This document shows positions 1-64,000 of a stretch of 64,000 nucleotides of DNA, piece by piece. Location of the stretch: positions 1-64,000 of the IMG/VR virus record IMGVR_UViG_3300040801_002079. One strand, given 5' to 3'. The position numbers and the translations under genes were made by a program. A model generated the notes under the pieces. It made no database searches. It was not told where the DNA came from and worked only from the letters and a program-made list of their open reading frames with translations. How positions within the stretch are numbered: position 1 is the first letter of the stretch; every line of letters starts with the position of its first letter.

Positions 1-188
1 TGTCGGTAAATACCCTGTCGAAATTCAATTAACATCTACTATTAGCCTTTTTTAGTATTTATAACAAAATACAAATTTGGATATAGGCTACTGGTGTTGG
101 TTCTTAAGAGCTTAACAGAGTCCAAATTAGTCTCTGATAATACTAGAGTCGAATTAGACTGTCTTGGCTACAAACTGTCCATACTATT

Positions 189-923
189 TTAAAGCTCGGA
201 GTAAGCAACGCCGTCACCGCCGTTGTAGTGCCCCGCTACTTCCTCATCTGTAAGCTTCCTCAACCAAATCCTGTTTGCACCCTGATAACCTTTAAAATCA
301 ACCGAACTTGACCATGTACTGCCATATGCCAAGTAACAAGTGGATGGGAAGGTGATGGCTTGTGTTCCGGATACGTCCGATGCTCCGTTAAGGTACGTCT
401 GAACGGTGTTTGTAGCTGAATCGTAAGTCGCTCCTATCAGATACCATGTATTGTCTGATAATTGTGGTGTCATATGAAGCGTTAACCCACCAGTAGCCAC
501 TGAAATAGACGGGCATCTTGAAATATCACCTGCATCGGTTGGAATAACAATAGCCGACAAAGCATAAGGGTCCGATAAGCTGGTACTGCCCTGAAGCCTT
601 GTAATAGCAGGCCATTCACTAGAACCTATTGTGACTGTTCTAAACCAGCACAACCATGTAAAATCACCAGAATACTCAGATAACGGAGCAATAGCATCTG
701 TTCTAGCCTGCCACCTACTGACAGAACCCCGCCCACCACCTATATTTGCTGGTGCATCAGGAGCCGCACCAAGACTGATCGCGGGGTCAATTGGGTACGA
801 GCCAGCGGAATCGGAGCAATACTCAGTGCTGGCTGATCCTTCAAACTCGTGAGCAAGAAGGATGTCGCTCCATAAATCCAAAGTATTAAGTCTCTGCTGA
901 TTAACCACACCAAGAGGGATCAT
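189..923 (-). CDS. LamG/concanavalin A-like lectin domain protein, putative virion fibre component
   Basis: FTWLCWFRT...NTWYLIGATYD...TYLNG...RIWLRKLTDEEVAGHYN pattern of LamG_3; C-terminal YSEL shared with the neighbouring gene. Confidence 0.7.
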   Translation of the reverse strand: MIPLGVVNQQRLNTLDLWSDILLAHEFEGSASTEYCSDSAGSYPIDPAISLGAAPDAPANIGGGRGSVSRWQARTDAIAPLSEYSGDFTWLCWFRTVTIGSSEWPAITRLQGSTSLSDPYALSAIVIPTDAGDISRCPSISVATGGLTLHMTPQLSDNTWYLIGATYDSATNTVQTYLNGASDVSGTQAITFPSTCYLAYGSTWSSSVDFKGYQGANRIWLRKLTDEEVAGHYNGGDGVAYSEL

Positions 924-2416
924 GCCAACTCCGAGTAACTTCGACCAGTCCCACTGTTATAGAGCCAAAGAACTTCAGCCATACTGAGAGGTTGAATAGA
1001 CAGGCCCACTCTATTCATTGCCCCCATAAAGTACATGCGATTGGAAGTAAACCCCCTACGACCAACATTGAATGTATCCCCATCAGCATCTGATCTTCCA
1101 GAAATAGCAACGGACTCAAATGCTCCACCGTTTACACTGATTCCATGCCAACCATCTATTTGGTTAAAGGTCATGCAAACAAAATAAGGTGTATTTGTTT
1201 GAGCAATCTCTGTACTATAAGAGATGCTATCAGTATCAGAAACAATCACACGACTGAAAAATGTCTCATCTCCCGCAATTCCCATTGCCCAAGACTCTCC
1301 TGCAATTGAAGAGGTACCATTATCAGTCACTGCAAGAAGATACGACCAGTTATCTAAATAATAGGGAACGAACCAACCCCATACGCTAAATCCCAAATAT
1401 CCACGGAGGTAGCCTTCATCAGCGGAATTATAGAGATTAGAAGCTCCTGCGCCATCTGAAGTCGTATTTATAAAATGTGCTGCCCTTCCAATATCAGGGT
1501 CTTCGACTGAGGGAACATACAGACCACCATTATCGGTCAGATCAATGTCACGATGAGAATCAACACGAGTTACCAGCCCTGTACCAGCACTGTACTCATC
1601 CATTTCCCACCAAGAAACGAGCTTTGATAGAAATGTGTTTGGTATAGGTGGATTAGGATGAAACCCTGTAACAACTACTTCTTCATCGGATACAGTAATT
1701 GTGCCGCTTTGGGTCATGTTTCCAGCACTACCCTTGTTATTGGACATGCATCCATGTTCGTTCCAATAAAGCGGCTGACTACCCCATTCAGTCCAATTAT
1801 CTTCATCTAACTTTTTAATATCATTATTATCATCAAAAAATATAGTAGGATCAGTAATATAAACTCCACCAAATCCCAATGCACCAATTGCTCCAGTAAA
1901 ATAATTAGATGATGCCCACCACGCTTTCCCTGCTGAATAAGAGCATGAGCTTGCTGTAATAGTGGTGGTGGTTGGGGCCACACGACTCACCCAACCAGTA
2001 TTATCTGCGTCCTCACCGTCAACAAAGAGAACTGCGGTGCCATTAGTTGCATCATAAGCAAATAAAATTGAGTGCTTCTTACCATCTAAAATATCAACAT
2101 TTGATGCTAAAGCAACTTTTTCTACACCTGAAGTTTGACAACGGAAAGACATTCGATTGATTAAAGCACTATCTGTCGTTGAATCCCCGTGTGCGTAAGC
2201 TAACACAGTAGAAGAAGTAGAAACTCCACCATTAAAAACAATATAAGTATCAGTCCCTGAAATGGGGGTGGCCTGAATTATACATACGAAAGTAAACACA
2301 TTACCTGAAAGACTTGCGCTACCGCTATAGCTAGAGCTTCCGCTATACTCCATCATCGCGGGTTTGTATACGTCTCGAATGTTAACGCTTGGAAAATGTG
2401 TGCTTAGATTGGTCAT
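920..2416 (-). CDS. Protein with two LamG-like domains, putative virion fibre
   Basis: LDGKKHSILFAYD...LFVDG and KLVSWWEMDE...FSVWGWF...LSMAEVLWLYNSG motifs. Confidence 0.65.
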   Translation of the reverse strand: MTNLSTHFPSVNIRDVYKPAMMEYSGSSSYSGSASLSGNVFTFVCIIQATPISGTDTYIVFNGGVSTSSTVLAYAHGDSTTDSALINRMSFRCQTSGVEKVALASNVDILDGKKHSILFAYDATNGTAVLFVDGEDADNTGWVSRVAPTTTTITASSCSYSAGKAWWASSNYFTGAIGALGFGGVYITDPTIFFDDNNDIKKLDEDNWTEWGSQPLYWNEHGCMSNNKGSAGNMTQSGTITVSDEEVVVTGFHPNPPIPNTFLSKLVSWWEMDEYSAGTGLVTRVDSHRDIDLTDNGGLYVPSVEDPDIGRAAHFINTTSDGAGASNLYNSADEGYLRGYLGFSVWGWFVPYYLDNWSYLLAVTDNGTSSIAGESWAMGIAGDETFFSRVIVSDTDSISYSTEIAQTNTPYFVCMTFNQIDGWHGISVNGGAFESVAISGRSDADGDTFNVGRRGFTSNRMYFMGAMNRVGLSIQPLSMAEVLWLYNSGTGRSYSELA

Positions 2417-3150
2417 AGCATATTCCTCGGTGTCTTGAAAGGGGCTGTATATCGGGCAGTTCCATTAGTGAATCGCCACATAGCTATTTCACCATCAATG
2501 CTACCATTACTATCCCAATCTAAAATTCCCATGCCATTGGTAGAATAACTATGATCCATATCTGTTGTGCTACCATCTAAATACCCGTCAATCCAAAGCT
2601 TAGTTACTCCGCTTTCCCTTGTAACCGCAATATGATGCCATTCACCATCTGATACATTGATAGTACCTTCAAGCGGATATGTGCCAATAAATAAATCCAC
2701 TTGCGTAAGAATCATTATTCTTGGGTTGCCAGTTCCATTATCTGCTAAGCGATCATTAGCCCAGAGTGAGGGTGCCTGACTTACAATACTTCCACTTGTA
2801 GTTTTAAGCCATGACTCGACGGTGTAATCTCCAGTTCCTATATCAAGTGCTGGGTCATCATCAATACCTATACCTTGTGCTGCTGAACGAGTAAATACAA
2901 AAGAAGGTATGCCTGATGCAAAACCATCTACTGTTTTCGTCACACTTCCAAGATTTGTAAGAGTAATTCCATTACCTGCATCATTAACTGCTAGATCAGA
3001 CTGCATTAGCACAGTTGGAGCAACATTAGGTAAAGGTGTTCCGACTTTACCATTTGGGCCATAGGCAATAACTCCGTGAAGTAAATCTGATGCTTCAACA
3101 GTTGCATCACTTGTAATATAAGCTTTTTTAAGATCAGAAAGATTACCCAT
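2413..3150 (-). CDS. LamG domain protein
   Basis: GTGDYTVESWLK...DGEWHHIAVTRESG...LWIDG...WRFTNGTARYTAPF; start moved to the ATG at 3150, which overlaps the upstream stop (MGNLSDL resembles MTNLSTH of the next gene). Confidence 0.75.
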   Translation of the reverse strand: MGNLSDLKKAYITSDATVEASDLLHGVIAYGPNGKVGTPLPNVAPTVLMQSDLAVNDAGNGITLTNLGSVTKTVDGFASGIPSFVFTRSAAQGIGIDDDPALDIGTGDYTVESWLKTTSGSIVSQAPSLWANDRLADNGTGNPRIMILTQVDLFIGTYPLEGTINVSDGEWHHIAVTRESGVTKLWIDGYLDGSTTDMDHSYSTNGMGILDWDSNGSIDGEIAMWRFTNGTARYTAPFKTPRNML

Positions 3151-4970
3151 TATGCTGTCCCTCCAATCACATACCACGTATCTCCACCTTCGCAGAGAAT
3201 GGTTACAGCATCACCTTGCGGGACTGTATTCGCAGTGCTGGCAAGCGTGTCTGAGCCTGCAACGGTAATCGTGACGATACCTGCACCCTTATTGTATAGA
3301 TTCAATGTTTCACCATCAGCAGCAAGTCCATCAGGAATATCATAGGTGCTGGCACTGCCATTGTTAGCTGTAACACATTTAGTCAGATCAGCTTCTGTAA
3401 AACTGTACGTGGTTCCAGTCTGAGCATTTGTTGCAGAAAATCCTGTAGCAAAATCGTTAACATTGACAATCTGTGGCGTACCATCCCAAGAGACTTCCCA
3501 ATTGGTATTAGCACTGTCATACATAATGTCAACAGAGCCTTCGTTTTGATCGATAACAGCCGTTGTATCACTGTCAATCGTTTCAGCGCCATTTGGAGTA
3601 ATGGTAATGGGGTATGTTCCAGCAACATGGCCCACATCATGTATGATAATGTTATCAAGATTGGTTCCAGCCGGGAGTGTGACAGCTACTGGTCCACCTG
3701 AACTATCTACGTAATACTTTTTACCTGCTTCTGCTGTGAAATCAGCCGTTTTGAGTTCCGGGGTAAGCCCGCCGCCACTACTTAAGCTTAGTGAGTAAAG
3801 TGGAACCCACTCAGTAGTGGCTCTTTTCCATAAAACCACACTTTGACCAACATCAAGTGTAATTGCCCCACCGGTTAGGGTGTCTGTGTTTGTATCAATC
3901 GTGGTTGTTCCTGCACCGCGCTGTAAAATCTCAATTCTAGAATCAACAGGGAACGCTACGCTAGAGTTATCAGGTATTGTTACGGCATTGGCACTTACAT
4001 TATCCATTTCAACTACAGCGCCCATATCAGCATATGTTAATGTATATGTTGTTCCGGTTTGCAAGTTTTGATGTGGAAATGGACCAACAAGATTGCCCGT
4101 ACTCACGTAACTGCCATCTTTTTGAACAATGTCTGTATCTACATTGTATTCATAGCTAGCCATATTAGTAAATGTTAATGTGCCACCAACATATACAAAC
4201 GACCTTCCATAAACGTCAATACCGCCATCAGAATTGGATATTGAACATGTTCCGGTTAGCGTCAGGGTTGATCCATCAGAAACTTCGTATACAATCCATC
4301 CACCATTATTGTTATCAACAGCAACAGACACAATATCAATATAAGAATTCTGATAAGCACTTATAAGAGAATCAAATGTGCTGGCAACTGAAGTTACAGA
4401 TGATGAACTCAGTTTGAAATATGAATTGTAAACATATGCTAAGCAGTCAATACCGGTAAAATCACATGATATTAACTGTACGATACTATTATATGCCTCA
4501 AAAGCATAAGGTGCGGTTGTAGCTATGCTGGTGAATGTTATATTTGAAAACCTAACATCCATTCCATCAAATCTTAAAGCATAGTAGTACCCTGCCTCGT
4601 TATCATCAATCTGTATAAATGTCGTTGCTTTGTTGGCACCATTAAACCGTAAATGATTTATGCCTTCCTTTTTCAATCGATACGATGTTGAGTCAGGAAT
4701 TGAGTAAGTTCCAGCAACAACTGTAACATAAATTACCGCATCCTTAAATTCTGTTGTCTGTAAATAATCTATTACCTCTGCAAAAGTGGTATAGTCTCCA
4801 CCTCCACCAGCATCTAGTGTTATACCTACAAACCCAGTAACTTTTTGACTATCGTCGTAAGTTCTTAAATCTTCCGGAGTTAATTTAACACTCGCAGCAC
4901 TTTGTACACCTATAAGCTCTTCTGCTCCAGTTAAGGGTGATGCACTTGGGTATGTTCCTATCTTAGCCAT
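3150..4970 (-). CDS. Fibre/adhesin with pectin-lyase-like beta-helix and repeated C-terminal fibre modules
   Basis: GGDYTTFAEVIDYL...AGTY beta-helix cap; two copies of N-x-QTGTTY(T/S)...D module; FTAEAGKKYYVDSSGGPVAVTLP module. Confidence 0.65.
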   Translation of the reverse strand: MAKIGTYPSASPLTGAEELIGVQSAASVKLTPEDLRTYDDSQKVTGFVGITLDAGGGGDYTTFAEVIDYLQTTEFKDAVIYVTVVAGTYSIPDSTSYRLKKEGINHLRFNGANKATTFIQIDDNEAGYYYALRFDGMDVRFSNITFTSIATTAPYAFEAYNSIVQLISCDFTGIDCLAYVYNSYFKLSSSSVTSVASTFDSLISAYQNSYIDIVSVAVDNNNGGWIVYEVSDGSTLTLTGTCSISNSDGGIDVYGRSFVYVGGTLTFTNMASYEYNVDTDIVQKDGSYVSTGNLVGPFPHQNLQTGTTYTLTYADMGAVVEMDNVSANAVTIPDNSSVAFPVDSRIEILQRGAGTTTIDTNTDTLTGGAITLDVGQSVVLWKRATTEWVPLYSLSLSSGGGLTPELKTADFTAEAGKKYYVDSSGGPVAVTLPAGTNLDNIIIHDVGHVAGTYPITITPNGAETIDSDTTAVIDQNEGSVDIMYDSANTNWEVSWDGTPQIVNVNDFATGFSATNAQTGTTYSFTEADLTKCVTANNGSASTYDIPDGLAADGETLNLYNKGAGIVTITVAGSDTLASTANTVPQGDAVTILCEGGDTWYVIGGTA

Positions 4971-5005
4971 AATTTTTCCTCAAAATATATTTATTAAAGT
5001 CCCGT

Positions 5006-5860
5006 TTATTCCTCTAATATCGGATTACCCGACTCATCTAATATAGTTCCACCAGATTCATCTAAGAATGCTCCACCAACTCCGCCCGATGGTGTTGGGG
5101 TTACCGTATTCGTTGGAGTAACCGTAGGAGTAGCAGTAGCTGTATTAGCTGGTGTAACGGTTGGAGTAATCGTTTGTGTTGGAGTTACTGTATTTGTTGG
5201 AGTTACTGTATTTGTTGGCGTAACGGTTGGAGTAACGGTTTGGGTCGCTCCAATGGATGCCGTAGGAGTAACGGTAGCTGTAGGAGTAACGGTTTGTGTG
5301 GGTGTAACGGTCACAGTTGGAGTTACTGTAGCTGTAACAGACGGGGTTGGTGTAACAGTAGCTGTAACTGTTGGCGTAACAGTAGCTGTAACTGTTGGTG
5401 TAGCTGTGGTCGTAGGCGTAACTGTCGGAGTAACTGTGCTCGTTGGAGTAACCGTAACCGTTGGTGTAACAGTGCTCGTTGGTGTAACAGTGCTCGTTGG
5501 TGTCACCGTTGGAGTAGATGTTAATGTTGGAGTTGGAGTTGGAGATGGGTTAATAACATCGTCACATTCGCAGTTCTGGTTAGTATAAAACAACACATTA
5601 CAAAACCCAGATTGCTCATCAAAGAATTCAATAACAATAGTATCATTATCTTCAATTACAATAGACTCTGGAATCAATAAACTACCAGTATCATCAAACA
5701 CTTGAATGTTAATTGATTCTGTATCATATACATGATTTAATGTCCAAACACTACTCTTCTCCGTAAATAAAAACTGTTCCAATTTTACACAAAGTTTATG
5801 AGACTTACTTATTACATAGCCCCCGGTTTTGGTGTCAACAAATAATTTACCTAGTCTCAT
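5006..5860 (-). CDS. Putative virion protein with long Thr/Pro/Val low-complexity stalk
   Basis: About 150 aa of TPTVT repeats; N-terminal WTLNH...VFD...IVIEF module; acidic C-terminal LDESG repeat. Confidence 0.65.
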   Translation of the reverse strand: MRLGKLFVDTKTGGYVISKSHKLCVKLEQFLFTEKSSVWTLNHVYDTESINIQVFDDTGSLLIPESIVIEDNDTIVIEFFDEQSGFCNVLFYTNQNCECDDVINPSPTPTPTLTSTPTVTPTSTVTPTSTVTPTVTVTPTSTVTPTVTPTTTATPTVTATVTPTVTATVTPTPSVTATVTPTVTVTPTQTVTPTATVTPTASIGATQTVTPTVTPTNTVTPTNTVTPTQTITPTVTPANTATATPTVTPTNTVTPTPSGGVGGAFLDESGGTILDESGNPILEE

Positions 5861-5864
5861 AATA

Positions 5865-6782
5865 TTATCCTGATACCGTTGGGGTTATAGTCATAGTCGG
5901 TGTAACCGTTTGTGTTGGAGTTACCGTATTCGTTGGTGTAACCGTTGGTGTAACTGTTTGTGTAGCCGCAACAGTGGGCGTAACTGTTTGTGTAGGCGTA
6001 ATAGTTGGTGTTAATGTTGGTGTCACCGTTGGTGACGGCGTAATAGTAGCAGTGACTGTCGGTGTTGCAGTATTTGTAGGAGTCACTGTCGGAGTTACTG
6101 TGCTTGTAGCTGTAAGTGTTGGGGTCACACTATGAGTTGGTGTAACAGATGGATCAGGAGTGACCGCAGCCGTCTGTGTTGGAGTATTCGTTGGTGTTAC
6201 ATCAGGTGTAGCCAGCGGTGTAACGGTAACAGTTGCCGTCATAGTCGGGGTTAAAGTTGGGGTCTGTGTAGATGCAGCCGTTGGAGTTGGTGTAAGGGTA
6301 TTCGTTGGTGTTACATCTGGGGTTGATGTTTGTGTTGGCGTAACCGTAGCAACAGGGGTAGCTGTAGCTGTAGGAGTAACAGTATTTGTTGGTGTTAAAG
6401 TTGGAGTAACGGTTACGGTCGGAGTTAATGAAGGCTCTGGTGCCAAGCTAACATACTCATAGCCGCAAACGTATATAAAAGTGAACCGCACCATGACTCC
6501 CGGCTCAATTCTTTTTCCAAATGTAATAGTAGCTGAACTGGCTGTATAAGTTATTTTTTCAGGAATTATTAATTTTGGTTTATTATCAATGCCGTGGCTA
6601 TATTCGTATATTTGCGTTAACAGGACATCAACTGCTCTGGGCAGATTAACAGTGTGAGTTAATGGTGGAGATATTGCCGTTGTTGTAAAACCAATGCATG
6701 AACAGTCTTTGCCCTCTCGCAAGACAAGCTCACCGGTATACGCATCATACTGAACTTCTTTAAATGTAGAGATAAAATCCAT
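5865..6782 (-). CDS. Putative virion protein with long Thr/Pro/Val stalk
   Basis: About 185 aa of TPT repeats; late promoter-like AATAAATA just upstream. Confidence 0.65.
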
Positions 6783-6871
6783 CTATAATTCCTGTTATAG
6801 ATGTATTTATTAAAAAGGTGTGGCTATAATTCCTTATGGATACCCTATTCCAGAACCACCAATCCCTGTTA

Positions 6872-9175
6872 TTAAGATGGGGTTGGTGTGATGGTTGGAG
6901 TAACGGTTGAAGTAACAGTCTGGGTTGGTGTAACTGTACTAGTGACAGTAACAGTTGGAGTAACCGTGGTTGTGGGTGTAACGGTTGGGGTTAGGCCAGT
7001 TGTAACAGTCGGGGTAACGGTTTGTGTTTGCGTTGGTGTAACTGTTGTAGTTGGCGTAACAGTTGGACTCAAACCTGTTGTAACAGTTGGTGTTGGAGTA
7101 ACTGTACTGGTAGCAGTAATAGTCGGAGTAACAGTTGGAGTGACTGTAGTAGTTGGAGTGACTGTAGCCGTAACCGTAGGAGTTACGGTAGGGGTAACGG
7201 TTAGTCCACCATCTATTATGGTCCAATTATATCCCACTAATAATAATTCTTTTCCATCTACTGGCGCACCCGTGGAATATGTAGCTGACCCAGCATGTAA
7301 TGTAACACTTGAATTTAATGCCTGAGTGGGCCAAGATGTTAATAGCTTATCATAGTTAGTTTCATCAAACGCTGATCCCAGCATTAAATTGGAAAAATCA
7401 TATATTTTCTCAATATTCCATCCGGATACGTCTGGATTAGCAAGTGATGCGCCATTAAATATACCCACAGCATCCACTAGATTCGATGTTATCCAATTGC
7501 TAACATCCGGATTAGCACTTGTTGCATCAGCAAACATGTTAGTCATATCTGTAACATTGGATACGTCCCAATTTGAAACATCGGGATTAGCACTTGCCGC
7601 CCCACTGAACATTTCTCTCATATCGGTAACAGATGATACATTCCACACAGTAACATCGGGATTAGCATTAGTTGCGTTTTTGAACATCTCTGACATATCA
7701 ACAACATTGGATACATTCCAGTTAGCAACATATGGGTTAGCCGTGCTATCCATAAACATTTGCTGCATATTTGTAACTTGCGATATGTTTGGAGCATCCG
7801 TTGCGGTTATTGATAGGTTGGAGCACCCGTAAAATGCCGCACTAAGCGAAGTAAATATCACACTACCCCACTGAGAAACGTCAGTAATCTTATCCTTACT
7901 TCCAGAATTATTGAAGAACCATGCGGGGCATGACCCTACAATTGAAACCGTATATGTGCCCGGACTAGCATATTGGTGTGTAGCGTTGAGCGCATTCCAA
8001 AACGTAACCGTACTCTGTGACCCATCTCCCCAGTCAACAAGCATGTTATAGGAATAACCTTCGCGTAACGGAAGCGTTATTGTTTCATTTGGAGCCGATG
8101 TTGCCCACGTTGTTATAAACGGTTCCGGTGCACCAGAAGCAGTTGGTGTAATTGTGGGAGTTATGGTTTGTGTGGGAGTCACTGTTGGCGTTACAGTTAA
8201 TGCTGGAGCAACATTCGTCAAGACATGTATTTTTTCTTGGATATTAACCAATATGGTGTTTGGTGAAACAACTTTAGCCATGACTTGAGAGCTTTCTTCA
8301 TCTCCAATATCAGTGGTTAAATTGCCCAGTTCATCAACAAAAAGGTTGTGGTTCTCAGGGACGGTCCAATTCCAGTCCTCTCGGTTTTCAACAAAGCCTC
8401 CCGTAATGAGGTGTACCTTTTCCCCAACATTGTAAGCCTTATCTGTTATTCCTATAGCGGCTCTAAATCCATTTCTTGAACCATGATAAACTCTACCATC
8501 ATCACCAATGACAACGCATTTATTCCGACCTAACGCTTCCCCAGCAACAGCATTTAACTGCAATCTATCAAATGATACCTTCTGACTATTTGAAAATGTG
8601 TTATCAAGTGAGTCTATTTCAGTTGCAAAATATTTTGTTCTATCCTTATCATTAGAAAAACTGAAAACGGGACGATCACTTCTATCGAATAATATGGGTC
8701 CAACTCTTCGTTCTATTTTTAAATTACACTGAGAGTAAACTCCAAGCTCGTTTAATTCGCCGTTTTTCCAGTGTGCGGCAAACATTCGTATATGCGTTAT
8801 CCATCTGCCGCCATTCCAAATTTTTAATTTATTATCAGTTCTATCAAAAAAGTGTTGACCCTTAACAGGTGAAGGGGGCAAGGTTGATCCGTAATCTAAT
8901 GGGTTATGAATAGTTGTTGTTCCATATTTTAATTGACCCGTTATTCGGTCAATTTCCCAATATAGCCAAACCGAATCTTCATTTTTAGGAAGCACCCATG
9001 CCTCTTCTACATCTTCCTTTATGGTGTGCAAATAATCTCTTTTACCATGTGCAAATGATAATATAATGTTTGTTTTATTAGCACGAAGACCGACAACTCC
9101 ATTCTTTTCATATAGCATGGAGGGCAAAGTTGGTTTGGATATTATGCCTTGTCGGAAGTACGTTTTCATACTCAA
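6872..9175 (-). CDS. Multidomain virion protein: capsid-cement-like domain, PKD-like domain, DUF285/BspA-like repeats, Thr/Pro stalks
   Basis: AVAGEAL...AIGIT...W..LFV cement-like module; VDWGDG...HQYASPGTYTVSI; repeated NPDVSNWDVSNVTDMxxMF. Confidence 0.7.
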   Translation of the reverse strand: MSMKTYFRQGIISKPTLPSMLYEKNGVVGLRANKTNIILSFAHGKRDYLHTIKEDVEEAWVLPKNEDSVWLYWEIDRITGQLKYGTTTIHNPLDYGSTLPPSPVKGQHFFDRTDNKLKIWNGGRWITHIRMFAAHWKNGELNELGVYSQCNLKIERRVGPILFDRSDRPVFSFSNDKDRTKYFATEIDSLDNTFSNSQKVSFDRLQLNAVAGEALGRNKCVVIGDDGRVYHGSRNGFRAAIGITDKAYNVGEKVHLITGGFVENREDWNWTVPENHNLFVDELGNLTTDIGDEESSQVMAKVVSPNTILVNIQEKIHVLTNVAPALTVTPTVTPTQTITPTITPTASGAPEPFITTWATSAPNETITLPLREGYSYNMLVDWGDGSQSTVTFWNALNATHQYASPGTYTVSIVGSCPAWFFNNSGSKDKITDVSQWGSVIFTSLSAAFYGCSNLSITATDAPNISQVTNMQQMFMDSTANPYVANWNVSNVVDMSEMFKNATNANPDVTVWNVSSVTDMREMFSGAASANPDVSNWDVSNVTDMTNMFADATSANPDVSNWITSNLVDAVGIFNGASLANPDVSGWNIEKIYDFSNLMLGSAFDETNYDKLLTSWPTQALNSSVTLHAGSATYSTGAPVDGKELLLVGYNWTIIDGGLTVTPTVTPTVTATVTPTTTVTPTVTPTITATSTVTPTPTVTTGLSPTVTPTTTVTPTQTQTVTPTVTTGLTPTVTPTTTVTPTVTVTSTVTPTQTVTSTVTPTITPTPS

Positions 9176-9178
9176 TAT

Positions 9179-10648
9179 TTATCCAGACTGTGTTGGCGTT
9201 ATTGTGGGTGTAACCGTCAATGTAGGAGTAACACTTGGGTCGGGGGTTACTTGTGGGGTTACAGTTGGCGTAGCCGTTGGATTCGGGGTGACCGTCATTG
9301 TTGGGGTTACAGTATTTGTTGGGGTGACCGTTGGTGTAACCGTTGATGTAGCCGTTACAGTCGGTGTAACAGTTGGATTTGGTGTAACGGTCTGAGTAAT
9401 TGCTGGCGTTGGTGTTAGTGTTTGAGTTGGAGTTACCGTTGGGGTAACTGTCGCTGTTACACTGATAGTTGGTGTTACAGTTGGCGTTACAGTATTTGTC
9501 GGTGTATTCGTTGGTGTAACTGTTGGCGTTGGGGTTGGACTCAACACTGGGGTTAATGATGGTAATGGTATAGTAATTTCGGGAGTAGGGGGAATCTCCG
9601 TAATTGGAGTTCTTCCCGGTGCATTTTTAACATCCGGATAGGTATTTTCTCTATTGCGGGTCGCCGTATATAGTTCACCATTTTCAAATATAAAATAATC
9701 ATATTGTGTTTTCAACATTTCACCAACATCAATAAGCTTGTTTTTTATTTTATCAACAGATGCATATGGTTCCTTTGAGAGAAGAATAAACAATCCTCTG
9801 CTTGGAATGTCCTGAAATCCCTCGAAATCATCATCAAAATCATAATCAATTTTTAAGAACCGTATTATTGTCCCGTTTGGAATCCCGGTTAAATCAAGTT
9901 CAACATCACTGAATGTTCTAAAATTGGATAAACTTTTACCTTTGGTTGTGTAATGCCTTCGATTTCTTACTAATATCCTATCCCATCCAATCCATGCAGT
10001 ATCGGCCCCATCATCAAACTCTTCAAAGCATGTGACCGGCTCTTCATTGGGTCTCACTGTTTGAATTTCTACAGCTATTCGTTTATCCAGTGTATTAAAA
10101 GGCGTAGGAACAGTTGAATCGGGATATTCAACTATAATTTCAGGTACCGCAATTGTTAATTTACCATTTGATGTTACCTTGACCGGATTCTCAATAGGCT
10201 TAATGAGTTTGGGATTTGAGGGGACAGTGGTTCTAGCCATACAATGTGCTATACCAACTCTGGGTATATCAAAAGCAATGGTTAATGAATCCCTATCCGT
10301 TACCGTCACAGTGTATTGATCTTGATCAAGAATGCGGTAGCCACCATCAATTTGTTCATAAACTACAACAGTGGGTGATGACGATAAGCTATGAAACACT
10401 TTCCATGTTTTAGTAGCAACTGATTGATTATGTTTATATAATAACTTGCGAGGGAAATAGTCTCTTACACCCTCTTGTATGGGAGGAAATGATTCTCTGA
10501 TATTACTAGCGTCTCTTTTAACTTTATAAAGGTTTCCCCTACAGCCATCTGTAATGATACATTTTGAAAATACAGTTAATCCCTCTGTATTCTCAATTTT
10601 ATCAATTTCTCTTTTACAGGTGTTGCACTTATAAGTTATTGTAGACAT
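9179..10648 (-). CDS. Putative virion protein with N-terminal Cys motif and C-terminal Thr/Pro stalk
   Basis: CNTC...C...C N-terminus; WKVFHSL module; about 120 aa of TPT repeats; GATAAATA late promoter at 10671-10678. Confidence 0.65.
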   Translation of the reverse strand: MSTITYKCNTCKREIDKIENTEGLTVFSKCIITDGCRGNLYKVKRDASNIRESFPPIQEGVRDYFPRKLLYKHNQSVATKTWKVFHSLSSSPTVVVYEQIDGGYRILDQDQYTVTVTDRDSLTIAFDIPRVGIAHCMARTTVPSNPKLIKPIENPVKVTSNGKLTIAVPEIIVEYPDSTVPTPFNTLDKRIAVEIQTVRPNEEPVTCFEEFDDGADTAWIGWDRILVRNRRHYTTKGKSLSNFRTFSDVELDLTGIPNGTIIRFLKIDYDFDDDFEGFQDIPSRGLFILLSKEPYASVDKIKNKLIDVGEMLKTQYDYFIFENGELYTATRNRENTYPDVKNAPGRTPITEIPPTPEITIPLPSLTPVLSPTPTPTVTPTNTPTNTVTPTVTPTISVTATVTPTVTPTQTLTPTPAITQTVTPNPTVTPTVTATSTVTPTVTPTNTVTPTMTVTPNPTATPTVTPQVTPDPSVTPTLTVTPTITPTQSG

Positions 10649-10652
10649 AAAA

Positions 10653-10688
10653 TTCCCATCCGGATATTGGTATTTATCCGGATGGGAA
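10653..10688 (-). promoter_or_regulatory. 14-bp hairpin overlapping the late promoter and RBS of 9179..10648
   Basis: ttcccatccggata / tatccggatgggaa perfect inverted repeat; GATAAATA spans the loop and upstream arm. Confidence 0.7.
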
Positions 10689-10708
10689 ATTCCTTAACTT
10701 CAACTATT

Positions 10709-11041
10709 TTAAGAAGATTTCTTTAAAATAGTTTCGATAAGGTCGTTTGCCTTTTTGACCTCTTGTGAGGCAAGACACGCGGGGCCGCGCTGAAGATCAT
10801 CGATAATGTAAGCAAAATCGATTTGCGCATGATAAAGGGTATAATCAACCCCCTCATCATAAATGGCTGCGTTAGTCTTGCTATCACGCATAACGAAAGT
10901 GGCAAAGCGCTTGTTGTTCTTTTTCATATGATCCCAATATGCATTGGAAGCATTACGAAAAGCCTTGCGGAGACCACGAACAGCCTTCTGCACTTGTTCT
11001 TTCGTAAATGAGGACTCATTGGTTACTGTGTTATCAGACAT
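10709..11041 (-). CDS. Hypothetical protein (early-type)
   Basis: 110 aa ORF with AGGA RBS and consensus sigma70 promoter upstream. Confidence 0.6.
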   Translation of the reverse strand: MSDNTVTNESSFTKEQVQKAVRGLRKAFRNASNAYWDHMKKNNKRFATFVMRDSKTNAAIYDEGVDYTLYHAQIDFAYIIDDLQRGPACLASQEVKKANDLIETILKKSS

Positions 11042-11116
11042 AGTAATTTCCTATGAGTGCAGATTAAGAATCGAACCTGCTTCGATATGACAGTCCCCAT
11101 GACCATCACAGCGCCT

Positions 11117-11144
11117 ATTATACTGATATTTTATTTCATGTCAA
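11117..11144 (-). promoter_or_regulatory. sigma70-type promoter
   Basis: TTGACA-N16-TATAAT followed by GC-rich AGGCGC. Confidence 0.75.
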
Positions 11145-11190
11145 CCCTTGAATATAAATAATATTGAATTTATAGGCAGAGGAATACAAA

Positions 11191-12087
11191 ATGACCAAAT
11201 TATACTTCACACTTTATAAAATAACTAACTTAATAAACGGCAAATATTATATTGGAACTCATCGAACATATAATTTGAATGACTCATATATGGGATCAGG
11301 TCATATTATAAAACGGGCCATTAAAAAACATGGGGTATCAAATTTCAAAAAAGAAATATTGTTTGTATTTGATACTGAAGAAGAAATGTTCTATAAAGAG
11401 AAAGAAATAGTAAACGAAGAATTTATCAAAAATGATCAAACATATAATTTGCATATTGGTGGAAAGGGGGGATGGAATAAAAATATGGTATCAACCTCAT
11501 GTGGTAAACATGTACCAATACATGAATTTAAAAGTGGGGGATATAATGGTACATGTAAGTATAAAGTTCCAGTATTTAATACATTGGATGGAACGCATTT
11601 ACATGTGGACCAGAATGAATATTATAAAAATCCATATTTAAAACCAATTATGCACAAAAATGGAACCGTAAGTGTGGTGGATGATGATGGAAACTTTAAA
11701 AAAATTACAAAAGCGGAATATGAAGCATCTTCAAAATGGAAATCAATTACTACCAATAAAGTATCGGCTAAAACCCCTAGTGGGGAATTTATACAGGTTG
11801 ATAGGGATGAGTTTTTAAATACACCGGAGCTAGTTGGTGTAACACATGGTAAGAGTTATAAAACTAAAACATATAAAATATTTGATGCCAATGGGGTACA
11901 ACAGTATTATGTTAAGGATAAAAATTTTAGGGAATATCTTAGGATGAATAATCTACCCCCCGCATTTATTCATTCATACCGTTCAAATGGGACCCCAATA
12001 TACTTAAATCTGGGACCTAACAAGAAACGGTTAAAACAGCGAGGGTGGTTGAAATATAGTGGGTGGTATGCTATAATGTGTGAATAA
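11191..12087 (+). CDS. GIY-YIG (Seg-like) homing endonuclease
   Basis: TLYKITNLINGKYYIG...YMGSG...YNLHIGG; TATAAATA upstream. Confidence 0.85.
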   Translation: MTKLYFTLYKITNLINGKYYIGTHRTYNLNDSYMGSGHIIKRAIKKHGVSNFKKEILFVFDTEEEMFYKEKEIVNEEFIKNDQTYNLHIGGKGGWNKNMVSTSCGKHVPIHEFKSGGYNGTCKYKVPVFNTLDGTHLHVDQNEYYKNPYLKPIMHKNGTVSVVDDDGNFKKITKAEYEASSKWKSITTNKVSAKTPSGEFIQVDRDEFLNTPELVGVTHGKSYKTKTYKIFDANGVQQYYVKDKNFREYLRMNNLPPAFIHSYRSNGTPIYLNLGPNKKRLKQRGWLKYSGWYAIMCE

Positions 12088-12109
12088 ATTGTAGTACACG
12101 GGGAAAAAT

Positions 12110-13099
12110 ATGTATAAATTTTCATCAATTGGTAGATTTAGAAACGCATTCAACTGTGTTCATCGGTTTTGTAATGAAACTGGAAAATCGGTTCCGGTAT
12201 ATGATTATATTGGGACAGTAAAACTGCATGGCACGAATGCGGGAATAAGAAGAACTCCGAGCGGAAAACTTGTCCCTCAGTCTCGTAATAGAATCCTAGA
12301 CACAACTAGTGATAATTACGGGTTTGCAGAATTTGTAAAACAACGGGAAAATGAGGTTCATCGCATATTTGATAGTATAAAGGGGTTGGATAATGATACC
12401 ACAATAACCATTTTTGGAGAATTTTGTGGAGGCAGCATCCAATCTAATGTTGCCCTCTCGCAATTATCCCCACACTTTGTTTTATTTAACGTTAAGTTTG
12501 ACGGTGAATATAATGAGTTGTGGTACCCGTTTCCGGTTGAACTGCAAGCAAACGATGTTGATATTTACAATATCTTCCAGATTCCACATTATGAAGTTAG
12601 TGTAGACTTTTCAGCACCTGATGCCGCAATTCATGAAATCAATGAATTAACCGATGCAGTTGAAAAGCAGTGCCCGTGGGGTAAATTCATGGGCGTTGAT
12701 GGAATTGGTGAAGGTATCGTTTGGGTGCCTAAGTCAAACCCATCAATCTCTGATCTTTGGTTCAAAACCAAGGGTGGAAAGCACTCTGGTAAGCCAAAGG
12801 TTAAGGGAATCAGAGCTAAAGTTGATGTTGAAACAGCAAACTCTATTGCTGAATGCATGAAGTTGGTTCTGCCCGAATGGAGACTGCAACAGGGTATCGA
12901 ATACTTGAAAGAAAACTACTACGATATGGATCACAGTTCCATCGGTCCATACTTGAAGTGGATCAGTCAGGATATCCTGAAAGAAGAAATTGATACGATA
13001 ACTGAAAATGGGTTGGAATGGAAAGACATGCACCGTCCAATTAACAAACGTGCACGTAACTACATTCTGGACGTTATCGAAAACGATTTCAGTGTGTAA
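12110..13099 (+). CDS. RNA ligase, Rnl2-like family
   Basis: Motif I KLHGTN, SRNR, IFGEFCG, GEGIVW, FKTK. Confidence 0.85.
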   Translation: MYKFSSIGRFRNAFNCVHRFCNETGKSVPVYDYIGTVKLHGTNAGIRRTPSGKLVPQSRNRILDTTSDNYGFAEFVKQRENEVHRIFDSIKGLDNDTTITIFGEFCGGSIQSNVALSQLSPHFVLFNVKFDGEYNELWYPFPVELQANDVDIYNIFQIPHYEVSVDFSAPDAAIHEINELTDAVEKQCPWGKFMGVDGIGEGIVWVPKSNPSISDLWFKTKGGKHSGKPKVKGIRAKVDVETANSIAECMKLVLPEWRLQQGIEYLKENYYDMDHSSIGPYLKWISQDILKEEIDTITENGLEWKDMHRPINKRARNYILDVIENDFSV

Positions 13100-13114
13100 T
13101 GGTATGGAGGGGAG

Positions 13115-14206
13115 TTATCCCCTCCAGTATCTTGACAACACTGGGTCTCTAACCTGATGTGGTCTAGGTGGCCCATGAAAACAAATGATTTTAGATTCCG
13201 GGGGTATCTCAATCACCCCGCCATTTTTAACACAATCTTTTTTATATGAAACCACCTGTTTGGGATATAGGTCCTGAACATAATCCATGTTCTTTCCCAA
13301 AACCCCACCAATAAACTCTTGATCGCCAAAGCGATTGTTGTTCATGTTAGCAGTGGGGTTTTCCATGAACCGCTCATAAATTTGAAATAGTTTTGGGTTA
13401 TCATTCTTCCAGCACATTAGCCCGCTGCCAAGACCGTATTGATGGTAAAAGTCTCTAAGGCCAAAGAATTCTCCCCCATACTTTATAATGTCATCAATGT
13501 TGCGCAAAATTATGGTGTCTAAATCGACATAAAATATTTTAGATGTATTGAATTTTCCGGGCTTGAAAAGCTCTATTTTTCCCCACCACTTGGGTAAATC
13601 AGAGTCAAATTGCATGATTTGATGAACATTCCCACAAAACCCATCAGACAAGTCTGTTAAGCAAACAAATTTATATGGGAGGGTAACGTTTTCTTTAATT
13701 GAATTTGCAATGTGGTTAACATAATCTACAGTATAATCTCCCCCACTTTTTAGCACAGTGGCGATTGTTACTGAATTCTCGTTAAGTGGGTGCATTGCTT
13801 TCTTTTCTGGATCAAAACATTTAACGATAAGGTTATGTTCTCTTTTGCCATTCAACAGCATCTGTCTAGCTTCTGTTATATTTGGAGATTTAGCCTTAAG
13901 AAATTTAGTTATTATTCGATCTGACGGAAGTCCGGTTTTTCCATAGGATGAGAAAAATATAGTCCCACCATAGGAGACTCTTTCCCATGCTTTTTCCAAA
14001 ACAGGTTCGGTAAGTGTTTTACTGTTTAAAAATATAAGACAATAGGTAGTATCATCCTCTATAGATGTGTGTACCACTCTAGCGGAAGCCGAACTGATGG
14101 TTTCCATATTTTTAAACGCAGCAGCATGGTCCAGATTTATTAAGCACACTTCGCCCTCATATCGCAAAGCATCATTTAAATGGTTGTTTAATCTCCAGAG
14201 GTTCAT
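13115..14206 (-). CDS. GT-A glycosyltransferase (GT8-like) with degenerate methyltransferase-like N-terminus
   Basis: FVCLTD, WWGKIELF, YVDLD (DxD), GDQEFI, CFHGPPRP. Confidence 0.8.
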   Translation of the reverse strand: MNLWRLNNHLNDALRYEGEVCLINLDHAAAFKNMETISSASARVVHTSIEDDTTYCLIFLNSKTLTEPVLEKAWERVSYGGTIFFSSYGKTGLPSDRIITKFLKAKSPNITEARQMLLNGKREHNLIVKCFDPEKKAMHPLNENSVTIATVLKSGGDYTVDYVNHIANSIKENVTLPYKFVCLTDLSDGFCGNVHQIMQFDSDLPKWWGKIELFKPGKFNTSKIFYVDLDTIILRNIDDIIKYGGEFFGLRDFYHQYGLGSGLMCWKNDNPKLFQIYERFMENPTANMNNNRFGDQEFIGGVLGKNMDYVQDLYPKQVVSYKKDCVKNGGVIEIPPESKIICFHGPPRPHQVRDPVLSRYWRG

Positions 14207-14841
14207 TTTAGAAATTCCTGTAACGCATAATGTGGAGTATAACGAGGAAACGATGTCACTGAACTATTGGGACTCCCGTTTATAACCGTTATACCAGCAT
14301 CTCGTAATTGCGGAACTGCCCCTTCAAATAAATCCGGTAGGTGATCCAGAGCATTATTGGTTCGGGTGGTCGTGTAGTAATATCCAATATCCCCATCAAT
14401 GCCCAATAGTAATATTTTTTCAGGTCTCATATGATAAGCCAAGCCTAGTGCTCCATAACCTGAATTTCCTGTATGTATAGTTGTAGGGTCTTCAGATAGC
14501 CCATCCCCATGAACCCGTCTTAAGTATTTAATATCGGCGGTAGGCTTGATTCTATGGTTTCGTATTTTTGATTCTGGTGTTGCAAAATCTTCAGGCACCG
14601 CAGCATAAAGCTGACCCTTAAATCGATGTCCCGGAAGTTGAGGACCATATAGTCCCCATGGATCAAGAGTGAACCACGCATCAGCAAATGGTGCATGTTT
14701 CCCTGATTCGTTTATGGTTATAATGAAACAATCTTCGCGGTGCAGTAAGCCAAAACTGAACCCATTAAGACTGCGCCCCCCTCCAATTATAACAATTCTT
14801 TTAGTATGCACTATGGGGGAAATCATCGAATATGAAATCAC
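14203..14841 (-). CDS. Glycosyltransferase-like protein (Maf/DUF115/sialyltransferase-type fold)
   Basis: IIGGGRSL, ITINES, GNSGYGALGLAYHM...ILLLGID, VINGS. Confidence 0.65.
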   Translation of the reverse strand: MISYSMISPIVHTKRIVIIGGGRSLNGFSFGLLHREDCFIITINESGKHAPFADAWFTLDPWGLYGPQLPGHRFKGQLYAAVPEDFATPESKIRNHRIKPTADIKYLRRVHGDGLSEDPTTIHTGNSGYGALGLAYHMRPEKILLLGIDGDIGYYYTTTRTNNALDHLPDLFEGAVPQLRDAGITVINGSPNSSVTSFPRYTPHYALQEFLK

Positions 14842-15488
14842 TTCATTAAGCCCTTTACATTTTTCTTTTTAAAGCACGTTATCGCACTCGTTCGAGAACA
14901 GTTTATAACTTCAGTGCCAATTCTGCGTTTTTTAAGTTCTTTATTTAATGCTTCAATTGATGGAATGAATAACCGGGAGTATGTGTCGTGTCGAATAACA
15001 ACCTGATGAGCATCATGCCAATGTGTTGTCCCTCTTGAAAGAGGATCATCCCTCATGTCAAACCCTATTAAGTACACCCGCTTAGCTCCAAGGTTTACAG
15101 CGAAATTTAAAGCTTGTGTACCCCCATTGTTCCCCATAACATTATCAATGTTGGGATCATAGCCATACTCTCCTGTTCTATTTAATATAGTCGATCCTGC
15201 TGGCCCTGTTATATCCTTTTTAATATGAGTTTCAGCATATGTTCGAGGATGGAATCTTAACTCACATTCGTGTTTTTGTAATCCATCCATCTCTCTCCCA
15301 CACCATGAGTTATCGCACCAAAATAATGCAGTAGCGTTAGGTAATATTTTATATGAATCGTTAATGGCAATGGTAACCCTGTCTGTTAAAAAATCAAGAT
15401 TAACCTCACGAACACTATATCCCCCGCCAACTATAAATATATCTTGACCGAAGGACTTATCGTACATTTTTTGAATTTGTTGTCGCAT
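14838..15488 (-). CDS. Glycosyltransferase-like protein, paralog of 14203..14841
   Basis: IVGGGYS, IAINDS, GNNGGTQALNFA...VYLIGFD, VINCS; start trimmed to MRQQIQK. Confidence 0.65.
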   Translation of the reverse strand: MRQQIQKMYDKSFGQDIFIVGGGYSVREVNLDFLTDRVTIAINDSYKILPNATALFWCDNSWCGREMDGLQKHECELRFHPRTYAETHIKKDITGPAGSTILNRTGEYGYDPNIDNVMGNNGGTQALNFAVNLGAKRVYLIGFDMRDDPLSRGTTHWHDAHQVVIRHDTYSRLFIPSIEALNKELKKRRIGTEVINCSRTSAITCFKKKNVKGLMK

Positions 15489-15538
15489 AATAATTTTTGG
15501 TTTATTTTTATGAAAATATTTATAGGAAATAATAATAA

Positions 15539-16045
15539 ATGATTCCAACAATAGCAAATGAATGCTCACAGTTTATATCCGAATCTGACGGCAAATATTT
15601 AGTAAAAAATCTGCCAGTATCTTATCAGGGATTCTCAAAAGTAAAGGTACGCTTCAAAAAGCAGACTACAGACTTTATTGAAAACTTCAATGAAGCATTT
15701 AAAAATAAAAGTCATGACCTTCACCAGAGGGCAATTTTTGCCTATACCGATATTTCATTGCTGACAGAGAATCGGCAGCAAGAGCCGTTTTACATATTTC
15801 CAATAAATGGGTACAAAGTTTTATTCAATCCACTGGTTCAGAATTCAGAAAATGATTTTCAATCATATGAAGACCTTTCAATTGATGGCGATATAATTAC
15901 AGATCAACTTAAAATTTCATACGAAGCTGGCTCATTATGTGAGGCAATGGATTCCAACTGTGAAGTAGTTCTATACGGTATAAAATACTATTACGCTATA
16001 CGATCATCCCTCATAAGCGATTATAAACTATTCTTTAGCGAATAG
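15539..16045 (+). CDS. Hypothetical protein
   Basis: 168 aa ORF, no motif recognised. Confidence 0.55.
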   Translation: MIPTIANECSQFISESDGKYLVKNLPVSYQGFSKVKVRFKKQTTDFIENFNEAFKNKSHDLHQRAIFAYTDISLLTENRQQEPFYIFPINGYKVLFNPLVQNSENDFQSYEDLSIDGDIITDQLKISYEAGSLCEAMDSNCEVVLYGIKYYYAIRSSLISDYKLFFSE

Positions 16046-16097
16046 AACATTGGTTTTCCAATAAATACGTTAAGATATTAACGTTAAAGGTAAAACA

Positions 16098-16583
16098 ATG
16101 AAACTCACAGAGCTTTTTCTTTCTAATTCCGACGAACAACTACTAATAGAAATGCCTTATGAGGAGGCTAAAGTTGTTCAGTATGTAATGAACCACGTTA
16201 TGCGAAAATATATGAAACTTAGCTTTGATATGTCCGGACATATGGAAAAGAGAGTTTTACCCTATGAAGATGAAAGACGAAAACAGCTTAAACATGATGA
16301 TGTGGAGAAGGATAAACCGCGAGAAGAGGATATAACAAAAGAGGAGCTTTTTACCATATTCAATAAAGTTGTAAAAAATGATGAAAATCGTCAAAAAATA
16401 TTAAAGCATCGGGGAAAGGGGAAAGAAATTGAAGGCACCATAAAAGACCATGAAACGAACATTAATATTGTGTTTAAAGTTGCGTATCAACACAAAACCC
16501 AATTTCCTGTATTCCGAATAATAACTCTCATGAGAAAGAAAGGGTTTGTTCCAAAAAGGGGGGATATTGTAATCAATGTCTGA
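16098..16583 (+). CDS. Hypothetical late protein with capsid-targeting-like N-terminus
   Basis: AATAAATA upstream; starts MKLTELF...LLIE. Confidence 0.55.
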   Translation: MKLTELFLSNSDEQLLIEMPYEEAKVVQYVMNHVMRKYMKLSFDMSGHMEKRVLPYEDERRKQLKHDDVEKDKPREEDITKEELFTIFNKVVKNDENRQKILKHRGKGKEIEGTIKDHETNINIVFKVAYQHKTQFPVFRIITLMRKKGFVPKRGDIVINV

Positions 16584-17199
16584 ACTTTTTTACAAATATA
16601 ATCCCGGTGACATTGTTTGGATACGACACGATGGTGAAGTAAAAAAATGTACAGTGTGTCGGGCGGTATTTGAAGTTGACCCGTCATTATCGGGCGTAAC
16701 AGAAGAGAAAGATTATCACCTTGATATAGTGGGCGATAATACATCCAAGATCGTAATTCGGGCCGAGCCTGATGTGTATGAAACAGCATTAGATGCCATA
16801 GAAAAAAATTCACCAACAAATCCATTAAAGTCAATAACTTATGATTTTGATGTTAACTCGACTGCTTGGTCTTACACTGGTGAATATATAGACTTTGAGG
16901 CAACAGTAACACAGATAACAATCAATCTGGTCGAATCGAAAATTGAAATTTTATATCATCTATTAGCTACAAATGGGGAATATAGAACATTAATCCACGA
17001 TAGTGACATTGTTTTTGCAACCCAACAAGAAGCACTGGATGCTATAGCCGCAATCATTACTCCAACCCCAACTATGACCGCAACCCCAACATTGACTCCC
17101 ACAGAAACTCCGGAGATTACACCAACAATAACACCAACAATAATGCCATCACAAACCGTAACGCCCAATCCAACTGTAACGCCAACACAATCGGGATAA
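16576..17199 (+). CDS. Protein with two SH3/KOW-like repeats and Thr/Pro tail
   Basis: YKYNPGDIVWI and YDFDVNSTAWSY repeats; TPT tail. Confidence 0.6.
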   Translation: MSELFYKYNPGDIVWIRHDGEVKKCTVCRAVFEVDPSLSGVTEEKDYHLDIVGDNTSKIVIRAEPDVYETALDAIEKNSPTNPLKSITYDFDVNSTAWSYTGEYIDFEATVTQITINLVESKIEILYHLLATNGEYRTLIHDSDIVFATQQEALDAIAAIITPTPTMTATPTLTPTETPEITPTITPTIMPSQTVTPNPTVTPTQSG

Positions 17200-17202
17200 G
17201 CA

Positions 17203-17979
17203 ATGCATATTGTAAACTACAATTATCAAGCAGGGGACCGAGTTTGGATATCAGTTGATGATAATTCAATGGAGTGTGTTGTCTGTAAGGTTTACATAGA
17301 AGTTGATCCTGATGAAGTTGAAACAAAGATAGAAAGAAAAACTTATCATCTGGCGAATGTGAATGGATCATCTGTTGTGTATATTCGTGATGAGTCTGAG
17401 GTTTTTCAATCTTTAACTGATGCACTTGATTATATTGATGATCCAACACTGACTGCACCAGAAACAACAAATTACAGCTTTGTATATAACTATGATGTTG
17501 GTCAAACCGTATGGACATATGATGGGCATGAACCACTAGAAAGTACAGTCCTGCAAATAAGTATATACAACGAAAGAACAGATGGAGTAACCTCGAATAA
17601 TTTGGTATATCACACACTGCCCGTTAGTGAAGATTATAAAACACTGTTAAAAGAAGAGCCTGACATATTTCCAACATATGAAAAGGTTATGGAATATATA
17701 ACTGCGGTTGTATTGGAAGTAACGTTAACCCCAACGGTTACTGCGACACAAACCGTAACACCAAACCCAACCGTGACTCCAACATTGACCCCCACACTAA
17801 CTGTAACCCCAACACTTACATTAACACCAACACTTACAATGACTCCAACCATAACTCCAACCATAACTCCAACCATAACCCCGACATCTACATTAATGTT
17901 AGAAGGAGAGGATATATGGAGTATAGAGGATGAGGATATTCTAATGTTTGCAAACGGGGATATAGCTAAATATGTTTAA
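17203..17979 (+). CDS. Paralog of 16576..17199 with Thr/Pro stalk and acidic C-terminal tip
   Basis: YNYQAGDRVWI and YNYDVGQTVWTY repeats; TPT stalk; LMLEGEDIWSIEDEDIL. Confidence 0.6.
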   Translation: MHIVNYNYQAGDRVWISVDDNSMECVVCKVYIEVDPDEVETKIERKTYHLANVNGSSVVYIRDESEVFQSLTDALDYIDDPTLTAPETTNYSFVYNYDVGQTVWTYDGHEPLESTVLQISIYNERTDGVTSNNLVYHTLPVSEDYKTLLKEEPDIFPTYEKVMEYITAVVLEVTLTPTVTATQTVTPNPTVTPTLTPTLTVTPTLTLTPTLTMTPTITPTITPTITPTSTLMLEGEDIWSIEDEDILMFANGDIAKYV

Positions 17980-18007
17980 CAATACTACCTTATAGAGGAA
18001 TGATGTA

Positions 18008-21000
18008 ATGGCGCTTAAAAAGATTACAGAATTAAATGGGGGCATCCCCCTTACAGAGATAACTGACACAGACGTTCTGTACATATCGAATCAAGCAGGT
18101 ACGCTGGACGGTGCCGTAACGCTTTCGACTCTGCGGGACGAGGTACTTGATAAAACCGCGCTGGTCTTATCAAGCGATTCGACTGCTAGTGCAGAAACCC
18201 CTTTCACGTTTTCTGCTCCCAATGCAGTGGTGAGTAACGCACTTACGTTGGTGCAGTTTGAGTCGCAAACAGGTGCGAAACTTAGGGTGCGGACTGATGG
18301 CGCGTTTGAGATGGGGAACCTTGATAATGGGCACTCCACGCTTACTGTATCGTCTGGCACTATTAGTAGGTCTGTGCCTGATGATGGGAATCTCGCTGGA
18401 TCAGTAATCCTACAAGGTGGGGCACCCGGAACCTCAGGGTTTACTTCGGTACACCCGGATGCTGGAGGAGTTGAACTCAAGGGTGGTAATGGCGCTGTGT
18501 TTGCACAAGGGGCAGGTGGCCCGATTTCGTTACAGGGAGGTCAAGGTTTTGGTAGTGGAAATGGGGGCGACATTACTCTTACTGGGGGGATTGGCTCTGG
18601 CAGTAGAGGAGGGTCAATAAGTCTTATAGGTGGAAGAGATCAAGGTTCTGGAGCCGGTGGTAATGTGCAAATTAGAGGGGGGTCTGGAGACACATTGGGA
18701 ACAATTCAATTTATCAACCCATCCGATTCCTCGGTGATGCTTCAATTAGCCGATGATTATATTTTTGAAAATCCTATAGAAATATCAATTGATGATATGG
18801 GGACTTATAAAATATTTGGAGGATTTAAAGTAACCCTCCCCTCTGCTGTACAACCCTATTACGGTCAATATGCTCAAGCTGGAATGACTGGGCAAGGATT
18901 TATGGTACAATATCCTGAATATACATACCCCTTAGCTCCATCACTAGGTAGTTTTGATCTAAAAACTGTTCTTACTGGGGATAGTGTGCAAATGCTTCAG
19001 AATAATAGTATCGGATTATTTTTATTTCGAGGGATTGATTATAGTACATCCACAGAATATCCCGGATTTTCAATAGGTAGTGTGCAAGGCCCGAAAGAAA
19101 ACTTCCACATAGGAAACACGACAGTTGAGTCCACGTTTAACTTATATTTGGGCGGATTGGACCACACTCTCGGTGGCTATAACCCGCAAACCATTACGAT
19201 TTCACCAACCCATGGGGGGTTATGGGAGGTTGATCAAGGCAATACTTCAGGATCAGATATGGTTATTAAGGGTGGTGATGCGTATGATTCAGGAGCTACA
19301 GACCGGGATGGCGGTAATTTAATTTTAAGTTCCGGCAATGCTTGGAACTATGGATCATCCGGGGATGTATCAATTATTACAGGAACACGAACCATTGGCG
19401 GTCCATCAGATTTCTTTGGGCAAATAGAAGTTTTCTTTGGGCAAATAGACGGTTCGAGTATATCACTTACTGCGGGTGACGGGTATGCCCCTAATGCTGG
19501 CGGAGCCGCTGGTGGTGATATAAATATTACCGCTGGTGATGCTGGTGGTTATGGTCTTGGGTCCGATGGCGGCAATATAATTCTTACTGCGGGTGATCGT
19601 TCAGGAATTGGAGGAATATGGGGACATATATATCTAGATGGTGATATTACTGCTCCAGCCGGAATTATAAATTTTAGAAATGGAGCACAGGATCATACAC
19701 TAAGAATTTACAATGATCACAACCCTGATCTTGGTAATCCGGGCACATACACTGAAATACATGGAAACGGTTTAATTAGATCAACTGATGATATTAATAT
19801 ATCTCCAAGCTCTCCCCAGACCGGTGATGGTAAAGATGTAAATTTAACAGCGTCTCATGGACAGCTAGGCGGAAATGGGGGTGGTGTAAACATCACCGCT
19901 GGTGATGGTAATGGATCGGGAACGGGGGGAGATGTTAACATCAGAGGCGGAACCGGAAACACTCCGGGTAAAGTAAATGTACTGGGCGAACTAACTTCAA
20001 ATTCGATAATATTTAATGAGCAAGCATCCGCTGGAGCTATATCAGCGGGAGAAATGAAGTTATGGGCTAGAAACGACACACCAAATTCACTTATTCTAAC
20101 TAATGATGAGGGCATCGATACTGTTATAGGAGATTCCACATCTAATGCTTCCATTGTCGATTATACAGTATACACGGTTGGCACTGGTCAAGATTTTGAA
20201 ACGTTAATGGATGCAATTTCTTGGTTACAGGAACAAACGTTTTCTGGTGGCGGTCATGTGGAACTTCGACTAAACACAGGCACCCATGTCATAGCTCCAA
20301 TTGTTGGAGAAGAAGACAGATATGACTGGTATTACGCAGTGGGCGCGTTCACCAATGCCGTTATTACAATTAGGGGTGTAAGTTCAGCCACTACCACGAT
20401 AGCGTGGGACTCAACCGATCCAGATAATGATGGATATGATCTATTCTCATTCCTTAATTCGTATGTGAAGTTTAGTAACCTAACCATTGATACATATGGT
20501 GATGGATTTTCGGATTATGAAAAATATATAAACCACGAGGAGGGGTTTGTATTTTATCATAATTGCGTGATAAAAAATGCTTTGATGTATGTATCTGGAA
20601 CGAATATGTTTTTAATGAACACATCATTTGACTCGGCACCCATCTCATTAAATCGTGCAACCGTTAGTGTATCAGACTATAGTACCTTTTTAAGATTTGA
20701 AAATTGGACCGGTTCAGGACCAGCGTTGTCAGTAACTAAGGGAACAACATTTACTTGTACACCTCATGTAATTACATTTACGAATAATACCACTGACACA
20801 AATATACCAATAAACGAAATACAACCGGAAGGGGAATATATTACCGATGGAAACTTAGGTATATTACAAGAGAATCAAATTCTTAAAGGAGATGTAACTA
20901 GAACGCTAGCCCCAACGGGAGGAGATTTCTCAACATTAACCGAATTCTTTGATTGGTTAGATGTTTCCCACTTCGAAAATGCGGATGTTAGATTGGATGT

Positions 21001-21646
21001 ATCTCCCGGAACATACACATATTCACCACAACAGAGAGTCATATCATCTGCTCAAGGCATAAACAATCTGTACATTATTGGAACAAATGAATCCACATGC
21101 ATATTCAATGTTGACATGACGGGATTTAATTATCAGGCCATGCTAACATTATTGAATGCGCGAGTTAACTTTACACAACTCACCATTAATAGTACTGGAA
21201 CAGGAAACCCCGCATTATTTGAGGTTGAAAATAGTTCCTTAGCTCTTCAGTTAGTCACAATGAATGATTTTGAATTTGCCGTTAAAGCCGTACATTCATA
21301 TATTAATACATATCAGTCAACGTTTAATGGGATAACAGGGGGTCCATTATTGGGCCAATTATTAGCCAATAGCTGTAAAATTGAAATACAAGACACAACT
21401 TTCGATAATATAAGTACGGCCCAAGGTAATGCTATAAGTCTTTTCGGAACAACTGCATGGATGCCAAATTTAACCATATCCAATGCTTTTAATGGTATTG
21501 AAGTATCGGCAAGTTCCCATGTATCCTTAGAGGGGACAACCACCATGACCGGAAACACAACAGACTATAATGTTGTAGTTAATGAAATTCAATATGATGG
21601 TTCGTATATAGCCAATGGTACAAGTGCTATGTCATTTAAAGCATAA
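18008..21646 (+). CDS. Long fibre/adhesin with Gly-rich GG(D/N)(V/I)xIxAG repeats and two beta-helix modules
   Basis: 1212 aa; repeated GGDINITAGD-type units; GQDFETLMDAISWL and GGDFSTLTEFFDWL caps. Confidence 0.7.
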   Translation: MALKKITELNGGIPLTEITDTDVLYISNQAGTLDGAVTLSTLRDEVLDKTALVLSSDSTASAETPFTFSAPNAVVSNALTLVQFESQTGAKLRVRTDGAFEMGNLDNGHSTLTVSSGTISRSVPDDGNLAGSVILQGGAPGTSGFTSVHPDAGGVELKGGNGAVFAQGAGGPISLQGGQGFGSGNGGDITLTGGIGSGSRGGSISLIGGRDQGSGAGGNVQIRGGSGDTLGTIQFINPSDSSVMLQLADDYIFENPIEISIDDMGTYKIFGGFKVTLPSAVQPYYGQYAQAGMTGQGFMVQYPEYTYPLAPSLGSFDLKTVLTGDSVQMLQNNSIGLFLFRGIDYSTSTEYPGFSIGSVQGPKENFHIGNTTVESTFNLYLGGLDHTLGGYNPQTITISPTHGGLWEVDQGNTSGSDMVIKGGDAYDSGATDRDGGNLILSSGNAWNYGSSGDVSIITGTRTIGGPSDFFGQIEVFFGQIDGSSISLTAGDGYAPNAGGAAGGDINITAGDAGGYGLGSDGGNIILTAGDRSGIGGIWGHIYLDGDITAPAGIINFRNGAQDHTLRIYNDHNPDLGNPGTYTEIHGNGLIRSTDDINISPSSPQTGDGKDVNLTASHGQLGGNGGGVNITAGDGNGSGTGGDVNIRGGTGNTPGKVNVLGELTSNSIIFNEQASAGAISAGEMKLWARNDTPNSLILTNDEGIDTVIGDSTSNASIVDYTVYTVGTGQDFETLMDAISWLQEQTFSGGGHVELRLNTGTHVIAPIVGEEDRYDWYYAVGAFTNAVITIRGVSSATTTIAWDSTDPDNDGYDLFSFLNSYVKFSNLTIDTYGDGFSDYEKYINHEEGFVFYHNCVIKNALMYVSGTNMFLMNTSFDSAPISLNRATVSVSDYSTFLRFENWTGSGPALSVTKGTTFTCTPHVITFTNNTTDTNIPINEIQPEGEYITDGNLGILQENQILKGDVTRTLAPTGGDFSTLTEFFDWLDVSHFENADVRLDVSPGTYTYSPQQRVISSAQGINNLYIIGTNESTCIFNVDMTGFNYQAMLTLLNARVNFTQLTINSTGTGNPALFEVENSSLALQLVTMNDFEFAVKAVHSYINTYQSTFNGITGGPLLGQLLANSCKIEIQDTTFDNISTAQGNAISLFGTTAWMPNLTISNAFNGIEVSASSHVSLEGTTTMTGNTTDYNVVVNEIQYDGSYIANGTSAMSFKA

Positions 21647-21700
21647 TAATATAGATAATTCTGATAAATATAAGCAGAATATTAATTTTAGGAGATTGCT

Positions 21701-22144
21701 GTGGCACAAGGAACATTATTAACATTTAATGAATTTAGGCTAACAATTGGTAACGGTACCCATGATTTAGCCGCAGACTCATTTAAAATCGCATTAATCA
21801 CAACCCTTCCAACTCTTGCCGATCCAACACCCGCGCTGGGGGATTATACCGAAGTTACCGGAAGTGGATATACCGCAGGCGGAGAGGCCCTTACCACTAC
21901 ATGGACAGAAACCAGCGGTGCTGCGGATTTTAAACATACTGGTGGGACCATTACGTGGACTCAGGATGGTGCCGGTCCAACAAATATTGTTGCCGGACTA
22001 ATTTATAATACCGCAGCAGGTAACGATGCGGTAGCATTTATTGATTTTACAGCAGACGGAGGCACGACTCCGATCAGTTTACAGGACGGTGATATTACTT
22101 GGACACCAGAGGCTGTAGAAAATAGAATATTTAGGCTAGCATAA
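21701..22144 (+). CDS. Phage structural protein
   Basis: GATAAATA and AGGAG upstream; FKIALIT...EVTGSGYTAGG...AFIDF pattern seen in virion proteins. Confidence 0.55.
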   Translation: MAQGTLLTFNEFRLTIGNGTHDLAADSFKIALITTLPTLADPTPALGDYTEVTGSGYTAGGEALTTTWTETSGAADFKHTGGTITWTQDGAGPTNIVAGLIYNTAAGNDAVAFIDFTADGGTTPISLQDGDITWTPEAVENRIFRLA

Positions 22145-22146
22145 AC

Positions 22147-22521
22147 ATGCGCTTCATTTTTTTAATTTTAATTATTATATTGGTCTCCGGTTGTAGTAAA
22201 GAACCAGATATAAATGAACCCGGAGTATGTGAATCTTATGGCGTACAAGAGCGTGGTATGTACATGGGCGAAATTAACAATGTATTCGAGCTTCCCGATA
22301 GTGAAATACAAGCGGTTTGTGGTCCATCCGGTTGGGTAAATATGAGCGTTGCTGGATGCACCAAGCTTCATAAAGATGGTACCGTTGATATTTATTTTAG
22401 AACAGGAGATAAATGTACAGAAATACATGAAAGGTGTCATGTATTACATGGGAGATATCATACAGACCGGTATCGAAGTGATGTGGCAAAAGGCCACCCT
22501 CGTCCATCCTGTCCACCCTGA
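22147..22521 (+). CDS. Cys-rich lipoprotein with HExxH motif
   Basis: Hydrophobic N-terminus, lipobox-like LVSGC, HERCH. Confidence 0.55.
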   Translation: MRFIFLILIIILVSGCSKEPDINEPGVCESYGVQERGMYMGEINNVFELPDSEIQAVCGPSGWVNMSVAGCTKLHKDGTVDIYFRTGDKCTEIHERCHVLHGRYHTDRYRSDVAKGHPRPSCPP

Positions 22522-22532
22522 TAAATACTTAA

Positions 22533-22970
22533 ATGGAATACTATGATTATGAATTAGCCGGTGAATTGATGTATGATGAAGGCGTGAGGGCCAAAGCATA
22601 TAGAGATTCTAAAGGATATTGGACTATCGGAGTTGGTCACTATTTGGGTACCGATCAATCGTTTTCTCATCTTGCATGGGATATGGAAACAATATTTTTA
22701 ACCTTTTTAACAGATTTAAATTCTGCAATATTTTATACTAAAAAGCAAATATATAACTTTGACTCTTTAAGTGTTAATAGGCAAAGAGTGTTGGTTAATA
22801 TGATGTTTAACCTTGGGCCTAATCGATTTGCCGGATTTAAAAAAATGATTAAAGCTATTCATGATGGAAATATCAGACGGGCATATAAAGAAATGCTTGA
22901 TAGTAAGTGGGCAAGACAAGATGTACCCAATAGGGCAAGAAGATTATCCAGAAGATGGATAGATGGTTGA
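22533..22970 (+). CDS. Lysozyme/endolysin, GH24 (T4 e-like)
   Basis: DEG...YRDSKGYWTIGVGH catalytic E-x8-D-x5-T; NMMFNLG; DSKWARQ...RARR. Confidence 0.9.
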   Translation: MEYYDYELAGELMYDEGVRAKAYRDSKGYWTIGVGHYLGTDQSFSHLAWDMETIFLTFLTDLNSAIFYTKKQIYNFDSLSVNRQRVLVNMMFNLGPNRFAGFKKMIKAIHDGNIRRAYKEMLDSKWARQDVPNRARRLSRRWIDG

Positions 22971-22995
22971 CATTATTGTTTTTCCTATATATACT
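22967..22995 (+). promoter_or_regulatory. sigma70-type promoter for tRNA-Gly
   Basis: TTGACA-N17-TATACT. Confidence 0.7.
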
Positions 22996-23012
22996 TATAC
23001 AAGTGTAATAAA

Positions 23013-23089
23013 GCGGGTGTAGCTCAATTTGGTGGAGCGCAACCTTGCCAAGGTTGAGGCTGTGGGTTCGAGTCCCATCACCCGCTCCA
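23013..23089 (+). tRNA. tRNA-Gly(GCC)
   Basis: Full cloverleaf: acceptor GCGGGTG/CACCCGC, anticodon arm CAACC-TTGCCAA-GGTTG, TTCGAGT loop, encoded CCA. Confidence 0.95.
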
Positions 23090-23152
23090 ATTAGACGTTA
23101 TTGAGGTGATACATAATCACCCACTATTTAACTCAATTATAGGAGAATTAAA

Positions 23153-23401
23153 ATGAGATATACATTTGATACGTTTCGCAATGAAAGTGGTTTAAAGTTC
23201 AAGAATATTGAAAGTGAATCCTATCGTACATACGTTTTTCCGGATCGTGAAGTGACCATTATGAAGCCACTGGCTCTTAATGTTAGTAAATCTGGGGGGC
23301 ATCGTATATTTGATGCATCAGGGCAATCACATTATGTTCCAAAGGGGTGGATTCACTTGAAATGGGAAGTTGAAGAAGACCAGCCACATTTTGTAACATA
23401 A
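23153..23401 (+). CDS. Hypothetical phage protein
   Basis: AGGAG RBS, 82 aa. Confidence 0.65.
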   Translation: MRYTFDTFRNESGLKFKNIESESYRTYVFPDREVTIMKPLALNVSKSGGHRIFDASGQSHYVPKGWIHLKWEVEEDQPHFVT

Positions 23402-23424
23402 CGTTAGTATTTAATTTTGAATTT

Positions 23425-23452
23425 GCCGGGGTGGTGGAATTGGTAGACACGC
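23425..23452 (+). pseudogene. 5' fragment of a tRNA-Leu-like gene (acceptor 5' strand and D arm only)
   Basis: GCCGGGGTGGTGGAATTGGTAGACACGC matches the first 28 nt of the tRNA-Leu at 23943 with 2 differences; no anticodon or T arm follows. Confidence 0.8.
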
Positions 23453-23491
23453 TTCGTGTTTTCTTATTTGTGTTTAGTGATAAATAAAGTT

Positions 23492-23941
23492 ATGGAAGAC
23501 ATAACTAAATATATACAATTACCACTAGAAGAACGTCAGGCACACTTACAATTAGATGAAGCATGTGTCGAACGTGGCGGGCAGAGTATGTACTGCAAGA
23601 CACTGTTAGCACATATACTAAATACTACCGTACCCTCGGGACGAAAGATACATGTGTGCCACGCCTGTCACAATGCAGAATGCAGTAACCCAAATCATTT
23701 GTATTGGGGTACCCCGAAAGAAAACGCAGCAGATAGGGTAGCAAATGGAGACAAAACCATTTGGGAAAAAATGGTCGATAAATACGGGTTAGAGGAAGCT
23801 CGTAAATTACAAAACAGAGGCTCTAAACATGCCTCTAAAGCTGGTAAGGGTAATAAAGGTAAACCCAAATCAGAAGAACATAAACGCAAGATAGCGGAAG
23901 CTATTAAGCGCAGAAACAAAAATAAGGTAAAACTAGTTTAA
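23492..23941 (+). CDS. HNH homing endonuclease with NUMOD3-like C-terminus
   Basis: CHACHNAECSNPNHLYWGTPKEN; GKPKSEEHKRKI; ATG 5 nt after GATAAATA. Confidence 0.8.
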   Translation: MEDITKYIQLPLEERQAHLQLDEACVERGGQSMYCKTLLAHILNTTVPSGRKIHVCHACHNAECSNPNHLYWGTPKENAADRVANGDKTIWEKMVDKYGLEEARKLQNRGSKHASKAGKGNKGKPKSEEHKRKIAEAIKRRNKNKVKLV

Positions 23942-23942
23942 A

Positions 23943-24028
<86 letters not shown>

Positions 24029-24042
24029 TTTAAAATAAAGTG

Positions 24043-24071
24043 TTGACATCGCGCATTCGCTGCGATATACT
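24043..24071 (+). promoter_or_regulatory. sigma70-type promoter with inverted repeat in spacer
   Basis: TTGACA-N17-TATACT; ATCGC...GCGAT dyad. Confidence 0.7.
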
Positions 24072-24114
24072 ATACGCTCTTAGTTTAAATCATTTAATTA
24101 AAGGAGAAAAAACT

Positions 24115-24555
24115 ATGAGTTATAGGAAAGCATCAAGCCACTGCAACATTACTGATTCTCAGGTAGCAGACATCCGACTTATGGCAATGCGTGGTCTTCC
24201 GCAGACCCAGATTGCTGAGCAGGTTGGCGTACACCGCAAGACGGTATATGATATCGTTGAGCGCAATACGTGGAATCATGTACCTGATCCGGTACGTGCC
24301 TACGGCTACCCCGACTATCTGGTATTTCCCGATGGACGGATTTATAGTTCAGTAAGTGATCAGTTCATTACTGCCCGACAGCGTTCGGATGGTGAGCAGA
24401 CTGTTCGCATTCGTAACAGTCGTGGTCAGCGTGTTACGACTACGGTATCAGCACTTGTTGCTCGTGGCTATCTGGGAACCCGTTCGCGGAATCCCAACGT
24501 AACGTATCGTGATGGAAATCCATCCAATACGCATTTTACCAACATTTCACTTTAA
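24115..24555 (+). CDS. HTH protein fused to degenerate NUMOD4/HNH-like domain
   Basis: QTQIAEQVGVHRKTVYDI HTH; GYPDYLVFPDGRIYS; VSALVARGYL...VTYRDGNPSNTHFTNI; AAGGAG RBS. Confidence 0.7.
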   Translation: MSYRKASSHCNITDSQVADIRLMAMRGLPQTQIAEQVGVHRKTVYDIVERNTWNHVPDPVRAYGYPDYLVFPDGRIYSSVSDQFITARQRSDGEQTVRIRNSRGQRVTTTVSALVARGYLGTRSRNPNVTYRDGNPSNTHFTNISL

Positions 24556-24564
24556 GTGAAATAT

Positions 24565-24593
24565 AAAAAAGGGGGCACACGCCCCCTTTTTTT
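24565..24593. terminator. Intrinsic terminator, symmetric A/T tails
   Basis: AAAAAA GGGGGC acac GCCCCC TTTTTTT. Confidence 0.85.
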
Positions 24594-24630
24594 ATAAATA
24601 TTTTTTATCTACAATAAAAAAGGGGTAAAC

Positions 24631-25185
24631 ATGCTTAAACTCATATTCACGATACTTATAACATTTTCAACATACATTCACGCAAATGATGAAGTACCTC
24701 CACCCGAAGAAAACAACCTAGAGTGTAATAAGCTACTTCTTGAAATTAATGATCACCAAGTAGAATTGGGGTTTGTGCAGAAAAGTATAGCGGTACATGT
24801 AAAAACGGCTGAATTAATAAATTTGACCAATGAAAAACTAACTTATGCCGGGGAAGTTGCAGAGGCAATAGGGGATGAAGATGCAGTTCAGAAAATTGTA
24901 GGTCAAATTATATTCCATAAAGAAATGTTTAAAGATGTTGAAAAGGATCACAAAAAGGCAATTGATCGTGAATTTGAATTATCGGCAGAAATTATAAACC
25001 TAACAATGGAGACAGAGTTAAAAAATTGTCCTGTTAAAAAGTTAGCCAATGCGGAGATTCTAGAAACGTGCAATGCATATAAGGAACTCGAAACTAATGT
25101 TAATTGCATGGCATTAAGAAAAAATCAAACGCCTGAAAAAAAGGATGAGCCTAAAAAGACTCATCCAAATACTATGAAAGTGTAA
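24631..25185 (+). CDS. Putative secreted helical protein
   Basis: Signal-peptide-like N-terminus; TATAAATA upstream. Confidence 0.55.
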   Translation: MLKLIFTILITFSTYIHANDEVPPPEENNLECNKLLLEINDHQVELGFVQKSIAVHVKTAELINLTNEKLTYAGEVAEAIGDEDAVQKIVGQIIFHKEMFKDVEKDHKKAIDREFELSAEIINLTMETELKNCPVKKLANAEILETCNAYKELETNVNCMALRKNQTPEKKDEPKKTHPNTMKV

Positions 25186-25191
25186 TGAAAT

Positions 25192-25740
25192 TTATCTGAA
25201 TTCTGGGTGATCTACTGGTAAGTCCACTTCATCGTCATCATCGAATTCCATGCTTTCCTCATCGAAGCTTGGCTCATCTGAGTCAAAGTCCATATCTCTG
25301 AATGATGAAAAGTCCATATCATCTTCCATGTCAACGTCTTCGAAATCATCAGCATCATCAACTAAGTCCAAGTCTCCAGCGGCTGCTAATTTGCCCAACC
25401 TAGCATAAAGACTTTCAATTTCCTGTTTGATATTGCCAATTTCTTCTTCCATTCCTTCATCAGAGACTAGACCACCTTCACCATCATCTTCGAAATCATC
25501 ATGAGGCATATCCATCATGTCTTCGGGATAGTCTTCATCAGCCCCATATTCGTCTCCCATTCCCATATCCATATCATCATCATACGGAAGTTGGTCATGG
25601 TTAAAGTCTAACTCATCATCTTCACCCTCGGGTTCTTCAAAATCAAAGTCAAAATCAAATTCTTCTTCGTCTTCTCCCATGCCAAACTCTTCTTCCGAAT
25701 CGTAGTCATCAAAGGAAAACAGTTCTTTTAACAATTTCAT
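25192..25740 (-). CDS. Extremely acidic late protein
   Basis: D/E-dominated sequence with central helix; TATAAATA and AAGGAG upstream. Confidence 0.65.
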   Translation of the reverse strand: MKLLKELFSFDDYDSEEEFGMGEDEEEFDFDFDFEEPEGEDDELDFNHDQLPYDDDMDMGMGDEYGADEDYPEDMMDMPHDDFEDDGEGGLVSDEGMEEEIGNIKQEIESLYARLGKLAAAGDLDLVDDADDFEDVDMEDDMDFSSFRDMDFDSDEPSFDEESMEFDDDDEVDLPVDHPEFR

Positions 25741-25785
25741 TACAATCTCCTTAAAAAGATTCTTCTCTCATATTTATAATATTTC

Positions 25786-25814
25786 TTGACATGATGCGAA
25801 AAATCCATTATTAT
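25786..25814 (+). promoter_or_regulatory. sigma70-type promoter
   Basis: TTGACA-N17-TATTAT. Confidence 0.65.
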
Positions 25815-25859
25815 TCCATCCTGTCAATTGTATTTATTAAAGTTAAACAGGATATAACT

Positions 25860-26339
25860 ATGAATGAAGAATTAGAGTATCGTGGATACGTCTTTGTGAA
25901 TTCCGCATTATCATCCATTCAGAAGGGTGTACAGGGTGCACATGCTATGGTTGAAGTTACAAACCGCTATAATTATAGCTCTGTTACATATGACGAAGTA
26001 CCGGCAGCATCCGCACGAGTTGTTTGGGACTGGAGAAATGAACATAAAACCCTTATTTTCCTAGAAGCTGGGTTTCATCGTGGGTTGCTGGAAAACTACT
26101 TGACGTTTGCACAACACTGTGAGAAGCTTGGTTTACCGTATGCTTTGTTTGTTGAGGATGATGATACCATGAACAGTATGGCAACTGCATTTGCAGGGGT
26201 TGTGCCCAGCAGCATTTACGATATCGACTTAAACGAATATGATATGGTTAAGAGTACCCCCGGTATGTTTATGGAAGTAGATGATCCGGATGATGTAGCA
26301 CTTTGCCGCTTTTTAAAGCAATTCCACTTAGCGAGATAA
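25860..26339 (+). CDS. Putative peptidyl-tRNA hydrolase 2 (PTH2)-like fold protein
   Basis: LSSIQKGVQGAHA...W...KTLIFL...PYALFVED...TAFA parallels the PTH2 layout. Confidence 0.45.
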   Translation: MNEELEYRGYVFVNSALSSIQKGVQGAHAMVEVTNRYNYSSVTYDEVPAASARVVWDWRNEHKTLIFLEAGFHRGLLENYLTFAQHCEKLGLPYALFVEDDDTMNSMATAFAGVVPSSIYDIDLNEYDMVKSTPGMFMEVDDPDDVALCRFLKQFHLAR

Positions 26340-26342
26340 TAT

Positions 26343-27515
26343 ATGAAAATAAACTCAGGAGAGTACTACGATTTTGACGATGTAATGATTCGTCCTCAGT
26401 TATCGAATAAGTCTATCAATTCACGAGACGATGTTTCATTGGTGCGTCCCTTCTCTAAAAATGATAGTAGACCGTATGAATGGAGTGGTGTACCCATAAT
26501 TGCAGCCAATATGGACACCGTTGGAACTATGGAAATGGCTGAAGTTTTAATGCAATACAATTGCTGCACCGCCCTTCATAAACATTATACTGTTACTGAA
26601 ATGGTTGAATTTTTTCGAAAACACGCTGAACAGGAACATTTATTATTTTATACGATGGGAATTAACGGGGACTCTGTTGAAAAGTTTTCAGAATTTACGT
26701 CTGAATACGGAATGCCGAAAAACATTTGCATTGATGTAGCTAATGGATATGCCCCCAGATTTATCGAATTTGTATCACGAGTCAGGGATATGGCACCCGA
26801 TTCTATCATTATGGCAGGCAACGTGGTCACAGGAGACGTTACACACGCTTTAATTATGGCAGGAGCTTCCATCATTAAGGTAGGCATTGGAAGCGGCTCA
26901 GCGTGTCTCACACGGCGTGTGACGGGCGTTGGCTCTCCACAGCTATCAGCAGTCATGGAATGTGCTAACGTGGCACACGGGATGAATGCGCTCGTCTGCT
27001 CGGATGGTGGATGTGTATATCCCGGTGATGTGTCTAAAGCCTTCGGCGGTGGAGCAGATTTTGTCATGCTGGGAGGTATGCTTTCGGGACACGATGAGTG
27101 TAATGGTTCTTTAATCTATGAAGACGGAAGTGAATATGAAACCAGAGAGGATTATTTGGAAAGTATCAAAATGAAAGCCGATTTTTATAGATTAGCTAAT
27201 AAATCAATGGGGGATATGTCCCAATTTCTAGGAGAGTTGGCTGAACCAGTGGGCATGAAGTTTTATGGCATGTCATCCAATACTGCCATGGAAAAACATA
27301 ATGGCGGTATGGCAAAATATAAAGCTAGTGAGGGCAGGACATTGAAAGTTCCATATAAGGGTCCCGTTTCAAACACCATTGAGGAAATTTTAGGCGGTGT
27401 AAGAAGTACAATGACTTATGTTGGAGCAATGGAACTCAAGGAACTATCAAAGTGCGTCCAGTTTATCCCCCACAGTAGACAGCTAAATACCAGTTTAGTA
27501 AAATACGAATCATAA
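26343..27515 (+). CDS. guaC: GMP reductase
   Basis: PIIAANMDTVGT, CIDVANGY, AGNVVT, KVGIGSGSACLTR, SDGGC, FYGMSS, ASEG, GGVRSTMTYVGA. Confidence 0.93.
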   Translation: MKINSGEYYDFDDVMIRPQLSNKSINSRDDVSLVRPFSKNDSRPYEWSGVPIIAANMDTVGTMEMAEVLMQYNCCTALHKHYTVTEMVEFFRKHAEQEHLLFYTMGINGDSVEKFSEFTSEYGMPKNICIDVANGYAPRFIEFVSRVRDMAPDSIIMAGNVVTGDVTHALIMAGASIIKVGIGSGSACLTRRVTGVGSPQLSAVMECANVAHGMNALVCSDGGCVYPGDVSKAFGGGADFVMLGGMLSGHDECNGSLIYEDGSEYETREDYLESIKMKADFYRLANKSMGDMSQFLGELAEPVGMKFYGMSSNTAMEKHNGGMAKYKASEGRTLKVPYKGPVSNTIEEILGGVRSTMTYVGAMELKELSKCVQFIPHSRQLNTSLVKYES

Positions 27516-27531
27516 TAGGAGAATTATATTA

Positions 27532-27885
27532 ATGAAATCTAAATTAGAAGTTGGTGATGTAAAAATATTCACATTAAACAGTATGCTAGAAGTCATTGGG
27601 AAAGTTGTAGAAGTAAACGATGATTATTGCAAAGTTAGTCAAGCCCTCATGATCCGTCTTGAGCCACAGGAAGGTCCTGATGGTAGACCAGCACTTAGTG
27701 CAGCACTTGGCCCATTGTCTATGTTTATTGAAAAGGATGAGAAGAGTCAGGGCGCAGATATTAATCTGTACTATAATGTCATGCTTGGCGCAAGCGATCC
27801 TCAGGAAGGAATTTTAGAGTATTACTCCAACCTGACTGGCAGCATTATGGCACCACCCGCCAAAAAGATTCAAATGCCAACTTAA
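27532..27885 (+). CDS. Hypothetical protein, possible Sm-like beta fold
   Basis: IFTLNSMLEVIGKVVE pattern; AGGAG RBS. Confidence 0.45.
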   Translation: MKSKLEVGDVKIFTLNSMLEVIGKVVEVNDDYCKVSQALMIRLEPQEGPDGRPALSAALGPLSMFIEKDEKSQGADINLYYNVMLGASDPQEGILEYYSNLTGSIMAPPAKKIQMPT

Positions 27886-28190
27886 TTATGTGATTTGAAG
27901 TATAAACCATGGAAATGAAGGTCTAAGTCTGCACGTATTAGACCTTCATTCCATGTCTGTGGTGGTCGATTATATTGAATTTGTTGCTGACCATCTTCGG
28001 TTGTATTAAACCAAAACTCAACATTTCCAATTAATATTGGATTGTTTTTTGTCAGATATTGCTTTCTTATTCGGCTATACCCAAGCATTATCTCATAAAC
28101 TTCGTTTATTATTTCCTTAAATGCCTGTTGCGAGAGCCTATCCTTCTCAACAACCTCTTTCTTTTCTTTTTGTTTTATCGGACTAATCAT
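27882..28190 (-). CDS. Hypothetical late protein
   Basis: ATG 5 nt after ACTAAATA. Confidence 0.55.
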   Translation of the reverse strand: MISPIKQKEKKEVVEKDRLSQQAFKEIINEVYEIMLGYSRIRKQYLTKNNPILIGNVEFWFNTTEDGQQQIQYNRPPQTWNEGLIRADLDLHFHGLYFKSHN

Positions 28191-28237
28191 ATAACTATTT
28201 AGTTGATAAAAATTAGCATTAATGTTATAATACTACA

Positions 28238-28537
28238 ATGATTTGTGTAATATGTAAAAGAGAATTACCGGAAGACCCCCATTATAGTGATGAACACCAC
28301 TTGATTCCGAAAAGTAAGAAGGGGAAAGACACGGTGCTTATACATCGGCTATGCCATAATAAAATACACAGTATTTGGACAGAAAAGGAACTAGCTGATT
28401 ATTATAATACACCAGAAAGGATAAGAGAGCATCCTGAAATGCGGAAATTTATTAAGTGGTTTAGTAAAAAACCTATTGATTTTTATGTAAAAACTAAAGA
28501 TTCTAATGATCGTAAAAGTAAACGGAGAAGACGATGA
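28238..28537 (+). CDS. Small HNH nuclease
   Basis: CVIC...HHLIPKSKKG...HRLCHNKIH; TTGATA-N17-TATAAT upstream. Confidence 0.8.
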   Translation: MICVICKRELPEDPHYSDEHHLIPKSKKGKDTVLIHRLCHNKIHSIWTEKELADYYNTPERIREHPEMRKFIKWFSKKPIDFYVKTKDSNDRKSKRRRR

Positions 28538-28833
28538 TTGATTATGAATACAATGGACAAACAGTTCAAATAATCCCACTCAATGAAATGGAAATTGGGG
28601 TATACAAAGGAACGTGCCGTAATGCAACATATGCATATTGGAACGGGGTGCACTTTATTCATTTACGTACAAAATTCTTTGACACATTTCTGGAAAAAAT
28701 TGAGCACCCGGAAAATGATAAAATTTTTGACGTATTTCTACCATTTGAGAGGGTGGATGATGACGCAGATGATAATGTGCAACAACTCATGAATGCTATT
28801 AATGGTGCAATAGAGAAACGCTACAATGACTAA
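28534..28833 (+). CDS. Hypothetical phage protein
   Basis: 99 aa, overlaps both neighbours. Confidence 0.6.
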   Translation: MIDYEYNGQTVQIIPLNEMEIGVYKGTCRNATYAYWNGVHFIHLRTKFFDTFLEKIEHPENDKIFDVFLPFERVDDDADDNVQQLMNAINGAIEKRYND

Positions 28834-30157
28834 TGTTTTAAATCTGATAAACGAATTAAAGTCCAATTCTGGAAAAAATGCTAAAATTGAAATTCTTTCA
28901 AAATATGCAGATGATGAATTGGTAAAGGGTGTATTCGATGCTGCAATGAACCCATACAGGGTTTATGGTATAAAGCAACTACCGGATATAGATCGAAATA
29001 CAGGAGATTACACTTTAAATGATTTTTTAATGAACTTAACACGCTTTGAAGAGCGCATTGTTACCGGAAATGAAGCCAAACATGTTCTAAAGACACTCTT
29101 AGAGGGATTATCGCCCGATGATGCCGAAGTAGCAAAATTGATAATTTTAAAAGATTTAAACTGTGGCACCGGCCCATCTATTGTTAATTCAGCTATACCT
29201 AAATTAATTCCAGTCTATCCATGCATGAAAGCTTCGTCACAATCTGAGAAGTCAATGCAGAAGATTAATTATCCAGCTATTTCTCAAATTAAAGCCGATG
29301 GAATGCGGGCTAACCTAATTTTAACCAAGCGATCTATTGAATTTCGTGGACGATCTGGAAAAGTTATTGACCTTCTTGATTCTTTTTCAGATATTGAATT
29401 TCCGATATATGTATCAACAACGGGAGCCATGCTTGATGGTGAACTAAGAGTGTTGAATGATGATGGAACATGGATGAGCAGAAAGAAAGGTAATGGTATT
29501 TTAAATAAAGCCATTAAGGGTACAATTTCAGAGGAGGAAGTAAAAAATGTTAGATTTATAGCATGGGACCTAATTCCGTGGTCAGAATTTACGTCCCCCG
29601 TAAAAAAAGCCGATGAAAACGCTATGCCGTATATGTCTAGATGGAAATTATTGGAGCAGACACTAAAAGATGTTAATGATGATCGTATGCAACTAATTGA
29701 AAGTGTAAAGGTTGAGAATGAAGAAGAAGCGTTTGAACATTATCGTCAAGCTCGTAAAAATGGAGAGGAAGGTGTAATTATTAAAAACATTGACCATCCA
29801 TGGGAGGATAGACGTTCCCCGTATATGGTTAAAATGAAAGCTATTGAAGATTGTGATCTTGAAATAGTTGGGTGGAACCCCGGTAAAGTCGGAAGTAAAT
29901 GGGAGAATAAGTTGGGCAGTATCGTTTGTGCGTCAAAGGATCGAAGGGTTGAAGTTTCGATTTCGGGCCTGTCTGACGAATTGCGCGAGGAAATTTTTGA
30001 AAATATAGATAATTATATGGGACGGATTGTTGCAGTTGAATATAATGAACGCATTAGTGATAAATCTCGTCCTGATGTTGACAGTCTTTTCTCTCCCAGA
30101 TTCCTAGAGTTAAGAGAAGATAAAGACGTTGCAGATAACTCGGAGGATATAAAATGA
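28826..30157 (+). CDS. ATP-dependent DNA ligase (T4 gp30-like)
   Basis: KADG motif I, LDGEL, AWD, EGVIIK, KMK, C-terminal OB fold SLFSPRF. Confidence 0.92.
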   Translation: MTNVLNLINELKSNSGKNAKIEILSKYADDELVKGVFDAAMNPYRVYGIKQLPDIDRNTGDYTLNDFLMNLTRFEERIVTGNEAKHVLKTLLEGLSPDDAEVAKLIILKDLNCGTGPSIVNSAIPKLIPVYPCMKASSQSEKSMQKINYPAISQIKADGMRANLILTKRSIEFRGRSGKVIDLLDSFSDIEFPIYVSTTGAMLDGELRVLNDDGTWMSRKKGNGILNKAIKGTISEEEVKNVRFIAWDLIPWSEFTSPVKKADENAMPYMSRWKLLEQTLKDVNDDRMQLIESVKVENEEEAFEHYRQARKNGEEGVIIKNIDHPWEDRRSPYMVKMKAIEDCDLEIVGWNPGKVGSKWENKLGSIVCASKDRRVEVSISGLSDELREEIFENIDNYMGRIVAVEYNERISDKSRPDVDSLFSPRFLELREDKDVADNSEDIK

Positions 30158-30411
30158 AAATCAAATTTAGTGACACTACCACAGATGGTACCACTTTTGA
30201 AATTGAAGATACCATCATTACTAATGATTCTGGAACTATCACATATAAAGAGGGTAAGCTGCCAGATGTTTGGGACTCTATCCCGCACGGGAGTCAATGT
30301 ATGCATGATAATTGCCCCGAATGTGGTGGAACTGGAATAAAAAGGAACGGGGGAGGCACATGCATTCACATGATAAGCTGCCCTTGTCCCAAATGTACTC
30401 CGTGGTGCTAA
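30154..30411 (+). CDS. Small Cys-rich Zn-binding protein
   Basis: CMHDNCPECGGTG...CIHMISCPCPKC. Confidence 0.6.
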   Translation: MKIKFSDTTTDGTTFEIEDTIITNDSGTITYKEGKLPDVWDSIPHGSQCMHDNCPECGGTGIKRNGGGTCIHMISCPCPKCTPWC

Positions 30412-30413
30412 AA

Positions 30414-31094
30414 ATGAAATATATTGATAAAGTTAAAAAACGAATAAAGAAAGATGAATTTGGTGGTGTATTCACAAGCTATCAAATTATTGAAGATTGT
30501 GGCTTCGTTGATTTTTTATTTATTGGATCATACAAAGATAAAGAGGTTGTATGGAATGCAACTTTAACTACAGCAAGGGGCGACTATTACGAAGAGGTAT
30601 TCCTGAAGGCACAAGATGAGGGCTATGAAAAATTCCCAACTCCTTATGATATTTCATTTGAGGATTATTTTGTTAAGACTGATAATCCCAAATATAGTGA
30701 ATTTCGTTCGCCAGTTCCTGAATTAGACGATAAACGCCATCGGTGGATATCAGAAAGAACCCTTCAATTATTAAATGAAAAGAGTATTAGTATAAAAGCA
30801 TGGAATATTGAAATTGATGAAAGTTATGAATACGGGGTTGGCCTACATGCTAGGGTAGATATTCCTACCATTAATGTAGATGATGTTTTTGATTTTATAA
30901 AAAAATTCAATAATATGGGACCGACCATGTTTGATGATAATGATGATGTAATATGCATGAATGCTAATGAACTTGGAGTTGAATTAAAGCCTGATAATAA
31001 ATTTATTTCATGGACTGAACCATTTTCGCCCAATACGGTTGCACTAAGTGATAAATTCTTAGAGGAAAATCCATATGAAATTGACGAACTATAG
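30414..31094 (+). CDS. Hypothetical protein
   Basis: Start trimmed to MKYIDK. Confidence 0.55.
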   Translation: MKYIDKVKKRIKKDEFGGVFTSYQIIEDCGFVDFLFIGSYKDKEVVWNATLTTARGDYYEEVFLKAQDEGYEKFPTPYDISFEDYFVKTDNPKYSEFRSPVPELDDKRHRWISERTLQLLNEKSISIKAWNIEIDESYEYGVGLHARVDIPTINVDDVFDFIKKFNNMGPTMFDDNDDVICMNANELGVELKPDNKFISWTEPFSPNTVALSDKFLEENPYEIDEL

Positions 31095-31653
31095 ATACCT
31101 AGCAGTGATAGATTTTGAGGCAACATGTGATGATAATCGAAAACGTTTGCCTAGAAATGAAATGGAGATAATAGAAATCGGGGCAGCTATTGTTGAAATT
31201 GACACTATAAAAACAATATCCGAATTCAACTCATTTATCCGTCCAGTTAGACATCCAATATTGAGTAATTTTTGTAAAGACCTGACAACAATTACACAAA
31301 AGGACGTAGATTCAGCCAATACATTTCCCATAGTGTTGGAGCATTTCAATAATTGGCTGTCATCTTTTATTAATGATGGTGTTGTGTTTTCTTCATGGGG
31401 CGGCTATGACAAACACCAATTATTACAAGATTGTGAGTTTCATAATGAGGTATATCCATTTAACTCGGACCACCTCAACCTGAAAACACACTTTTCGTTA
31501 ATGCTAAATCAAAGGAAGCAATACGGTATGGCAAAAGCATTGAGAGTAGTAAACCTTCCCATGGAAGGAACACACCATCGGGGAATAGATGATGTAAAAA
31601 ATATAGTTAAATTGCTTCCATATATTATAGTTGAAAATCCATATCTTTCATGA
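31075..31653 (+). CDS. DEDDh 3'-5' exonuclease (ERI1/KapD-like)
   Basis: IDFEATC, EIIEIGA, SWGGYD, HHRGIDD. Confidence 0.88.
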   Translation: MKLTNYRYLAVIDFEATCDDNRKRLPRNEMEIIEIGAAIVEIDTIKTISEFNSFIRPVRHPILSNFCKDLTTITQKDVDSANTFPIVLEHFNNWLSSFINDGVVFSSWGGYDKHQLLQDCEFHNEVYPFNSDHLNLKTHFSLMLNQRKQYGMAKALRVVNLPMEGTHHRGIDDVKNIVKLLPYIIVENPYLS

Positions 31654-31665
31654 TATAATGCAGTT

Positions 31666-31920
31666 ATGAAAAAATTAATAGTGCTTGCAATTTCCGTCAT
31701 ACTTTCAGGCTGTGCATTACCTCAACCGGTTCCCCAATGGGCCGTAGAAAGCTGCCTAAGGGCACACGGCAAGCCCGTGTTTACATCTGATGCCTTTGGA
31801 AGTCAGAGGTATGAGTGTATTATTAACGATGGAAGAAATTCACTTAATGCACGATATTTCAATGATTCAAGTATGGTAGAAGGCACCCCTCCTCCACCTC
31901 CTGAGGACAGTGAGGAATAA
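31666..31920 (+). CDS. Putative lipoprotein
   Basis: MKK, hydrophobic stretch, LSGC lipobox. Confidence 0.6.
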   Translation: MKKLIVLAISVILSGCALPQPVPQWAVESCLRAHGKPVFTSDAFGSQRYECIINDGRNSLNARYFNDSSMVEGTPPPPPEDSEE

Positions 31921-31922
31921 TA

Positions 31923-32512
31923 ATGGGATGGGGGTTTGCCAGAGAAACGATACATAAAGCGCAAAAGGAATATTATTGCGAGGCATGGAATTATTGGATA
32001 CGAGATTCTCTTGAATATATCGAAGATGAGCTTACCCCCGAAGAGCGAATGCTGGTGGAAAATTTAAAATCTACAGGGGGAAAAATAAACAAAGGTGACC
32101 TTTATTTGCGAGTCACTGGAGTCTATGATGGAGAATGGGGAAAATTCATTGCTATACCAGAAGCCGATGAATTGGCTAAAAATTACGACCTTTATCAGGA
32201 ATAATTATTATGAAAGATTCTACTAGAAAAATTTTAATAACTTTTGGTGCAATGTATATCATATTAGGTGCAATTTGGGGTGCAAGTATGATTGGAAATG
32301 ATGTTGAAGCAGCAAGTGTGCCTGCAAATAATGCTGAGCCATTGGGAAGTCCTCTGGGTATGCAACAATATGAAATAAGAATTTCGGGAGAAAGAAATCC
32401 AGTAAAGGTTGTAGAATTTATTAATAGGCGGGGGAATAAATGCATGATGGCATATGCAACCCCTCGCGTTGACACACTGCAAATTGAACTTTCATGTGAT
32501 TACAATAAATAA
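31923..32512 (+). CDS. Two small hypothetical ORFs (31923..32204; 32210..32512, membrane-anchored)
   Basis: Tightly packed ORFs with RBS. Confidence 0.55.
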
Positions 32513-32592
32513 TATGGATATGAAAATTTGCGATATGAAATGGAGGTGCGCCATGCTTAGTATGCATTAGATAACTAAAGGAGCTACTAAGT

Positions 32593-33234
32593 ATGACAAA
32601 CTACACAATCTTTCGTCTCTTCGATTACGAGACCGGTTCTTATATTGGGCCAGAATTTCAGTGCATTAAACAATTCTTCAAGTATCACATCAACAAAAGT
32701 TTACCACCATATGATTGGTGTGATTGGAGATATATTAACCAATTAAAACCCGTATATATTGTATATTCGCCCTTTTACGATAGACTCTTTGGAAAAATTC
32801 GTGAACACCGCCTTGAGTTTCCTCCCAGACGAGAGGGTATGTTTTTAGATAGATACGCTATCAAAAATGAATACGGGAAAAATTACAAAGACCCCGATGA
32901 ATTATTTAGGTTAGCACTTCGACAGGGCTTATTTAAAACTAATCGCAAACATTATAACTATGATTGCGAAGACCCCTTAGTTCATTTGCCCAAAAATAAC
33001 ATTAACAAAAGAAAGAGAGAAACATGGGGATGGTGGTATCGTAAATTCTCTACTGCAAATGAGCATCGTCAAAATGAAGCATGTATAGCGGATCATGGTG
33101 AAATTCTGGTAAGACCAAAACGCAGAAGGGGGAATCTCCCGACTTCATGGGATGACTTACCCAACAGTGCATGGGATACTCGCAAAAGCTGGAAACACAA
33201 TTCCAAGAGAAGGCATCAATGGAAAAATAAATAG
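32593..33234 (+). CDS. Basic Trp-rich hypothetical protein
   Basis: C-terminal RPKRRRGNLPTSWDD...SWKHNSKRRHQWK; AAGGAG RBS. Confidence 0.65.
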   Translation: MTNYTIFRLFDYETGSYIGPEFQCIKQFFKYHINKSLPPYDWCDWRYINQLKPVYIVYSPFYDRLFGKIREHRLEFPPRREGMFLDRYAIKNEYGKNYKDPDELFRLALRQGLFKTNRKHYNYDCEDPLVHLPKNNINKRKRETWGWWYRKFSTANEHRQNEACIADHGEILVRPKRRRGNLPTSWDDLPNSAWDTRKSWKHNSKRRHQWKNK

Positions 33235-33269
33235 TTGCAATAAATTACTTTCCATGGTATTATTTCAAT

Positions 33270-34885
33270 ATGGATAGGCTAAATAGACTTTTAGGTATAA
33301 TCATTATATTCTTAGTTGGAATTTATGTTGGACTATGGATATCTCCCCTGAAACATTCAAGCATGTCTGCCGAAGACTATCAGGAAGGATACGAATTATT
33401 AGCTCAATCTAAGGTTGAACTACAGCGGTCCATATTGTATTTTTATATGAACAATTATTGTGAAGCTGGGACATCTAGAGTAATTGATCTTATGTATCAC
33501 GGCACAAAATTTCAAGGGGTTTTTTGTGACAAGGATACTATACTATTATTACAGGATCAGTTCCCTCCCCTGCCGTTTTTTATTTTAGATTTAACTATTG
33601 AGGAGAATGATGACAACACATAGCCCCTTAAAACGAGCAAGCATTATATTCATGATTGTATTTTTTGCAGTATCCGTGATTGTTTTTATTATATGGTCCC
33701 TCTTTGCATATTGGGGATCACGACCCAAACCTGTCACATATGTTATACAGGATGTTAAACCTAATACGGGGCATATGATGGATATATGTGATACCCCAAA
33801 TATCACAGTTTTAGAAAATGCTGTAACTGGACAAATACAATATAAATGTGGTAATTTAGGAAAAACAAACGAAGTTATTACATTCTATGAATAAATAGTA
33901 CCGAGGATTTTACCAATGTTTGATGACTATCTTAAAACTCAAAACCGCATATTTATGATTTTCAATATCATTATTTCAACATCTGCTACAACTCTTGCGG
34001 CATTTTTAATACTTGAGGGTCACATGTTGCTGGCATTTTTAGAATTTTGTATAGCCATTGCAGTCTGTTCCGGGCTTATAGGTTTAGCCCATCGAAACAA
34101 AGACTTCATGAAAAAGTGGAATGCCATGAACAGCGTTGAATATGGATCATACGATCTTGATGATGCGGAAGATATGAGCAATCGGGGCATTGGTAACCTC
34201 TCCTTCGACTTTAAAAAGCCCTCTGAGTAAAGCACATGTCTAAAATAAAAGGGTCTACTTATGAAATCCTTTTCAGAAGTGGGGCTACACTAATACTTGA
34301 AAATGTTAAGGATGTAAATTTGGAATTCGAAAATAGGCGGATTTCAAAATTTAATGTCTCTGGCACACCAACAGGGGATGCCCTAAAATTTATTAACATT
34401 GGCGAAATTGTAGCCGTAAATAAAAAAGGACGGAAGCGCGGAATATGGAAACGGTAACCGAGCATAAGCAACTAAAGAAAGATGAGTTTATTAAAATCGT
34501 TCAGATAACGGGTCCAGTTGTTGATCGGCTATCTGTTACTGGACAAGTTGTTAATGTCAATAAAGAATTTTTTGAAGTTCAAACATTCGATGGAATCATG
34601 GGACTTTCTTTAACCAATGATGATTATAAATTTGAAATAAGCAAATTAAAAAGAAAACCATCGGGATGGGATAAATTTATGAAGGACCCATCTAAATTCC
34701 ACGAAACTGAAAAGGACGCTGCCCCAGTGGTTAATAAACGTGTTCAGGTATTTAAGATTGTAAAGAATAATCCGCGTAAAAAACTAGATTCTCTATTAAA
34801 GCAGGCACAGGAAGAAGTTGGTGGTGATGCATCCGTTTTGAAAAAATATGTAGAAATGGGTATTATTAAGTTTAGAGGGGCTTAA
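33270..34885 (+). CDS. Five small hypothetical ORFs (33270, 33598, 33916, 34236, 34445), first three with hydrophobic segments
   Basis: Contiguous same-strand ORFs. Confidence 0.55.
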
Positions 34886-35570
34886 CCCATTCCAATAATG
34901 GAACTTGATTTATTTTAACTTCAGCGGCTATACATGCTTCGCCACCATCATTAAATAATTTTTCAAAATCTCTAAATTTTATATAGGCATGACCACGATC
35001 ACCCCAATTTAATCCCCATGAATTCTTTATTCTGAAATATTCACGATTAACATCGACTCCATTGAGAATATAGGCATGACCTCCCATTCTTCTACCCTTA
35101 GGGCGAATAAGTCCCTTATTATTAGGCTCTTGCATTTTATCATACCATTTGGTGCCCACAACCATTGGCCCAATTGTCAGTAATGTCATTATAATTTCAT
35201 CGATATTAAATGCCCATCGATACTCTGTTATAACACCAGTATCCTTTAGAACCCTAGCTCCAGCCCGTACACTGGTTCCAGAATAGTTTTCTCCGGGCCA
35301 TTGATCAACCAGTTGGCATGTCTTGTAAAACTCTCTAGGATCAAACAGGGGACGTTTTCTATCGGGGATAGAGTCCTGTATCACTGGACCGTCTTCAATC
35401 CAGTGTGACCACGAGTATGCAACACAATGGGATGTTGTACCCTGATCGCCCCACCATCCATTTGCCCACCAGAACTTTTCAGTTATTCGTGGCGCACTCA
35501 TTAAGAATGATGATATACCATAATTTAAATCTCTGTGATCCTGTACTTCTAGTCTACCAAAACTTCTCAT
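34872..35570 (-). CDS. Papain-like (C1) cysteine peptidase
   Basis: DQGTTSHCVAYS (oxyanion Q, catalytic C), GGHAY (H), KNSWG (N). Confidence 0.85.
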   Translation of the reverse strand: MRSFGRLEVQDHRDLNYGISSFLMSAPRITEKFWWANGWWGDQGTTSHCVAYSWSHWIEDGPVIQDSIPDRKRPLFDPREFYKTCQLVDQWPGENYSGTSVRAGARVLKDTGVITEYRWAFNIDEIIMTLLTIGPMVVGTKWYDKMQEPNNKGLIRPKGRRMGGHAYILNGVDVNREYFRIKNSWGLNWGDRGHAYIKFRDFEKLFNDGGEACIAAEVKINQVPLLEWVKPL

Positions 35571-36190
35571 TTGTAATTTGACCCATATTTCTTTAAATGT
35601 AAATCTATACCCTTTTCATGATTTATGCGTATAATGTCCATCAAATCATCGAAATCATCTGGCAATGATAATGCTTCCATTCTATAAGTTTTTAAAGGCA
35701 GTTTTTCATCATCAAATAAAAACTTTAAATATTCTTTTGGTAATATTGGCTCATATGCTACAAAAACTTGAGGGTATCTACTTTGTAGACCATATGCTGC
35801 ACTAAACCGAGTCATTATAATTTCCCGAAGTGTGCCATTTGTTCCCGTATTAGGAACAAGGGATTCCAAACGCTGAATATATGGATATAATTTCCGATAA
35901 GCTGCCTTCTTGCTGGTAACATCTTTCCAATATGGCAACGATAGACATCTCATTATAATAATCGCAAGCTTTTGTTTTAATTCATCATTTATAAAGTCTA
36001 AACTTTCTGGAGATATTGTTGTTATTTTATTAACAGAGGTTGCGGTGAGGCTTACCGCATTTTTCCTGCGATTTTTCCCTCGCTTTTTCCATTCTTTATA
36101 AGTTTGATTGATGGACCTAATAGCATACAGAACCTCTCGGTGGGCCTGCTTTTGAGTCTCCAATAAAACAAAATCTTTAAATAATTCCAT
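35567..36190 (-). CDS. Hypothetical late protein
   Basis: Start trimmed to MELFKDFVLLE, 5 nt after GATAAATA. Confidence 0.6.
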   Translation of the reverse strand: MELFKDFVLLETQKQAHREVLYAIRSINQTYKEWKKRGKNRRKNAVSLTATSVNKITTISPESLDFINDELKQKLAIIIMRCLSLPYWKDVTSKKAAYRKLYPYIQRLESLVPNTGTNGTLREIIMTRFSAAYGLQSRYPQVFVAYEPILPKEYLKFLFDDEKLPLKTYRMEALSLPDDFDDLMDIIRINHEKGIDLHLKKYGSNYK

Positions 36191-36225
36191 AAATATATTT
36201 ATCAATAAATGGATGAGGTAAAACC

Positions 36226-36495
36226 ATGAATCTAAAAGAGGAACGATCAACAAACATTATGCGTATTGTTTCGGCACTATATAAGTCAGATGCAATTGAT
36301 GAAGTTTTGGATGTTAGGGGAATGTCGGACGGTTTTACCGTTTTTGTGCGAGGATCAGACGGCAACGCATATGAAATTGAAATCCGCCCAGCATCTCACG
36401 CTAAGGGTCATGAAGAAATTCGCAAGGCCGATAAGTATGTTGAAAGAAAGGCTAAGCGCAAAGATGCCCTTCGCAAAAATATGGGCTTAAATTAA
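36226..36495 (+). CDS. Hypothetical protein
   Basis: GAGG RBS, 89 aa. Confidence 0.55.
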   Translation: MNLKEERSTNIMRIVSALYKSDAIDEVLDVRGMSDGFTVFVRGSDGNAYEIEIRPASHAKGHEEIRKADKYVERKAKRKDALRKNMGLN

Positions 36496-38288
36496 TCTCG
36501 AACTAATGAAATTGTATTATCAAATCCGGTATCTTTATTGACCGTTCCGGTAATAACGCCAGATTTATAATACGGCGCAGACGAACTTTTTCTCGCCCTA
36601 CCGGTTACAGGCTGATTGGCTGCAAATGTATAAGAGGCTGTAATTTCACCATTGACATCAGTTAACCCCTCTAATATCAAAAAGGTTGAAGTTATGGTTC
36701 CGGTAGCAGGGGTGGTGGGGGTTCCTACCACGGTAAACGAATATGAATTTGCATCAATAACCGTAATTTGTTTAACGCCTGTATATTCATTCTGATCTGC
36801 TCCATTAATTTCAACTTTATCATTTGTAGCTAACCCATGGGCAGTATGAGAAACTGTCGCAGTTGTTCCAGAGCGAGTTATTGTAACCGTATCTTGATAT
36901 GGGTAGTTTGTCCCATCTGCAACAGAAAGTAACACTCTCACGTTTTGTATAGGTAACCCCGTTGTAACATCTAAAGTTTTAATGGTTGAAGCTACTGGAT
37001 TCTGTACAATATTGATGGTTGCCCCCGCGCTCTTATATGAAACAGTGCCACTACCACCAATAATGTTAACAGTTATTGTTCCTGATGTATCGGCAAAGTA
37101 TAAAGTTGAATCAGTCTGCCCGTTTGTTGCATTATATCCGGAAAAATCAATATCTCTTAATGTAATAGATGATGGAATGCTTGCCCCAAACTCAATAGCG
37201 TGAGTCGAAGCTACCCCTTTTGTTATTGAACAACCATCCAATTCACCATCCGGATCAGACGTTTCATTATAATAAATTGCTCCAGTATCAGCAGTTCCTT
37301 CATAATTGATAATAGATGAATTTCTAATATCGGCCCCGGCTGGGGTTATCACGCCACAATCATCATACGCATTACCGGTATTTGTTTGTCCACTTGCGTA
37401 TGTAATGGTTGAAGCTCGTCTAATAGTATTATTGGTGATTGAAACTGTGGGCGCTGTATCGGAAAAGTCCATAACAAATCTGGTAGTATCTCCCGTTCCG
37501 TTGGCCCGCAATACACAGCTATTTATTATGAAATTACATCCCGATCCCTGAGCACTTAGATCATAAAGTCCTGAACTGATACTCAATGCTCCCGGTGTAT
37601 CACGAAAAACGATGACCTCACTGTCGGCTTCAAAATAGGTCGTGGTCGCACCGTTTCCCATTTGAATAGTTCCCGTGCAAAAATATACATCGAAGCTTCG
37701 CTCCACAATACCATAAGCAGAAGCTCTGTCAGTTGCAGCAATATCTGCCATTGTGATTTTATCACCAGATGTTCCTCCGGTCATATAGTAGCCGTCCATG
37801 TAGCGCATAACGTCCATCCACATGTTGACCACGTTTTTAGCATTAGACGAATGACCGGCTTCAATACCCCAACGATCTACGTTTGCCAGTGTGACCCCGG
37901 TAAAATCGTCCATGTCCTGCCAGAAATAAAACCAACCACCGGGATAGGTATCGGAACCAAAAAGAGCTAGACCGTTAGATTGGGAAGTTCCATCAAAACA
38001 CCAGAGTTTATAGGGATCGGTAGCTTCTGGTGCCATATATGCAAGGTTAGTAGTGTTAACCCACCCGCGAAGAACCTTTCCCACTGCCGTTACGGGAGCG
38101 CCACCCGCATCGTAATATGAGTCCTCACCATCATTACGTGTAACACCAGACATTGAAGCTGTACCTTCAACCTTGATGTCGGTATCGGCGCTAGTCAGGT
38201 TTGACCATCCACTGTTGGTGTCAGCATCCGTAAGAACACCATCAGTGAGGCCACCAGCGTTAATTAATGTGAATGTGGGTGTTGCCAT
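36492..38288 (-). CDS. Virion structural/fibre protein (beta-rich)
   Basis: TATAAATA upstream; Thr/Gly-rich; TAHGLATNDKVEI module. Confidence 0.6.
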   Translation of the reverse strand: MATPTFTLINAGGLTDGVLTDADTNSGWSNLTSADTDIKVEGTASMSGVTRNDGEDSYYDAGGAPVTAVGKVLRGWVNTTNLAYMAPEATDPYKLWCFDGTSQSNGLALFGSDTYPGGWFYFWQDMDDFTGVTLANVDRWGIEAGHSSNAKNVVNMWMDVMRYMDGYYMTGGTSGDKITMADIAATDRASAYGIVERSFDVYFCTGTIQMGNGATTTYFEADSEVIVFRDTPGALSISSGLYDLSAQGSGCNFIINSCVLRANGTGDTTRFVMDFSDTAPTVSITNNTIRRASTITYASGQTNTGNAYDDCGVITPAGADIRNSSIINYEGTADTGAIYYNETSDPDGELDGCSITKGVASTHAIEFGASIPSSITLRDIDFSGYNATNGQTDSTLYFADTSGTITVNIIGGSGTVSYKSAGATINIVQNPVASTIKTLDVTTGLPIQNVRVLLSVADGTNYPYQDTVTITRSGTTATVSHTAHGLATNDKVEINGADQNEYTGVKQITVIDANSYSFTVVGTPTTPATGTITSTFLILEGLTDVNGEITASYTFAANQPVTGRARKSSSAPYYKSGVITGTVNKDTGFDNTISLVRD

Positions 38289-38326
38289 TTAATCCCTATA
38301 AAGTTGTTTACTATATACTATTTATA

Positions 38327-38356
38327 AAAAAAGCCAGCAATGATGCTGGCCTTTTA
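38327..38356 (-). terminator. Intrinsic terminator
   Basis: GCCAGCA stem with A7 tail on + (U tract on -). Confidence 0.7.
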
Positions 38357-38376
38357 TTTATTCCATTAGTTAGTGT

Positions 38377-38643
38377 TTAAACTTCTGGATCGGGTTCTTC
38401 GACTTCCTCAACCTCAACTTCTTCGACCTCATCATCTTCTCCGCGCTTAGCTTTCATTTCTTCCCTATGGGCTTCAACTTCATCCATATGTGCTTCCTTT
38501 CTGGCATCCCGCTCGGCTTTGCGTTCTGCTTTCATTGCTTCACGCTCTGCTTTACGAGCTTCTTGATCTTTGTGACGATTTTCAACAGCCTTTTCGTTAG
38601 CTTTTTCGGGTAAGTCTTTAAACTCTTTCTCTGGTTTTGCCAT
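38377..38643 (-). CDS. Small highly charged late protein
   Basis: GGAGG RBS, GATAAATA upstream; E/K/R-rich. Confidence 0.6.
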   Translation of the reverse strand: MAKPEKEFKDLPEKANEKAVENRHKDQEARKAEREAMKAERKAERDARKEAHMDEVEAHREEMKAKRGEDDEVEEVEVEEVEEPDPEV

Positions 38644-38711
38644 GGTAATTTCCTCCGTAGTAGATAGCAAAAATTCCCCTTGAAGCACTCTAATATATTT
38701 ATCCGTATAAT

Positions 38712-38738
38712 AAAAAAGCCCCGATTTCTCGGGGCTTT
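38712..38738 (-). terminator. Intrinsic terminator of the TROVE/vWA gene
   Basis: AAAGCCCCGA/TCGGGGCTTT stem with U tract on - strand. Confidence 0.8.
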
Positions 38739-38748
38739 CGTTTGCCCA

Positions 38749-40221
38749 TCAAAGGGTTACAGACTTATATCTTTCGGAATTTAGAACCTCAAGCATTAGC
38801 TCGTATGGTCCAATAAATTCTCCAGTCATAAGTGACTGCAAGATTGATGGTGAGAATCCAGAAACGTTCTGGAATCCCCGCTCGTCCATGCTCATTGGGA
38901 ACTGCACATTACGTGCATTAACATTCCAGAATACAAGCTTGGGCATTTCGTATCCAGCACGGCTGAACTTGTCAGCAATAGTCTGGAATAGAGTGCTATT
39001 GCTACGACTTGTGGCACCATCAAATTCCATATCGGAAATGATGTAAAGCTTGTCAAGCATTTCACTCTTTGGAACATTGTTCTTAATTGCTGCATCTAAT
39101 ACAAGATTAAACACGGCTTCAATGTTCGTATTCATGTCCCAACTTGCTCTCCAGAGATTGTTAACCTTCTCCACAATGTTGGCACCCTTAAGCTCCTGTA
39201 GCTTAGGACGATTGCTAAAGGTAATGAAGTGATCCTTGTATGGACCCTTAGCACGTTCAGCTAAGTAAATACCCAATCCAAGGGCTACATCTCGTGGCAA
39301 TCCATCACCCATACCCATTGATCCGGATGTATCAACAACCGCGATTGAGTTTTCAGCTTCACCCGTAAAATCAGGCAAGTTGTTCCACATTGCTTCGGCA
39401 ACATTGGTATCAATATTTCCACCGCGCATGATCTTACCAACAATTTCATGAGGGTAAAGAACGGACACATTAATCTTGGCTTCACCAGTATTAACCGCGT
39501 TGATGAAGTCAGTGTAACGTGCACGGTCATGCTTAGCGAACGCATTTCGATACTTCATCATTGCGTTAGATGGAACGCGAGAATACTCAATCTCATCCCA
39601 CTGATTCGCAGAAGTCTTACGTTCGACAACATCAAGGTGCTTACGCAACTTAGACAATGCCTTGCGATATGAACGAGAATCCATACCCAATGCTTCACGG
39701 GTCTTACGTGCAAGACGCTTGGTTTCACGGCTTGACGCATTTTCAGACTTCAACCACTTTGCAAGCAATGAGATATTGTCATCTTCAAAGAAGCTGAACA
39801 TATCCTTGTTGAACTGCTTAGCAAGAGCATCATATGCGTCACGCTCAACTTCAGTTCCGTCAAGCGCATAAACATCGTCCCAACGTCCATATTCTGGAAT
39901 ATTAGAAATGTTCTTTCGCGCTGTGTCTTCTGCTAATTCCGCTAACAGCTTGTACTGGTTACGGAACGCCTCGCGCTGGCCCTGTCCTCCACGAACATCA
40001 CGGAAATAGAACATAGCCTTAAGAGCTAGTTCGGGATTTTCAGCCCATGCTCGTAAGAACATGTCCTGCTGCTTTTCAGGGCTTAACATGCGAATAGCAC
40101 CACCCTGAGAAAAGAAATCTAAAACGGCTGAATTAGTAGTTGCCTTAGCAACCGCGCCATTTTCAGTTAATGCGTAATTATCAACACCCTTAAGTGCGTT
40201 TAAGAATCGTGTAGTCATCAT
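38749..40221 (-). CDS. DUF2828-type TROVE-like + vWA protein (Ro60-related architecture)
   Basis: TENGA...LDFF, RDVRGGQGQR, YGRWDD, LAKWL, YSRVPSNAM helical region; MIDAS VDTSGSM, NTN, ISDMEFD, FWNV, SGFS. Confidence 0.85.
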   Translation of the reverse strand: MMTTRFLNALKGVDNYALTENGAVAKATTNSAVLDFFSQGGAIRMLSPEKQQDMFLRAWAENPELALKAMFYFRDVRGGQGQREAFRNQYKLLAELAEDTARKNISNIPEYGRWDDVYALDGTEVERDAYDALAKQFNKDMFSFFEDDNISLLAKWLKSENASSRETKRLARKTREALGMDSRSYRKALSKLRKHLDVVERKTSANQWDEIEYSRVPSNAMMKYRNAFAKHDRARYTDFINAVNTGEAKINVSVLYPHEIVGKIMRGGNIDTNVAEAMWNNLPDFTGEAENSIAVVDTSGSMGMGDGLPRDVALGLGIYLAERAKGPYKDHFITFSNRPKLQELKGANIVEKVNNLWRASWDMNTNIEAVFNLVLDAAIKNNVPKSEMLDKLYIISDMEFDGATSRSNSTLFQTIADKFSRAGYEMPKLVFWNVNARNVQFPMSMDERGFQNVSGFSPSILQSLMTGEFIGPYELMLEVLNSERYKSVTL

Positions 40222-40248
40222 TTTTCTCCTGTGTTAAGTTTCTACAAC

Positions 40249-40434
40249 AAGACGGCTTTTTTGCTTTTCACCATGCAGTATATTTGCTGTTACCGTCTTT
40301 AATATTACTAGGTACTTTACTAGCTTCTGTGTTTGAGACAGATTGTAAGTAGTATTGCTGTTAGTACCTAAATCTAACTAGATGCCTTTCTTCTCTTCAT
40401 TGACGTAGAATGTTATAATTGCTGTAAGCATCTA
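40249..40434 (-). ncRNA. Array of three hairpin RNA units with invariant ACAGCAA (40379-40434, 40309-40370, 40249-40299)
   Basis: Different 7-8 bp terminal stems, each self-complementary, with ACAGCAA at the same position in all three; no ORF. Confidence 0.7.
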
Positions 40435-40582
40435 AAAACTAACTTTCTTCTTTAATAAATGATGTGCATTTTGTGCTCACCGTGTAATTGATCAAGTGCC
40501 TAATTTGTCAATTTTATAAAACTATTTAGTAATCTTGCAAAAAAGTGTAAAAATTATTTTTTTACGATCTTTATGGGGAGCC

Positions 40583-40610
40583 ATTATACACATAAAACAG
40601 TGTTTGTCAA
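40583..40610 (-). promoter_or_regulatory. Consensus sigma70 promoter facing the hairpin array and TROVE gene
   Basis: TTGACA-N16-TATAAT-GGCTCCCC with A-tract upstream. Confidence 0.8.
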
Positions 40611-40645
40611 CCCCTAATTTTAATTTTTTTTTTGAATAAATTTAT

Positions 40646-40825
40646 TTAAGCTTTTTTCTTACTCAAAAGAGATGCCGCGCCCATAGTTCTAACAGTGTTA
40701 ACATTGTCACACTCTGGACAACGAGCATCTTCAATATTTTCTAGTAGTGTGGGGTCTGCTAAAAACTTATGACCACATTTTAAACATATGAACCGATGAA
40801 GTGTTTCATTTTCCCTTAATTTCAT
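40646..40825 (-). CDS. 59-aa zinc-ribbon protein (FmdB-like), absent from the ORF track
   Basis: Hand translation MKLRENETLHRFICLKCGHKF...RCPECDN...KKKA*; two CxxC. Confidence 0.6.
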   Translation of the reverse strand: MKLRENETLHRFICLKCGHKFLADPTLLENIEDARCPECDNVNTVRTMGAASLLSKKKA

Positions 40826-40855
40826 TATCCCGTACCACTCTTTTCAATAAACATA

Positions 40856-41044
40856 TCAATATTCCTCTTTAAAATCGGAAGCAATAAGTGATTCTATATT
40901 ATGAACCTTTAAATCAATAACCTCTTGACCTAAAACATGCAACGTTTTTTTAGTCTCTTTAATTGCATCATCTTCAGAGGATGCATGTACAATTTCCGAA
41001 AAAACTACTGTCGCTGTACCCTCAACTTCATAATATTTTTTCAT
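40856..41044 (-). CDS. Hypothetical protein
   Basis: AGGTG RBS, 62 aa. Confidence 0.5.
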   Translation of the reverse strand: MKKYYEVEGTATVVFSEIVHASSEDDAIKETKKTLHVLGQEVIDLKVHNIESLIASDFKEEY

Positions 41045-41105
41045 ATATCACCTATGGTCTTTTGTTAGGTGAAGTATATCGCACTATAATTCGGTTTGCA
41101 ACATA

Positions 41106-42254
41106 TTAATGAAACATTAGGTATGTTCCTAAAACCCCCCTATGGTTCGCAGAATTATCCCCTTCTTTGGGTCTAACTATGACATTCCATTTGGGTTTAT
41201 CCCCTAGATTTTTTAGATTTTTCATCATTTCATTATATGTTAAGATTGTGTTAATATCTATTCCATAATGATCCGATAAGCGTTGTTTGAAATCCTGAAG
41301 GGCTTGCTTATTCTTAAACATCATTTTCCCTTCTTCATCCCTAACCATTTTGCGACCATCTTTTTTAATTAAATCATTAAATAAAGATTTTGGTACGACC
41401 ACGCTATGCTTTTCGTCTTCGAAGTTAATTCGCTTTTCTTCTTTATTGAGTGCACCTTTACTAAAGTTCATAATAAAATTATCTGGGGCTTTAGCCTTAA
41501 ATGCATCTGAAACTTTTGTATAAGCATAGAAGTCAACATTTGGGAATTTCTTTGCAACACGAAATGCCATATCTAAATACTGTGGACTAAAAAAATCACC
41601 GTCATCATGCCATCTAATAGCGATCCTCCCCGGCTCACCATTATCAAGGCTAGATATTTCACTAGAAAGTTTATTTTCAAATCCCTCGGGATCATTCAAT
41701 AAAAAGTTAAGAACTTGTGCGTGATTTTTGCTAGAGTCTGGGTATTGTATATACCCTCCTTTCATCGCATAACAATATAGTTTACATTCTCCTGCGCCGG
41801 GGCATGTATTAACAATAACAAATTCCCCTGTATCCTCATCTACTGCTAATCCCCTCAGAGCGGGTAGCCCTATATTATAAAATATCTGTTCTGAGCCATC
41901 ACTGTGTTTCATTTTAGAATTTTGTTTAAGAATATTATCTGGGCGAGTTGTTATTTGTTTTTTCAAATCAGCGGTATCATAGGTATTACCAGACTCGTCT
42001 TTAATTTTTATATTGCTGCCATGAACGTAAGGATTCTTAAATTTATCTCTTTTTTCTTTGCTTTTTGTCTTAATTCGATTTAAATAATCCTGCATTTCAT
42101 CTTCAGGGAAAGGGGTTGTTTGTGCTCCTAACCCTAATGGGGCCTCAGTAAGATTGTTTCTCAGAAAATCATCTAGGCTCATTACCCTTAGACCATTTTT
42201 ACGCTTTTTCTTGCCTTTTTTTATTTCATTTATTAAAATATCATTAATTTTCAT
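41106..42254 (-). CDS. GP88-family protein (radical-SAM-like Cys cluster)
   Basis: TCPGAGECKLYCYA, IRWHDDGDF, FYAYTK; start trimmed to MKINDILINE downstream of AATAAATA. Confidence 0.75.
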   Translation of the reverse strand: MKINDILINEIKKGKKKRKNGLRVMSLDDFLRNNLTEAPLGLGAQTTPFPEDEMQDYLNRIKTKSKEKRDKFKNPYVHGSNIKIKDESGNTYDTADLKKQITTRPDNILKQNSKMKHSDGSEQIFYNIGLPALRGLAVDEDTGEFVIVNTCPGAGECKLYCYAMKGGYIQYPDSSKNHAQVLNFLLNDPEGFENKLSSEISSLDNGEPGRIAIRWHDDGDFFSPQYLDMAFRVAKKFPNVDFYAYTKVSDAFKAKAPDNFIMNFSKGALNKEEKRINFEDEKHSVVVPKSLFNDLIKKDGRKMVRDEEGKMMFKNKQALQDFKQRLSDHYGIDINTILTYNEMMKNLKNLGDKPKWNVIVRPKEGDNSANHRGVLGTYLMFH

Positions 42255-42507
42255 AGTTTTTCCCCATGTCTTAATATATTTATTGATTTCAATAAACACT
42301 GATGATAAGATTATCGCAATATGGGAGTAAATTATAATGAGCAAACAATTTTTATTAGAATTTGATTATGAGGGGTGGTGTCAAGGTCCCGAGAAAATGC
42401 ATACAATGGTTCTCGTTTATGCTACTTCATTTGATGATGCAGTATTGAAATTGCGAAAAGAGTATGATATGGTTAAGAATGTGAAAAATAGGACTATAGA
42501 ATAAAAT

Positions 42508-42945
42508 ATGAATAAACCCAAAAAACACAACAGCTTATTGGACGTTAAAATAAAAACCGAATACCCTCCAAACATTGAGAAAATTCGTGACGTTCTTCCA
42601 TTATCAGGAAAAGAAATCTTTGCATGGGATGGAACAATTTATAATCCGGGCAAAGGTGGAATATCATATGCACTAATTGAGCATGAGCGTACACACTTTA
42701 AACAGCAAAATGGTGATCCTGAGGCATGGTGGGACCAATACTTGATTGATCCCGAGTTTCGCTTTGCACAGGAATTAGAAGCACATCAAGCTGAATACAG
42801 AGCATATTGTAAATCAGAAAGAAATCGAAATAAAAGAGCAAGGTATTTGTTTGAAATTGCGGCACGATTAGCATCACCCATGTATAATTGTCCCATATCA
42901 CAAACTGAAGCTATGAAATACATCAAATCAAACAGGAGCTTATAA
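42508..42945 (+). CDS. Small zincin-like HExxH protein
   Basis: IEHERTHFKQQ...ELEAH. Confidence 0.6.
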   Translation: MNKPKKHNSLLDVKIKTEYPPNIEKIRDVLPLSGKEIFAWDGTIYNPGKGGISYALIEHERTHFKQQNGDPEAWWDQYLIDPEFRFAQELEAHQAEYRAYCKSERNRNKRARYLFEIAARLASPMYNCPISQTEAMKYIKSNRSL

Positions 42946-43151
42946 TGCAAAAGACGAATTGGATAGTATCCGGAACAAGCACAGTTGATGATACCAAATA
43001 TGGACCACTGGTATTACATGATTACCCAACAAACGATATGATTAGAGATATCATTAAAGATTGGGGTGGAACATTCGATCCCAATGGGACTGGCAACTAT
43101 GGTTCAAACATTACAGTAAAAATAGACGTAGTGAACGTAGAGATTAAATAA

Positions 43152-43571
43152 ATGAGTGAGAATCCTAAACAAGCATTAGGGGATAAAAAAATACAGTTAC
43201 AAATTGTGCCCCCTGCTGCAAAAATCGCAATTGCTAATGGATTAGTTGAAGGTGCTGAAAAGTATGGGCCATGGAACTGGAGAGATATCCCAATACGACT
43301 AATGACATATGTTGGATCGGCGCAGAGGCACCTAGATGCATGGATTGAAGGTGAAGAACTTGATCCTGATGGTGATGGCAAAACCCATCTAGAGGGTGCC
43401 ATAGCATCTCTTGCTATTATACTTGACGCAATATCTAGTGGATCAGCAATTGACGATAGGCCACAGACACCAAATGAGGGAGTGTTAAAGGCATTGAAAC
43501 AGGGTAGCCACAAATATAAGGAGAATGATAATGGACATGACCGATTATCAGAGATACCGAATATCAGATGA
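43152..43571 (+). CDS. dATP/dGTP diphosphohydrolase domain protein (DUF5664-like)
   Basis: NPKQALGDKK, GAEKYGPWNWR, RHLDAWIEGEELDPD, HL, DDRP. Confidence 0.8.
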   Translation: MSENPKQALGDKKIQLQIVPPAAKIAIANGLVEGAEKYGPWNWRDIPIRLMTYVGSAQRHLDAWIEGEELDPDGDGKTHLEGAIASLAIILDAISSGSAIDDRPQTPNEGVLKALKQGSHKYKENDNGHDRLSEIPNIR

Positions 43572-43978
43572 AGAGCTAAATCAAATTACACATACTACAT
43601 TTCTCAACAGCCCTCCTCTTGTGGGTAAATTAATCCAACATTTGGTTGCGGAAAGATTAGCTTTCGAGGAATGTTTAGGTAATTATCAACAGGAAATAGC
43701 ACTCTATAGAGAAGAAATTGAAAGAATTAAAGGGCAAAAAGATGAATAGACCTCCCAGTAATCCATATAACGTATCGAAGAGTGATGCTAAGCGTATACG
43801 GAGACAAAATCAATCTAAATATTATCAAGAGCTTGAGGCTCGAATTGAAAGAATTGAAGAAAGTGTTAAGTGGTTAGAAGATCAGTTTGGAAAAGAAAAT
43901 CAAACTGCATACTTCGTTGATGCTGAAGCGTGTAAAAAAATTAAAAAATCCTTAGATAATTAAACCCCGCCGCCATAA

Positions 43979-44251
43979 TTAAGGACTCATCAACGCTATA
44001 CTATCTTCATCCCAGTGATGTTGCATCATAAAACGCTGGACACGCTTTAATTGTGATCCCTCAAATGATTTAGCTTGCAACGCATGTTTATATATGTCCA
44101 ATAATGACGGTACGGGGTATTTCTCTAAAAACCCCTTGAGTGCTTGCATACGCTTTTCGAATTTGATATCTCCATGCCAAGCAAACTCATCACGAGTTGA
44201 TGCCTTTTTCTTAAAAAATGGCGATTCTGTTAGTAAGTCATCTATTCTCAT
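43979..44251 (-). CDS. Small late protein with capsid-targeting-like N-terminus
   Basis: MRIDDLLTE, 5 nt after TATAAATA. Confidence 0.6.
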   Translation of the reverse strand: MRIDDLLTESPFFKKKASTRDEFAWHGDIKFEKRMQALKGFLEKYPVPSLLDIYKHALQAKSFEGSQLKRVQRFMMQHHWDEDSIALMSP

Positions 44252-45354
44252 ATTTGTATTTATACAAATCGTGTGATATAATGCAAGCATGGATACCATA
44301 GAAATTACACGAAGTGAATATGAGCGCCTGAAAAGAGAGGCCGAGCTTCGCATGGAAGATGCCAACGAGATGGTTAGACTTAGGCGCAGACTCGTTCAGG
44401 CTGAAAATTGCATGTGGAGCATGATGTCATTGTCTAGTCTAGCATTAGAAAATGAATACAAACATTATATAAAATTACAGGAGAAGTAGCGCATGACTAC
44501 GGTATACACCCAAACATCGGAAGAACTTACGCAATTTGCAAATCAAGTAAAGGATGTATTAATGGACGTTACGGGCCATAATGATTTGGAAGATTATGTC
44601 GTGACTATAGGAAAAGGCTCAACATTTAGGAGGTTCGCTCAAAAATGGCTAGGATATGATCCAAAAGATAACGCTGATGATAACTTAAAAATTGTAGTAA
44701 CAAAGGCCGTGGTTACATCAGCACAGGATTAAGAAAGGGAGTACATGATGAATGACATTCTAGAACGCCATCAGCGCATTGGTCAGGTCTTATCTGGTGC
44801 ATTCAGTGTCAATGATGGACCAATGGTGGATTGGGCGGAGATCGGATTTGAAATCAAGCGTTTGCAGAAAGAGCTTGATAAGGAAAAAACAAACGGAGAG
44901 GCTCTTCAGGCTAAAATTGATAGTCTCATGTTAGAATATTGCCCCGAAGATATAAGTGAAGAGCAATACAATGAATGGGCTTCGCATCAAGTACCAGTAG
45001 ATGTCCCCGATTTTAAAGAATGGGTTAAAACGTTGGGGTATAAAGAAGAATAATGGAAATTAATAGTGACCAAATAAGTGAAATCTATAAAGAAGTGTAT
45101 CATATGATAATGGAAAGAGATTTTCAGAGTATTGATAAGAAATACCAAGAATTTAATGTTAAAGAGTTGAATATGGTGCTCTTGGTCGGACTGCCCAGAT
45201 TAACATATTTGTATAGAGACGAAATGGACGAATGGGATTCATTTTTAGAAAGATGTAAAAACGAGATTGATGAACGAGGTGAGAATTCAGAAGAATTACT
45301 TAAAGGTTTGTTATAACCCTACCACCCCCTAAAAATTTTTTTGAGGTAATAATA

Positions 45355-46287
45355 ATGTCAAAATGGCGAAATACAGTAAATCACCCAGAGTTTGAAAAGA
45401 ATTGGAACAGAGAAGCTCCAAGTTTTGCAAACATCAATCTTCTGGGAAAATGTAACGCAGATTGCTATTTCTGCTTGGGAAAGGATATTGATCCTGTATT
45501 ATCTCAACAAAATCAGATATCTACACACTTTTCTGAATGGAAAAACTTCAATGATTTTCTCATAATGTGTTGGGAAAATGCCGTTACTAACATTTATGTA
45601 ACAGGCCAAAACACAGATGCATTAATGTACAGATATTTACCTGAACTCATTGATTATTTACAGGATGAGTGCAATCTTAACGTTGGAATACGCACCAATG
45701 GTTACTTGTCTCATAAGCACATTGAAACAATGCGCAAATGTCGCAGAAGCGTGGGCCTTTCAATTCACTCACTAAATTCTGATACCAATAAGCTAATTAT
45801 GGGGCGCAATTGTGAAAAAATTATAGATTGGGCCAACCTTATCCCCCAACTAAATCGGGTGCGAGTCTCTATTGTTGTAAATCGTTATAATGAAAAGGAA
45901 ATTTTCGGTTTAATGCATTATATTTCCAGATTTCCTAATGTGAAATACATTCAGTTACGACGAATCTGTACCGATAGTAGAGAAGAATTTTTGTTACCCG
46001 ATGTTGAAGCATTTGAAAGGATAGCTAAAAAGATTAAGAAAAACAAGCACATGGAGCCAATAGGTGACTTTTATGGGGCACCACTTTATAACATTTACGG
46101 CAAAGAAGTGTGTGTTTGGAGAACGGTAAAGACAGATATCGATAGTTACAATTATTTTACTGATGGTACAATAAGTGATGAATACTTTGTCGTTGAGGGT
46201 TATATGCGGGATTCTGTTAACTATCCAAAAATAGATTTGAAACCCATTGATGCTCACGGACAAGGACTTGAAGGTTTTTGGAGATAG
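45355..46287 (+). CDS. Radical SAM protein
   Basis: CNADCYFC (CxxxCxxC), RTNG, LSIHS. Confidence 0.85.
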   Translation: MSKWRNTVNHPEFEKNWNREAPSFANINLLGKCNADCYFCLGKDIDPVLSQQNQISTHFSEWKNFNDFLIMCWENAVTNIYVTGQNTDALMYRYLPELIDYLQDECNLNVGIRTNGYLSHKHIETMRKCRRSVGLSIHSLNSDTNKLIMGRNCEKIIDWANLIPQLNRVRVSIVVNRYNEKEIFGLMHYISRFPNVKYIQLRRICTDSREEFLLPDVEAFERIAKKIKKNKHMEPIGDFYGAPLYNIYGKEVCVWRTVKTDIDSYNYFTDGTISDEYFVVEGYMRDSVNYPKIDLKPIDAHGQGLEGFWR

Positions 46288-48160
46288 TATATGACCTTAA
46301 AACACATGTACTCTGAAAAAGCAGAACTCTGGTGTTCACAAATATCAGAAGATGATCCATTTCGTTATTATGTACATAATGGCGCATGGCATTTTAGAAA
46401 AAATGGTGATACTATATGGGTTGAAGAAACCGGCCACACATTTGAAGTCGATGATTGGGTAGAAATTACAAAAGATCAACTAATATGGGAGAGGGTGGAT
46501 AAAAAATGAAATGTAAAAAATGCGGAAATAAGATGTATACATCTTTGGGACATGGAACGATGTCAACATGTGTTGGGTATATGTCACCCCCCGGTCATAA
46601 TCATGACGATAACTGTGTAACACGACAGTATGATTGTTCGTGTGGAAACAAAGTAATAGTAAGTAAAAGAAACCGCTGCTCCAATCCCGATTGTGATTGG
46701 GTTGGAAAAGATGAATGTTTCTGTCACGAAGGTAAAAAAGTGGAGGAATGGCCTGATGAGTAAACAGGGTGGAGATTATGTGCGACTGAACTATAAGCCT
46801 AAATTTATACAATTGGTTACCGAAGCCAATTTAGGATGGGGAAATACTAGTTTGGTTGGACTGTGTGATGATGGAAGTGTTTGGTACCTCTATACAAAGA
46901 AGAATGTCGATAGAGGCGGGTATGAAGTTAAATGGATCAGGGTTCCAGATATTGAACCGGAAGTCCTAGACAATAATGCCGAGTCTGAAAGTCAAACAAG
47001 TGTTAAAGAAGAACTAAAGAAAAATATTGCGTCCAAGAATGGGTATGCGATTAAACGAGACTGATATGATAACTTACTTTTTAAACTGGATGGGTCCAGT
47101 TGCAAACAGATGGTATACGGAAAGAGGGTTAAACCCCACTGATCCCAAGGATCGCTATGCTACCGGCAGAATCGACATTCATATCCCTGATGAATATAAC
47201 AAGGAATATGGTGTATACCCAATGAAAGCAGCATCATGGAATAAATTAGGTGACTGGCTATGGACATTGGAAACTGAAAAAGTTTTAGGAAAAAGTGAGC
47301 TTTTTCAAAGATTTGAAGAAGAAACTGGACACAAAATAGAGTGGTGGGAAAATGAATGACGATATGAAAACATTAGAACTTGATGATATATTCACCCTTA
47401 AGGGATGTGAGCCTGATAGCAATATATCATTCTATAATAATCATGCCAAAGAAATTGGAAAATTGATATGGGATGATGATGGTTTAAAGTTTGAAGGGAA
47501 TGCAAACGAAGCGGCAGAGATTTTCTTTAATGAGATAATCATGTTGTATGATAAAAACATGAAAGAACTTGGAAACTTAAGGACCGAAAATTGGAACATT
47601 AAGCGAGAAATAGCTGAACTCATTGAAGCGTGGAAGGAGTGTGAAGATGATGACGAAGTTGTTCCCATGATTAAAACTCTCATTAAAATGTTCGTTTATG
47701 ATCTTAAGAAATTGAAAGGCATGGCTCATGAAAATTGATAATAGACCAAAGAAGGGCATGTGGGCACCCGGAGAATATTTCTGTCGGTGCTTTGACTGCT
47801 ATGACGAGTTCATGGGTGATAAACGTTCTATGCAATGTGCGGATTGTGCATACCAAGAGGCTGATGAGTTAAAAACAAAATATGATAATTTACTGGAACG
47901 TGAGTGCAATCATGGAAGCCAACTCTGGGAAGCAAATCGTGCCATAGAAGAACTTTTGGAGAAGGTTGAAAAAGCTTACACTCAAGGATGGGAAGATGGG
48001 TGTCATAATAGGGGTTGGTCAGCAAATCAGCGTAAACAGCGAGTACAAAACATCTTAAAGGAGTGAGAAATGTGTAATTTTATCAAAGGTATATGCACTG
48101 TTAGTGTCATGGGAGCCATTATCCTTTGGCATGTTTTTGTAGAAATTCCATTAGAGGATA

Positions 48161-49483
48161 ATGAAAGGTATGAAAAGTAATTATTGGTGTAAAGCCGAGA
48201 TTGAAAACTTGAGAAAGTTATTTGATCGACCATTTCTTAACGTCGAATCAATGCTAATGATGGATACAAGTATTCCCAATAAAACCACTGATCAAAAGCT
48301 CAGAAAGGCCAAAACACTGCGCTTAATTAATAAAAAATGGACTGAATATGAAGACCGCATTTTACATCAATTTTACCCCGCAATGGGAGCAAAGATTTGC
48401 TATGAGATTATAAACTATCGTACACCGAGTGAGATTAGGAAACGAGCCACTAAAAAACTTGGACTTTCCGCTCCCAAGCAATCCAACTATAAAAGAAAGG
48501 GTTCATGGTATGAATGGGAAGAACAGCTTCTGATTGACCATGGCAATAAAACATTAAATGAACTTAGCAACATAATAGAGCGTAAAGGACCTCATGCTAT
48601 TTCTAAAAAACGCAGAGAGCTTCAGAATAAATTGCTGCACACTCCAGAAATCTGGGTGCAGCCAGATCAGATCATCAATGTTAACAATCTTCCAAATGAT
48701 ACTTATCAGATTTTACTGGGAAGTATATTAGCATTTCATGATATATCCTCTATATCGGTAAACACTGGGTTTCATGGAACAATATCAAAACGCCTACAAA
48801 AATTTACCCATTGGACGGCTAACAATTTGGGTCAATTTATGCCCCATATTGATATCAAAACTTACCCCATTATGGAATCATTCAATCGATTTCCATTACA
48901 GCACATCTCAAAATCTTTTGACATTGATGGGTTAGCGGAAGGCTGTATGCCGTTTAATCATCTCAAAAAAATCGATGAAATTGGATTATTCATATGGTAC
49001 TTAAATAAGGGAAGTTCCAATTTAATGAAATGTGCCAAAGGATACAACGCATATCCAACCATTAGAACAGATCGATATAACCCCGCAGAAGTTTGTGAAG
49101 CGGTTGAACTTATTAATAAGCGCATGGGCGTTTCAATGAAGGCTTATTTTGGAGCGAACAATTCTAAAAAAAAGGTTAACCGCATCCACTTACACAATAA
49201 AGCAAGAAACAAGTTCTCCCCAACATGGAACAAAGTTTATGAGTTATTACAAGTACCCGAATGTATAAATTATAAGTTATTCACTGTAACGGAAGAATTA
49301 ACCGAAGATGCACCTAGATGGTGGAGCACAAAAGAGGAACAGATATTAATGGACAATTTCACTAGGCCCATCAATGAAGTGATAAAACTGTTGCCAAATC
49401 GGGATAAGCGTAATATAATAGATAAAAAAATGAAAATCGCCAAGGGTGGTGAACTCAATGGGGTCAGAGCAATAAACCGATGA
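48161..49483 (+). CDS. Myb/SANT-like repeats fused to degenerate LAGLIDADG-like core
   Basis: Four WxxxExxxL repeats; QILLGSILAFH and GLFIWYLNKG helices. Confidence 0.6.
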   Translation: MKGMKSNYWCKAEIENLRKLFDRPFLNVESMLMMDTSIPNKTTDQKLRKAKTLRLINKKWTEYEDRILHQFYPAMGAKICYEIINYRTPSEIRKRATKKLGLSAPKQSNYKRKGSWYEWEEQLLIDHGNKTLNELSNIIERKGPHAISKKRRELQNKLLHTPEIWVQPDQIINVNNLPNDTYQILLGSILAFHDISSISVNTGFHGTISKRLQKFTHWTANNLGQFMPHIDIKTYPIMESFNRFPLQHISKSFDIDGLAEGCMPFNHLKKIDEIGLFIWYLNKGSSNLMKCAKGYNAYPTIRTDRYNPAEVCEAVELINKRMGVSMKAYFGANNSKKKVNRIHLHNKARNKFSPTWNKVYELLQVPECINYKLFTVTEELTEDAPRWWSTKEEQILMDNFTRPINEVIKLLPNRDKRNIIDKKMKIAKGGELNGVRAINR

Positions 49484-50480
49484 AATTTTATGGAGATAAA
49501 AATTGATTGACAAAGAAGCATATTATGGAAACATTGTGGCGGCAGTATCCAGTATTAGGGAGCAATACTACGCTATTATATCAGAACACCGCGAATTAAT
49601 CGGAGCAGAAACGGTTTTGGACATGATTGACGCATCTTTACGAGTCAACGAAGATAACGATCTTGAATGGTGACTTAATACATGTTATAATGTCCTAAAA
49701 TTAGAGGATCAAATAATGGGTGTATTACCATGTAAGAGACAAAACTGTGAAAACGTGATGGCTGAATACTACTCAGAGTCATGGGGTTATTTGTGTGCCG
49801 ATTGTAAAGAAGAATTATTGAAAACCCCATGGGTCAGCATTGAAAAGTTTCTAGAGGGCACCACTACTCCAGCAGAATACAGTGCTTGGGTTGATTATAT
49901 TGATCGTATGTATGAATTAAGGTGGGAAGAATAAATGATAGTTTTGGAGTATTTGCTATACATTGCGATTATAGCTGTCGGCCTTAAATTATCATTAGAT
50001 GGCGATATATTGGGTGGATTATGTGGTTTAGGTTTAGCTTTATTGGGATTAGGTGGAATTTTAATTAAAATGGGTGTAATGGCGTGACCGTGAATTGCGT
50101 CAATGTAATAATAGAGGAAGACTAATGCCACAAGATTGGATTAAGTTCTCAGACCAAGAACCTGAATACGGTGAAAACATCATTTACTGGTTCAAGCCAT
50201 TTGAGAAAGCTTACATTGGTAAGTATTACGATGGTAGCATTATTGGACAGATTGGGTTCTGTGACAAGTATGATGCCCCCTACTGGATGCCAGTAGTAGC
50301 CAAGGTCACACTGGAAGATCATGAAAAGAGTCATTGGCTAAGTGTGCTTAGTGAGCAAATGAATCAGGATTGTGACAGGGACCTGAAAGAAGTAATGGTT
50401 CGATTCATTAAGGGACAAAAGCGTCTTGATCCCGAAGTTGAAAAAATTCTTTACGATAACCTAACGGAGTTATACGACTA

Positions 50481-50945
50481 ATGTCAGAAGAATCCAAATG
50501 TGTATGTAGAGGAAACTGGAGAGCTATCGTTGATGAATACAGAGACCTGATTGATAAGCGCTTTTTCAATGTGGAAACCGGAGAGACCTCTGTCTTTTTC
50601 GGAATTGTGTGGGGAAGTGATGATTTTTATTTCGGCATGTATGACCCAAATAATAAACTTCATCTACTTTCATGCGTTTGTGATCTTAAAACACATGGAT
50701 ATGAATTAGAGGGAGACCAATCCCCATCTGACATGCTGGATTATATTCAAATGCGACAAAGTGAACTTGAAACGGACAAACATGACATACTATTTTCAGT
50801 ATGGCCTGACTTTTCCCCCATAGAGCACGTAGTCCCCATGGTATGGGAGTGTCCAGAATCACCTTTTGGGCATTGTGCTTATCATAAATTTGAAGACCCC
50901 GCATGGGATGACTGTATATTTTGCCACAAACCTTACGAGAGGTAA
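50481..50945 (+). CDS. Hypothetical protein with C-terminal Cys-rich domain
   Basis: WECPESPFGHCAY...CIFCHKP. Confidence 0.6.
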   Translation: MSEESKCVCRGNWRAIVDEYRDLIDKRFFNVETGETSVFFGIVWGSDDFYFGMYDPNNKLHLLSCVCDLKTHGYELEGDQSPSDMLDYIQMRQSELETDKHDILFSVWPDFSPIEHVVPMVWECPESPFGHCAYHKFEDPAWDDCIFCHKPYER

Positions 50946-51265
50946 TGATAATGCAAGAACTAATGTTAGCAAGTGATTTATATGATAATGCAGTTGATGG
51001 AACCAAGCTGGCAACGTGCCGCACAAACCATAGGGATTTAAGCTGTGGCGAATTAACATTGAAGAATGTGGACACGGGTGAATCCATCATTGTTAATGCT
51101 CATACGGTTAAATGGACAACGTTTAATCGCTTGACTGAAGAGGATATTCTGGAAGAGGCCGATAGTCATATTGAGCTTTATGATTCAATGCTGCGGTTTT
51201 ATCCAGATTTCAAATGGACTGATCCCGTAACGTTTATAGCATGGGAAGCTCCGAGAACTGAATGA
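50945..51265 (+). CDS. ASCH/PUA domain protein
   Basis: GTKLATCR, LTEEDILEE, LRFYPD...VTFIAW. Confidence 0.7.
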   Translation: MIMQELMLASDLYDNAVDGTKLATCRTNHRDLSCGELTLKNVDTGESIIVNAHTVKWTTFNRLTEEDILEEADSHIELYDSMLRFYPDFKWTDPVTFIAWEAPRTE

Positions 51266-54200
51266 AAGTTACAGCAATCATATTTTTAATTTCAGTAGTA
51301 TTAACTTTACTACTATCATTGGTTGGTGGACAACACTGGAATACCAGCGATTATTTTATTCTGCCACTTATATTCACAGGTGGAATGGCGGGGCTTATTG
51401 CGTTTATAAAAGCCCTTACGGATATACTTGACTGAGAAAATATCATGACACGAGAAATTACAAAAGAAGATATTAAAGCAATCGACATTGATGCCATCGA
51501 TGAAATGGTTGAATTTCATTCCGGATGTCGTGGATGTACACAGCAGCAATTAAATGGAATTCGTTTCTGCAAAACCTGTTGCTATTTCGAGTCCGATTGG
51601 ACGTTAGAGGATCGAAGCAACTCAGACCCTCCATATGAAGATGTTGTAAGGGCTGCAATAAAGGCTGATGAAATCCTTGAAAATTTTGTGTACCGTATTG
51701 TTTCGGAGAAAAATAATGCATGAACAATTAGGCTATGACCCGTCTTCATCCCCAAGGGGATGGCTTCACCGCTTCTTCTGGTCTCAGATGCTGCTTCTCG
51801 GAATTGCTGGAGTAACAGGAATATTATATTTGGTGGGTTACGGAATTTTTCATGCATATACATATGTGGCGGAACATTTTCAATGGACACCAGAAACCCA
51901 GTCTACCATTATAACCGCGTTCCTTGTTTGGCTTGTATCTACTATTGTTGTGATGGTACATATGGACAGGTGAGAAATGGAAAAAATAAATGAATTACAT
52001 GATGAGATTTTAGAGACACTGGATGACCTCTTATCAGAGAATCGCCTACAGGAGTTATCATCCGAGGCCCAATCTGATTTAATAATGATACGAAAAAAGA
52101 TCAAAAGTCATGATGATAAGCGTAAAGCAATATGCAGACAGTGTGGAATAGCGTATCCTCTTGGTGGATACGCACACCCCTCACATTGTTTTTGGTGTTC
52201 ACCCACAAAGATTAGCAAGGAGTAAAAAAATGACTGAGAAAAAAGATGACTGGCAATTAAAAAAGCTCGAATTGGAATTTAACCGCTTCGGGGAAGACAG
52301 GGGTAAATACACCGGTTCCATTCGTTTTCAGAATGGAGACTATGAATCTTTCAGCTTTAAGATTCGTCCCGACATGGCACAGGATTACATTGATTTGATT
52401 TCTGCTGACATTGTAAAGGGTGCAAAATCATTGGGTGATCGTTTATTAATTTCACTGGGGCTGGATAATGTTGAATCCTGATATCAAATACACCGAAGAT
52501 GAATACGGCGATCCTCTAGTGACGGTAACCGTGGGCGAAATGAAGTTCAAATGGTCAGACAATGCTAACATTGATTACCCGGAAGATTTGTGCTGGTCTC
52601 GCATGATAGCAGATGTATGGTGGTCCGGTTTTCGCATGGGAGCGTATGCTGCATTGGAGAAGCAAAGTGAAAAATGATTTAATGAAGCGATTACGACGAA
52701 TGGGCATAGGAAACCATCCCTTTGGGCATCTTGCAAAAGACGCAGAAGATTGTATCAAAGAACTGCAAGCAAAGCTGGATGTATATGAAAGCGTCACTGA
52801 TACCGAATGTCATGATTTGCTGGTAAAGCAGCGCGAGAAGATACATGAAATTCAAGTGGCAGCTACAGTTATTGATCGCAAGAAGCTAAAGCGCATCGCT
52901 CAACTGAAAGCCGAAAATCAGGAGGCATGGAACACTTGCGACGAGGCAGAAACAAAATGCCGAAAACTGGAAGCGCTGATTGAGGCGGTACAATGTTTGC
53001 CAAAACAGTGGCGCGATAAGGTTTCACCAGACCACCATGACGATGCGTATTCGGTTCCGGCTGCGTGGGTCATTGAATGCGCTGACGAATTGGAAAAAGT
53101 ACTCAACAAGGAGCAAGGATGATGACATCTTTTTTAAAAGTTTGGTGGAAGCGTCTTACGTTAAATACAGAAAAATACTGTCCTGACGGAAAGCCGCATA
53201 ACAAAACACTTGTTTATGAATCCGACAATCTAAGTCCCGGCGAACTGTGGGGATACTACCACCGAGAATATAAATGCAAGCATTGTGGTGCGGTGTTTCA
53301 CTCAACTTCAACTTAGGATGTTATGATGAGCTACAGCGACCTGTTATTGAAGCTAAGACCCTTATGTCCAGAGAATGAAGAAGCAAGAAAATGGATGGAT
53401 AGTGCCGTTTTACAGATTGAAGTATTGCAACAACAGCTACAGGACGCACTGGACGCATTAGAGGACACTCAGCGATTAACCAGAGAGTTGGACATTGCCT
53501 GTTTCGGAAAAGACGCAGCCAAGCAAGCATCTCTTTGTGACTTGGTTAAACTTATTCCAGAGTATATAGAAGAACTGAAATCGGAGAAATAAAATGGGCG
53601 TAAGCACTGACGCAAAATTGGTATTTGGAATTAACATCGGAGAAGAGTGGATTATACCTGATCCATGGAATGGAATGAGTTCAGATGACGATGATTATTG
53701 GTCTACAGAACTTGCCCACTTTATTGAGGCAACCACCGATCCTGAAAACCCGGAAGTGGAAATTGAGTATTATTGCTCATGTGATTTTCCATTGTACATC
53801 ATAGCAGTCCCCGGCACGACCATTTGTGCCCCCAGAGGATACATAGAAGTCATTGAACCCGAACGATTGGATGATATGATGATACAAGAAGATGCTTATA
53901 AGCGATACACCGAGTGGTGTGAAAAGTATCTTCCAGAACCATACAATCAGCATGACCCTGCTTGGTTATTATGCAGCATGTGGTGTTAATAAGAACATAT
54001 TAAAGGAGAAATAGAATGAATGCCCCAAGAACCGTTACACGAGAAGAATTTGATGAAGTATGTGAAGCCATCTGGAGTGAACTGGAGTATCAGAACAATT
54101 TACCCAGACGAACCGACGATGAAGCACAGAACATTGCAGCATTTTTAACATTGGCAAGACGCTACATGAGAACATTGGAAGATGAATGGGCTGATAATGC

Positions 54201-55285
54201 GGGAGTCACTGATGAAGCACTAAGTGGTTTGAGAAAGGTTGCTGCAATCTTCAGCAGGGCAATGATTTATAATGGAGTTATTAAAAGGTGGGTTTATAAT
54301 GGCTGAAGAATCCGTCATTGAATACTCCATCAGTTGTGGACAGGAACTGGATGGAAAGAGTGCCTGCATATGGCGCACACAAGGTGCTGTAAGCGAAAAG
54401 ATAGCACGGTTCACCAGTAAGAAGGCTGCATTGATAATGGCAAAAGATTTCAATTGGCCCTTACATGAAAGTACAATGGAGGCATTAAGCGAATAAATGA
54501 TTAATTGGACCCACATACAAGAAATGGAAAAGCGTATTTATAGACCTGAAGAAAAAGGTATGAACTTCTCTTGGGTATTACAGGATGAAGCAGAAGGCAA
54601 GATTAATAATATCCGCTATAGGCTCTTGGAAGACTTAAACCATTTATTAGAAGTAAGTGGTGAAGATTACGATGTAAAGGGAGAGCCTGAGTTGCAGTTA
54701 GATGAACTCAGGTCCAGTGTGCAGGCGAATATAGAACATATTATTGAGTATATCAGGGGAGAGGTGTAAAATGCTGATATGGGATGGATGTGATATTGAT
54801 TCAGATAAATGCGTCTGGAAAGAAGACAAAATGGGATTTTTACATGCACCATATAACCCAACCATACTACAAAGACCAGATTTGGGACCATTTAACTATT
54901 GTCCCAATTGTGGTAGTAGGATTGTAATAGAGGAATATGAAGATGAATGATTATACAAATAGGCTCTTGGAAGAACTAAAAGAAACGGCTGAGCGATTCA
55001 GAACACACCGAAGTACCATTGATGATGGAGTCTATTATGATTCCAATGTTCCAATGTCACATGAAGCGTGTGCTACTGAACTTGACAGGGTAATTGATAA
55101 ATGGAGTAAAAAAAAATTGTTAACAAAACAGGAACTGGATGAAATCGCAGAAAGAAGTTATTTCTATATTGATGAATGTGTTGAGTATAGCACTCGAACA
55201 TCGGATTACCCGTCATCATTAGGTTGGAAAACCGTTCATCAAATGGGGCTAGACCGGATTAAACTTATTAACCATATAAGGGCGA

Positions 55286-55897
55286 GTGAAGATGAATAGG
55301 GAATTACTGAAAAAAGTTACTTCACAAATAGAAGAAGAACATGCAGAACTTAATCAGCGCAGGATTGATGTAGACGATACTCCGAAGTTCTGGGATGAAT
55401 TATCATGGACCGACATTTTGGAAATTCATCAACATCGTTCCCAATTGTTAAACATGTTGAAAAATTATGACCAAATCCTAGACAATGCCTATAATGCATT
55501 AAACGCACTTTCATTCCGTTTAACAATAGGCACAAAACTACATCATGACCAATCGTTCACACCCATGTCTCATGAACATATTAAGCATGAGGTTGATAAC
55601 ATTATGGAAATGATGGCAGAGGATGCAAATACGTTCAATTTAATGGAGTGGTTCGATGCAACCATGAATCAAATTGAAAAAGATGAATATGAAATTGAAG
55701 AACGTATGTTGGCTCTACAGGAACGTAAAGAAAACGCCATATCGAAAGTGTGGCCCGAATTCGATCCTTTGAGATATAAACTATCTTCATGGAGTTGCGA
55801 GAAATCACCTATTCATATGTGTGCATATGATTTACTATTAGAACCTAATGATCCCAGTTGGGGTGAATGTATATTTTGCGAACAACCGGAGAAATAA
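55286..55897 (+). CDS. Hypothetical protein with the same C-terminal Cys-rich domain as 50481..50945
   Basis: WSCEKSPIHMCAY...CIFCEQP. Confidence 0.6.
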   Translation: MKMNRELLKKVTSQIEEEHAELNQRRIDVDDTPKFWDELSWTDILEIHQHRSQLLNMLKNYDQILDNAYNALNALSFRLTIGTKLHHDQSFTPMSHEHIKHEVDNIMEMMAEDANTFNLMEWFDATMNQIEKDEYEIEERMLALQERKENAISKVWPEFDPLRYKLSSWSCEKSPIHMCAYDLLLEPNDPSWGECIFCEQPEK

Positions 55898-56464
55898 TAT
55901 GAACGCATTTTTAAAAGCACAAAAGGTAATATTTGGAGTAGTTGCGTTAATAGCACTACTATACGGTATAATTTTTTCTGTAGGCTTTACTGTTGAATTT
56001 ATTGCAGATTATTTTCAATTATCTGCAAAAGTGCAGGAAGGTTTACTTTTTTCTATACTAGGGTGGATGCTTTTGAGTTTTATCATGACCATGGTTTTTA
56101 ATGATAGGGAGAAGGATTAAAAATTTCAGGAAAATATATCACTTTTCCTGAAAATTTAAAAAAACTTTATACGGATAAAAAATTTCAGAAAAAAATAAAG
56201 AAAAGCATATAATGTCGAAAGCAACTTAACGTTCAGTTTAAAAAAGGGCAAACTTGAATAATAAAGTTAAAGGAAAGTTTAAGTACCCGAATGATGATGA
56301 TTCTTAAATGGACCCGTACAAATCAGGCCCTCACTGATTATAGATTTACCGTGCTTTTCCACACACTCGTGTCCAAATTCCATTATGGCTTTCTCTTTTG
56401 GCGTACAATGTTTACATAAAACGGCTGTTTAACCCAAAATGACATAAAAATTACTCCGAAAAAA

Positions 56465-56595
56465 ATTTTAACGTTGTGAAAAACATTTTAACATTGTGAA
56501 AAGCAAATGTAAAGAGACCGAACTTGTGAAAAGGGATTGGGACATTAAAGAGACAATTGGGACATGTTAAGGTAAATGTTTGGACATTGTTTGGA
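56465..56595. repeat. Cluster of short direct repeats in the non-coding convergence zone
   Basis: 20-bp tandem ATTTTAAC(G/A)TTGTGAAAA; third TTGTGAAAA; ATTGGGACAT twice, 20 bp apart. Confidence 0.7.
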
Positions 56596-57432
56596 ACCCT
56601 TTTAACATTATCTACCTGAAAATTAGTTTTTTCTAATATACATCGTTCTCGCTTAGACCCACCCCCTCCTGACAAGGGGGGTACTAACCAGAACAAATTA
56701 AAAATATCGCAAACTTGTTTTTTACCATCAGGGTTCTGCATAGCAAACCCAATGTCCATAGCCTACACCTATACCCTGCCCTACCCCACATAGCACAGAA
56801 CCCTACCACAGTTGGCAGGGTTCTGTCAAGGGTTGACTTGTAGGCTGGAGTGTGCTAGCTGCTGGTACGCTTCAATCCCTTGCAGCACGGGCAGAAGTGA
56901 AGGTCAGACTCGTAGGCTTCCCATGTATCCCATCCGTCCCCTTCCTCGTGTTCTTCAATGATGTCCATGTACACGGCTTCCACGGCTTCCTGCACACTGT
57001 CAACGTCCACTATCCAATCCGTATCCTCACCACGGTAGATGGGGTTGCGTCGAATGTCAGCGCATCCGTCACGGTGTACGTGGAAGCTTCCCTTGCTTTG
57101 ATCTATCAGGTTCGGTCCAATGATGCATACGTTCATGATGATTTCCTTATTGGTTGGGGAAGATGAAGCAAAGGGTTCTGTACAGTGCTACGGCAACAGC
57201 AAATGTGAGCAAGCTAACAAAGATGTATCCCATGATTATCTCCTGTTTACCAGATGCGGCGATCATGGTCGATTAGTTGGGTTGCGATGATCGTCAGTAT
57301 CGCGGCGAAGGTGATAAGGATGATTCCGAGTACTATCATGTCCGTGGTTCCTTTTCCTCAATGTCTGGTAGACATTATATCACACCCTGAGCCAAAAGGG
57401 AAGGGGCAATTACCCCTTCCCTTAAACTTGTT

Positions 57433-58164
57433 TCAGTCCATCAGGTCTTTGATGTCATCCCCGATAATGACGTTATGGTCAATGGTCAGCTTGGAAAAGT
57501 TACCCGCTTTCAGGGAAAGGGTACGGATTCCGACAGACCGCTGATTCATTACCTTGTTAATCGCGTTCTTTGCGAGTGTCTTTGCACCACTGTTCACGGG
57601 CTTGTATTCCCCTTCCGTCTTGACCGTCTTGTTCAGAATCAAGACGGAAAGCTTGACGGATTCAACCTGCGGATGACCGTTCAACAGTACCGGATGCATC
57701 AGACCATCTTCGCGCTTTTCGGTCAGGTAGTGAACCTTAACACCGTCAGCGAACTGTTCGAAGCAACGGTCATGTCCCTGTCGGCGCGAATCCGAACGAT
57801 CACCGGAAAGGGTACGCTTCGCGGATTCTACCAGTTCACTGTGGGCAATTTCAAACCAATCCTCACGGGTCTTTCCCTTCAACTTTTCGTCGGGGATGGT
57901 AGTCAGGTCAACGTCATCCACCGTAATGGCTTCCAGAGCGATCAGAGACCGCTTCAAGAGGCGCTCATAGTTGAAGCGGGTGATGACCTGATAGTCAGCG
58001 ACTTCCGGCGTAATGCGGCGACTGGTGGAAACGTAGTCATGGACACAAGCGGCTCCACCCTTGTTGCAGTGTTCCAGAACTTCCAGAACATCGGCTTGCG
58101 AGGGGGTCATCCAGACCTGATTTCCGTTGCGGGATTCTGCGAGTACTTGATTGATCTGAGGCAT
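57433..58164 (-). CDS. Hypothetical protein (243 aa)
   Basis: AGGAG RBS within the repeated promoter cassette; hairpin at about 57396-57424 downstream. Confidence 0.7.
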   Translation of the reverse strand: MPQINQVLAESRNGNQVWMTPSQADVLEVLEHCNKGGAACVHDYVSTSRRITPEVADYQVITRFNYERLLKRSLIALEAITVDDVDLTTIPDEKLKGKTREDWFEIAHSELVESAKRTLSGDRSDSRRQGHDRCFEQFADGVKVHYLTEKREDGLMHPVLLNGHPQVESVKLSVLILNKTVKTEGEYKPVNSGAKTLAKNAINKVMNQRSVGIRTLSLKAGNFSKLTIDHNVIIGDDIKDLMD

Positions 58165-58168
58165 TTGT

Positions 58169-58236
58169 TTCTCCTGTTTCCTATTTCCTTAATGTCTGAT
58201 AGACATTTTACTCCCTTTTTGAACCCCTGTCAACCC
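58169..58236 (-). repeat. 68-bp promoter/RBS cassette, copy 1
   Basis: Identical to 58835-58902 except 1 nt; TTGACA-N17-TAAAAT, dyad AATGTCT-N3-AGACATT, AGGAG. Confidence 0.9.
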
Positions 58237-58834
58237 CTGTTTGCAACTTTCTTTTCCCAGTAGGGGTCGGAAGCAAACGGAATGTCATACCACATCTTCC
58301 CGTCAATGTTATTCCGAAACGTGGTGACATTGGTACGGAATTCATAATGAGAGAGAATTTCCGTTGTGGTATCATTGACCGGAACATAAAGGTCAGACTG
58401 ATAACCGCTGACAGGGACTTCCGCTTCGATCATTTGCTGATAAATTGACTTCATTTCCAAACCTCCGCATAGTGACCGGATTCGATTACCGTCCATTCGT
58501 TTCGCTCAATATCCTGATAATGCACAATGTCGTTAGTTATTGGGCTATAGTACATGGCACATTGGGGGTCATCCGCGTATCCGGTATAAATGCGATTACC
58601 CTCAAAGTCGAGAATGTCATACAGGGGTTCTTGCTTCATTGGCTTTTCCTTATGAGTTGGCGGCGTTCAACTTCGGCGCACAGGTCTGCATACCATGCAA
58701 CGTATTCTTCCGTCAGTGTTCCAGAAACGGAGAATTGGCGAAAGCTGGGGCTTGCTCGACGGATGAGTTCATCGACATATTCACGGCGCAATTCTTGATC
58801 GGAAAGGCTTGAAAAAATGTTGTCAGTCATTTCG

Positions 58835-58902
58835 TTCTCCTGTTTCCTATTTCCTTAATGTCTGATAGACATTTTACTCCCTTTTTGAACCTCTGTCAAC
58901 CC
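58835..58902 (-). repeat. 68-bp promoter/RBS cassette, copy 2
   Basis: See copy 1. Confidence 0.9.
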
Positions 58903-59062
58903 TTGAAATGCATTTATTTTTGTGCTAGGCTTGTAGGATGCGTGAATTGACATTCTATGCGACACAATCTGTCGCATTAGCCCGTAGCTATATATTAGAT
59001 TATTCTAATTTAGCAGAATTGCATATAGGTCGAAGGGAAGTGTGACCGGGAGGGGGCAGAAC

Positions 59063-59090
59063 CCCATTGGTAAAACTCCAATGGGTTTTT
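59063..59090 (+). terminator. Intrinsic terminator
   Basis: CCCATTGG-taaaact-CCAATGGG-TTTTT. Confidence 0.75.
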
Positions 59091-59097
59091 AATCGAC

Positions 59098-59574
59098 TTA
59101 CTTATTAGAGATGTTCACACCATTGGAATAGTGTTTATCCCGTTGCCAGATATCGACATCATCGAATCTGCGCTTCATACAATGCTGCCGCCCTGCATCA
59201 CAGCATCCGCATATCTTTCCTGACTGTCTAGGGCACTCATGGGCAATGTTACCAGCATGATAAGCATTGTGGTACTCACAAAATGACTGTTTTTCCCTTT
59301 GCTCATTAAGCAACTCCTTGATTTCTGCCGCTGTGGGCATCTTAGCTGCCTCAGAATCGTCTATCTCTTCATATTGGGGTACTGAGTCGAATGATTCCTC
59401 TAAAAGCACCTCAGAGGCTCTCAGGAGGGCATCAGAGACGAATTTGAGGGTATAATCGCGTGAAACTTGTGTATTTCGGCTAATATGGTACAATACCAAT
59501 GCCAATTCACGTAGAGTTAGCCATTTTCCATCTACTTCAACTAGCCCCAGATTTGTGTTTGTTTTCGCGTTCAT
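59098..59574 (-). CDS. Hypothetical late protein with Cys/His-rich C-terminus
   Basis: ATG 5 nt after AATAAATA. Confidence 0.55.
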   Translation of the reverse strand: MNAKTNTNLGLVEVDGKWLTLRELALVLYHISRNTQVSRDYTLKFVSDALLRASEVLLEESFDSVPQYEEIDDSEAAKMPTAAEIKELLNEQREKQSFCEYHNAYHAGNIAHECPRQSGKICGCCDAGRQHCMKRRFDDVDIWQRDKHYSNGVNISNK

Positions 59575-61916
59575 GATATTATTTATTCGTTAAATTAATT
59601 AGGGGTTTGGGTTTGAAAACCGAAATATCGTTTTGATATTATCCCCCAAAATACTTGATTACAACCTTCAATGCTTCTTCTTGTGTTAAACCATCGAAGT
59701 AATCCTTCGCTTCGTGCTCGGGTAAGTTAGGGAGTCGTTCAATTAGATCAGCCTGTTGTTCTTGTACAATGTCCAAAGCATCTTTAAGTGTGAACAAAGT
59801 GATCTTATCAAAGAGTTCCCCCACCTCGTCATTCCATTCAATCGGGATATTAATCGGCATCCAACTTCTCCATTTTCTTCTTCAGTCGCTTCATCTCTTT
59901 TTCAAGCTTTTCTTTTTCAGAGAGTTTAGCATTGTTCAGTCGCTTTTCTTTCTCTGCTTCGATTTCATCCCTGTTATTATCATACCATTCATCGTAGGAT
60001 GCAAGCTTTTTCAGATATTCCTTGTTACGCTCAATGAACGCTATATTAGCTTCGTCGGCATATAATATCGCAACGGGCACATGAGAGTCATAGTCGTACT
60101 CTTGCTCTATGGTGATATTGGAGAAATTGAGATATTCGGTAATCTCATCGTTAGAGTACTTATTGCGCTCCAGAAGTGAACGCATTTCATTGAGAATCTC
60201 AGCAAGTGTGTAACATGAGCACTGAAGCGAATACTCAATGTTCTTCTTCCGTCGAGGCTTGCTTGGCTTATTGCGAAGTTTCATCATTCTTCCAACTGGT
60301 CGTATTCTACACCTTCCATGGAGAAATACTCAAGGTATTCATCTTCTCGTTCCAATTCCCAGTCAACCGTTGGAAAGGTTTTTTCCATTTGCTCGTCACT
60401 GGGGTACTGACTGGATTCAACGAAAAAGAAATCCTGTCCGTGTCGGTGATGATAGACTGCTAACCATTTAGACATCTTCTTTATCCTCTAGCTGTTGATT
60501 CAGGTAACAATCGCAACTTTCGGGTACACGGCAGTCACCGATCAACCGAATACGCTTCTCACCATCAACCCATTCCTCAATAAAAATACAACCGAATGGA
60601 CAGGGCTGACCCTCCTGTCCATTATAGGGTAATGGTCGAACGTCATTCATCCTTTGCTACCGGAAGATTGACGGGCATCCAAGTCGTGCGTCCCATAGCA
60701 GAAATGTTGTTGGTAACCCACAGGGTCCCATCTGCACACAATGCTACAACTTTTCCGTCTCCCAGATGGGTAAGGCTGATAATACGATTGGTTAAGAGTT
60801 CCATGGTAGTGCTCCGTTTAGTTAATAAACGTATAATACCTTAAAACCTGTCATGTGTCAAATAAACTAATGCGAAACATCCCGCTAAAGCAAGCATAAT
60901 GACAAATCCTTCACTAGCTCCTTTTTCACTTAATGCAAGACATGCAATCAAGATCAAAATAAACATGGTTATAAAGGATAGTCCGTCAGCTAATGTTTTC
61001 AAGGTTTTCATTGACTTTATCCAGTAAGGATGCTGCAATACCCAGACCAACAAGTGTGAGTCCAAGGATGGTTACTGCCAGTGCTCCGATAATGATGATA
61101 ATGTTCATAGTCTTTCCTTTAAAATGAAGGGAGAGGTGAGCGACCAGAATCTTGCTGCTTCTGATTGGGCGGTTTTAGCTTATCTTTGTGCTGGGATGCC
61201 TTACATCCTCATGTGCAGACACCCACCTCTCTACCACGGATCAGTACGGTAAATCTCCTTCGATCAATCCATCTTGAATCATGGCTGCGGCTTGGCGACC
61301 AAACCACCCCTGAAGTTCCCATGCAGCACCCGTATCGACCAGATACTGCCATGCATCGTAGAACTGATCATCAGATTCTGCTTCTTGCTGTCCTTCAGCA
61401 ATCATGACTGCTGTATATTGATCCATTATCTTTTCCTTTTTTGGGGTAAACTTGCTCTACCATTTTCCAACTAACACCGTCATGTGACACCCATTTACAC
61501 ACGGACCCATCAGATTCATAGGTTTTTTTATGGTATGGGTAACTCTCCATAATTGCTTCTCCGTGTTGTTGATGTTATTATAACATTATTGACGGGATTT
61601 CACAACAACTGTGTATTCATTTTCCTCGTCAAAAACCGTGTATTCCCCACTGAGTGAATCACCCACTTCAGTGCACGATACTTCCACACCCTCGGGAGTG
61701 AACAACACACCCTGAGACCATGCAGGAGGAGTGAATTCTTCAATGAAGTCATATTCACTGGCAATCAGTTGAATGGCAACACGCATACCGTCAGGAAACG
61801 TGACTTCACGATCATAGTAAACTTCTCCGTTACCGTGACCGGGATCGTGCTCACAAAGATCATCCATCGCATCCAACATGGCTTTGTCGATAAACATTTC
61901 TTCTGTGTATCTCATG

Positions 61917-62396
61917 TCAGTCCTCTGCTGCTTCTTTCCAGTAGAAATAACTGGGTCCAATGATGCTACTATTATCCCCATGAGTGTAGGTGTCTGTCAA
62001 GCTAGCGAACAGGTGCTCGACATCATCTTCCATTCCAAACAACTTGAGTGATTTGAGAATTCGTGTTATTCTGAGAAAGTTATGATTCTCGGGAGTCACC
62101 CACCATTTGTCCATTATATCATAATTCCCTAATTGATAGAAGTTGAACATTCGGGCATACATGTTGGTTATGTTCAAAATGCACGTTGTCGATTCTCGAA
62201 CAGCTTCAATGGTCTCTTTGTCCAGTGTTGGAGCATTGACATTGAACGCACTCGGTGTTGTTAATGGAAACACCCACTGGATGTAATCATGAACATACTC
62301 TAGTTGGGCATCTTCCCATTCGATGATATCATTAAACCATCTTCCGTGAGTATCGAAAACATTACCTTTCAGGAATAAATGGAGGCGTTCGTTCAT
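61917..62396 (-). CDS. OGFr N-terminal domain-like protein
   Basis: LEYVHDYIQWVFP, NHNFLRITRILKSLKLFG. Confidence 0.85.
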   Translation of the reverse strand: MNERLHLFLKGNVFDTHGRWFNDIIEWEDAQLEYVHDYIQWVFPLTTPSAFNVNAPTLDKETIEAVRESTTCILNITNMYARMFNFYQLGNYDIMDKWWVTPENHNFLRITRILKSLKLFGMEDDVEHLFASLTDTYTHGDNSSIIGPSYFYWKEAAED

Positions 62397-62575
62397 GCTA
62401 CTTTCTTCTCCACGTAGCGATCATTCCATGCTCGTAAGGCATCAAGTTCATTCGGACGCTTTGGTCCTTTGGTTTCACATGATACACAGTATACCTGCTT
62501 GTTGAAGCTATTACCATATATCAGCATGTGGTTACATCCACAAAAGGGGCATGGTTTGATGTTCGGGTGTGGCAT
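62393..62575 (-). CDS. Lar-family (restriction alleviation-like) zinc finger protein
   Basis: KPCPFCG...CVSCETKGP...AWNDR; AAGGAG RBS. Confidence 0.75.
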   Translation of the reverse strand: MPHPNIKPCPFCGCNHMLIYGNSFNKQVYCVSCETKGPKRPNELDALRAWNDRYVEKKVA

Positions 62576-62585
62576 GACTTTCTCC

Positions 62586-63125
62586 TTAACTTCCAAAGTA
62601 GGCTTCGATGACCACACCGTCAGGCGTTTTAATAGGATCACTCAGTCCTTCAAAGAATGGACGCGGATCACACCGATCAATCAGTTTCAGCATTTCAGCA
62701 AATGTCGTGTCTTTTGACATCTGGCTCTTCACACCATGAATGTCCATAACCCAACTGCTTTCAGGATGAACCTTCTTCAGGGGGCGAACCTCGTAATCAA
62801 CACTGATTGCAAAGTTCTTCAGTTCCAACTCTCTGGTAAGTTCGTAGTTGGCATCTCGAACCTTCTCTTCAATCTGATTCTTTCTGATGCGCTTAACGGC
62901 ACCAACAATCAGTTTCTTGAAGGTAAGGCGGGCATCATACCAGTAGTTATGTTCGATGTCGGGATGACTTCCCGGAGTGCGGCTGATCAGTTCCATGACT
63001 TGATCAGTATCTTCGTACAGGGGACCAACCACTTGACGAACTTCGTCCTCTGTCACAACCATCATGGCAAAGGAATCATTCTTGTGATACTGGCTCAGGT
63101 ACTCAACTGCTGCTTCGTAGTTCAT
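62586..63125 (-). CDS. Hypothetical protein
   Basis: GGAG RBS, 179 aa. Confidence 0.6.
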   Translation of the reverse strand: MNYEAAVEYLSQYHKNDSFAMMVVTEDEVRQVVGPLYEDTDQVMELISRTPGSHPDIEHNYWYDARLTFKKLIVGAVKRIRKNQIEEKVRDANYELTRELELKNFAISVDYEVRPLKKVHPESSWVMDIHGVKSQMSKDTTFAEMLKLIDRCDPRPFFEGLSDPIKTPDGVVIEAYFGS

Positions 63126-64000
63126 TACAAATCTCCGTGGTTTGTACTATGAGTACATTATACATTACTCAGCGGATTTTTGCAACTCCCTTACCATGCG
63201 AAAGTTCTTATCTTCCATTTTGAGCAGGGCTTCACGATGATAAGAGGAACCGTCAATAGCACGTTGATGAACAAATGCTGCTGCTTCCAAATCTGTGTTG
63301 AATTCGGTATCCTCATCCCACCGCTGCAAGTCATACCATCCGTTAGGAATGTAGTGACTTCCCTCACAGCATGAAATGCACCATCCTTCTTTCCGTGCTT
63401 GGGTATCGTCAAAACCTTTCATTTTGTCTTTCCTGTGATAAAATAGGCAAGGGGTCCTTCAGCATGTAGATGCTTCAGGTCATCCTCATCAAGAGGAGTA
63501 AGAGGATTATAGCACAAATGGTGGTATTTTGCAACACACCACCGTGTGAAACGATAGCGTGATCCCACCCAGAATAGAACCCCACTAGTAATATAGTGGA
63601 TTTTTTGCAAGAATGTTATCATCTTCTTTGAACTCCTGTGCCCAGTCTTGTTCATCGGCTTCGATAACGTCATCCCACCCATGGAGGTGTGCATGAAGTT
63701 CTGCTTGTTTACGGATAGAATCCATGTCGAGATTGTCATCATCAATGTCAACAGTTTTCTTCTTGATGGTGGTTTCCATCTTGTAGTAAGTCATTTTCAT
63801 TTTTCTTTGTAGTCCCCTACAGAAATGTTTGCTCGTGGCGTGTGGTCCATGTCAACAATGTAATCAGCTAACCGTTTTGACATGTCTTTCAACTCAAACC
63901 GTGCAACGCGAAAATCACTTCGAAGATTTTCCAACACAACTTCAATGTCAGCAATCAGTGCGGCAGCATCCGGATTATTAGATGCGTAGGCTTGTACTTG

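What the first reader, a model, noticed from the sequence alone, without database searches (positions are those of the whole stretch)
5006..17979. Mucin-like Thr/Pro stalks on six putative virion proteins flanking three glycosyltransferases: candidate phage glycocalyx
Seen: six genes (5006, 5865, 6872, 9179, 16576, 17203) carry roughly 45-190 aa TPTVT repeats with varied synonymous codons, which points to protein-level selection rather than recent slippage. Between the two clusters sit a GT8-like gene and two Maf/sialyltransferase-fold genes (13115-15488) in one overlapping operon. Established: Pro/Thr linkers of bacterial cellulases are O-glycosylated, and some actinophages glycosylate their virions with their own enzymes. 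Inference: dense O-glycosylation gives rigid, protease-resistant stalks that shield the particle or extend the lectin and adhesin tips.
Basis: partly seen in the sequence, partly recalled or inferred. Interest (0 to 1): 0.78.

Follow-up and report, generated by a model that had tools for sequence, protein, structure and literature searches.

The report
Thr-Pro tailed fibre proteins beside glycosyltransferases
A giant phage from a metagenome carries six proteins with long threonine-proline tails around a three-enzyme sugar-transfer cassette, and relatives suggest, without proving it, that the phage sugar-coats its own fibre proteins.

Summary
Six ORFs, and no others in the 64 kb window, carry 51-193 aa tracts of strict alternating Thr-x (x = Pro, Val and others). 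They flank three overlapping genes: two Maf/WaaZ-type sialyltransferase-fold enzymes and a GT8-like transferase.

The window is the first 64 kb of a 316.8 kb IMG/VR jumbo-phage contig related to Xanthomonas phage XacN1.

In all cassette-bearing relatives the cassette sits directly upstream of, and on the same strand as, two fibre-like gene families (orthologues of g9179 and g6872). In XacN1 and Xoo-sp13 this block runs into the tail-sheath genes. XacN1 virions contain periodate-Schiff-positive proteins.

The cassette is a single insertion into a wider phage group. Loci with it mostly have Thr-Pro proteins nearby (13 of 17); loci without it mostly do not (3 of 23). That is one evolutionary event, not independent evidence.

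Evidence against a tight link:
- Thr-Pro tracts are scattered across the XacN1 genome.
- They occur in at least 119 other viral loci, almost all without this cassette nearby.
- Three cassette-bearing relatives lack the tails.
- The enzymes' closest characterised look-alikes also include LPS-core enzymes.
- In four of the six proteins the tract is the C-terminal end, so it is a tail and not a stalk holding a tip.

Verdict: virion O-glycosylation is plausible but unproven (about 0.45). It would be a new variant of a known kind.

The parts
5006..5860 (-). g5006, 284 aa. It has a small beta domain (aa about 25-92, also found in L007 and L011), a Thr-x tract at aa 100-261 (nt about 5078-5563), and a 23-aa acidic C-terminal peptide (LDESGGTILDESGNPILEE).
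5865..6782 (-). g5865, 305 aa. N-terminal domain of about 112 aa, then a Thr-x tract at aa 113-305 that runs to the C-terminus (nt 5868-6446).
6872..9175 (-). g6872, 767 aa. Conserved N-domain (aa 1-320, family shared with L002b, L003a/b, L004b/d, L005b, L007a, L008a), short Thr-x linker (aa 320-352), DUF285/PARCEL repeat domain (aa about 354-640), and a C-terminal Thr-x tail (aa 655-767).
9179..10648 (-). g9179, 489 aa. Conserved 345-aa N-domain with a four-Cys zinc-ribbon-like start followed by Ig-like beta sandwiches. It is orthologous to the N-terminal parts of XacN1 ORF370 and ORF372 and of Xoo-sp13_332. A 147-aa Thr-x tail (aa 343-489) runs to the C-terminus.
10709..11041 (-). Small conserved ORF (110 aa). 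A 12/12 sigma-70 consensus match lies upstream (11144-11117) and a 14-bp-stem terminator-like hairpin downstream (10688-10653), just before the g9179 start. It is an ancestral neighbour of g9179-like genes.
11191..12087 (+). GIY-YIG (SegE-like) homing endonuclease. It is the mobile insert between the cassette and g9179.
12110..13099 (+). RNA ligase (PF09414). It neighbours g9179-like genes in several cassette-less relatives (L225, L228, L229, L243, L246).
13115..14206 (-). GT8-like glycosyltransferase, 363 aa. The C-terminal GT domain (aa about 145-362) has invariant D228-L-D230 and F343-H-G-x-P347. The N-terminal about 140 aa are a remnant of a TylF-type methyltransferase domain that lacks about 65 residues compared with 434-aa relatives.
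14203..14841 (-). Maf/MptE-like enzyme B, 212 aa (phrog_2111). It overlaps the GT8 gene by 4 nt.
14838..15491 (-). Maf/MptE-like enzyme A, 217 aa from the likely start (phrog_4603 'alpha-2,3-sialyltransferase'). The AF2 model has pLDDT 86.6.
15539..16045 (+). Conserved 168-aa protein of unknown function (faint DUF2441-like resemblance). It is next to g9179-like genes in nearly all the relatives examined, and the cassette lies between the two.
16576..17199 (+). g16576, 207 aa. N-domain paralogous to that of g17203, then a Thr-x tail at aa 157-207 that runs to the C-terminus.
17203..17979 (+). g17203, 258 aa. N-domain, Thr-x tract at aa 176-234, then a 24-aa acidic C-terminal peptide.
189..4970 (-). 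Continuation of the same minus-strand block. It holds a 606-aa protein with a weak PHROG 'minor tail protein' hit, two LamG/ConA-like lectin-domain proteins, and a 498-aa protein.
18008..21646 (+). 1212-aa Gly-rich protein. It shares a 276-aa region (27% identity) with the 606-aa protein at 3150-4970. It is a probable fibre or spike component.

Best explanation
The region is the host-adhesion (fibre) module of an XacN1-like jumbo myophage.

Shown:
- The ancestor of this clade acquired, once, an accessory glycan-building cassette. It lies between two core genes, the w15539-like gene and the g9179-like gene.
- The cassette encodes two short Maf/WaaZ-type enzymes (sialyltransferase-like fold, the kind that uses CMP-activated ulosonic acids such as Kdo or nonulosonic acids) and a retaining GT8 hexosyltransferase.
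- In some relatives it also encodes a GT2, a hexapeptide acetyltransferase, a KpsC/S-like enzyme and an intact TylF-type methyltransferase domain.

Inferred:
- The enzymes act in the cytoplasm late in infection on the phage's own fibre-like proteins.
- The period-2 Thr-x tracts (PT-box-like, extended) are the most likely acceptors. A Maf-like enzyme would start the chain on Thr and GT8 would extend it.
- The result would be glycosylated, extended, protease-resistant tails and linkers on the virion surface.
- The window encodes no sugar-nucleotide genes among the ORFs scanned, so donors would come from the host (for example UDP-hexose and CMP-Kdo).
For: 1. Enzyme identities.
- The GT8 profile matches 6mw5 (Skp1 glycan alpha-GalT, E 3.5e-6), 5gvv (a Streptococcus GT8; I recall it as GlyE, which extends a serine-rich-repeat adhesin's glycan) and glycogenin. 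The DxD and H-G-x-P motifs are invariant.
- The Maf-like model's best solved match is the Maf flagellin glycosyltransferase 5mu5 (Z 13.3, 183 residues), followed by Cst-I/II sialyltransferases.
- Maf enzymes put Neu5Ac and Kdo on Ser/Thr of flagellin in the cytoplasm (bioRxiv 10.1101/2020.06.03.131540).

2. Synteny.
- In 16 of 17 cassette-bearing loci, and in the cultured phages XacN1 and Xoo-sp13, the order is Maf-A, (optional enzymes), Maf-B, GT8, g9179-like. A g6872-like gene follows in many of them. One locus (L221) has only a Maf-like gene.
- All are on one strand. In most loci the GT8 gene abuts the g9179-like gene with a gap of a few to a few tens of bases. Exceptions are the window, L002 and its duplicates, and three loci with gaps of about 0.3 kb.
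- In XacN1 and Xoo-sp13 the block runs into the tail-sheath stabiliser and tail-sheath genes.

3. Variable enzyme content of the cassette is typical of loci that diversify surface glycans.

4. XacN1 virions contain at least two periodate-Schiff-positive proteins (PMC5852040).

5. Loci with the cassette mostly have Thr-x ORFs in the flank (13 of 17). g9179-like loci without it mostly do not (3 of 23).

6. In unrelated phages, 148 genes within 2.5 kb of Thr-x ORFs include three PF11397 genes, each close downstream of a Thr-x ORF, adjacent in two of the three loci. From memory, PF11397 is the polypeptide Thr/Hyp GlcNAc-transferase family. The set also includes GT2 x2, RgpF and sugar-nucleotide enzymes.

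7. The tails are under strong purifying selection for exact length and landmarks.
Against: - No direct evidence shows that any protein of this phage is glycosylated. The identities of the XacN1 glycoprotein bands are not available, and XacN1 has other GTs (ORF328, ORF334) that its authors credited.
- The association between cassette and tracts is one event on the g9179 tree (1 change, support 100/100), so the 13/17 against 3/23 contrast is not independent evidence.
- Thr-x tracts occur in about 15 XacN1 ORFs spread over 255 kb.
- They also occur in at least 119 other viral loci. Only 2 of these have a Maf-like gene, and none a GT8-like gene, in the fetched flank.
- Three cassette-bearing loci have no Thr-x ORF in the flank (L218, L219, L220), and several g9179 orthologues lack the tail.
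- In this window the cassette is separated from g9179 by 2.4 kb that includes a terminator-like hairpin.
- The best reviewed structural match of the Maf-like enzyme is WaaZ, an LPS-core Kdo transferase (TM 0.70-0.72). GT8 also includes LPS-core enzymes.
- The same enzyme pair exists in phage P1 (pmgO, pmgQ). I know of no Thr-Pro proteins there.
- The exact length conservation of the tail fits a structural ruler at least as well as a floppy glycan brush.
Confidence: 0.45

Rival explanations
1. The Thr-x tracts are bare PT-box-type linkers and tails, acting as extended spacers or length rulers. The cassette acts on the host envelope instead. A WaaZ-like Kdo transferase pair plus a GT8 would remodel LPS core or another host glycoconjugate late in infection, for example to mask receptors so that progeny are not lost on debris.
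For: - WaaZ of Salmonella and E. coli is the best reviewed structural match (TM 0.70-0.72, E about 2e-7), and the ESM Atlas places the protein with an MptE-like/WaaZ_KDO_III cluster.
- The GT8 family includes the LPS-core alpha-glycosyltransferases (own knowledge).
- The same module sits in the late pmgL operon of P1 (pmgO, pmgQ), whose receptor is LPS core (own knowledge). It also sits in a moron-like position in Citrobacter phage phiNP.
- Thr-x tracts are common without the cassette.
- Tail length is conserved exactly.
Against: - The cassette is conserved on the same strand as the fibre genes, and abuts them in most cassette-bearing relatives.
- In the GT8 profile search the best PDB hits are enzymes acting on protein-linked glycans, and no LPS/LOS GT8 appears in the list.
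- The best solved fold match is Maf, a protein O-glycosyltransferase.
- XacN1 virions do contain glycoproteins.
Confidence: 0.25
2. The cassette does glycosylate virion proteins, but at other sites. Candidates are loops of the conserved g9179-like N-domain, including its short internal TPTxTP loop, or other structural proteins. The long Thr-x tails themselves would be unmodified structural spacers.
For: - The cassette's constant partner is the g9179-like N-domain, not the tail. Orthologues of 332-364 aa lack any tail yet keep the cassette.
- The N-domain alignment shows a conserved Pro/Thr-rich internal loop.
- Tail length and landmarks are conserved like a folded element.
Against: - Cassette-less relatives keep the g9179-like N-domain, so the domain does not need the enzymes.
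- Long Thr-rich tracts are the most obvious acceptor for O-glycosyltransferases.
- GT60-type genes sit next to Thr-x ORFs in other phages.
Confidence: 0.2
3. The enzymes modify phage DNA (glycosylated bases) and have nothing to do with the neighbouring proteins.
For: Phage GTs often modify DNA (general knowledge; also noted in PMC5852040).
Against: - No base-hypermodification genes were seen next to the cassette.
- Neither Maf/WaaZ-type nor GT8 enzymes are known DNA glycosyltransferases (own knowledge).
- The cassette lies in a structural operon.
Confidence: 0.03

Closest known systems
Xanthomonas jumbo phage XacN1 (ORF375-374-373 plus ORF372/370/369) and Xoo-sp13 (genes 335-331)
   Same: - The same three enzymes in the same order (35-50% identity).
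- The same g9179-like N-domain (36-40% identity) directly downstream.
- Thr-x tracts in the downstream proteins.
- Periodate-Schiff-positive virion proteins in XacN1.
   Different: - In those phages the genes are annotated as hypothetical, and the authors credited glycosylation to other GTs.
- Their Thr-x tracts are internal linkers in 600-1400 aa multidomain proteins. In the window most are C-terminal tails on small proteins.
- The window has an RNA ligase, a homing endonuclease and a small ORF between the cassette and g9179.
Maf flagellin glycosyltransferases (DUF115/MptE-like, e.g. PDB 5mu5) and the WaaZ Kdo transferase
   Same: The fold of the central catalytic domain (Z 13.3 to 5mu5; TM 0.70-0.72 to WaaZ). 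Maf acts in the cytoplasm on Ser/Thr of a secreted structural protein.
   Different: - The phage proteins are only 212-217 aa and lack the flanking domains of the 632-residue Maf protein.
- Pfam PF01973 scores below its gathering cut-off (24.5 against 34.6).
- Donor and acceptor are unknown.
PT-box linkers of bacterial glycoside hydrolases (e.g. Cellulomonas fimi CenA/Cex) and PTVT mucin-like repeats of Dictyostelium (own knowledge)
   Same: Period-2 Pro-Thr composition, extended low-complexity spacers, and O-glycosylation on Thr in the native hosts, which protects against proteolysis.
   Different: Those proteins are secreted and are glycosylated outside the cytoplasm or in the Golgi. Here the proteins are made and assembled in the cytoplasm, most tracts are terminal tails, and Val is as prominent as Pro in places.
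Mycobacteriophage virion glycosylation (Freeman et al. 2023, recalled from memory and not re-read here)
   Same: Phage-encoded GT genes embedded in the structural gene block, and O-glycosylation of extensions of virion proteins.
   Different: The host is an actinobacterium, the GT families differ, the targets are capsid and tail-tube C-terminal extensions, and there are no long Thr-Pro repeats.
Phage P1 pmgO/pmgQ late-operon genes
   Same: Homologous pair of a sialyltransferase-like enzyme and a GT8-like enzyme (35% identity to the GT8 domain), expressed from a late promoter.
   Different: There is no g9179-like neighbour and no Thr-Pro proteins that I know of. The function in P1 is unknown ('putative morphogenetic function').

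Membership tests
CAZy GT8 (retaining GT-A hexosyltransferases) | Sequence-profile similarity to solved GT8 enzymes | tested here: met
   A profile of 28 homologues hits 6mw5 (E 3.5e-6), 5gvv (1.6e-4) and glycogenins (0.05). PHROG 1962 'glycosyltransferase' scores 8e-44.
CAZy GT8 (retaining GT-A hexosyltransferases) | DxD metal/nucleotide-sugar motif and C-terminal H-x-G-x-x-K/R-P motif | tested here: met
   D228-L229-D230, F343-H344-G345 and P347 are invariant, and P349 nearly invariant, in 28 sequences. The meaning of the motifs is from my own knowledge of GT8.
CAZy GT8 (retaining GT-A hexosyltransferases) | Pfam PF01501 above the gathering threshold | tested here: not met
   There is no Pfam hit for the window protein. 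Only one distant homologue (P0099) carries PF01501.
Maf / DUF115 / MptE-like (PF01973) sialyltransferase-fold enzymes | Fold of the Maf central catalytic domain | tested here: met
   The AF2 model (pLDDT 86.6) matches 5mu5_A at Z 13.3 over 183 residues, MptE 8sd5 at Z 11.8 and Cst-I at Z 10.3. Foldseek finds Cst-II and MptE.
Maf / DUF115 / MptE-like (PF01973) sialyltransferase-fold enzymes | Pfam PF01973 above the gathering threshold | tested here: not met
   24.5 bits against a cut-off of 34.6 for enzyme A, and no hit for enzyme B. Relatives score 24-29 bits.
Maf / DUF115 / MptE-like (PF01973) sialyltransferase-fold enzymes | Flanking substrate-binding domains of full-length Maf (632 residues in 5mu5) | tested here: not met
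   The phage proteins are 212-217 aa and align only to residues 261-511 of 5mu5.
Maf / DUF115 / MptE-like (PF01973) sialyltransferase-fold enzymes | Transfer of a CMP-activated ulosonic acid to Ser/Thr | not testable with these tools
   This needs an enzymatic assay or glycoproteomics.
WaaZ-type LPS-core Kdo transferase | Structural similarity to WaaZ | tested here: met
   P26473 and P27241 match at TM 0.70-0.72, E 1.7e-7 to 3.3e-7. The Atlas cluster carries PF27901.
WaaZ-type LPS-core Kdo transferase | Curated family model hit and waa-operon context | tested here: not met
   There is no NCBIfam hit. The context is a phage structural operon.
O-glycosylated PT-box / mucin-like linkers | Long low-complexity Thr/Pro-rich tract with period-2 pattern and few charged or aromatic residues | tested here: met
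O-glycosylated PT-box / mucin-like linkers | Glycans actually attached to the tract | not testable with these tools
   The only indirect evidence is periodate-Schiff-positive bands of unknown identity in XacN1 virions.
Phage virion self-glycosylation systems | GT genes embedded in, and transcribed in the same direction as, the structural gene block | tested here: met
Phage virion self-glycosylation systems | The six Thr-x proteins are virion components | tested here: inconclusive
   The g9179 and g6872 families lie next to tail-sheath genes in relatives, and neighbouring genes carry LamG domains of baseplate or virion proteins. There is no evidence for g5006, g5865, g16576 or g17203. The XacN1 proteome figure could not be read.

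The most novel reading that the evidence does not exclude
Jumbo phages of the XacN1 lineage use minimal Maf-like enzymes to O-link host-derived Kdo or another ulosonic acid directly onto the threonines of PT-box tails, and GT8 and optional enzymes then extend the chain. This would give the virion an acidic, sialomucin-like brush made entirely in the bacterial cytoplasm. The homologous pmgO/pmgQ-type module, which is widespread in phages including P1, would be a general and so far unrecognised virion protein glycosylation system.
Probability: 0.2. Interest if true: 0.8.

Novelty: new variant of a known kind. Interest (0 to 1): 0.6.

Why it matters
Self-glycosylation of phage particles is documented for only a few systems, and it affects immune recognition, stability and host interaction.

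If this cassette decorates Thr-Pro tails, three things follow:
- A widespread module would gain a function. At least 560 stretches in IMG/VR encode a relative of the GT8 part, and P1 pmgO/pmgQ belong to it.
- The glycoprotein bands seen in XacN1 in 2018 would be explained.
- There would be a compact, cytoplasmic, three-gene route to mucin-like O-glycoproteins in Gram-negative bacteria.

The hypothesis can be tested directly, because XacN1, Xoo-sp13 and two Stenotrophomonas phages with the same locus are in culture.

If instead the tracts are bare, the exact conservation of a 144-aa low-complexity tail would itself need a structural explanation.

Tried and rejected
- Megablast of 9 kb against 50,697 phage records found nothing.
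- Pfam and NCBIfam gave nothing for most ORFs.
- A single-sequence PDB search with Maf-like A gave only a spurious BurrH repeat hit. Profile searches were weak, with MptE at E 0.006 and 0.28.
- Fold searches with the g9179 N-domain model (pLDDT 75.6) gave only generic Ig-like matches in PDB and only its own orthologues in BFVD. The Atlas feature search was uninformative.
- The Atlas search for the 168-aa conserved neighbour gave only a faint DUF2441 resemblance.
- Literature searches for Thr-Pro repeats, or for glycosylated jumbo-phage proteins, found nothing specific. The 'pmgQ' search found no functional study.
- The identities of XacN1 virion and glycoprotein bands are in figures that are not held as text. 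The RsoM2USA and LucasX papers did not help.
- A PHROG scan of genes flanking GT8-like genes in 64 non-jumbo loci showed head, tail and portal genes at roughly the rate expected for small phages. I treat it as neutral.
- I did not run a 'far from tract' control for the GT enrichment near Thr-x ORFs. The apparent enrichment of 4-6% GT-related genes is therefore uncalibrated.
- Ten further window ORFs contained no sugar-nucleotide genes. The small ORFs beyond about 34 kb were mostly not scanned.
I rebuilt the alignment without it. Two further tries were deferred by the service.
- I rejected the idea that the RNA ligase and the small ORF are insertions. They neighbour g9179-like genes in cassette-less relatives.

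Full report
**Source and setting.** The window is the first 64 kb of IMGVR_UViG_3300040801_002079, a 316,801-bp viral contig. It has about 39% G+C, tRNA genes and replication and nucleotide-metabolism genes (IMPDH/GMP-reductase-type enzyme, ATP-dependent DNA ligase; radical-SAM enzyme, DUF2828/DUF7788, GP88, papain-like protease) typical of a jumbo phage. There is no nucleotide-level match among 50,697 deposited phage genomes. By protein similarity the nearest cultured relatives are Xanthomonas phages XacN1 (384 kb) and Xoo-sp13, and Stenotrophomonas phages CM1 and RAS14.

**The observation.** All six ORFs are present as described. A six-frame scan finds Thr/Pro-rich windows only in these six genes in the whole window. 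A stricter detector for alternating [T/S]-x tracts gives the same six.
- The tracts are 51 to 193 residues long and 71-90% T+P+V+S+A. They contain almost no charged and no aromatic residues, and Thr occupies every second position.
- DNA-level repeats are degenerate, with periods of 12-36 nt and 67-93% matches.
- Thr codon use equals the genome background. Pro codons are skewed to CCA, 68% against 37%.
- The strongest evidence for selection at the protein level comes from the 144-aa tail of g9179. It aligns to its orthologue in L002 without a single gap at 58% identity, exactly the identity of the folded N-domain. Conserved landmarks include TQTVTPNPT, VTPDP and a terminal SG, and 69% of the identical residues are encoded by different codons.
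- This is not a slippage product. It is also more constrained than a mere floppy spacer would need to be.

In g5865, g9179 and g16576, and for the second tract of g6872, the tract is the C-terminal end of the protein. In g5006 and g17203 only a short acidic peptide follows it. Only g6872 has a domain beyond a tract, a DUF285/PARCEL repeat domain lying between two tracts. Most tracts are therefore tails, not stalks that hold a tip.

**The enzymes.** The three genes overlap by 4 nt each.
- *The 363-aa protein.* Its C-terminal two thirds are GT8-like. It matches PHROG 1962 and is homologous to PmgQ/HdmD of P1-like phages. A 28-sequence profile hits the Skp1-glycan alpha-galactosyltransferase 6mw5, the Streptococcus GT8 5gvv and glycogenins. 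DLD and FHGxP are invariant.
- *Its N-terminal part.* The first 140 residues correspond to the region that carries TylF-type methyltransferase hits (PF05711/PF13578) in 420-434 aa relatives. The first 65 or so residues of that domain are missing, so methyltransferase activity is doubtful here.
- *The two small proteins (212 and 217 aa).* These are paralogous MptE-like/DUF115 enzymes. An AlphaFold model of enzyme A (pLDDT 86.6) has these matches:
  - best solved match, the Maf flagellin glycosyltransferase 5mu5 (Z 13.3), followed by MptE, SteA and the Campylobacter sialyltransferase Cst-I;
  - by Foldseek, Cst-II and MptE;
  - best reviewed AlphaFold DB match, WaaZ, the LPS-core Kdo transferase (TM 0.70-0.72), as also suggested by the ESM Atlas.
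The nearest characterised members of that fold use CMP-activated ulosonic acids. One of them, Maf, has been shown to put Neu5Ac and Kdo on Ser/Thr of a cytoplasmic substrate.

**Context in relatives.**
- The gene order is Maf-A, Maf-B, MT/GT8, g9179-like, with g6872-like next in many. It recurs on one strand in the cassette-bearing IMG/VR relatives, in XacN1 (ORF375-374-373-372...) and in Xoo-sp13.
- In XacN1 and Xoo-sp13 the block continues into the tail-sheath stabiliser and tail-sheath genes.
- Some relatives have extra enzymes between Maf-A and Maf-B: a GT2, a hexapeptide acetyltransferase and a KpsC/S-like protein.
- The N-domains of g9179 and g6872 define two families. They are typically followed, at residue 310-380, by a Thr-x tract and then variable C-terminal regions.
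- The g9179 N-domain starts with four invariant Cys and is otherwise made of Ig-like beta sandwiches.
- Neighbouring window genes carry LamG lectin domains that match baseplate and virion proteins of large phages. There are also two large proteins sharing a 276-aa region.
- This is a host-adhesion or fibre module. Only for g9179 and g6872, however, is there even indirect support for virion membership.

**Is the cassette tied to the tracts?**
- *The g9179-based test.* A search with the g9179 N-domain profile retrieved 40 viral loci. Seventeen carry the cassette directly upstream, and 13 of these have Thr-x ORFs in the 6-kb flanks. Twenty-three lack it, and 3 of these have such ORFs (Fisher p 7e-5).
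- *Why that p-value is not evidence.* On a tree of the g9179-like domain the cassette maps to a single branch with 100/100 support. The contrast is one evolutionary event and the p-value is not meaningful as independent evidence.
- *Where the cassette was inserted.* In the cassette-less group the order is (RNA ligase), small ORF, w15539-like, g9179-like. The cassette is therefore an insertion between two core genes. In the window only the GIY-YIG gene is a later mobile insert.
- *Loci without tracts.* Within the cassette clade three loci have no Thr-x ORF in the flank, and several g9179 orthologues are tail-less.
- *XacN1 genome-wide.* In the unique 255 kb of XacN1 about 15 ORFs carry such tracts, including a tandem family of six (ORF232-237). 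Only three or four lie near the cassette.
- *Other phages.* A pattern for [11 protein letters not shown] finds at least 119 stretches in IMG/VR, with median G+C of 35%. Only two have a Maf-like gene, and none a GT8-like gene, in the flank. The carriers are typically about 640-aa proteins with internal tracts and binding-type domains.
- *Conclusion.* The tract is a general linker type of environmental phages. If it is glycosylated, the enzymes act in trans, and different phages use different enzymes.
- *A hint in that direction.* Among 148 genes within 2.5 kb of such ORFs there are three PF11397 genes, each close downstream of a Thr-x ORF (adjacent in L133 and L167; one gene between in L090). 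As far as I recall, PF11397 is the polypeptide Thr/Hyp GlcNAc-transferase family. There are also two GT2, one RgpF and several sugar-nucleotide enzymes. I could not calibrate this against a proper control.

**Experimental anchor.** The XacN1 paper reports at least two periodate-Schiff-positive virion proteins. It attributes them to two other annotated GTs, and ORF369-375 are listed as hypothetical (PMC5852040).

**Explanation and rivals.** I favour, at about 0.45, cytoplasmic O-glycosylation of fibre-module proteins by this cassette, with the Thr-x tracts as the main acceptors.
- *Shown:* enzyme folds and motifs, operon structure, conserved synteny with fibre genes, single insertion, variable enzyme content, and purifying selection on the tracts.
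- *Inferred:* the acceptor, the donor, the order of action and the effect on the particle.
- *Main rival (0.25):* the tracts are bare PT-box-like spacers and the enzymes remodel LPS or another host glycoconjugate. This rests on the WaaZ resemblance, on GT8 including LPS-core enzymes, and on the same pair (pmgO, pmgQ) sitting in a late operon of phage P1 and in a moron-like position in phiNP.
- *Second rival (0.2):* virion proteins are glycosylated elsewhere, for instance on the g9179-like domain, which is the cassette's constant partner.
- *DNA modification* is unlikely (0.03).

**Comparison with known systems and novelty.** Each element is known separately: PT-box or mucin-like O-glycosylated linkers, Maf-type Ser/Thr glycosylation, GT8 extension of protein-linked glycans, and phage-encoded virion glycosylation in actinophages. 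What appears undescribed is their combination. I found no description of it, although the literature search was limited. The combination is:
- a minimal Maf/WaaZ-like pair plus GT8, conserved at the head of the fibre operon of a jumbo-phage clade whose fibre proteins carry Thr-x tracts;
- homology to an uncharacterised module widespread in phages.

I rate it a new variant of a known kind, with moderate to good interest, mainly because it can be tested directly in cultured relatives.

Noticed in passing
window 10653-11144 (- strand): A perfect 12/12 sigma-70 consensus (TTGACA-16-TATAAT, 11144-11117) and a 14-bp-stem terminator-like hairpin (10688-10653) bracket the small ORF 10709-11041. The ORF is conserved next to g9179-like genes in many relatives. 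It looks like a self-contained, host-RNAP-read unit inside a late structural block.
   Followed up: partly
window 11191-13099 (+ strand): A GIY-YIG (SegE-like) homing endonuclease sits directly upstream of an RNA ligase gene. The RNA ligase neighbours g9179-like genes in several cassette-less relatives, so the endonuclease is the likely mobile insert.
   Followed up: partly
window 5078-9622 and 17044-17904 (the tracts): Pro codons inside the tracts are 68% CCA against 37% in ten other long genes, while Thr and Val codons follow the background. The cause is unknown; it could be a translation or a DNA-level constraint.
   Followed up: no
L090 3372-4619, L133 2845-4116, L167 4652-5914: In three other viral contigs a PF11397 'Glycosyltransferase (GlcNAc)' gene (E down to 1e-72) lies close downstream of Thr-Pro-tract ORFs on the same strand. 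It is directly adjacent in L133 and L167, and one gene lies between in L090. This is a second, unrelated pairing of a GT with such tracts.
   Followed up: partly
XacN1 AP018399.1 124048-133104 (L209): Six tandem paralogues (ORF232-237, about 400-750 aa) each carry a Thr-x tract at about aa 210-290. Further tracts occur in ORF174, ORF180, ORF190, ORF325, ORF350 and ORF384. The tract is a genome-wide linker in this lineage.
   Followed up: partly
window 5027-5082 and 17905-17976: g5006 and g17203 end in short acidic peptides after the tract (LDESGGTILDESGNPILEE; EGEDIWSIEDEDILMF...). The first is an imperfect 24-nt tandem repeat. Their function is unknown.
   Followed up: no
window 23013-24028: tRNA-Gly(GCC) and tRNA-Leu(TAG) flank a His-Me/HNH endonuclease ORF (23456-23941). 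A phage lysozyme gene lies just upstream (22533-22970).
   Followed up: no
window 3150-4970 (-) and 18008-21646 (+): The 606-aa and 1212-aa proteins on either side of the region share a 276-aa homologous segment (27% identity; N-terminal in one, C-terminal in the other). This suggests module exchange between fibre or spike genes.
   Followed up: no
window 5174-5588, 6160-6462, 6888-7325, 9066-9395, 16956-17168, 17634-17876: Long antisense ORFs reading GVTVGV... are mirror images of the Thr-x tracts and should not be annotated as genes.
   Followed up: yes
Phage P1 NC_005856.1 79592-82150 (L204): The late pmgL operon of P1 contains pmgO (sialyltransferase-like) and pmgQ (GT8-like). These are homologues of the cassette enzymes, and their function is still listed as 'putative morphogenetic'.
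   Followed up: partly
window 34872-35570 and 38749-42344: A papain-like cysteine protease (also present near the cassette in XacN1 as ORF382), a DUF2828/DUF7788 protein and a GP88-family protein lie downstream. They were not examined further.
   Followed up: no

What the first reader, a model, noticed from the sequence alone, without database searches (positions are those of the whole stretch)
38712..40610. Tandem ACAGCAA-hairpin RNA array co-transcribed with a Ro60-like TROVE/vWA gene: candidate new ribonucleoprotein system
Seen (- strand, in transcription order): promoter 40610-40583, then unit A TAGATGC-TT-ACAGCAA-variable-GCATCTA (40434-40379), unit B TAGGTAC-TA-ACAGCAA-variable-GTACCTA (40370-40309), unit C AAGACGG-TA-ACAGCAA-variable-CCGTCTT (40299-40249), then RBS, the DUF2828 gene and a terminator. 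Stem sequences differ between units but each pairs with itself (covariation). ACAGCAA starts 9 nt from the 5' end in all three, each stem is followed by GT, linkers are 8-9 nt and AT-rich, and the interiors share no obvious sequence. Established: Ro60/TROVE-vWA proteins bind Y RNAs, which in bacteria are often encoded next to the gene. Inference: this is a precursor cut into 50-60 nt RNAs with a constant protein-binding handle and variable cargo (Y-RNA analogue, decoy or guide), or a multivalent autoregulatory leader. It fits neither CRISPR nor the Y RNA consensus as I know it; I cannot exclude an existing Rfam entry.
Basis: partly seen in the sequence, partly recalled or inferred. Interest (0 to 1): 0.92.

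Follow-up and report, generated by a model that had tools for sequence, protein, structure and literature searches.

The report
Y-RNA-like array beside phage Ro60-like gene
The three ACAGCAA hairpins are real and belong to a large, uncatalogued family of small RNAs encoded next to a divergent Ro60-like protein in many phages and gut bacteria, most likely as its Y-RNA-type partners, and many of them carry imitations of tRNA parts.

Summary
Observation confirmed. On the minus strand, a perfect sigma-70-type promoter (40610-40583) precedes three hairpin units (40434-40379, 40370-40309, 40299-40249). Then come the 490-aa DUF2828/DUF7788 gene and a terminator.

The units are not a local oddity. Each has a 7-bp closing stem, about 2 nt, an invariant ACAGCAA, a variable interior, the stem complement and a G. 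The same unit lies beside homologous genes in 88 of 97 phage loci and in bacterial genomes, always on the gene's strand. A covariance model built from metagenomic copies gave 214 of 214 hits in relatives on that strand. It found only these three units in the window.

All seven stem pairs covary. The closest relative keeps the three units with compensatory stem changes. Rfam 15 has no match.

The protein's predicted fold matches Ro60 over its full length, but Pfam TROVE does not match. Canonical TROVE Ro60 (phage Bxz1) has tandem Y RNAs with a different handle and no ACAGCAA.

Interiors are enriched about 15-fold for anticodon-arm mimics; unit B is one. Others hold tRNA-like domains. In bacteria, 38 of 80 loci have RtcB adjacent.

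Verdict: a new variant of the Ro60-Y RNA kind. Protein binding, RNA processing and function are untested.

The parts
40583..40610 (-). Sigma-70-type promoter (TTGACA, 16 nt, TATAAT)
   Evidence: 12 of 12 consensus positions. No terminator-like site lies between it and the gene.
40435..40582 (-). Roughly 140-nt leader between the promoter and unit A, with no unit in it
   Evidence: Read. The model R1 gives no hit here. A weaker second promoter-like site lies at 40540-40511.
40379..40434 (-). Unit A. Closing stem TAGATGC/GCATCTA, TT, ACAGCAA. The interior has a 4-bp hairpin with the 7-nt loop CUACGUC.
   Evidence: 48.8 bits, E 3.8e-7. The unit is conserved in the closest relative L098, where the inner hairpin is kept through G-U changes.
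40309..40370 (-). Unit B. Closing stem TAGGTAC/GTACCTA, TA, ACAGCAA. The interior is an anticodon-arm mimic: 5-bp stem UCUGU/ACAGA and 7-nt loop CUCAAAC.
   Evidence: (44.2 bits, E 2.9e-6). The closing stem carries a compensatory double change in L098.
40249..40299 (-). Unit C. Closing stem AAGACGG/CCGTCTT, TA, ACAGCAA. The interior has UGC/GCA closing an AUGGUGA-containing loop.
   Evidence: 42.4 bits, E 6.4e-6. Compensatory stem change in L098, with the interior kept.
40226..40230 (-). Ribosome-binding site AGGAG
   Evidence: Read. It lies 4 nt before the ATG at 40221 and 7 nt before the ATG at 40218.
38749..40221 (-). Gene for a 490-aa Ro60-like protein: N-terminal helical repeat ring plus C-terminal vWA domain with MIDAS residues D297, S299 and S301
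   Evidence: Pfam DUF2828 1e-42 and DUF7788 7e-53. PHROG 850 'RNA-binding protein' 1e-144. AlphaFold2 model with pLDDT 83. The Foldseek top 9 hits are all Ro60 structures.
38714..38739 (-). Intrinsic terminator: 11-bp stem followed by a T run

Best explanation
The locus is an operon for a Ro60-type ribonucleoprotein. One transcript from the strong promoter carries three Y-RNA-like modules and then the mRNA of a divergent Ro60-like protein (DUF2828/DUF7788).

Each module is a hairpin closed by a 7-bp stem. The stem's sequence is free to change as long as it pairs; the consensus is WAGRNNN...NNNYCUW followed by G. Just inside the stem, on the 5' strand, sits the invariant single-stranded ACAGCAA. 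Stem plus ACAGCAA form the constant handle. I infer that the protein binds this handle. Canonical Ro60 likewise binds GGUCCGA or GNCGAA on the 5' strand of the Y RNA stem.

The apical part is the variable cargo, and across the family it imitates parts of tRNA:
- an anticodon arm (unit B here);
- a whole tRNA-like domain;
- a permuted T-arm/D-arm domain, as in bacterial YrlA.

I infer that host nucleases cut the precursor in the short A/U-rich linkers into RNAs of roughly 50-60 nt.

The most likely role is in the conflict over tRNA integrity during infection. The RNPs would offer tRNA look-alikes to tRNA-directed enzymes. They would act as competitive decoys for anticodon nucleases, as adaptors that bring repair or decay enzymes (RtcB, PNPase) to damaged tRNA, or both.

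Shown: the anatomy, its conservation, the covariation, the strand and neighbourhood association, the protein fold, the tRNA-part mimicry and the RtcB linkage in bacteria.

Inferred: binding, processing and the decoy or adaptor function.
For: **The unit family is real and tied to the gene**
- 88 of 97 phage loci with a homolog carry at least one unit on the gene's strand: 297 units there against 53 on the other strand. They peak within 600 nt upstream and just downstream of the gene.
- Model R1 was seeded from 37 metagenomic units. It gives 19 of 19 hits on the gene strand in independent GenBank phages (Listeria, Staphylococcus, Bacillus, Enterococcus, Mycobacterium, Felix O1).
- R1 also gives 91 of 91 on the gene strand in viral contigs and 104 of 104 in bacterial genome contigs.

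**The stem is selected as RNA structure**
- All 7 pairs show changes on both sides. Pairing is 99.6-100%, against 68-76% in shuffles and about 30-47% with slid partners.
- A test with no stem pre-selection: 49% of gene-strand ACAGCAA copies have an exact 7-mer complement at spacer 2. Most control registers give 0-3%, the adjacent spacers 0 and 1 give 9% and 23%, and the opposite strand gives 0-4%.
- The closest relative (83% protein identity) has the same three units, with compensatory changes in stems B and C.

**The protein is Ro60-like**
- The Foldseek top 9 hits are all Ro60 or TROVE structures over about 515-570 aligned columns (E 4e-8 to 8.5e-6). After them only vWA domains match.
- HHpred gave the same result for the Listeria phage homolog (PMC12282133), and a structure comparison did so for Bas63 gp130 (PMC11482910).

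**Parallel with canonical Ro60**
- Phage Bxz1 gp220 (Pfam TROVE plus vWA_Ro60) has three tandem stem-closed RNAs directly upstream, one with a T-arm and a D-arm, but with a GGCCGA-type handle.

**tRNA mimicry in the interiors**
- Hairpins with a 7-nt loop, U at position 2 and a purine at position 6: 27 observed against 1.7 +/- 1.2 in shuffles.
- Replicated in the genome set: 29 against 2.1. Of these, 17 are exactly CU-NNN-AA against 0.17 in shuffles, and 21 of 29 have a 5-bp stem.
- 75 long units contain a T-arm.

**Functional context**
- RtcB lies within 2 kb on the same strand in 38 of 80 bacterial loci. This mirrors the Salmonella rsr-yrlBA-rtcBA operon, which is induced by cleaved tRNAs (PMC7790460).
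- The gene sits inside or beside tRNA gene clusters in many phages.
- Bas63 gp130 counters the Ppl defence system (PMC11482910).
- The Listeria phage homolog is present in virions (PMC12282133).
Against: - There are no binding, processing or expression data for these units in any phage.
- The one highly transcribed region whose coordinates the Listeria phage CKA15 study gives maps about 0.7-1.2 kb upstream of its ACAGCAA units, not onto them.
- The canonical Ro60-binding motif is absent, and no Rfam Y RNA model matches. Homology with Y RNAs is therefore not shown, only the same architecture.
- Only about one fifth of short units have a clear anticodon-arm mimic. In the window only unit B fits fully; unit A has U instead of a purine at loop position 6, and unit C is different.
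- No RtcB was found in this 64-kb window.
- Another factor, for example a processing nuclease, could read the handle rather than the neighbouring protein.
- Core variants cluster on the protein tree (19 changes against 30.7 in shuffles). That is expected from common descent alone.
Confidence: 0.65

Rival explanations
1. Same RNP, different job. The RNAs tether the Ro60-like protein to a host exoribonuclease (PNPase), as in the Deinococcus and Thermus-phage complexes. This reshapes RNA decay, and the tRNA-like heads are only docking surfaces rather than decoys.
For: This is the only experimentally established role of bacterial and phage Ro60-Y RNA (PMC4201824, PMC12135203). The protein has a full-length Ro60 fold.
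Against: - It does not explain why interiors so often copy the anticodon loop consensus CU-NNN-AA with many different 'anticodons'.
- It does not explain the RtcB and tRNA-cluster neighbourhood.
- No PNPase-binding element is defined for these RNAs.
Confidence: 0.2
2. The units form a cis-acting 5' leader. The protein binds its own mRNA at several sites to control its translation or stability.
For: In the window the units lie between the promoter and the start codon, with no terminator in between. In Vibrio phage nt-1 a lone ACAGCAA without a stem sits 20 nt before the start codon.
Against: - Units also lie downstream of the gene: Staphylococcus, Mycobacterium and Felix O1 phages.
- Units are interspersed with tRNA genes up to 3 kb away.
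- They carry elaborate tRNA-like inserts.
- The canonical Ro60 locus has the same tandem layout for trans-acting Y RNAs (PMC4201824).
Confidence: 0.07
3. The units are processing punctuation or tRNA-derived relics. They would be acceptor-stem-like hairpins that direct RNase cleavage of polycistronic tRNA/mRNA transcripts, or decaying tRNA pseudogenes, with no link to the protein.
For: The 7-bp stem, 2 nt and 3' G resemble an acceptor stem, positions 8-9 and a discriminator base. Units sit in tRNA clusters, and some are annotated as pseudo-tRNAs.
Against: - ACAGCAA is invariant and the stems are compensated across phages of Firmicutes, Actinobacteria, Proteobacteria, Campylobacter and cyanobacteria. 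That indicates strong selection, not decay.
- Occurrence tracks the DUF2828 gene and its strand. In the window the units lie 16 kb from the tRNA genes.
- ARAGORN and the Rfam tRNA model do not call the window units.
Confidence: 0.05
4. The variable interiors are guides, antisense or CRISPR-like, that direct the protein to nucleic-acid targets.
For: The layout of a constant handle plus a variable segment in a tandem array superficially resembles a guide-RNA array.
Against: - The longest matches of the interiors elsewhere in the window are 10-12 nt, no better than shuffled controls (mean 11, maximum 14).
- The interiors fold on themselves into hairpins.
- There are no identical repeats and no cas-like genes nearby.
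Confidence: 0.02

Closest known systems
Bacterial and phage Ro60 (Rsr)-Y RNA ribonucleoproteins: YrlA/YrlB, Yrn1/2, Thermus phage phiLo Yrl1/2 (PMC4201824, PMC12135203)
   Same: - A ring-plus-vWA protein with small RNAs encoded within about 2 kb on the same strand, often two or three in tandem upstream and made from one precursor.
- Each RNA is closed by pairing of its 5' and 3' ends, with a conserved motif on the 5' strand next to an internal loop.
- One class has a tRNA-like (T-arm/D-arm) domain and another is a simple hairpin.
- Linkage to RtcB in bacteria.
   Different: - The protein is not detectable as TROVE by sequence (Pfam DUF2828/DUF7788; 12-18% identity to solved Ro60 structures).
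- The handle is ACAGCAA after a 7-bp stem, not GGUCCGA, GNCGAA or CGAA.
- Model R1 finds nothing at the canonical Bxz1 locus, and Rfam finds nothing at these units.
- Many short units display an anticodon-arm mimic, which has not been described for Y RNAs.
- Some units hold an unpermuted whole tRNA-like core.
Salmonella rsr-yrlBA-rtcBA RNA repair operon (PMC7790460)
   Same: In 38 of 80 bacterial loci the Ro60-like gene, the small RNAs and RtcB lie together on one strand. A ligand-sensing regulator is often next door.
   Different: - The regulator is of the WYL/WCX type, not RtcR (CARF plus AAA+).
- RtcA was not looked for.
- The phage window has the RNAs and the protein only, with no RtcB in 64 kb.
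Phage tRNA gene clusters and viral tRNA-like structures
   Same: Arrays of about 50-120-nt structured RNAs with 7-bp terminal stems, short linkers and anticodon-loop or T-arm features. In many phages they share the same neighbourhood.
   Different: The window units lack D and T arms and are not called as tRNAs. The invariant ACAGCAA replaces the D-arm region. There is no CCA end and no aminoacylation features.
CRISPR arrays
   Same: A tandem array with a constant element and a variable element next to a protein gene.
   Different: The constant part is only 7 nt plus a stem that varies in sequence. The units are self-folding hairpins. There are no cas genes and no spacer-like matches.

Membership tests
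Y RNA (Ro60-associated small RNA, YrlA/YrlB type) | Encoded close to, and on the same strand as, a Ro60-family gene | tested here: met
   In the window the units lie 27-213 nt upstream of the gene. In relatives, all 214 model hits are on the gene strand.
Y RNA (Ro60-associated small RNA, YrlA/YrlB type) | The 5' and 3' ends pair into a stem that closes an internal loop or module | tested here: met
   A 7-bp stem with all 7 pairs covarying and 99.6-100% pairing. Unbiased register test: 49% against 0-3% in most control registers.
Y RNA (Ro60-associated small RNA, YrlA/YrlB type) | Conserved Ro60-binding motif on the 5' strand (GGUCCGA in animals; GNCGAAN0-1G or CGAA in bacteria and phages) | tested here: not met
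   The invariant motif is ACAGCAA. The canonical Bxz1 locus shows GGCCGA-type motifs and gives no R1 hit.
Y RNA (Ro60-associated small RNA, YrlA/YrlB type) | At least one RNA per locus has a tRNA-like (T-arm/D-arm) domain | tested here: inconclusive
   The window units have no T-arm. Unit B has an anticodon-arm mimic. Many relatives have units with a T-arm, in permuted or tRNA order.
Y RNA (Ro60-associated small RNA, YrlA/YrlB type) | Physically bound and stabilised by the Ro60 protein | not testable with these tools
   Needs RIP, EMSA or a northern blot in a deletion strain.
Y RNA (Ro60-associated small RNA, YrlA/YrlB type) | Match to a curated Rfam Y RNA model | tested here: not met
   No relevant Rfam 15 match up to E = 10 in the window, or at E <= 1 or the gathering score in 17 related loci.
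Ro60 / TROVE protein family | Helical-repeat ring followed by a vWA domain (the Ro60 fold) | tested here: met
   AlphaFold2 model with pLDDT 83 and pTM 0.78. The Foldseek top 9 hits are all Ro60 over about 515-570 columns, TM 0.38-0.58.
Ro60 / TROVE protein family | MIDAS motif DxSxS in the vWA domain | tested here: met
   D297, S299 and S301 are invariant in 30 homologs. They align with the Bxz1 Ro60 motif.
Ro60 / TROVE protein family | Sequence match to Pfam TROVE (PF05731) or vWA_Ro60 (PF25045) | tested here: not met
   Only DUF2828 and DUF7788 match, plus weak generic VWA hits, even at E <= 1. No PDB Ro60 hit by sequence. The positive control Bxz1 gp220 matches both families.
Rsr-Y RNA-RtcB RNA repair operon | RtcB ligase encoded adjacent on the same strand | tested here: not met
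   No RtcB in the window. It is met in relatives: 38 of 80 bacterial loci and 3 phage loci, all on the same strand.
tRNA | Cloverleaf recognised by ARAGORN or the Rfam tRNA model | tested here: not met
   No call at 40249-40434.
CRISPR array | Near-identical direct repeats separated by unique spacers, with cas genes nearby | tested here: not met
   Only the 7-nt core is identical and the stems differ. Neighbouring genes are not cas genes.

The most novel reading that the evidence does not exclude
A modular RNA display system. One protein-binding handle (closing stem plus ACAGCAA) presents interchangeable imitations of tRNA parts, as tandem arrays loaded onto a Ro60-like ring. The parts are anticodon arms of many specificities, elbow (T/D) domains or whole tRNA bodies. 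Phages would use it, in part delivered in the virion, as a broad decoy against anticodon nucleases and other tRNA-directed defences. Bacteria would use the same RNPs with RtcB to sense or repair cleaved tRNAs. If so, it would give the long-unexplained tRNA-like domain of Y RNAs a concrete function.
Probability: 0.3. Interest if true: 0.88.

Novelty: new variant of a known kind. Interest (0 to 1): 0.78.

Why it matters
Ro60 and Y RNAs are conserved from bacteria to humans, yet what Y RNAs do, and why bacterial ones imitate tRNA, is still unclear.

This protein family is very large:
- at least about 8,000 protein clusters at 90% identity;
- 710 GenBank phage records, including Felix O1, Listeria A511/P100-type, Staphylococcus, Enterococcus, Bacillus, Campylobacter, Vibrio and mycobacteriophages;
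- many gut Clostridia.

It has been annotated only as 'RNA-binding protein' or DUF2828, and no partner RNA has been defined.

A simple sequence-and-structure signature now predicts its partner RNAs in hundreds of genomes. It explains some 'pseudo-tRNA' annotations in phage genomes. It links the family to RtcB repair operons. It also shows anticodon-arm mimicry that can be tested directly with cultured phages and laboratory hosts. One homolog is already reported to counter a defence system, so the RNAs are candidates for the missing component of that counter-defence.

Tried and rejected
- **Rfam 15** on the window and 17 related loci: only tRNA, one GOLLD RNA and noise; nothing on the units.
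- **Sequence searches of the protein and its profile against PDB:** no Ro60 hit. hhalign against Bxz1 Ro60 aligned only the MIDAS motif (probability 25%). The Ro60 link rests on the predicted fold.
- **Whole-leader folding energy:** not different from shuffles.
- **Guide hypothesis:** no match of the interiors elsewhere in the window beyond chance.
- **Listeria phage CKA15 transcription:** I hoped its 'three highly transcribed non-coding regions' were the units. The only region with published coordinates (26,236-26,727) maps to a separate roughly 500-nt RNA 0.7-1.2 kb upstream. The supplement has no TSS table.
- **Zinc-ribbon ORF upstream of the promoter:** it looked like a conserved partner because the Listeria phage also has one, but the two are not homologous and it does not recur.
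- **RtcB, WYL and WCX homologs:** none in the window.
- **Core variants on the protein tree:** first-base variants (A/T/G/C-CAGCAA) cluster on the tree. I do not count this as evidence of RNA-protein co-evolution, because linkage and common descent explain it.
- **Literature searches** for DUF2828, ACAGCAA, YrlA plus phage, and Ro60 plus defence: no description of this RNA motif.
Full report
**1. What is there**

On the minus strand a perfect sigma-70-type promoter (40610-40583, 12 of 12 consensus positions) is followed by a leader of about 140 nt. Then come three hairpin units: A (40434-40379), B (40370-40309) and C (40299-40249).

Each unit has a 7-bp closing stem, two nucleotides (TT or TA), ACAGCAA, a 27-39-nt interior and the stem complement, and is followed by GT. 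The linkers are 8 and 9 nt.

AGGAG lies at 40230-40226, before the ATG codons at 40221 and 40218 of a 490-codon gene that ends at 38749. An 11-bp terminator follows at 38739-38714. No terminator-like site separates the units from the gene.

ACAGCAA occurs only 12 times on both strands of the window.

The window is part of a 316.8-kb viral contig, so probably a jumbo phage, with no close relative among GenBank phages.

**2. The protein**

- Pfam gives DUF2828 (1e-42) and DUF7788 (7e-53). PHROGs gives family 850, 'RNA-binding protein'.
- TROVE and vWA_Ro60 do not match even at E <= 1. Sequence and profile searches of PDB find no Ro60.
- An AlphaFold2 model built from a 30-sequence alignment (pLDDT 83, pTM 0.78) has Ro60 structures as its nine best Foldseek matches. 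These are the Thermus phage phiLo Ro60, Xenopus Ro60 with and without RNA, Deinococcus Rsr and a 'Trove domain' entry. They align over about 515-570 columns, with E from 4e-8 to 8.5e-6 and TM from 0.38 to 0.58. After them only isolated vWA domains match.
- The MIDAS motif DxSxS (D297, S299, S301) is invariant.

So this is a Ro60-like ring-plus-vWA protein that has diverged beyond sequence recognition.

The family is very large:
- about 8,000 clusters scored at E <= 1e-5;
- 710 GenBank phage records, annotated 'Ro-like RNA binding protein' in mycobacteriophages;
- more than 500 viral contigs and more than 500 bacterial genome contigs.

**3. The units are a conserved RNA family tied to this gene**

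Reading the flanks of homologs showed the same unit again and again:
- three in tandem upstream in Listeria phage LMTA-34;
- three in tandem downstream in a Staphylococcus phage and in mycobacteriophage Enceladus;
- two upstream in a Campylobacter phage;
- four to seven among the tRNA genes next to the gene in Felix O1, Enterococcus and Bacillus phages.

In 97 phage loci, 88 have at least one unit on the gene's strand (297 units against 53 on the other strand). They are concentrated within 600 nt upstream and just downstream of the gene.

The consensus is WAGRCRC, about 2 nt, ACAGCAA, a variable part, GYGYCUW, then G (87%).

A covariance model (R1) was built from 37 short units of metagenomic contigs. 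Its results:
- exactly the three units in the window (E 4e-7 to 6e-6);
- 19 units in independent GenBank phages;
- 91 in viral contigs;
- 104 in bacterial genome contigs.

All 214 hits in relatives are on the gene's strand. Tandem arrays of 2-5 units with a median linker of 12 nt are common.

**4. The stem is selected as structure**

- All seven pairs show changes on both sides. Pairing is 99.6% in the seed and 100% in the independent set, against 68-76% after shuffling and about 30-47% with slid partners.
- My first scan required pairing, so I also ran a test without that requirement. Among all ACAGCAA copies on the gene strand, 49% have an exact 7-mer Watson-Crick complement 10-150 nt downstream when the 7-mer is taken at spacer 2. 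Most other registers give 0-3%. Spacers 0 and 1, which overlap the true stem, give 9% and 23%. The opposite strand gives 0-4%.
- The closest relative (83% protein identity, L098) has the same three units in the same order. Stem B changes GTAC/GTAC to GCAC/GTGC, and stem C changes ACGG/CCGT to ACAG/CTGT. Both are compensatory.
- In that relative the interior of B has diverged, while the interiors of A and C are largely kept.

**5. Relation to known Y RNAs**

The architecture is that of bacterial and phage Y RNAs (PMC4201824, PMC12135203, PMC7790460):
- the ends pair;
- a conserved motif sits on the 5' strand beside an internal loop;
- the RNA genes lie next to the Ro60 gene on the same strand, often in tandem and made from one precursor.

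As a control I read the canonical locus of mycobacteriophage Bxz1. Its gp220 matches Pfam TROVE and vWA_Ro60. Three tandem stem-closed RNAs lie directly upstream, the middle one with a T-arm and a D-arm. Their handle is of the GGCCGA type, and R1 finds nothing within 10 kb.

So each protein branch has its own handle. Rfam 15 has no model that matches the ACAGCAA units.

The literature I could search does not describe them:
- The CKA15 Listeria phage study speculates that abundant non-coding transcripts near the homolog could be Y RNAs (PMC12282133).
- The PhageMaP preprint speculates that some 'tRNAs' next to Bas63 gp130 could be Y RNAs (PMC11482910).

**6. What the variable part carries**

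Folding the interiors of 163 short units gave 45 hairpins with 7-nt loops, against 9 in shuffles. Of these, 27 have U at loop position 2 and a purine at position 6, against 1.7 +/- 1.2 in shuffles. Most read CU-NNN-AA on a 5-bp stem, which is the anticodon-arm consensus, and the 'anticodons' are varied.

The independent bacterial set reproduces this: 29 against 2.1, with 17 exact CU-NNN-AA against 0.17, and 21 of 29 with a 5-bp stem.

The window units:
- Unit B is of this kind (UCUGU, CUCAAAC, ACAGA).
- Unit A has a 4-bp stem with the loop CUACGUC. It is conserved in L098 but has U instead of a purine at position 6.
- Unit C carries an AUGGUGA-type loop that recurs in other phages.

Seventy-five longer units contain a T-arm. 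In 11 of them the order is T-arm then D-arm, as in YrlA. In 17 it is the tRNA order. Some of these units are annotated as pseudo-tRNAs.

The interiors have no significant match elsewhere in the window.

**7. Functional context**

- In bacterial genomes, including isolates of Ruminococcus and Eubacterium, RtcB lies within 2 kb on the same strand in 38 of 80 loci. The units sit between or before the two genes, and WYL/WCX-type regulators are next door in about 20 loci. This mirrors the Salmonella rsr-yrlBA-rtcBA operon, which is switched on by cleaved tRNAs. For that operon a decoy role of YrlA against an anticodon nuclease has been suggested (PMC7790460).
- In phages the gene is embedded in or next to tRNA clusters.
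- The Listeria phage also has RtcB 1.3 kb downstream.
- The Listeria homolog is found in virions (PMC12282133).
- Bas63 gp130 is reported as needed against the Ppl defence system (PMC11482910). I infer that gp130 is the Felix O1-type homolog; I did not check it by sequence.
- The window itself has no RtcB.

**8. Conclusion**

The best-supported reading is a Ro60-type RNP operon whose RNAs use a new handle and display tRNA-part mimics.

I put about 0.8 on 'these are partner RNAs of the Ro60-like protein'. I put about 0.3 on the specific decoy role. A PNPase-tether role is the main alternative.

Binding, processing and function are inferences. The decisive experiments are simple and can be done with cultured phages in laboratory hosts.

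Noticed in passing
L003:1591-2036: A GOLLD RNA (Rfam RF02032, 198.8 bits, E 1e-54) lies about 1 kb upstream of the Ro60-like gene in a 179-kb viral contig, between a tRNA and two ACAGCAA units. Large ornate RNAs, tRNAs and this RNP may share a neighbourhood.
   Followed up: no
L014:930-1500 (Listeria phage LMTA-34; corresponds to CKA15 positions 26,236-26,727): A roughly 500-nt non-coding region with its own consensus promoter lies about 1 kb upstream of the units. It is reported as the most highly transcribed region of phage CKA15 (PMC12282133). It has no Rfam match at gathering score and no ACAGCAA unit.
   Followed up: partly
L158:42-1785 and about 20 other bacterial loci: WYL-domain and WCX-domain proteins are encoded next to the units, the Ro60-like gene and RtcB in Clostridia. 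They are possibly the ligand-sensing regulator of this operon, in place of RtcR.
   Followed up: partly
L017:2440-2500 (Vibrio phage nt-1): This T4-like phage has the protein gene but no stem-closed unit in the 2.5-kb flanks. A single ACAGCAA without a stem sits about 20 nt before the start codon.
   Followed up: no
L020:4363-4472; L021:483-549; L011:2153-2242: Features annotated as 'tRNA-Undet' or 'tRNA-Pseudo' lie in the same tRNA clusters as the units. The one in Synechococcus phage B23 overlaps a scan-detected unit-like hairpin (L020:4408-4539). Some pseudo-tRNA calls in phage genomes may be these RNAs.
   Followed up: partly
window 40646-40825 (-): A 59-aa zinc-ribbon protein (CxxC...CxxC, weak Zn_ribbon_8 match) is encoded just upstream of the promoter. 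Listeria phage LMTA-34 also has a small zinc-finger ORF in that position, but the two are not homologous and it does not recur in other loci.
   Followed up: yes
window 23013-23089 and 23943-24028 (+): These are the only tRNA genes in the window (Gly-GCC, Leu-TAG). They lie 16 kb from the units and on the other strand, unlike in many relatives where units and tRNAs are interleaved.
   Followed up: no
window 41106-42344 (-) and L098:2626-3786: A GP88-domain protein is the upstream neighbour of the operon in the window but the downstream neighbour in the closest relative. The operon has moved relative to it.
   Followed up: no
L007:2135-2215: A partial tmRNA-like match (42 bits, below the gathering score of 47) lies in the tRNA/unit cluster upstream of the homolog.
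   Followed up: no

What the first reader, a model, noticed from the sequence alone, without database searches (positions are those of the whole stretch)
40272..40412. Variable interiors of the array resemble anticodon stem-loops (possible tRNA decoys)
Seen: unit B contains TCTGT-CTCAAAC-ACAGA, a 5-bp stem with 7-nt loop CU-CAA-AC (canonical anticodon-arm geometry; CAA = Leu). Unit A contains CATT-CTACGTC-AATG (4-bp stem, CU-ACG = Arg, but U at position 37). Unit C has CT-GCA-TG (Cys) with only a poor, shifted stem. All three triplets are anticodons used in bacteria. Established: anticodon nucleases such as PrrC and RloC act against phages, and bacterial YrlA Y RNAs mimic tRNA. Inference: decoys or repair substrates presented by the Ro-like protein. 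With n=3 and only one fully canonical loop, chance is possible.
Basis: partly seen in the sequence, partly recalled or inferred. Interest (0 to 1): 0.7.

Follow-up and report, generated by a model that had tools for sequence, protein, structure and literature searches.

The report
Phage Ro-like RNAs mimicking anticodon arms
Just upstream of a jumbo phage's Ro60-like gene sit three small structured RNAs from a widespread, apparently undescribed family whose variable middles very often copy tRNA anticodon arms, mostly Lys and Asn, which suggests a phage RNA-protein particle that engages enzymes acting on tRNA.

Summary
On the minus strand, 40436-40247 holds three tandem 55-66-nt units. They lie between a sigma-70 promoter and the start codon of a DUF2828/DUF7788 protein whose AlphaFold model matches Ro60 end to end. 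Each unit has a covarying 7-9-bp clamp helix, an invariant single-stranded ACAGCAA just after the 5' arm, an invariant G after the 3' arm, and a variable interior.

Only unit B is a canonical anticodon-arm mimic (5 bp, loop CU-CAA-AC). Unit A is a weak version and unit C is not one.

Across about 200 distinct homologous units beside DUF2828 genes, 7-nt loops are the only enriched hairpin class. Stems of 5 bp or more with CU-NNN-AA loops occur in 27/132 units (0.4 expected). An independent sample gives 16/68 (0.12 expected). Many different stems carry the same loop, and Lys UUU and Asn GUU dominate. Longer relatives carry whole tRNA bodies or the YrlA tRNA-like core.

I read these as Y-RNA-like partners of a Ro paralogue that display tRNA parts, probably for counter-defence; that function is untested. 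The clamp and motif also match Dictyostelium Class I RNAs.

The parts
40583..40610 (-). Sigma-70-type promoter (TTGACA, 16 nt, TATAAT; 12 of 12 matches) upstream of the array
   Evidence: Close relatives L107 and L109 have TTGACA-type promoters directly in front of their arrays (read by eye).
40377..40436 (-). Unit A. Clamp TTAGATGC/GCATCTAG, ACAGCAA at 40425-40419, 33-nt interior with a weak 4-bp hairpin and 7-nt loop (40412-40398, loop CU-ACG-UC).
   Evidence: CM R1 hit of 39.4 bits, E 1.5e-4. Fold. Sequence.
40307..40372 (-). Unit B. Clamp TTAGGTACT/AGTACCTAG, ACAGCAA at 40361-40355, 38-nt interior.
   Evidence: CM R1 hit of 49.2 bits, E 1.5e-6. The MFE and centroid folds contain both the clamp and the inner hairpin.
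40326..40342 (-). Anticodon-stem-loop mimic inside unit B: 5-bp stem TCTGT/ACAGA and 7-nt loop CU-CAA-AC.
   Evidence: The same hairpin geometry is kept in close relatives with other triplets: L107 has loop CU-CGA-AA and L109 has CU-UAU-AA.
40247..40301 (-). Unit C. Clamp AAGACGGT/GCCGTCTT, ACAGCAA at 40290-40284, invariant G at 40248, 27-nt interior of the UGGYGAAAA class. It is not an anticodon-arm mimic.
   Evidence: CM R1 hit of 46.4 bits, E 5.5e-6. Interior classes. Fold.
40226..40230 (-). Ribosome-binding site AGGAG, 18 nt after unit C and 4 nt before the ATG.
   Evidence: Sequence.
38749..40221 (-). Gene for a 490-aa DUF2828 + DUF7788 protein (phrog_850 'RNA-binding protein') with a Ro60-like fold: TROVE-like helical ring plus a vWA domain.
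   Evidence: Pfam. PHROGs. AF2 model built with an alignment, pLDDT 88. The top Foldseek hits are Ro60/TROVE structures: E 2e-8 to 1e-5, TM 0.52-0.62 for most of them, over the full length.
38714..38739 (-). Intrinsic terminator after the gene (11-bp stem followed by a T run).

Best explanation
The region is a tandem array of three small structured RNAs. They are transcribed with, or just ahead of, the gene for a Ro60-like phage protein (DUF2828/DUF7788).

Each unit has two parts. The constant part is a 7-9-bp terminal clamp helix, a single-stranded ACAGCAA directly after the 5' arm, and a G after the 3' arm. I infer that this is the docking site for the Ro-like protein, playing the role that the Ro-binding stem plays in Y RNAs. 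The variable part is a displayed module copied from tRNA. In this family it ranges from a whole tRNA body, or the permuted T/D-arm core of bacterial YrlA, down to a bare anticodon stem-loop (5-bp stem, loop C32-U33-NNN-A37-A38).

In this window, unit B is such a bare anticodon arm (CAA). Unit A is a degenerate one. Unit C carries a different short motif.

I infer that the resulting RNA-protein particle presents tRNA look-alikes to enzymes that recognise anticodon arms. The most likely targets are host tRNA-cleaving immune nucleases, with the RNA acting as a competitive decoy or trap and so as a counter-defence.

Shown: the anatomy, covariation, gene linkage, protein fold and loop statistics.
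Inferred: protein binding, processing into separate RNAs, and the decoy function.
For: 1. Real RNA family.
- The clamp pairs in 99% of cells, with compensatory changes at all 7 pairs. Register-shift controls give 30-48% paired.
- ACAGCAA and the 3' G are nearly invariant across 132 distinct units.

2. Linkage to the gene.
- CM R1 gave 168 hits in 678 kb of DUF2828 loci. 167 were on the gene's strand and none inside the gene. The median distance was 143 nt upstream, and others lay just downstream.
- In this phage's own 317-kb genome, only these three units are significant.
- An RNA-first scan of IMG/VR found more than 113 stretches (about 0.2 expected, my estimate). 51 of the 83 units in the 80 loci returned had DUF2828 in the stored flank, all on the same strand, at a median of 85 nt. 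8 of 9 further contigs encode the gene elsewhere.

3. The protein is Ro60-like by structure.

4. Anticodon-arm mimicry.
- Only 7-nt loops are enriched among hairpins of 5 bp or more: 65 against 36.4 +/- 5.9.
- Loop composition is C32 50%, U33 69%, A37 60% and A38 59%, against backgrounds of 15, 33, 40 and 40%.
- CU-NNN-AA loops occur in 27/132 units against 0.4 expected, and in 16/68 new units against 0.12.
- There are 37 distinct hairpins. Position 34 is G or U in 36 of 37. UUU occurs 11 times and GUU 9 times, binomial P 2e-7 and 2e-9.
- One loop sequence occurs with up to five different stems within the first sample.

5. tRNA-like relatives.
- Unit interiors hit the tRNA model without the acceptor stem.
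- Units hit the YrlA core at E 7.6e-7 and 1.4e-6, but not YrlA's Ro-binding stem.

6. Context. The units are interleaved with tRNA genes in Felix O1 and a Bacillus phage. An RtcB ligase gene lies about 1.3 kb downstream of the DUF2828 gene in a Listeria phage.

7. Expression. Metatranscriptome contigs from the source sample cover 38850-40397, including one contig that spans the start codon and units C and B. Flanks that are covered by DNA runs have no RNA contigs.

8. Function hints.
- Bas63 gp130 (Ro60-like, upstream of a tRNA block) counters the Ppl defence.
- PARIS AriB cleaves tRNA Lys UUU, Thr UGU and Asn GUU and recognises U36-A-A-U39. 22 of the 37 mimics carry that motif.
Against: - No experiment shows that the protein binds these RNAs, that the units are cut out of the transcript, or that any nuclease touches them.
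- Only about a quarter to a third of units have a clear anticodon-arm mimic. Many interiors are unclassified, including the window's units A and C.
- The window's own triplet is Leu CAA, and those of its close relatives are Ser CGA and Ile UAU. None of these is Lys or Asn.
- The one defence known to be countered by a family member (Ppl) was proposed to degrade DNA, not tRNA.
- The array sits in the mRNA leader 18 nt from the ribosome-binding site, so autoregulation is possible.
- The seeds were chosen for having a stem, and CM alignments are fitted to the model. Units from related phages are not independent, although counting distinct stems reduces this problem.
- RNA coverage is thin (depth 2-5) and comes from assembled contigs.
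Confidence: 0.55

Rival explanations
1. Adaptor rather than decoy. As bacterial Y RNA tethers Rsr to PNPase, the tRNA-like module recruits a tRNA-processing, tRNA-modifying or RNA-repair enzyme (RtcB, Pnkp, RNase, CCA-adding or modification enzymes) to the Ro-like ring. This would serve quality control or repair of phage and host tRNAs during infection.
For: - The protein has the Ro60 fold.
- Units match the YrlA core.
- In D. radiodurans, Y RNA tethers Ro60 to PNPase (abstract of PMC4201824). YrlA RNAs carry tRNA-type modifications and are substrates of enzymes that recognise tRNA (PMC4201824).
- The units sit inside tRNA gene blocks, and an RtcB gene lies about 1.3 kb downstream of the DUF2828 gene in a Listeria phage.
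- The jumbo-phage survey places TROVE proteins with RNA-repair systems (PMC7824862).
Against: - A bare anticodon arm is a poor handle for most tRNA-processing enzymes, which read the acceptor/T-arm elbow.
- The strong bias towards Lys UUU and Asn GUU arms fits particular nuclease targets better than general repair.
- No repair gene lies next to the array in this window.
Confidence: 0.22
2. Cis-regulatory leader. The units are operator sites in the 5' UTR through which the DUF2828 protein represses its own translation. The variable interiors are spacers with no function of their own.
For: - The array lies between the promoter and the ribosome-binding site, and unit C ends 18 nt before AGGAG.
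- An RNA contig joins units C and B to the coding region.
- Half of the upstream units in other phages end within 150 nt of the start codon.
Against: - 23 of 146 units lie downstream of the gene. Others are kilobases away inside tRNA blocks or elsewhere on the contig.
- Arrays of 2-7 copies, and selection for anticodon-arm geometry with covarying inner stems, are not needed for an operator.
- The two roles could coexist.
Confidence: 0.1
3. Decayed tRNA genes or processing spacers of phage tRNA operons. On this view the hairpins have no function of their own, and the resemblance to anticodon arms is inherited debris or chance.
For: - The units are interleaved with tRNA genes in several phages.
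- Some interiors are near-complete tRNA bodies.
- With n = 3 in the window, only one loop is canonical.
Against: - Debris would not keep an invariant ACAGCAA, a covarying clamp and covarying 5-bp inner stems with constant loops across phages of Bacillota, Proteobacteria, Campylobacterota, Actinomycetota and Cyanobacteria.
- Dinucleotide shuffles give 0.1-0.4 CU-NNN-AA hairpins where 16-27 are seen.
- The strict same-strand linkage is to one protein family.
Confidence: 0.05

Closest known systems
Bacterial and phage Ro60 (Rsr)-Y RNA particles, especially YrlA (Rfam RF02553; Chen et al. 2014, PMC4201824)
   Same: - Small RNAs encoded next to, and on the strand of, a Ro60-fold protein gene.
[quoted passage not shown]
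- Some relatives' units match the YrlA T-arm/hairpin/D-arm core.
   Different: - The protein is DUF2828/DUF7788, not Pfam TROVE, with 13-16% identity to Ro60.
- The stem lacks the GNCGAAN0-1G Rsr-binding motif. It carries ACAGCAA plus a 3' G instead.
- No unit reaches the YrlA gathering score, and the window's units give no hit at all.
- Most units are half the size of YrlA and display only an anticodon arm, which YrlA lacks.
- The units come in tandem arrays.
Dictyostelid Class I RNAs (Rfam RF01414; Kjellin et al. 2021, PMC7919456)
   Same: - Length of 42-65 nt, with a short terminal stem.
- A conserved CCUUACAGCAA directly after the 5' arm; the phage units have [U/A][U/A]ACAGCAA in the same place.
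- A variable interior of about 30-40 nt and a 3' UG tail.
- The Rfam model aligns end to end with a phage unit and was the best Rfam hit in two separate arrays.
   Different: - Scores of 19-23 bits are below the 41.5-bit gathering score.
- Class I RNAs are eukaryotic genes with a DUSE promoter and are reported as unique to Dictyostelia.
- Their known direct binder is an RRM protein (Rnp1A).
- By eye I saw no anticodon-arm hairpins in the Class I sequences shown. This was not tested.
- I could not check whether Dictyostelia have a DUF2828 protein.
Phage tRNA-based escape from tRNA-cleaving defences (T5 tRNAs against PARIS AriB; T4 against PrrC)
   Same: Phage-encoded RNAs carry the anticodon arms of exactly the tRNAs that these nucleases attack: Lys UUU, Asn GUU and Thr UGU.
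   Different: - Those are complete, chargeable tRNAs that replace cleaved host tRNAs, and they carry cleavage-resistant substitutions.
- The units here cannot be aminoacylated or decode.
- Many keep the cleavable U36-A-A-U39 context.
Bas63 gp130 / Felix O1 ORF42 (Ro60-like counter-defence protein; preprint 10.1101/2024.10.10.617714)
   Same: - Felix O1 ORF42 belongs to the window protein's family by tblastn (34% identity, E 2e-75).
- The preprint describes Bas63 gp130 as a Ro60-like protein directly upstream of a tRNA block, the same arrangement as in Felix O1. I did not align gp130 itself.
- Felix O1 has four of these units in the gaps of its tRNA block.
   Different: - The preprint guessed that some annotated tRNAs might be the Y RNAs. 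The units found here are the unannotated spacers between tRNAs.
- The defence that gp130 counters (Ppl) is not known to target tRNA.

Membership tests
Y RNA / YrlA (RF02553) | Encoded within a few kb of, and on the same strand as, a Ro60-family protein gene | tested here: met
   The array ends 26 nt before the start codon of a protein with the Ro60 fold. Family-wide, 167 of 168 hits are on the gene's strand.
Y RNA / YrlA (RF02553) | Terminal stem carrying the Ro/Rsr-binding motif (GNCGAAN0-1G in bacteria; PMC4201824) | tested here: not met
   A terminal stem is present, but the motif is absent. ACAGCAA plus a 3' G is conserved instead. YrlA model positions 1-22 and 89-114 are not matched, even in relatives.
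Y RNA / YrlA (RF02553) | tRNA-like domain with T arm and D arm; score at or above the Rfam gathering threshold (69 bits) | tested here: not met
   The window units give no YrlA hit even at E up to 10. Relatives reach 45 and 38 bits on the core only.
Y RNA / YrlA (RF02553) | Physical association with the Ro protein | not testable with these tools
   Complex prediction does not fold protein-RNA pairs. This needs RIP, CLIP or EMSA.
Dictyostelid Class I RNA (RF01414) | Short terminal stem, an 11-nt CCUUACAGCAA motif next to the 5' arm, and a length of 42-65 nt | tested here: met
   9-10 of the 11 motif positions, the stem, the length of 55-66 nt and the 3' UG all agree.
Dictyostelid Class I RNA (RF01414) | Rfam gathering score of 41.5 bits; dictyostelid genome with a DUSE promoter | tested here: not met
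   Scores are 19 bits in the window and 23 bits in L006. The source is a phage genome with a sigma-70 promoter. This is a resemblance, not membership.
tRNA (RF00005) | Cloverleaf with acceptor stem, D, anticodon and T arms | tested here: not met
   Neither Rfam nor ARAGORN finds a tRNA in 40222-40645. The interiors of 27-38 nt are too short.
tRNA anticodon stem-loop geometry | 5-bp stem, 7-nt loop, pyrimidine 32, U33, purine 37 | tested here: met
   Unit B meets every criterion. Unit A has 4 bp and U37, so it does not. Unit C has no such stem. In the family there are 49 distinct hairpins that meet them.
Ro60 / TROVE protein family (the neighbouring gene) | TROVE helical ring plus C-terminal vWA/MIDAS domain | tested here: met
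   Foldseek gives full-length matches to Ro60 structures (9kop, 9l5y, 1yvp, 2i91) at E 2e-8 to 5e-7, TM 0.52-0.62. Pfam TROVE itself is not hit; the protein is classed as DUF2828 + DUF7788.

The most novel reading that the evidence does not exclude
The clamp + UUACAGCAA + 3' UG module is a docking signal for DUF2828-type Ro paralogues that is shared between phages and eukaryotes. On this reading, Dictyostelium Class I RNAs are the Y-RNA-like partners of a DUF2828-family protein, and DUF2828 proteins of plants and other eukaryotes have similar undiscovered RNA partners. Class I RNAs were discovered in 2004, are abundant and affect development, and their mechanism is unknown. The candidate protein is the uncharacterised DDB_G0281243 that was pulled down with DdR-21. 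The phage arrays would then be the first case in which the protein partner of this module can be read from gene linkage.
Probability: 0.25. Interest if true: 0.9.

Novelty: new variant of a known kind. Interest (0 to 1): 0.8.

Why it matters
DUF2828 'RNA-binding proteins' are encoded by hundreds of sequenced phages, 710 records in one collection alone. These include Felix O1-like, Listeria, Staphylococcus, Enterococcus, Campylobacter, Vibrio and mycobacterial phages, some of them members of groups I know to be used in biocontrol. Their RNA partners had not been described in anything I could search.

This work defines that partner family: its docking module, and a modular cargo that copies tRNA parts. 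It shows that the smallest cargo is a bare anticodon arm, most often that of tRNA-Lys(UUU) or tRNA-Asn(GUU), which are favoured targets of bacterial tRNA-cleaving immunity.

That turns a vague annotation into a directly testable counter-defence mechanism. It extends the Ro/Y-RNA principle to a second protein family. It also offers a concrete lead on the partner protein of Dictyostelium Class I RNAs.

Tried and rejected
- A single-sequence AlphaFold run of the protein gave pLDDT 39 and was discarded.
I rebuilt it as A5.
- Complex prediction with the protein and unit B RNA was not folded and gave no verdict. It is not evidence either way.
- An HMM search of PDB sequences found no Ro60. Only the fold search did.
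- The whole 354-nt leader has no unusual folding energy (z -0.55). The signal lies in the individual units (z about -2) and in covariation.
- MAFFT misaligned one seed (L021a), which I dropped.
- I could not establish whether Dictyostelium has a DUF2828 protein. The Swiss-Prot fold search listed no Dictyostelium entry. AFDB clusters came without organism names. The ESM Atlas and the protein search returned only phage or bacterial relatives. Avesson et al. 2011 is not held. The supplements do not mention DDB_G0281243.
- Full-text literature searches found no description of this RNA family.
- The closest relative, P0002 (83% identity), had no retrievable DNA.
- I considered the units as riboswitches, attenuators or terminators. 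There is no Rfam match, no terminator between the array and the gene, and the copy number and position vary.
- I considered whether the clamp is an acceptor-stem analogue. That fits units holding a tRNA body in natural order, but not the permuted YrlA-like ones, so I leave it open.

Full report
**What is in the window**

The window is the first 64 kb of a 316.8-kb jumbo phage genome with direct terminal repeats. The same sequence is held by DNA and RNA runs of a microbial-mat metagenome sample.

The finding lies on the minus strand in a 424-nt gap with no ORF of 50 aa or more. A perfect sigma-70 promoter sits at 40610-40583. Three tandem units follow at 40436-40377 (A), 40372-40307 (B) and 40301-40247 (C). 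Then come AGGAG (40230-40226) and the ATG (40221) of a 490-aa gene that ends at an intrinsic terminator.

Each unit has four elements:
- a 5' arm that pairs with a 3' arm, with different sequences in each unit (AGATGC/GCATCT, AGGTAC/GTACCT, AGACGG/CCGTCT);
- the string [T]TAACAGCAA directly after the 5' arm;
- a variable interior of 27-38 nt;
- a G after the 3' arm.

**Checking the observation**

- Unit B (40342-40326) is a textbook anticodon-arm shape. It has a 5-bp stem and the loop CU-CAA-AC, and it appears in both the MFE and the centroid fold.
- Unit A's CATT/AATG hairpin has 4 bp and U at position 37. The predicted fold does not use it.
- Unit C's CTGCATG has no stem.

Dinucleotide shuffles of the three interiors produce a hairpin like B's in 0.9% of trials. 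That is suggestive, but the test is post hoc.

**The neighbouring protein**

Pfam calls it DUF2828 + DUF7788. PHROGs calls it 'RNA-binding protein'.

An AlphaFold model built on 30 homologues reached pLDDT 88. Its best matches, over the full length, are Ro60/TROVE structures from a Thermus phage, Xenopus, human and Deinococcus. The scores are E 2e-8 to 1e-5 and TM 0.52-0.62 for most, at 12-16% identity. So 'Ro-like' is right as to fold, but the protein is a distinct family.

tblastn finds this family in 710 phage records. They include Felix O1-like, Listeria, Staphylococcus, Enterococcus, Bacillus, Campylobacter, Vibrio, Aeromonas, cyanobacterial and mycobacterial phages.

**The units are a conserved RNA family tied to that gene**

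A scripted scan of 19 homologous loci found the same 'stem + C.GCAA' units beside the gene in almost every lineage.

I built a covariance model from 16 short units and searched the window plus 98 DUF2828 loci, 678 kb on both strands.
- It gave 168 hits at E up to 1, and 167 of them lie on the gene's strand.
- None lies inside the gene.
- Most are within a few hundred nt upstream (median 143 nt), and 23 are just downstream.
- 75 of the 99 sources searched have one to five units among the best 150 hits.

Across 132 distinct units the clamp is paired in 99.2% of cells, with compensatory changes at all seven pairs. Shifted registers give 29-48%. ACAGCAA and the G after the 3' arm are nearly invariant.

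In this phage's own genome only the three units score significantly.

I then tested the link from the RNA side. An exact pattern for the commonest clamp (22 specified bases) found more than 113 stretches in IMG/VR, where I estimate about 0.2 by chance.
- Of the 83 units in the 80 loci returned, 51 had DUF2828 in the stored flank. All 51 were on the same strand, at a median distance of 85 nt.
- Of nine further contigs that could be searched, eight encode the gene elsewhere. The ninth is an incomplete genome.

Rfam 15 has no family for these units, and six full-text literature searches found no description of them.

**What the variable interiors are**

Among all hairpins of 5 bp or more in the 132 interiors, only 7-nt loops are enriched. 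There are 65 against 36.4 +/- 5.9 in shuffles, and loops of 3-6 and 8-11 nt are at expectation.

After T-loops are removed, those 7-nt loops have this composition:

| Loop position | Base and share | Background |
|---|---|---|
| 32 | C 50% | 15% |
| 33 | U 69% | 33% |
| 37 | A 60% | 40% |
| 38 | A 59% | 40% |

The enrichment of specific loop patterns, always with stems of 5 bp or more:

| Sample | Loop pattern | Observed | Expected from shuffles |
|---|---|---|---|
| 132 units from the CM search | CU-NNN-AA | 27 | 0.4 (max 3 in 200) |
| 132 units from the CM search | YU-NNN-R-N | 36 | 3.3 |
| 68 new interiors from the RNA-first sample | CU-NNN-AA | 16 | 0.12 |

The RNA-first sample is independent, because it was chosen without regard to the interior.

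Pooled, there are 37 distinct CU-NNN-AA hairpins.
- The same loop sits on many different stems. CUGUUAA has five within the first sample alone, which amounts to covariation of the inner helix.
- Position 34 is G or U in 36 of 37.
- The triplets are UUU x11, GUU x9, GCU x3, UGU, UCC, GCA and UGA x2 each, and single cases of others.
- UUU and GUU are far above composition (P 2e-7 and 2e-9).
- 22 of the 37 carry U36-A-A-U39.

The lineage of unit B keeps the geometry while the triplet changes. The window has CAA, relative L107 (68% protein identity) has CGA with a compensating U.G pair in the stem, and relative L109 has UAU.

Longer units carry more of a tRNA.
- Some hold a tRNA body in natural order without the acceptor stem. 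They hit the tRNA model at positions 4-67 or 6-65.
- Others hold the permuted T-arm/hairpin/D-arm core of YrlA. They match at E 7.6e-7 and 1.4e-6 over model positions 23-88, without YrlA's own Ro-binding stem.

About 58% of interiors remain unclassified. A second small class, UGGYGAAAA, includes the window's unit C.

**Expression**

Two metatranscriptomes from the source sample contain contigs over 38850-40397. One of them runs from inside the gene across the start codon through units C and B. DNA runs from the same sample cover the whole 3 kb, but no RNA contig covers 40421-41300 or 38300-38804. This fits transcription of the array together with the gene. Depth is low, however, and contigs cannot show processing.

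**How it most likely works**

The shown facts fit the Ro/Y-RNA logic. A ring-shaped Ro-fold protein is paired with small RNAs that combine a constant docking stem with a variable tRNA-like module.

I infer that the clamp, ACAGCAA and 3' G form the docking site of the DUF2828 protein. It differs from the Rsr site because the protein family differs. I also infer that the particle displays tRNA parts to proteins that read them.

The commonest cargo is the anticodon arm of tRNA-Lys(UUU), followed by Asn(GUU). This is notable for three reasons.
- PrrC attacks tRNA-Lys (PMC1484252, abstract).
- PARIS AriB attacks Lys UUU, Thr UGU and Asn GUU and reads U36-A-A-U39 (PMC12409363).
- A Felixounavirus Ro60-like protein, Bas63 gp130, was found genetically to counter a defence system, Ppl. 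Its authors guessed that unidentified Y RNAs sit in the adjacent tRNA block (preprint 10.1101/2024.10.10.617714).

In Felix O1 I find four such units in the unannotated gaps of that tRNA block.

So I favour a counter-defence particle that traps or diverts tRNA-directed nucleases. An adaptor role for tRNA repair or processing is the main rival, and autoregulation of the gene is a possible additional role.

My rough confidences:

| Claim | Confidence |
|---|---|
| Real RNA family linked to DUF2828 | 0.95 |
| Clamp and motif are the protein's docking site | 0.75 |
| Anticodon-arm mimicry is selected for in the family | 0.85 |
| Unit B is such a mimic | 0.8 |
| Decoy against tRNA nucleases specifically | 0.3 |

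**Comparison with known systems**

The units work like Y RNAs, but they fail the membership tests for YrlA: there is no Rsr-binding motif, the window units have no T/D domain, and scores fall below threshold. They are not tRNAs.

The closest sequence-level resemblance is unexpected. It is to Dictyostelium Class I RNAs, and covers these features:
- the same size;
- a terminal stem;
- the motif CCUUACAGCAA at the same place;
- a variable interior;
- a 3' UG.

The Rfam Class I model was the top, sub-threshold hit in the window array (19 bits, E 0.96). It was top again in an unrelated phage array, where it aligned end to end (23 bits).

Class I RNAs are reported as unique to Dictyostelia, and their mechanism is unknown. 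One pull-down protein, DDB_G0281243, has no known function. I could not determine whether it, or any dictyostelid protein, is a DUF2828 member, so this stays a lead.

**Verdict**

The interiors of this array belong to a family in which anticodon-arm mimicry is a dominant, selected theme, although only unit B shows it cleanly here.

The larger result is the family itself. It is an apparently undescribed Y-RNA-like partner of a widespread phage Ro paralogue, and its cargo is modular and copied from tRNA. I rate it a new variant of a known kind, and of high interest.

**Caveats**
- The seeds were selected for having stems.
- CM alignments lean towards the model.
- The CM calibration was shortened, so its E-values are rough.
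- Related phages are not independent samples.
- Every functional step is inferred.

Noticed in passing
window 40247-40436 (-); L006:2059-2122: Dictyostelium Class I RNA (RF01414) shares the terminal stem, the UUACAGCAA motif next to the 5' arm, the size and the 3' UG with these phage units. It is the best, sub-threshold Rfam hit in two unrelated arrays.
   Followed up: partly
L013 (Salmonella phage Felix O1): 4207-4283, 4375-4441, 4830-4905, 4917-5060: Four unannotated clamp + ACAGCAA units lie in the gaps between the annotated tRNA genes, downstream of ORF42 (the DUF2828 gene). The last one carries a T arm and a D arm.
   Followed up: partly
L005:1091-1536: A full-length GOLLD RNA (199 bits, above its gathering score) lies about 1 kb upstream of a DUF2828 gene and its units. 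tRNA genes also lie elsewhere in the locus (18-89, 266-338).
   Followed up: no
window 40261-40274 (-), unit C; also L107:1296-1348, L026:2329-2383, L029:35-101, L016:2004-2065: A second recurrent interior motif, UGGYGAAAA (sometimes within CAAAUGGUGA), marks a class of units that are not anticodon-arm mimics. Its meaning is unknown.
   Followed up: partly
window 40343-40354 (-), unit B; L006, L007, L014, L016, L058 units: A linker motif, UACUUACA or UUACUAC, recurs right after ACAGCAA(U) in a subset of units.
   Followed up: no
window 41106-42344 (-): A GP88-family protein (PF17338) lies on the same strand near the DUF2828 gene. The closest relative's contig (P0002) has the same pair of genes in the opposite order, which suggests a linkage.
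   Followed up: no
window 40397 (RNA run X4, contig 21): A metatranscriptome contig matches 40254-40397 and then continues for 27 nt of unrelated sequence. It may be a chimeric assembly or a joined RNA end inside unit A.
   Followed up: no
L115:373-424 (-): One exact match to the unit pattern lies in a 15.6-kb contig labelled as a giant-virus MAG. No DUF2828 was found in the stored 11.3 kb, and the record could not be searched further.
   Followed up: partly
L014 (Listeria phage LMTA-34) 5356-6503; L016 and L019 tRNA blocks: DUF2828 loci often sit beside tRNA arrays. In the Listeria phage an RtcB-type 'tRNA splicing ligase' gene lies about 1.3 kb downstream of the DUF2828 gene.
   Followed up: no
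window 34872-35570 (-): A 232-aa ORF gives a weak match to papain-family cysteine protease (Peptidase_C1, E 3.8e-6).
   Followed up: no
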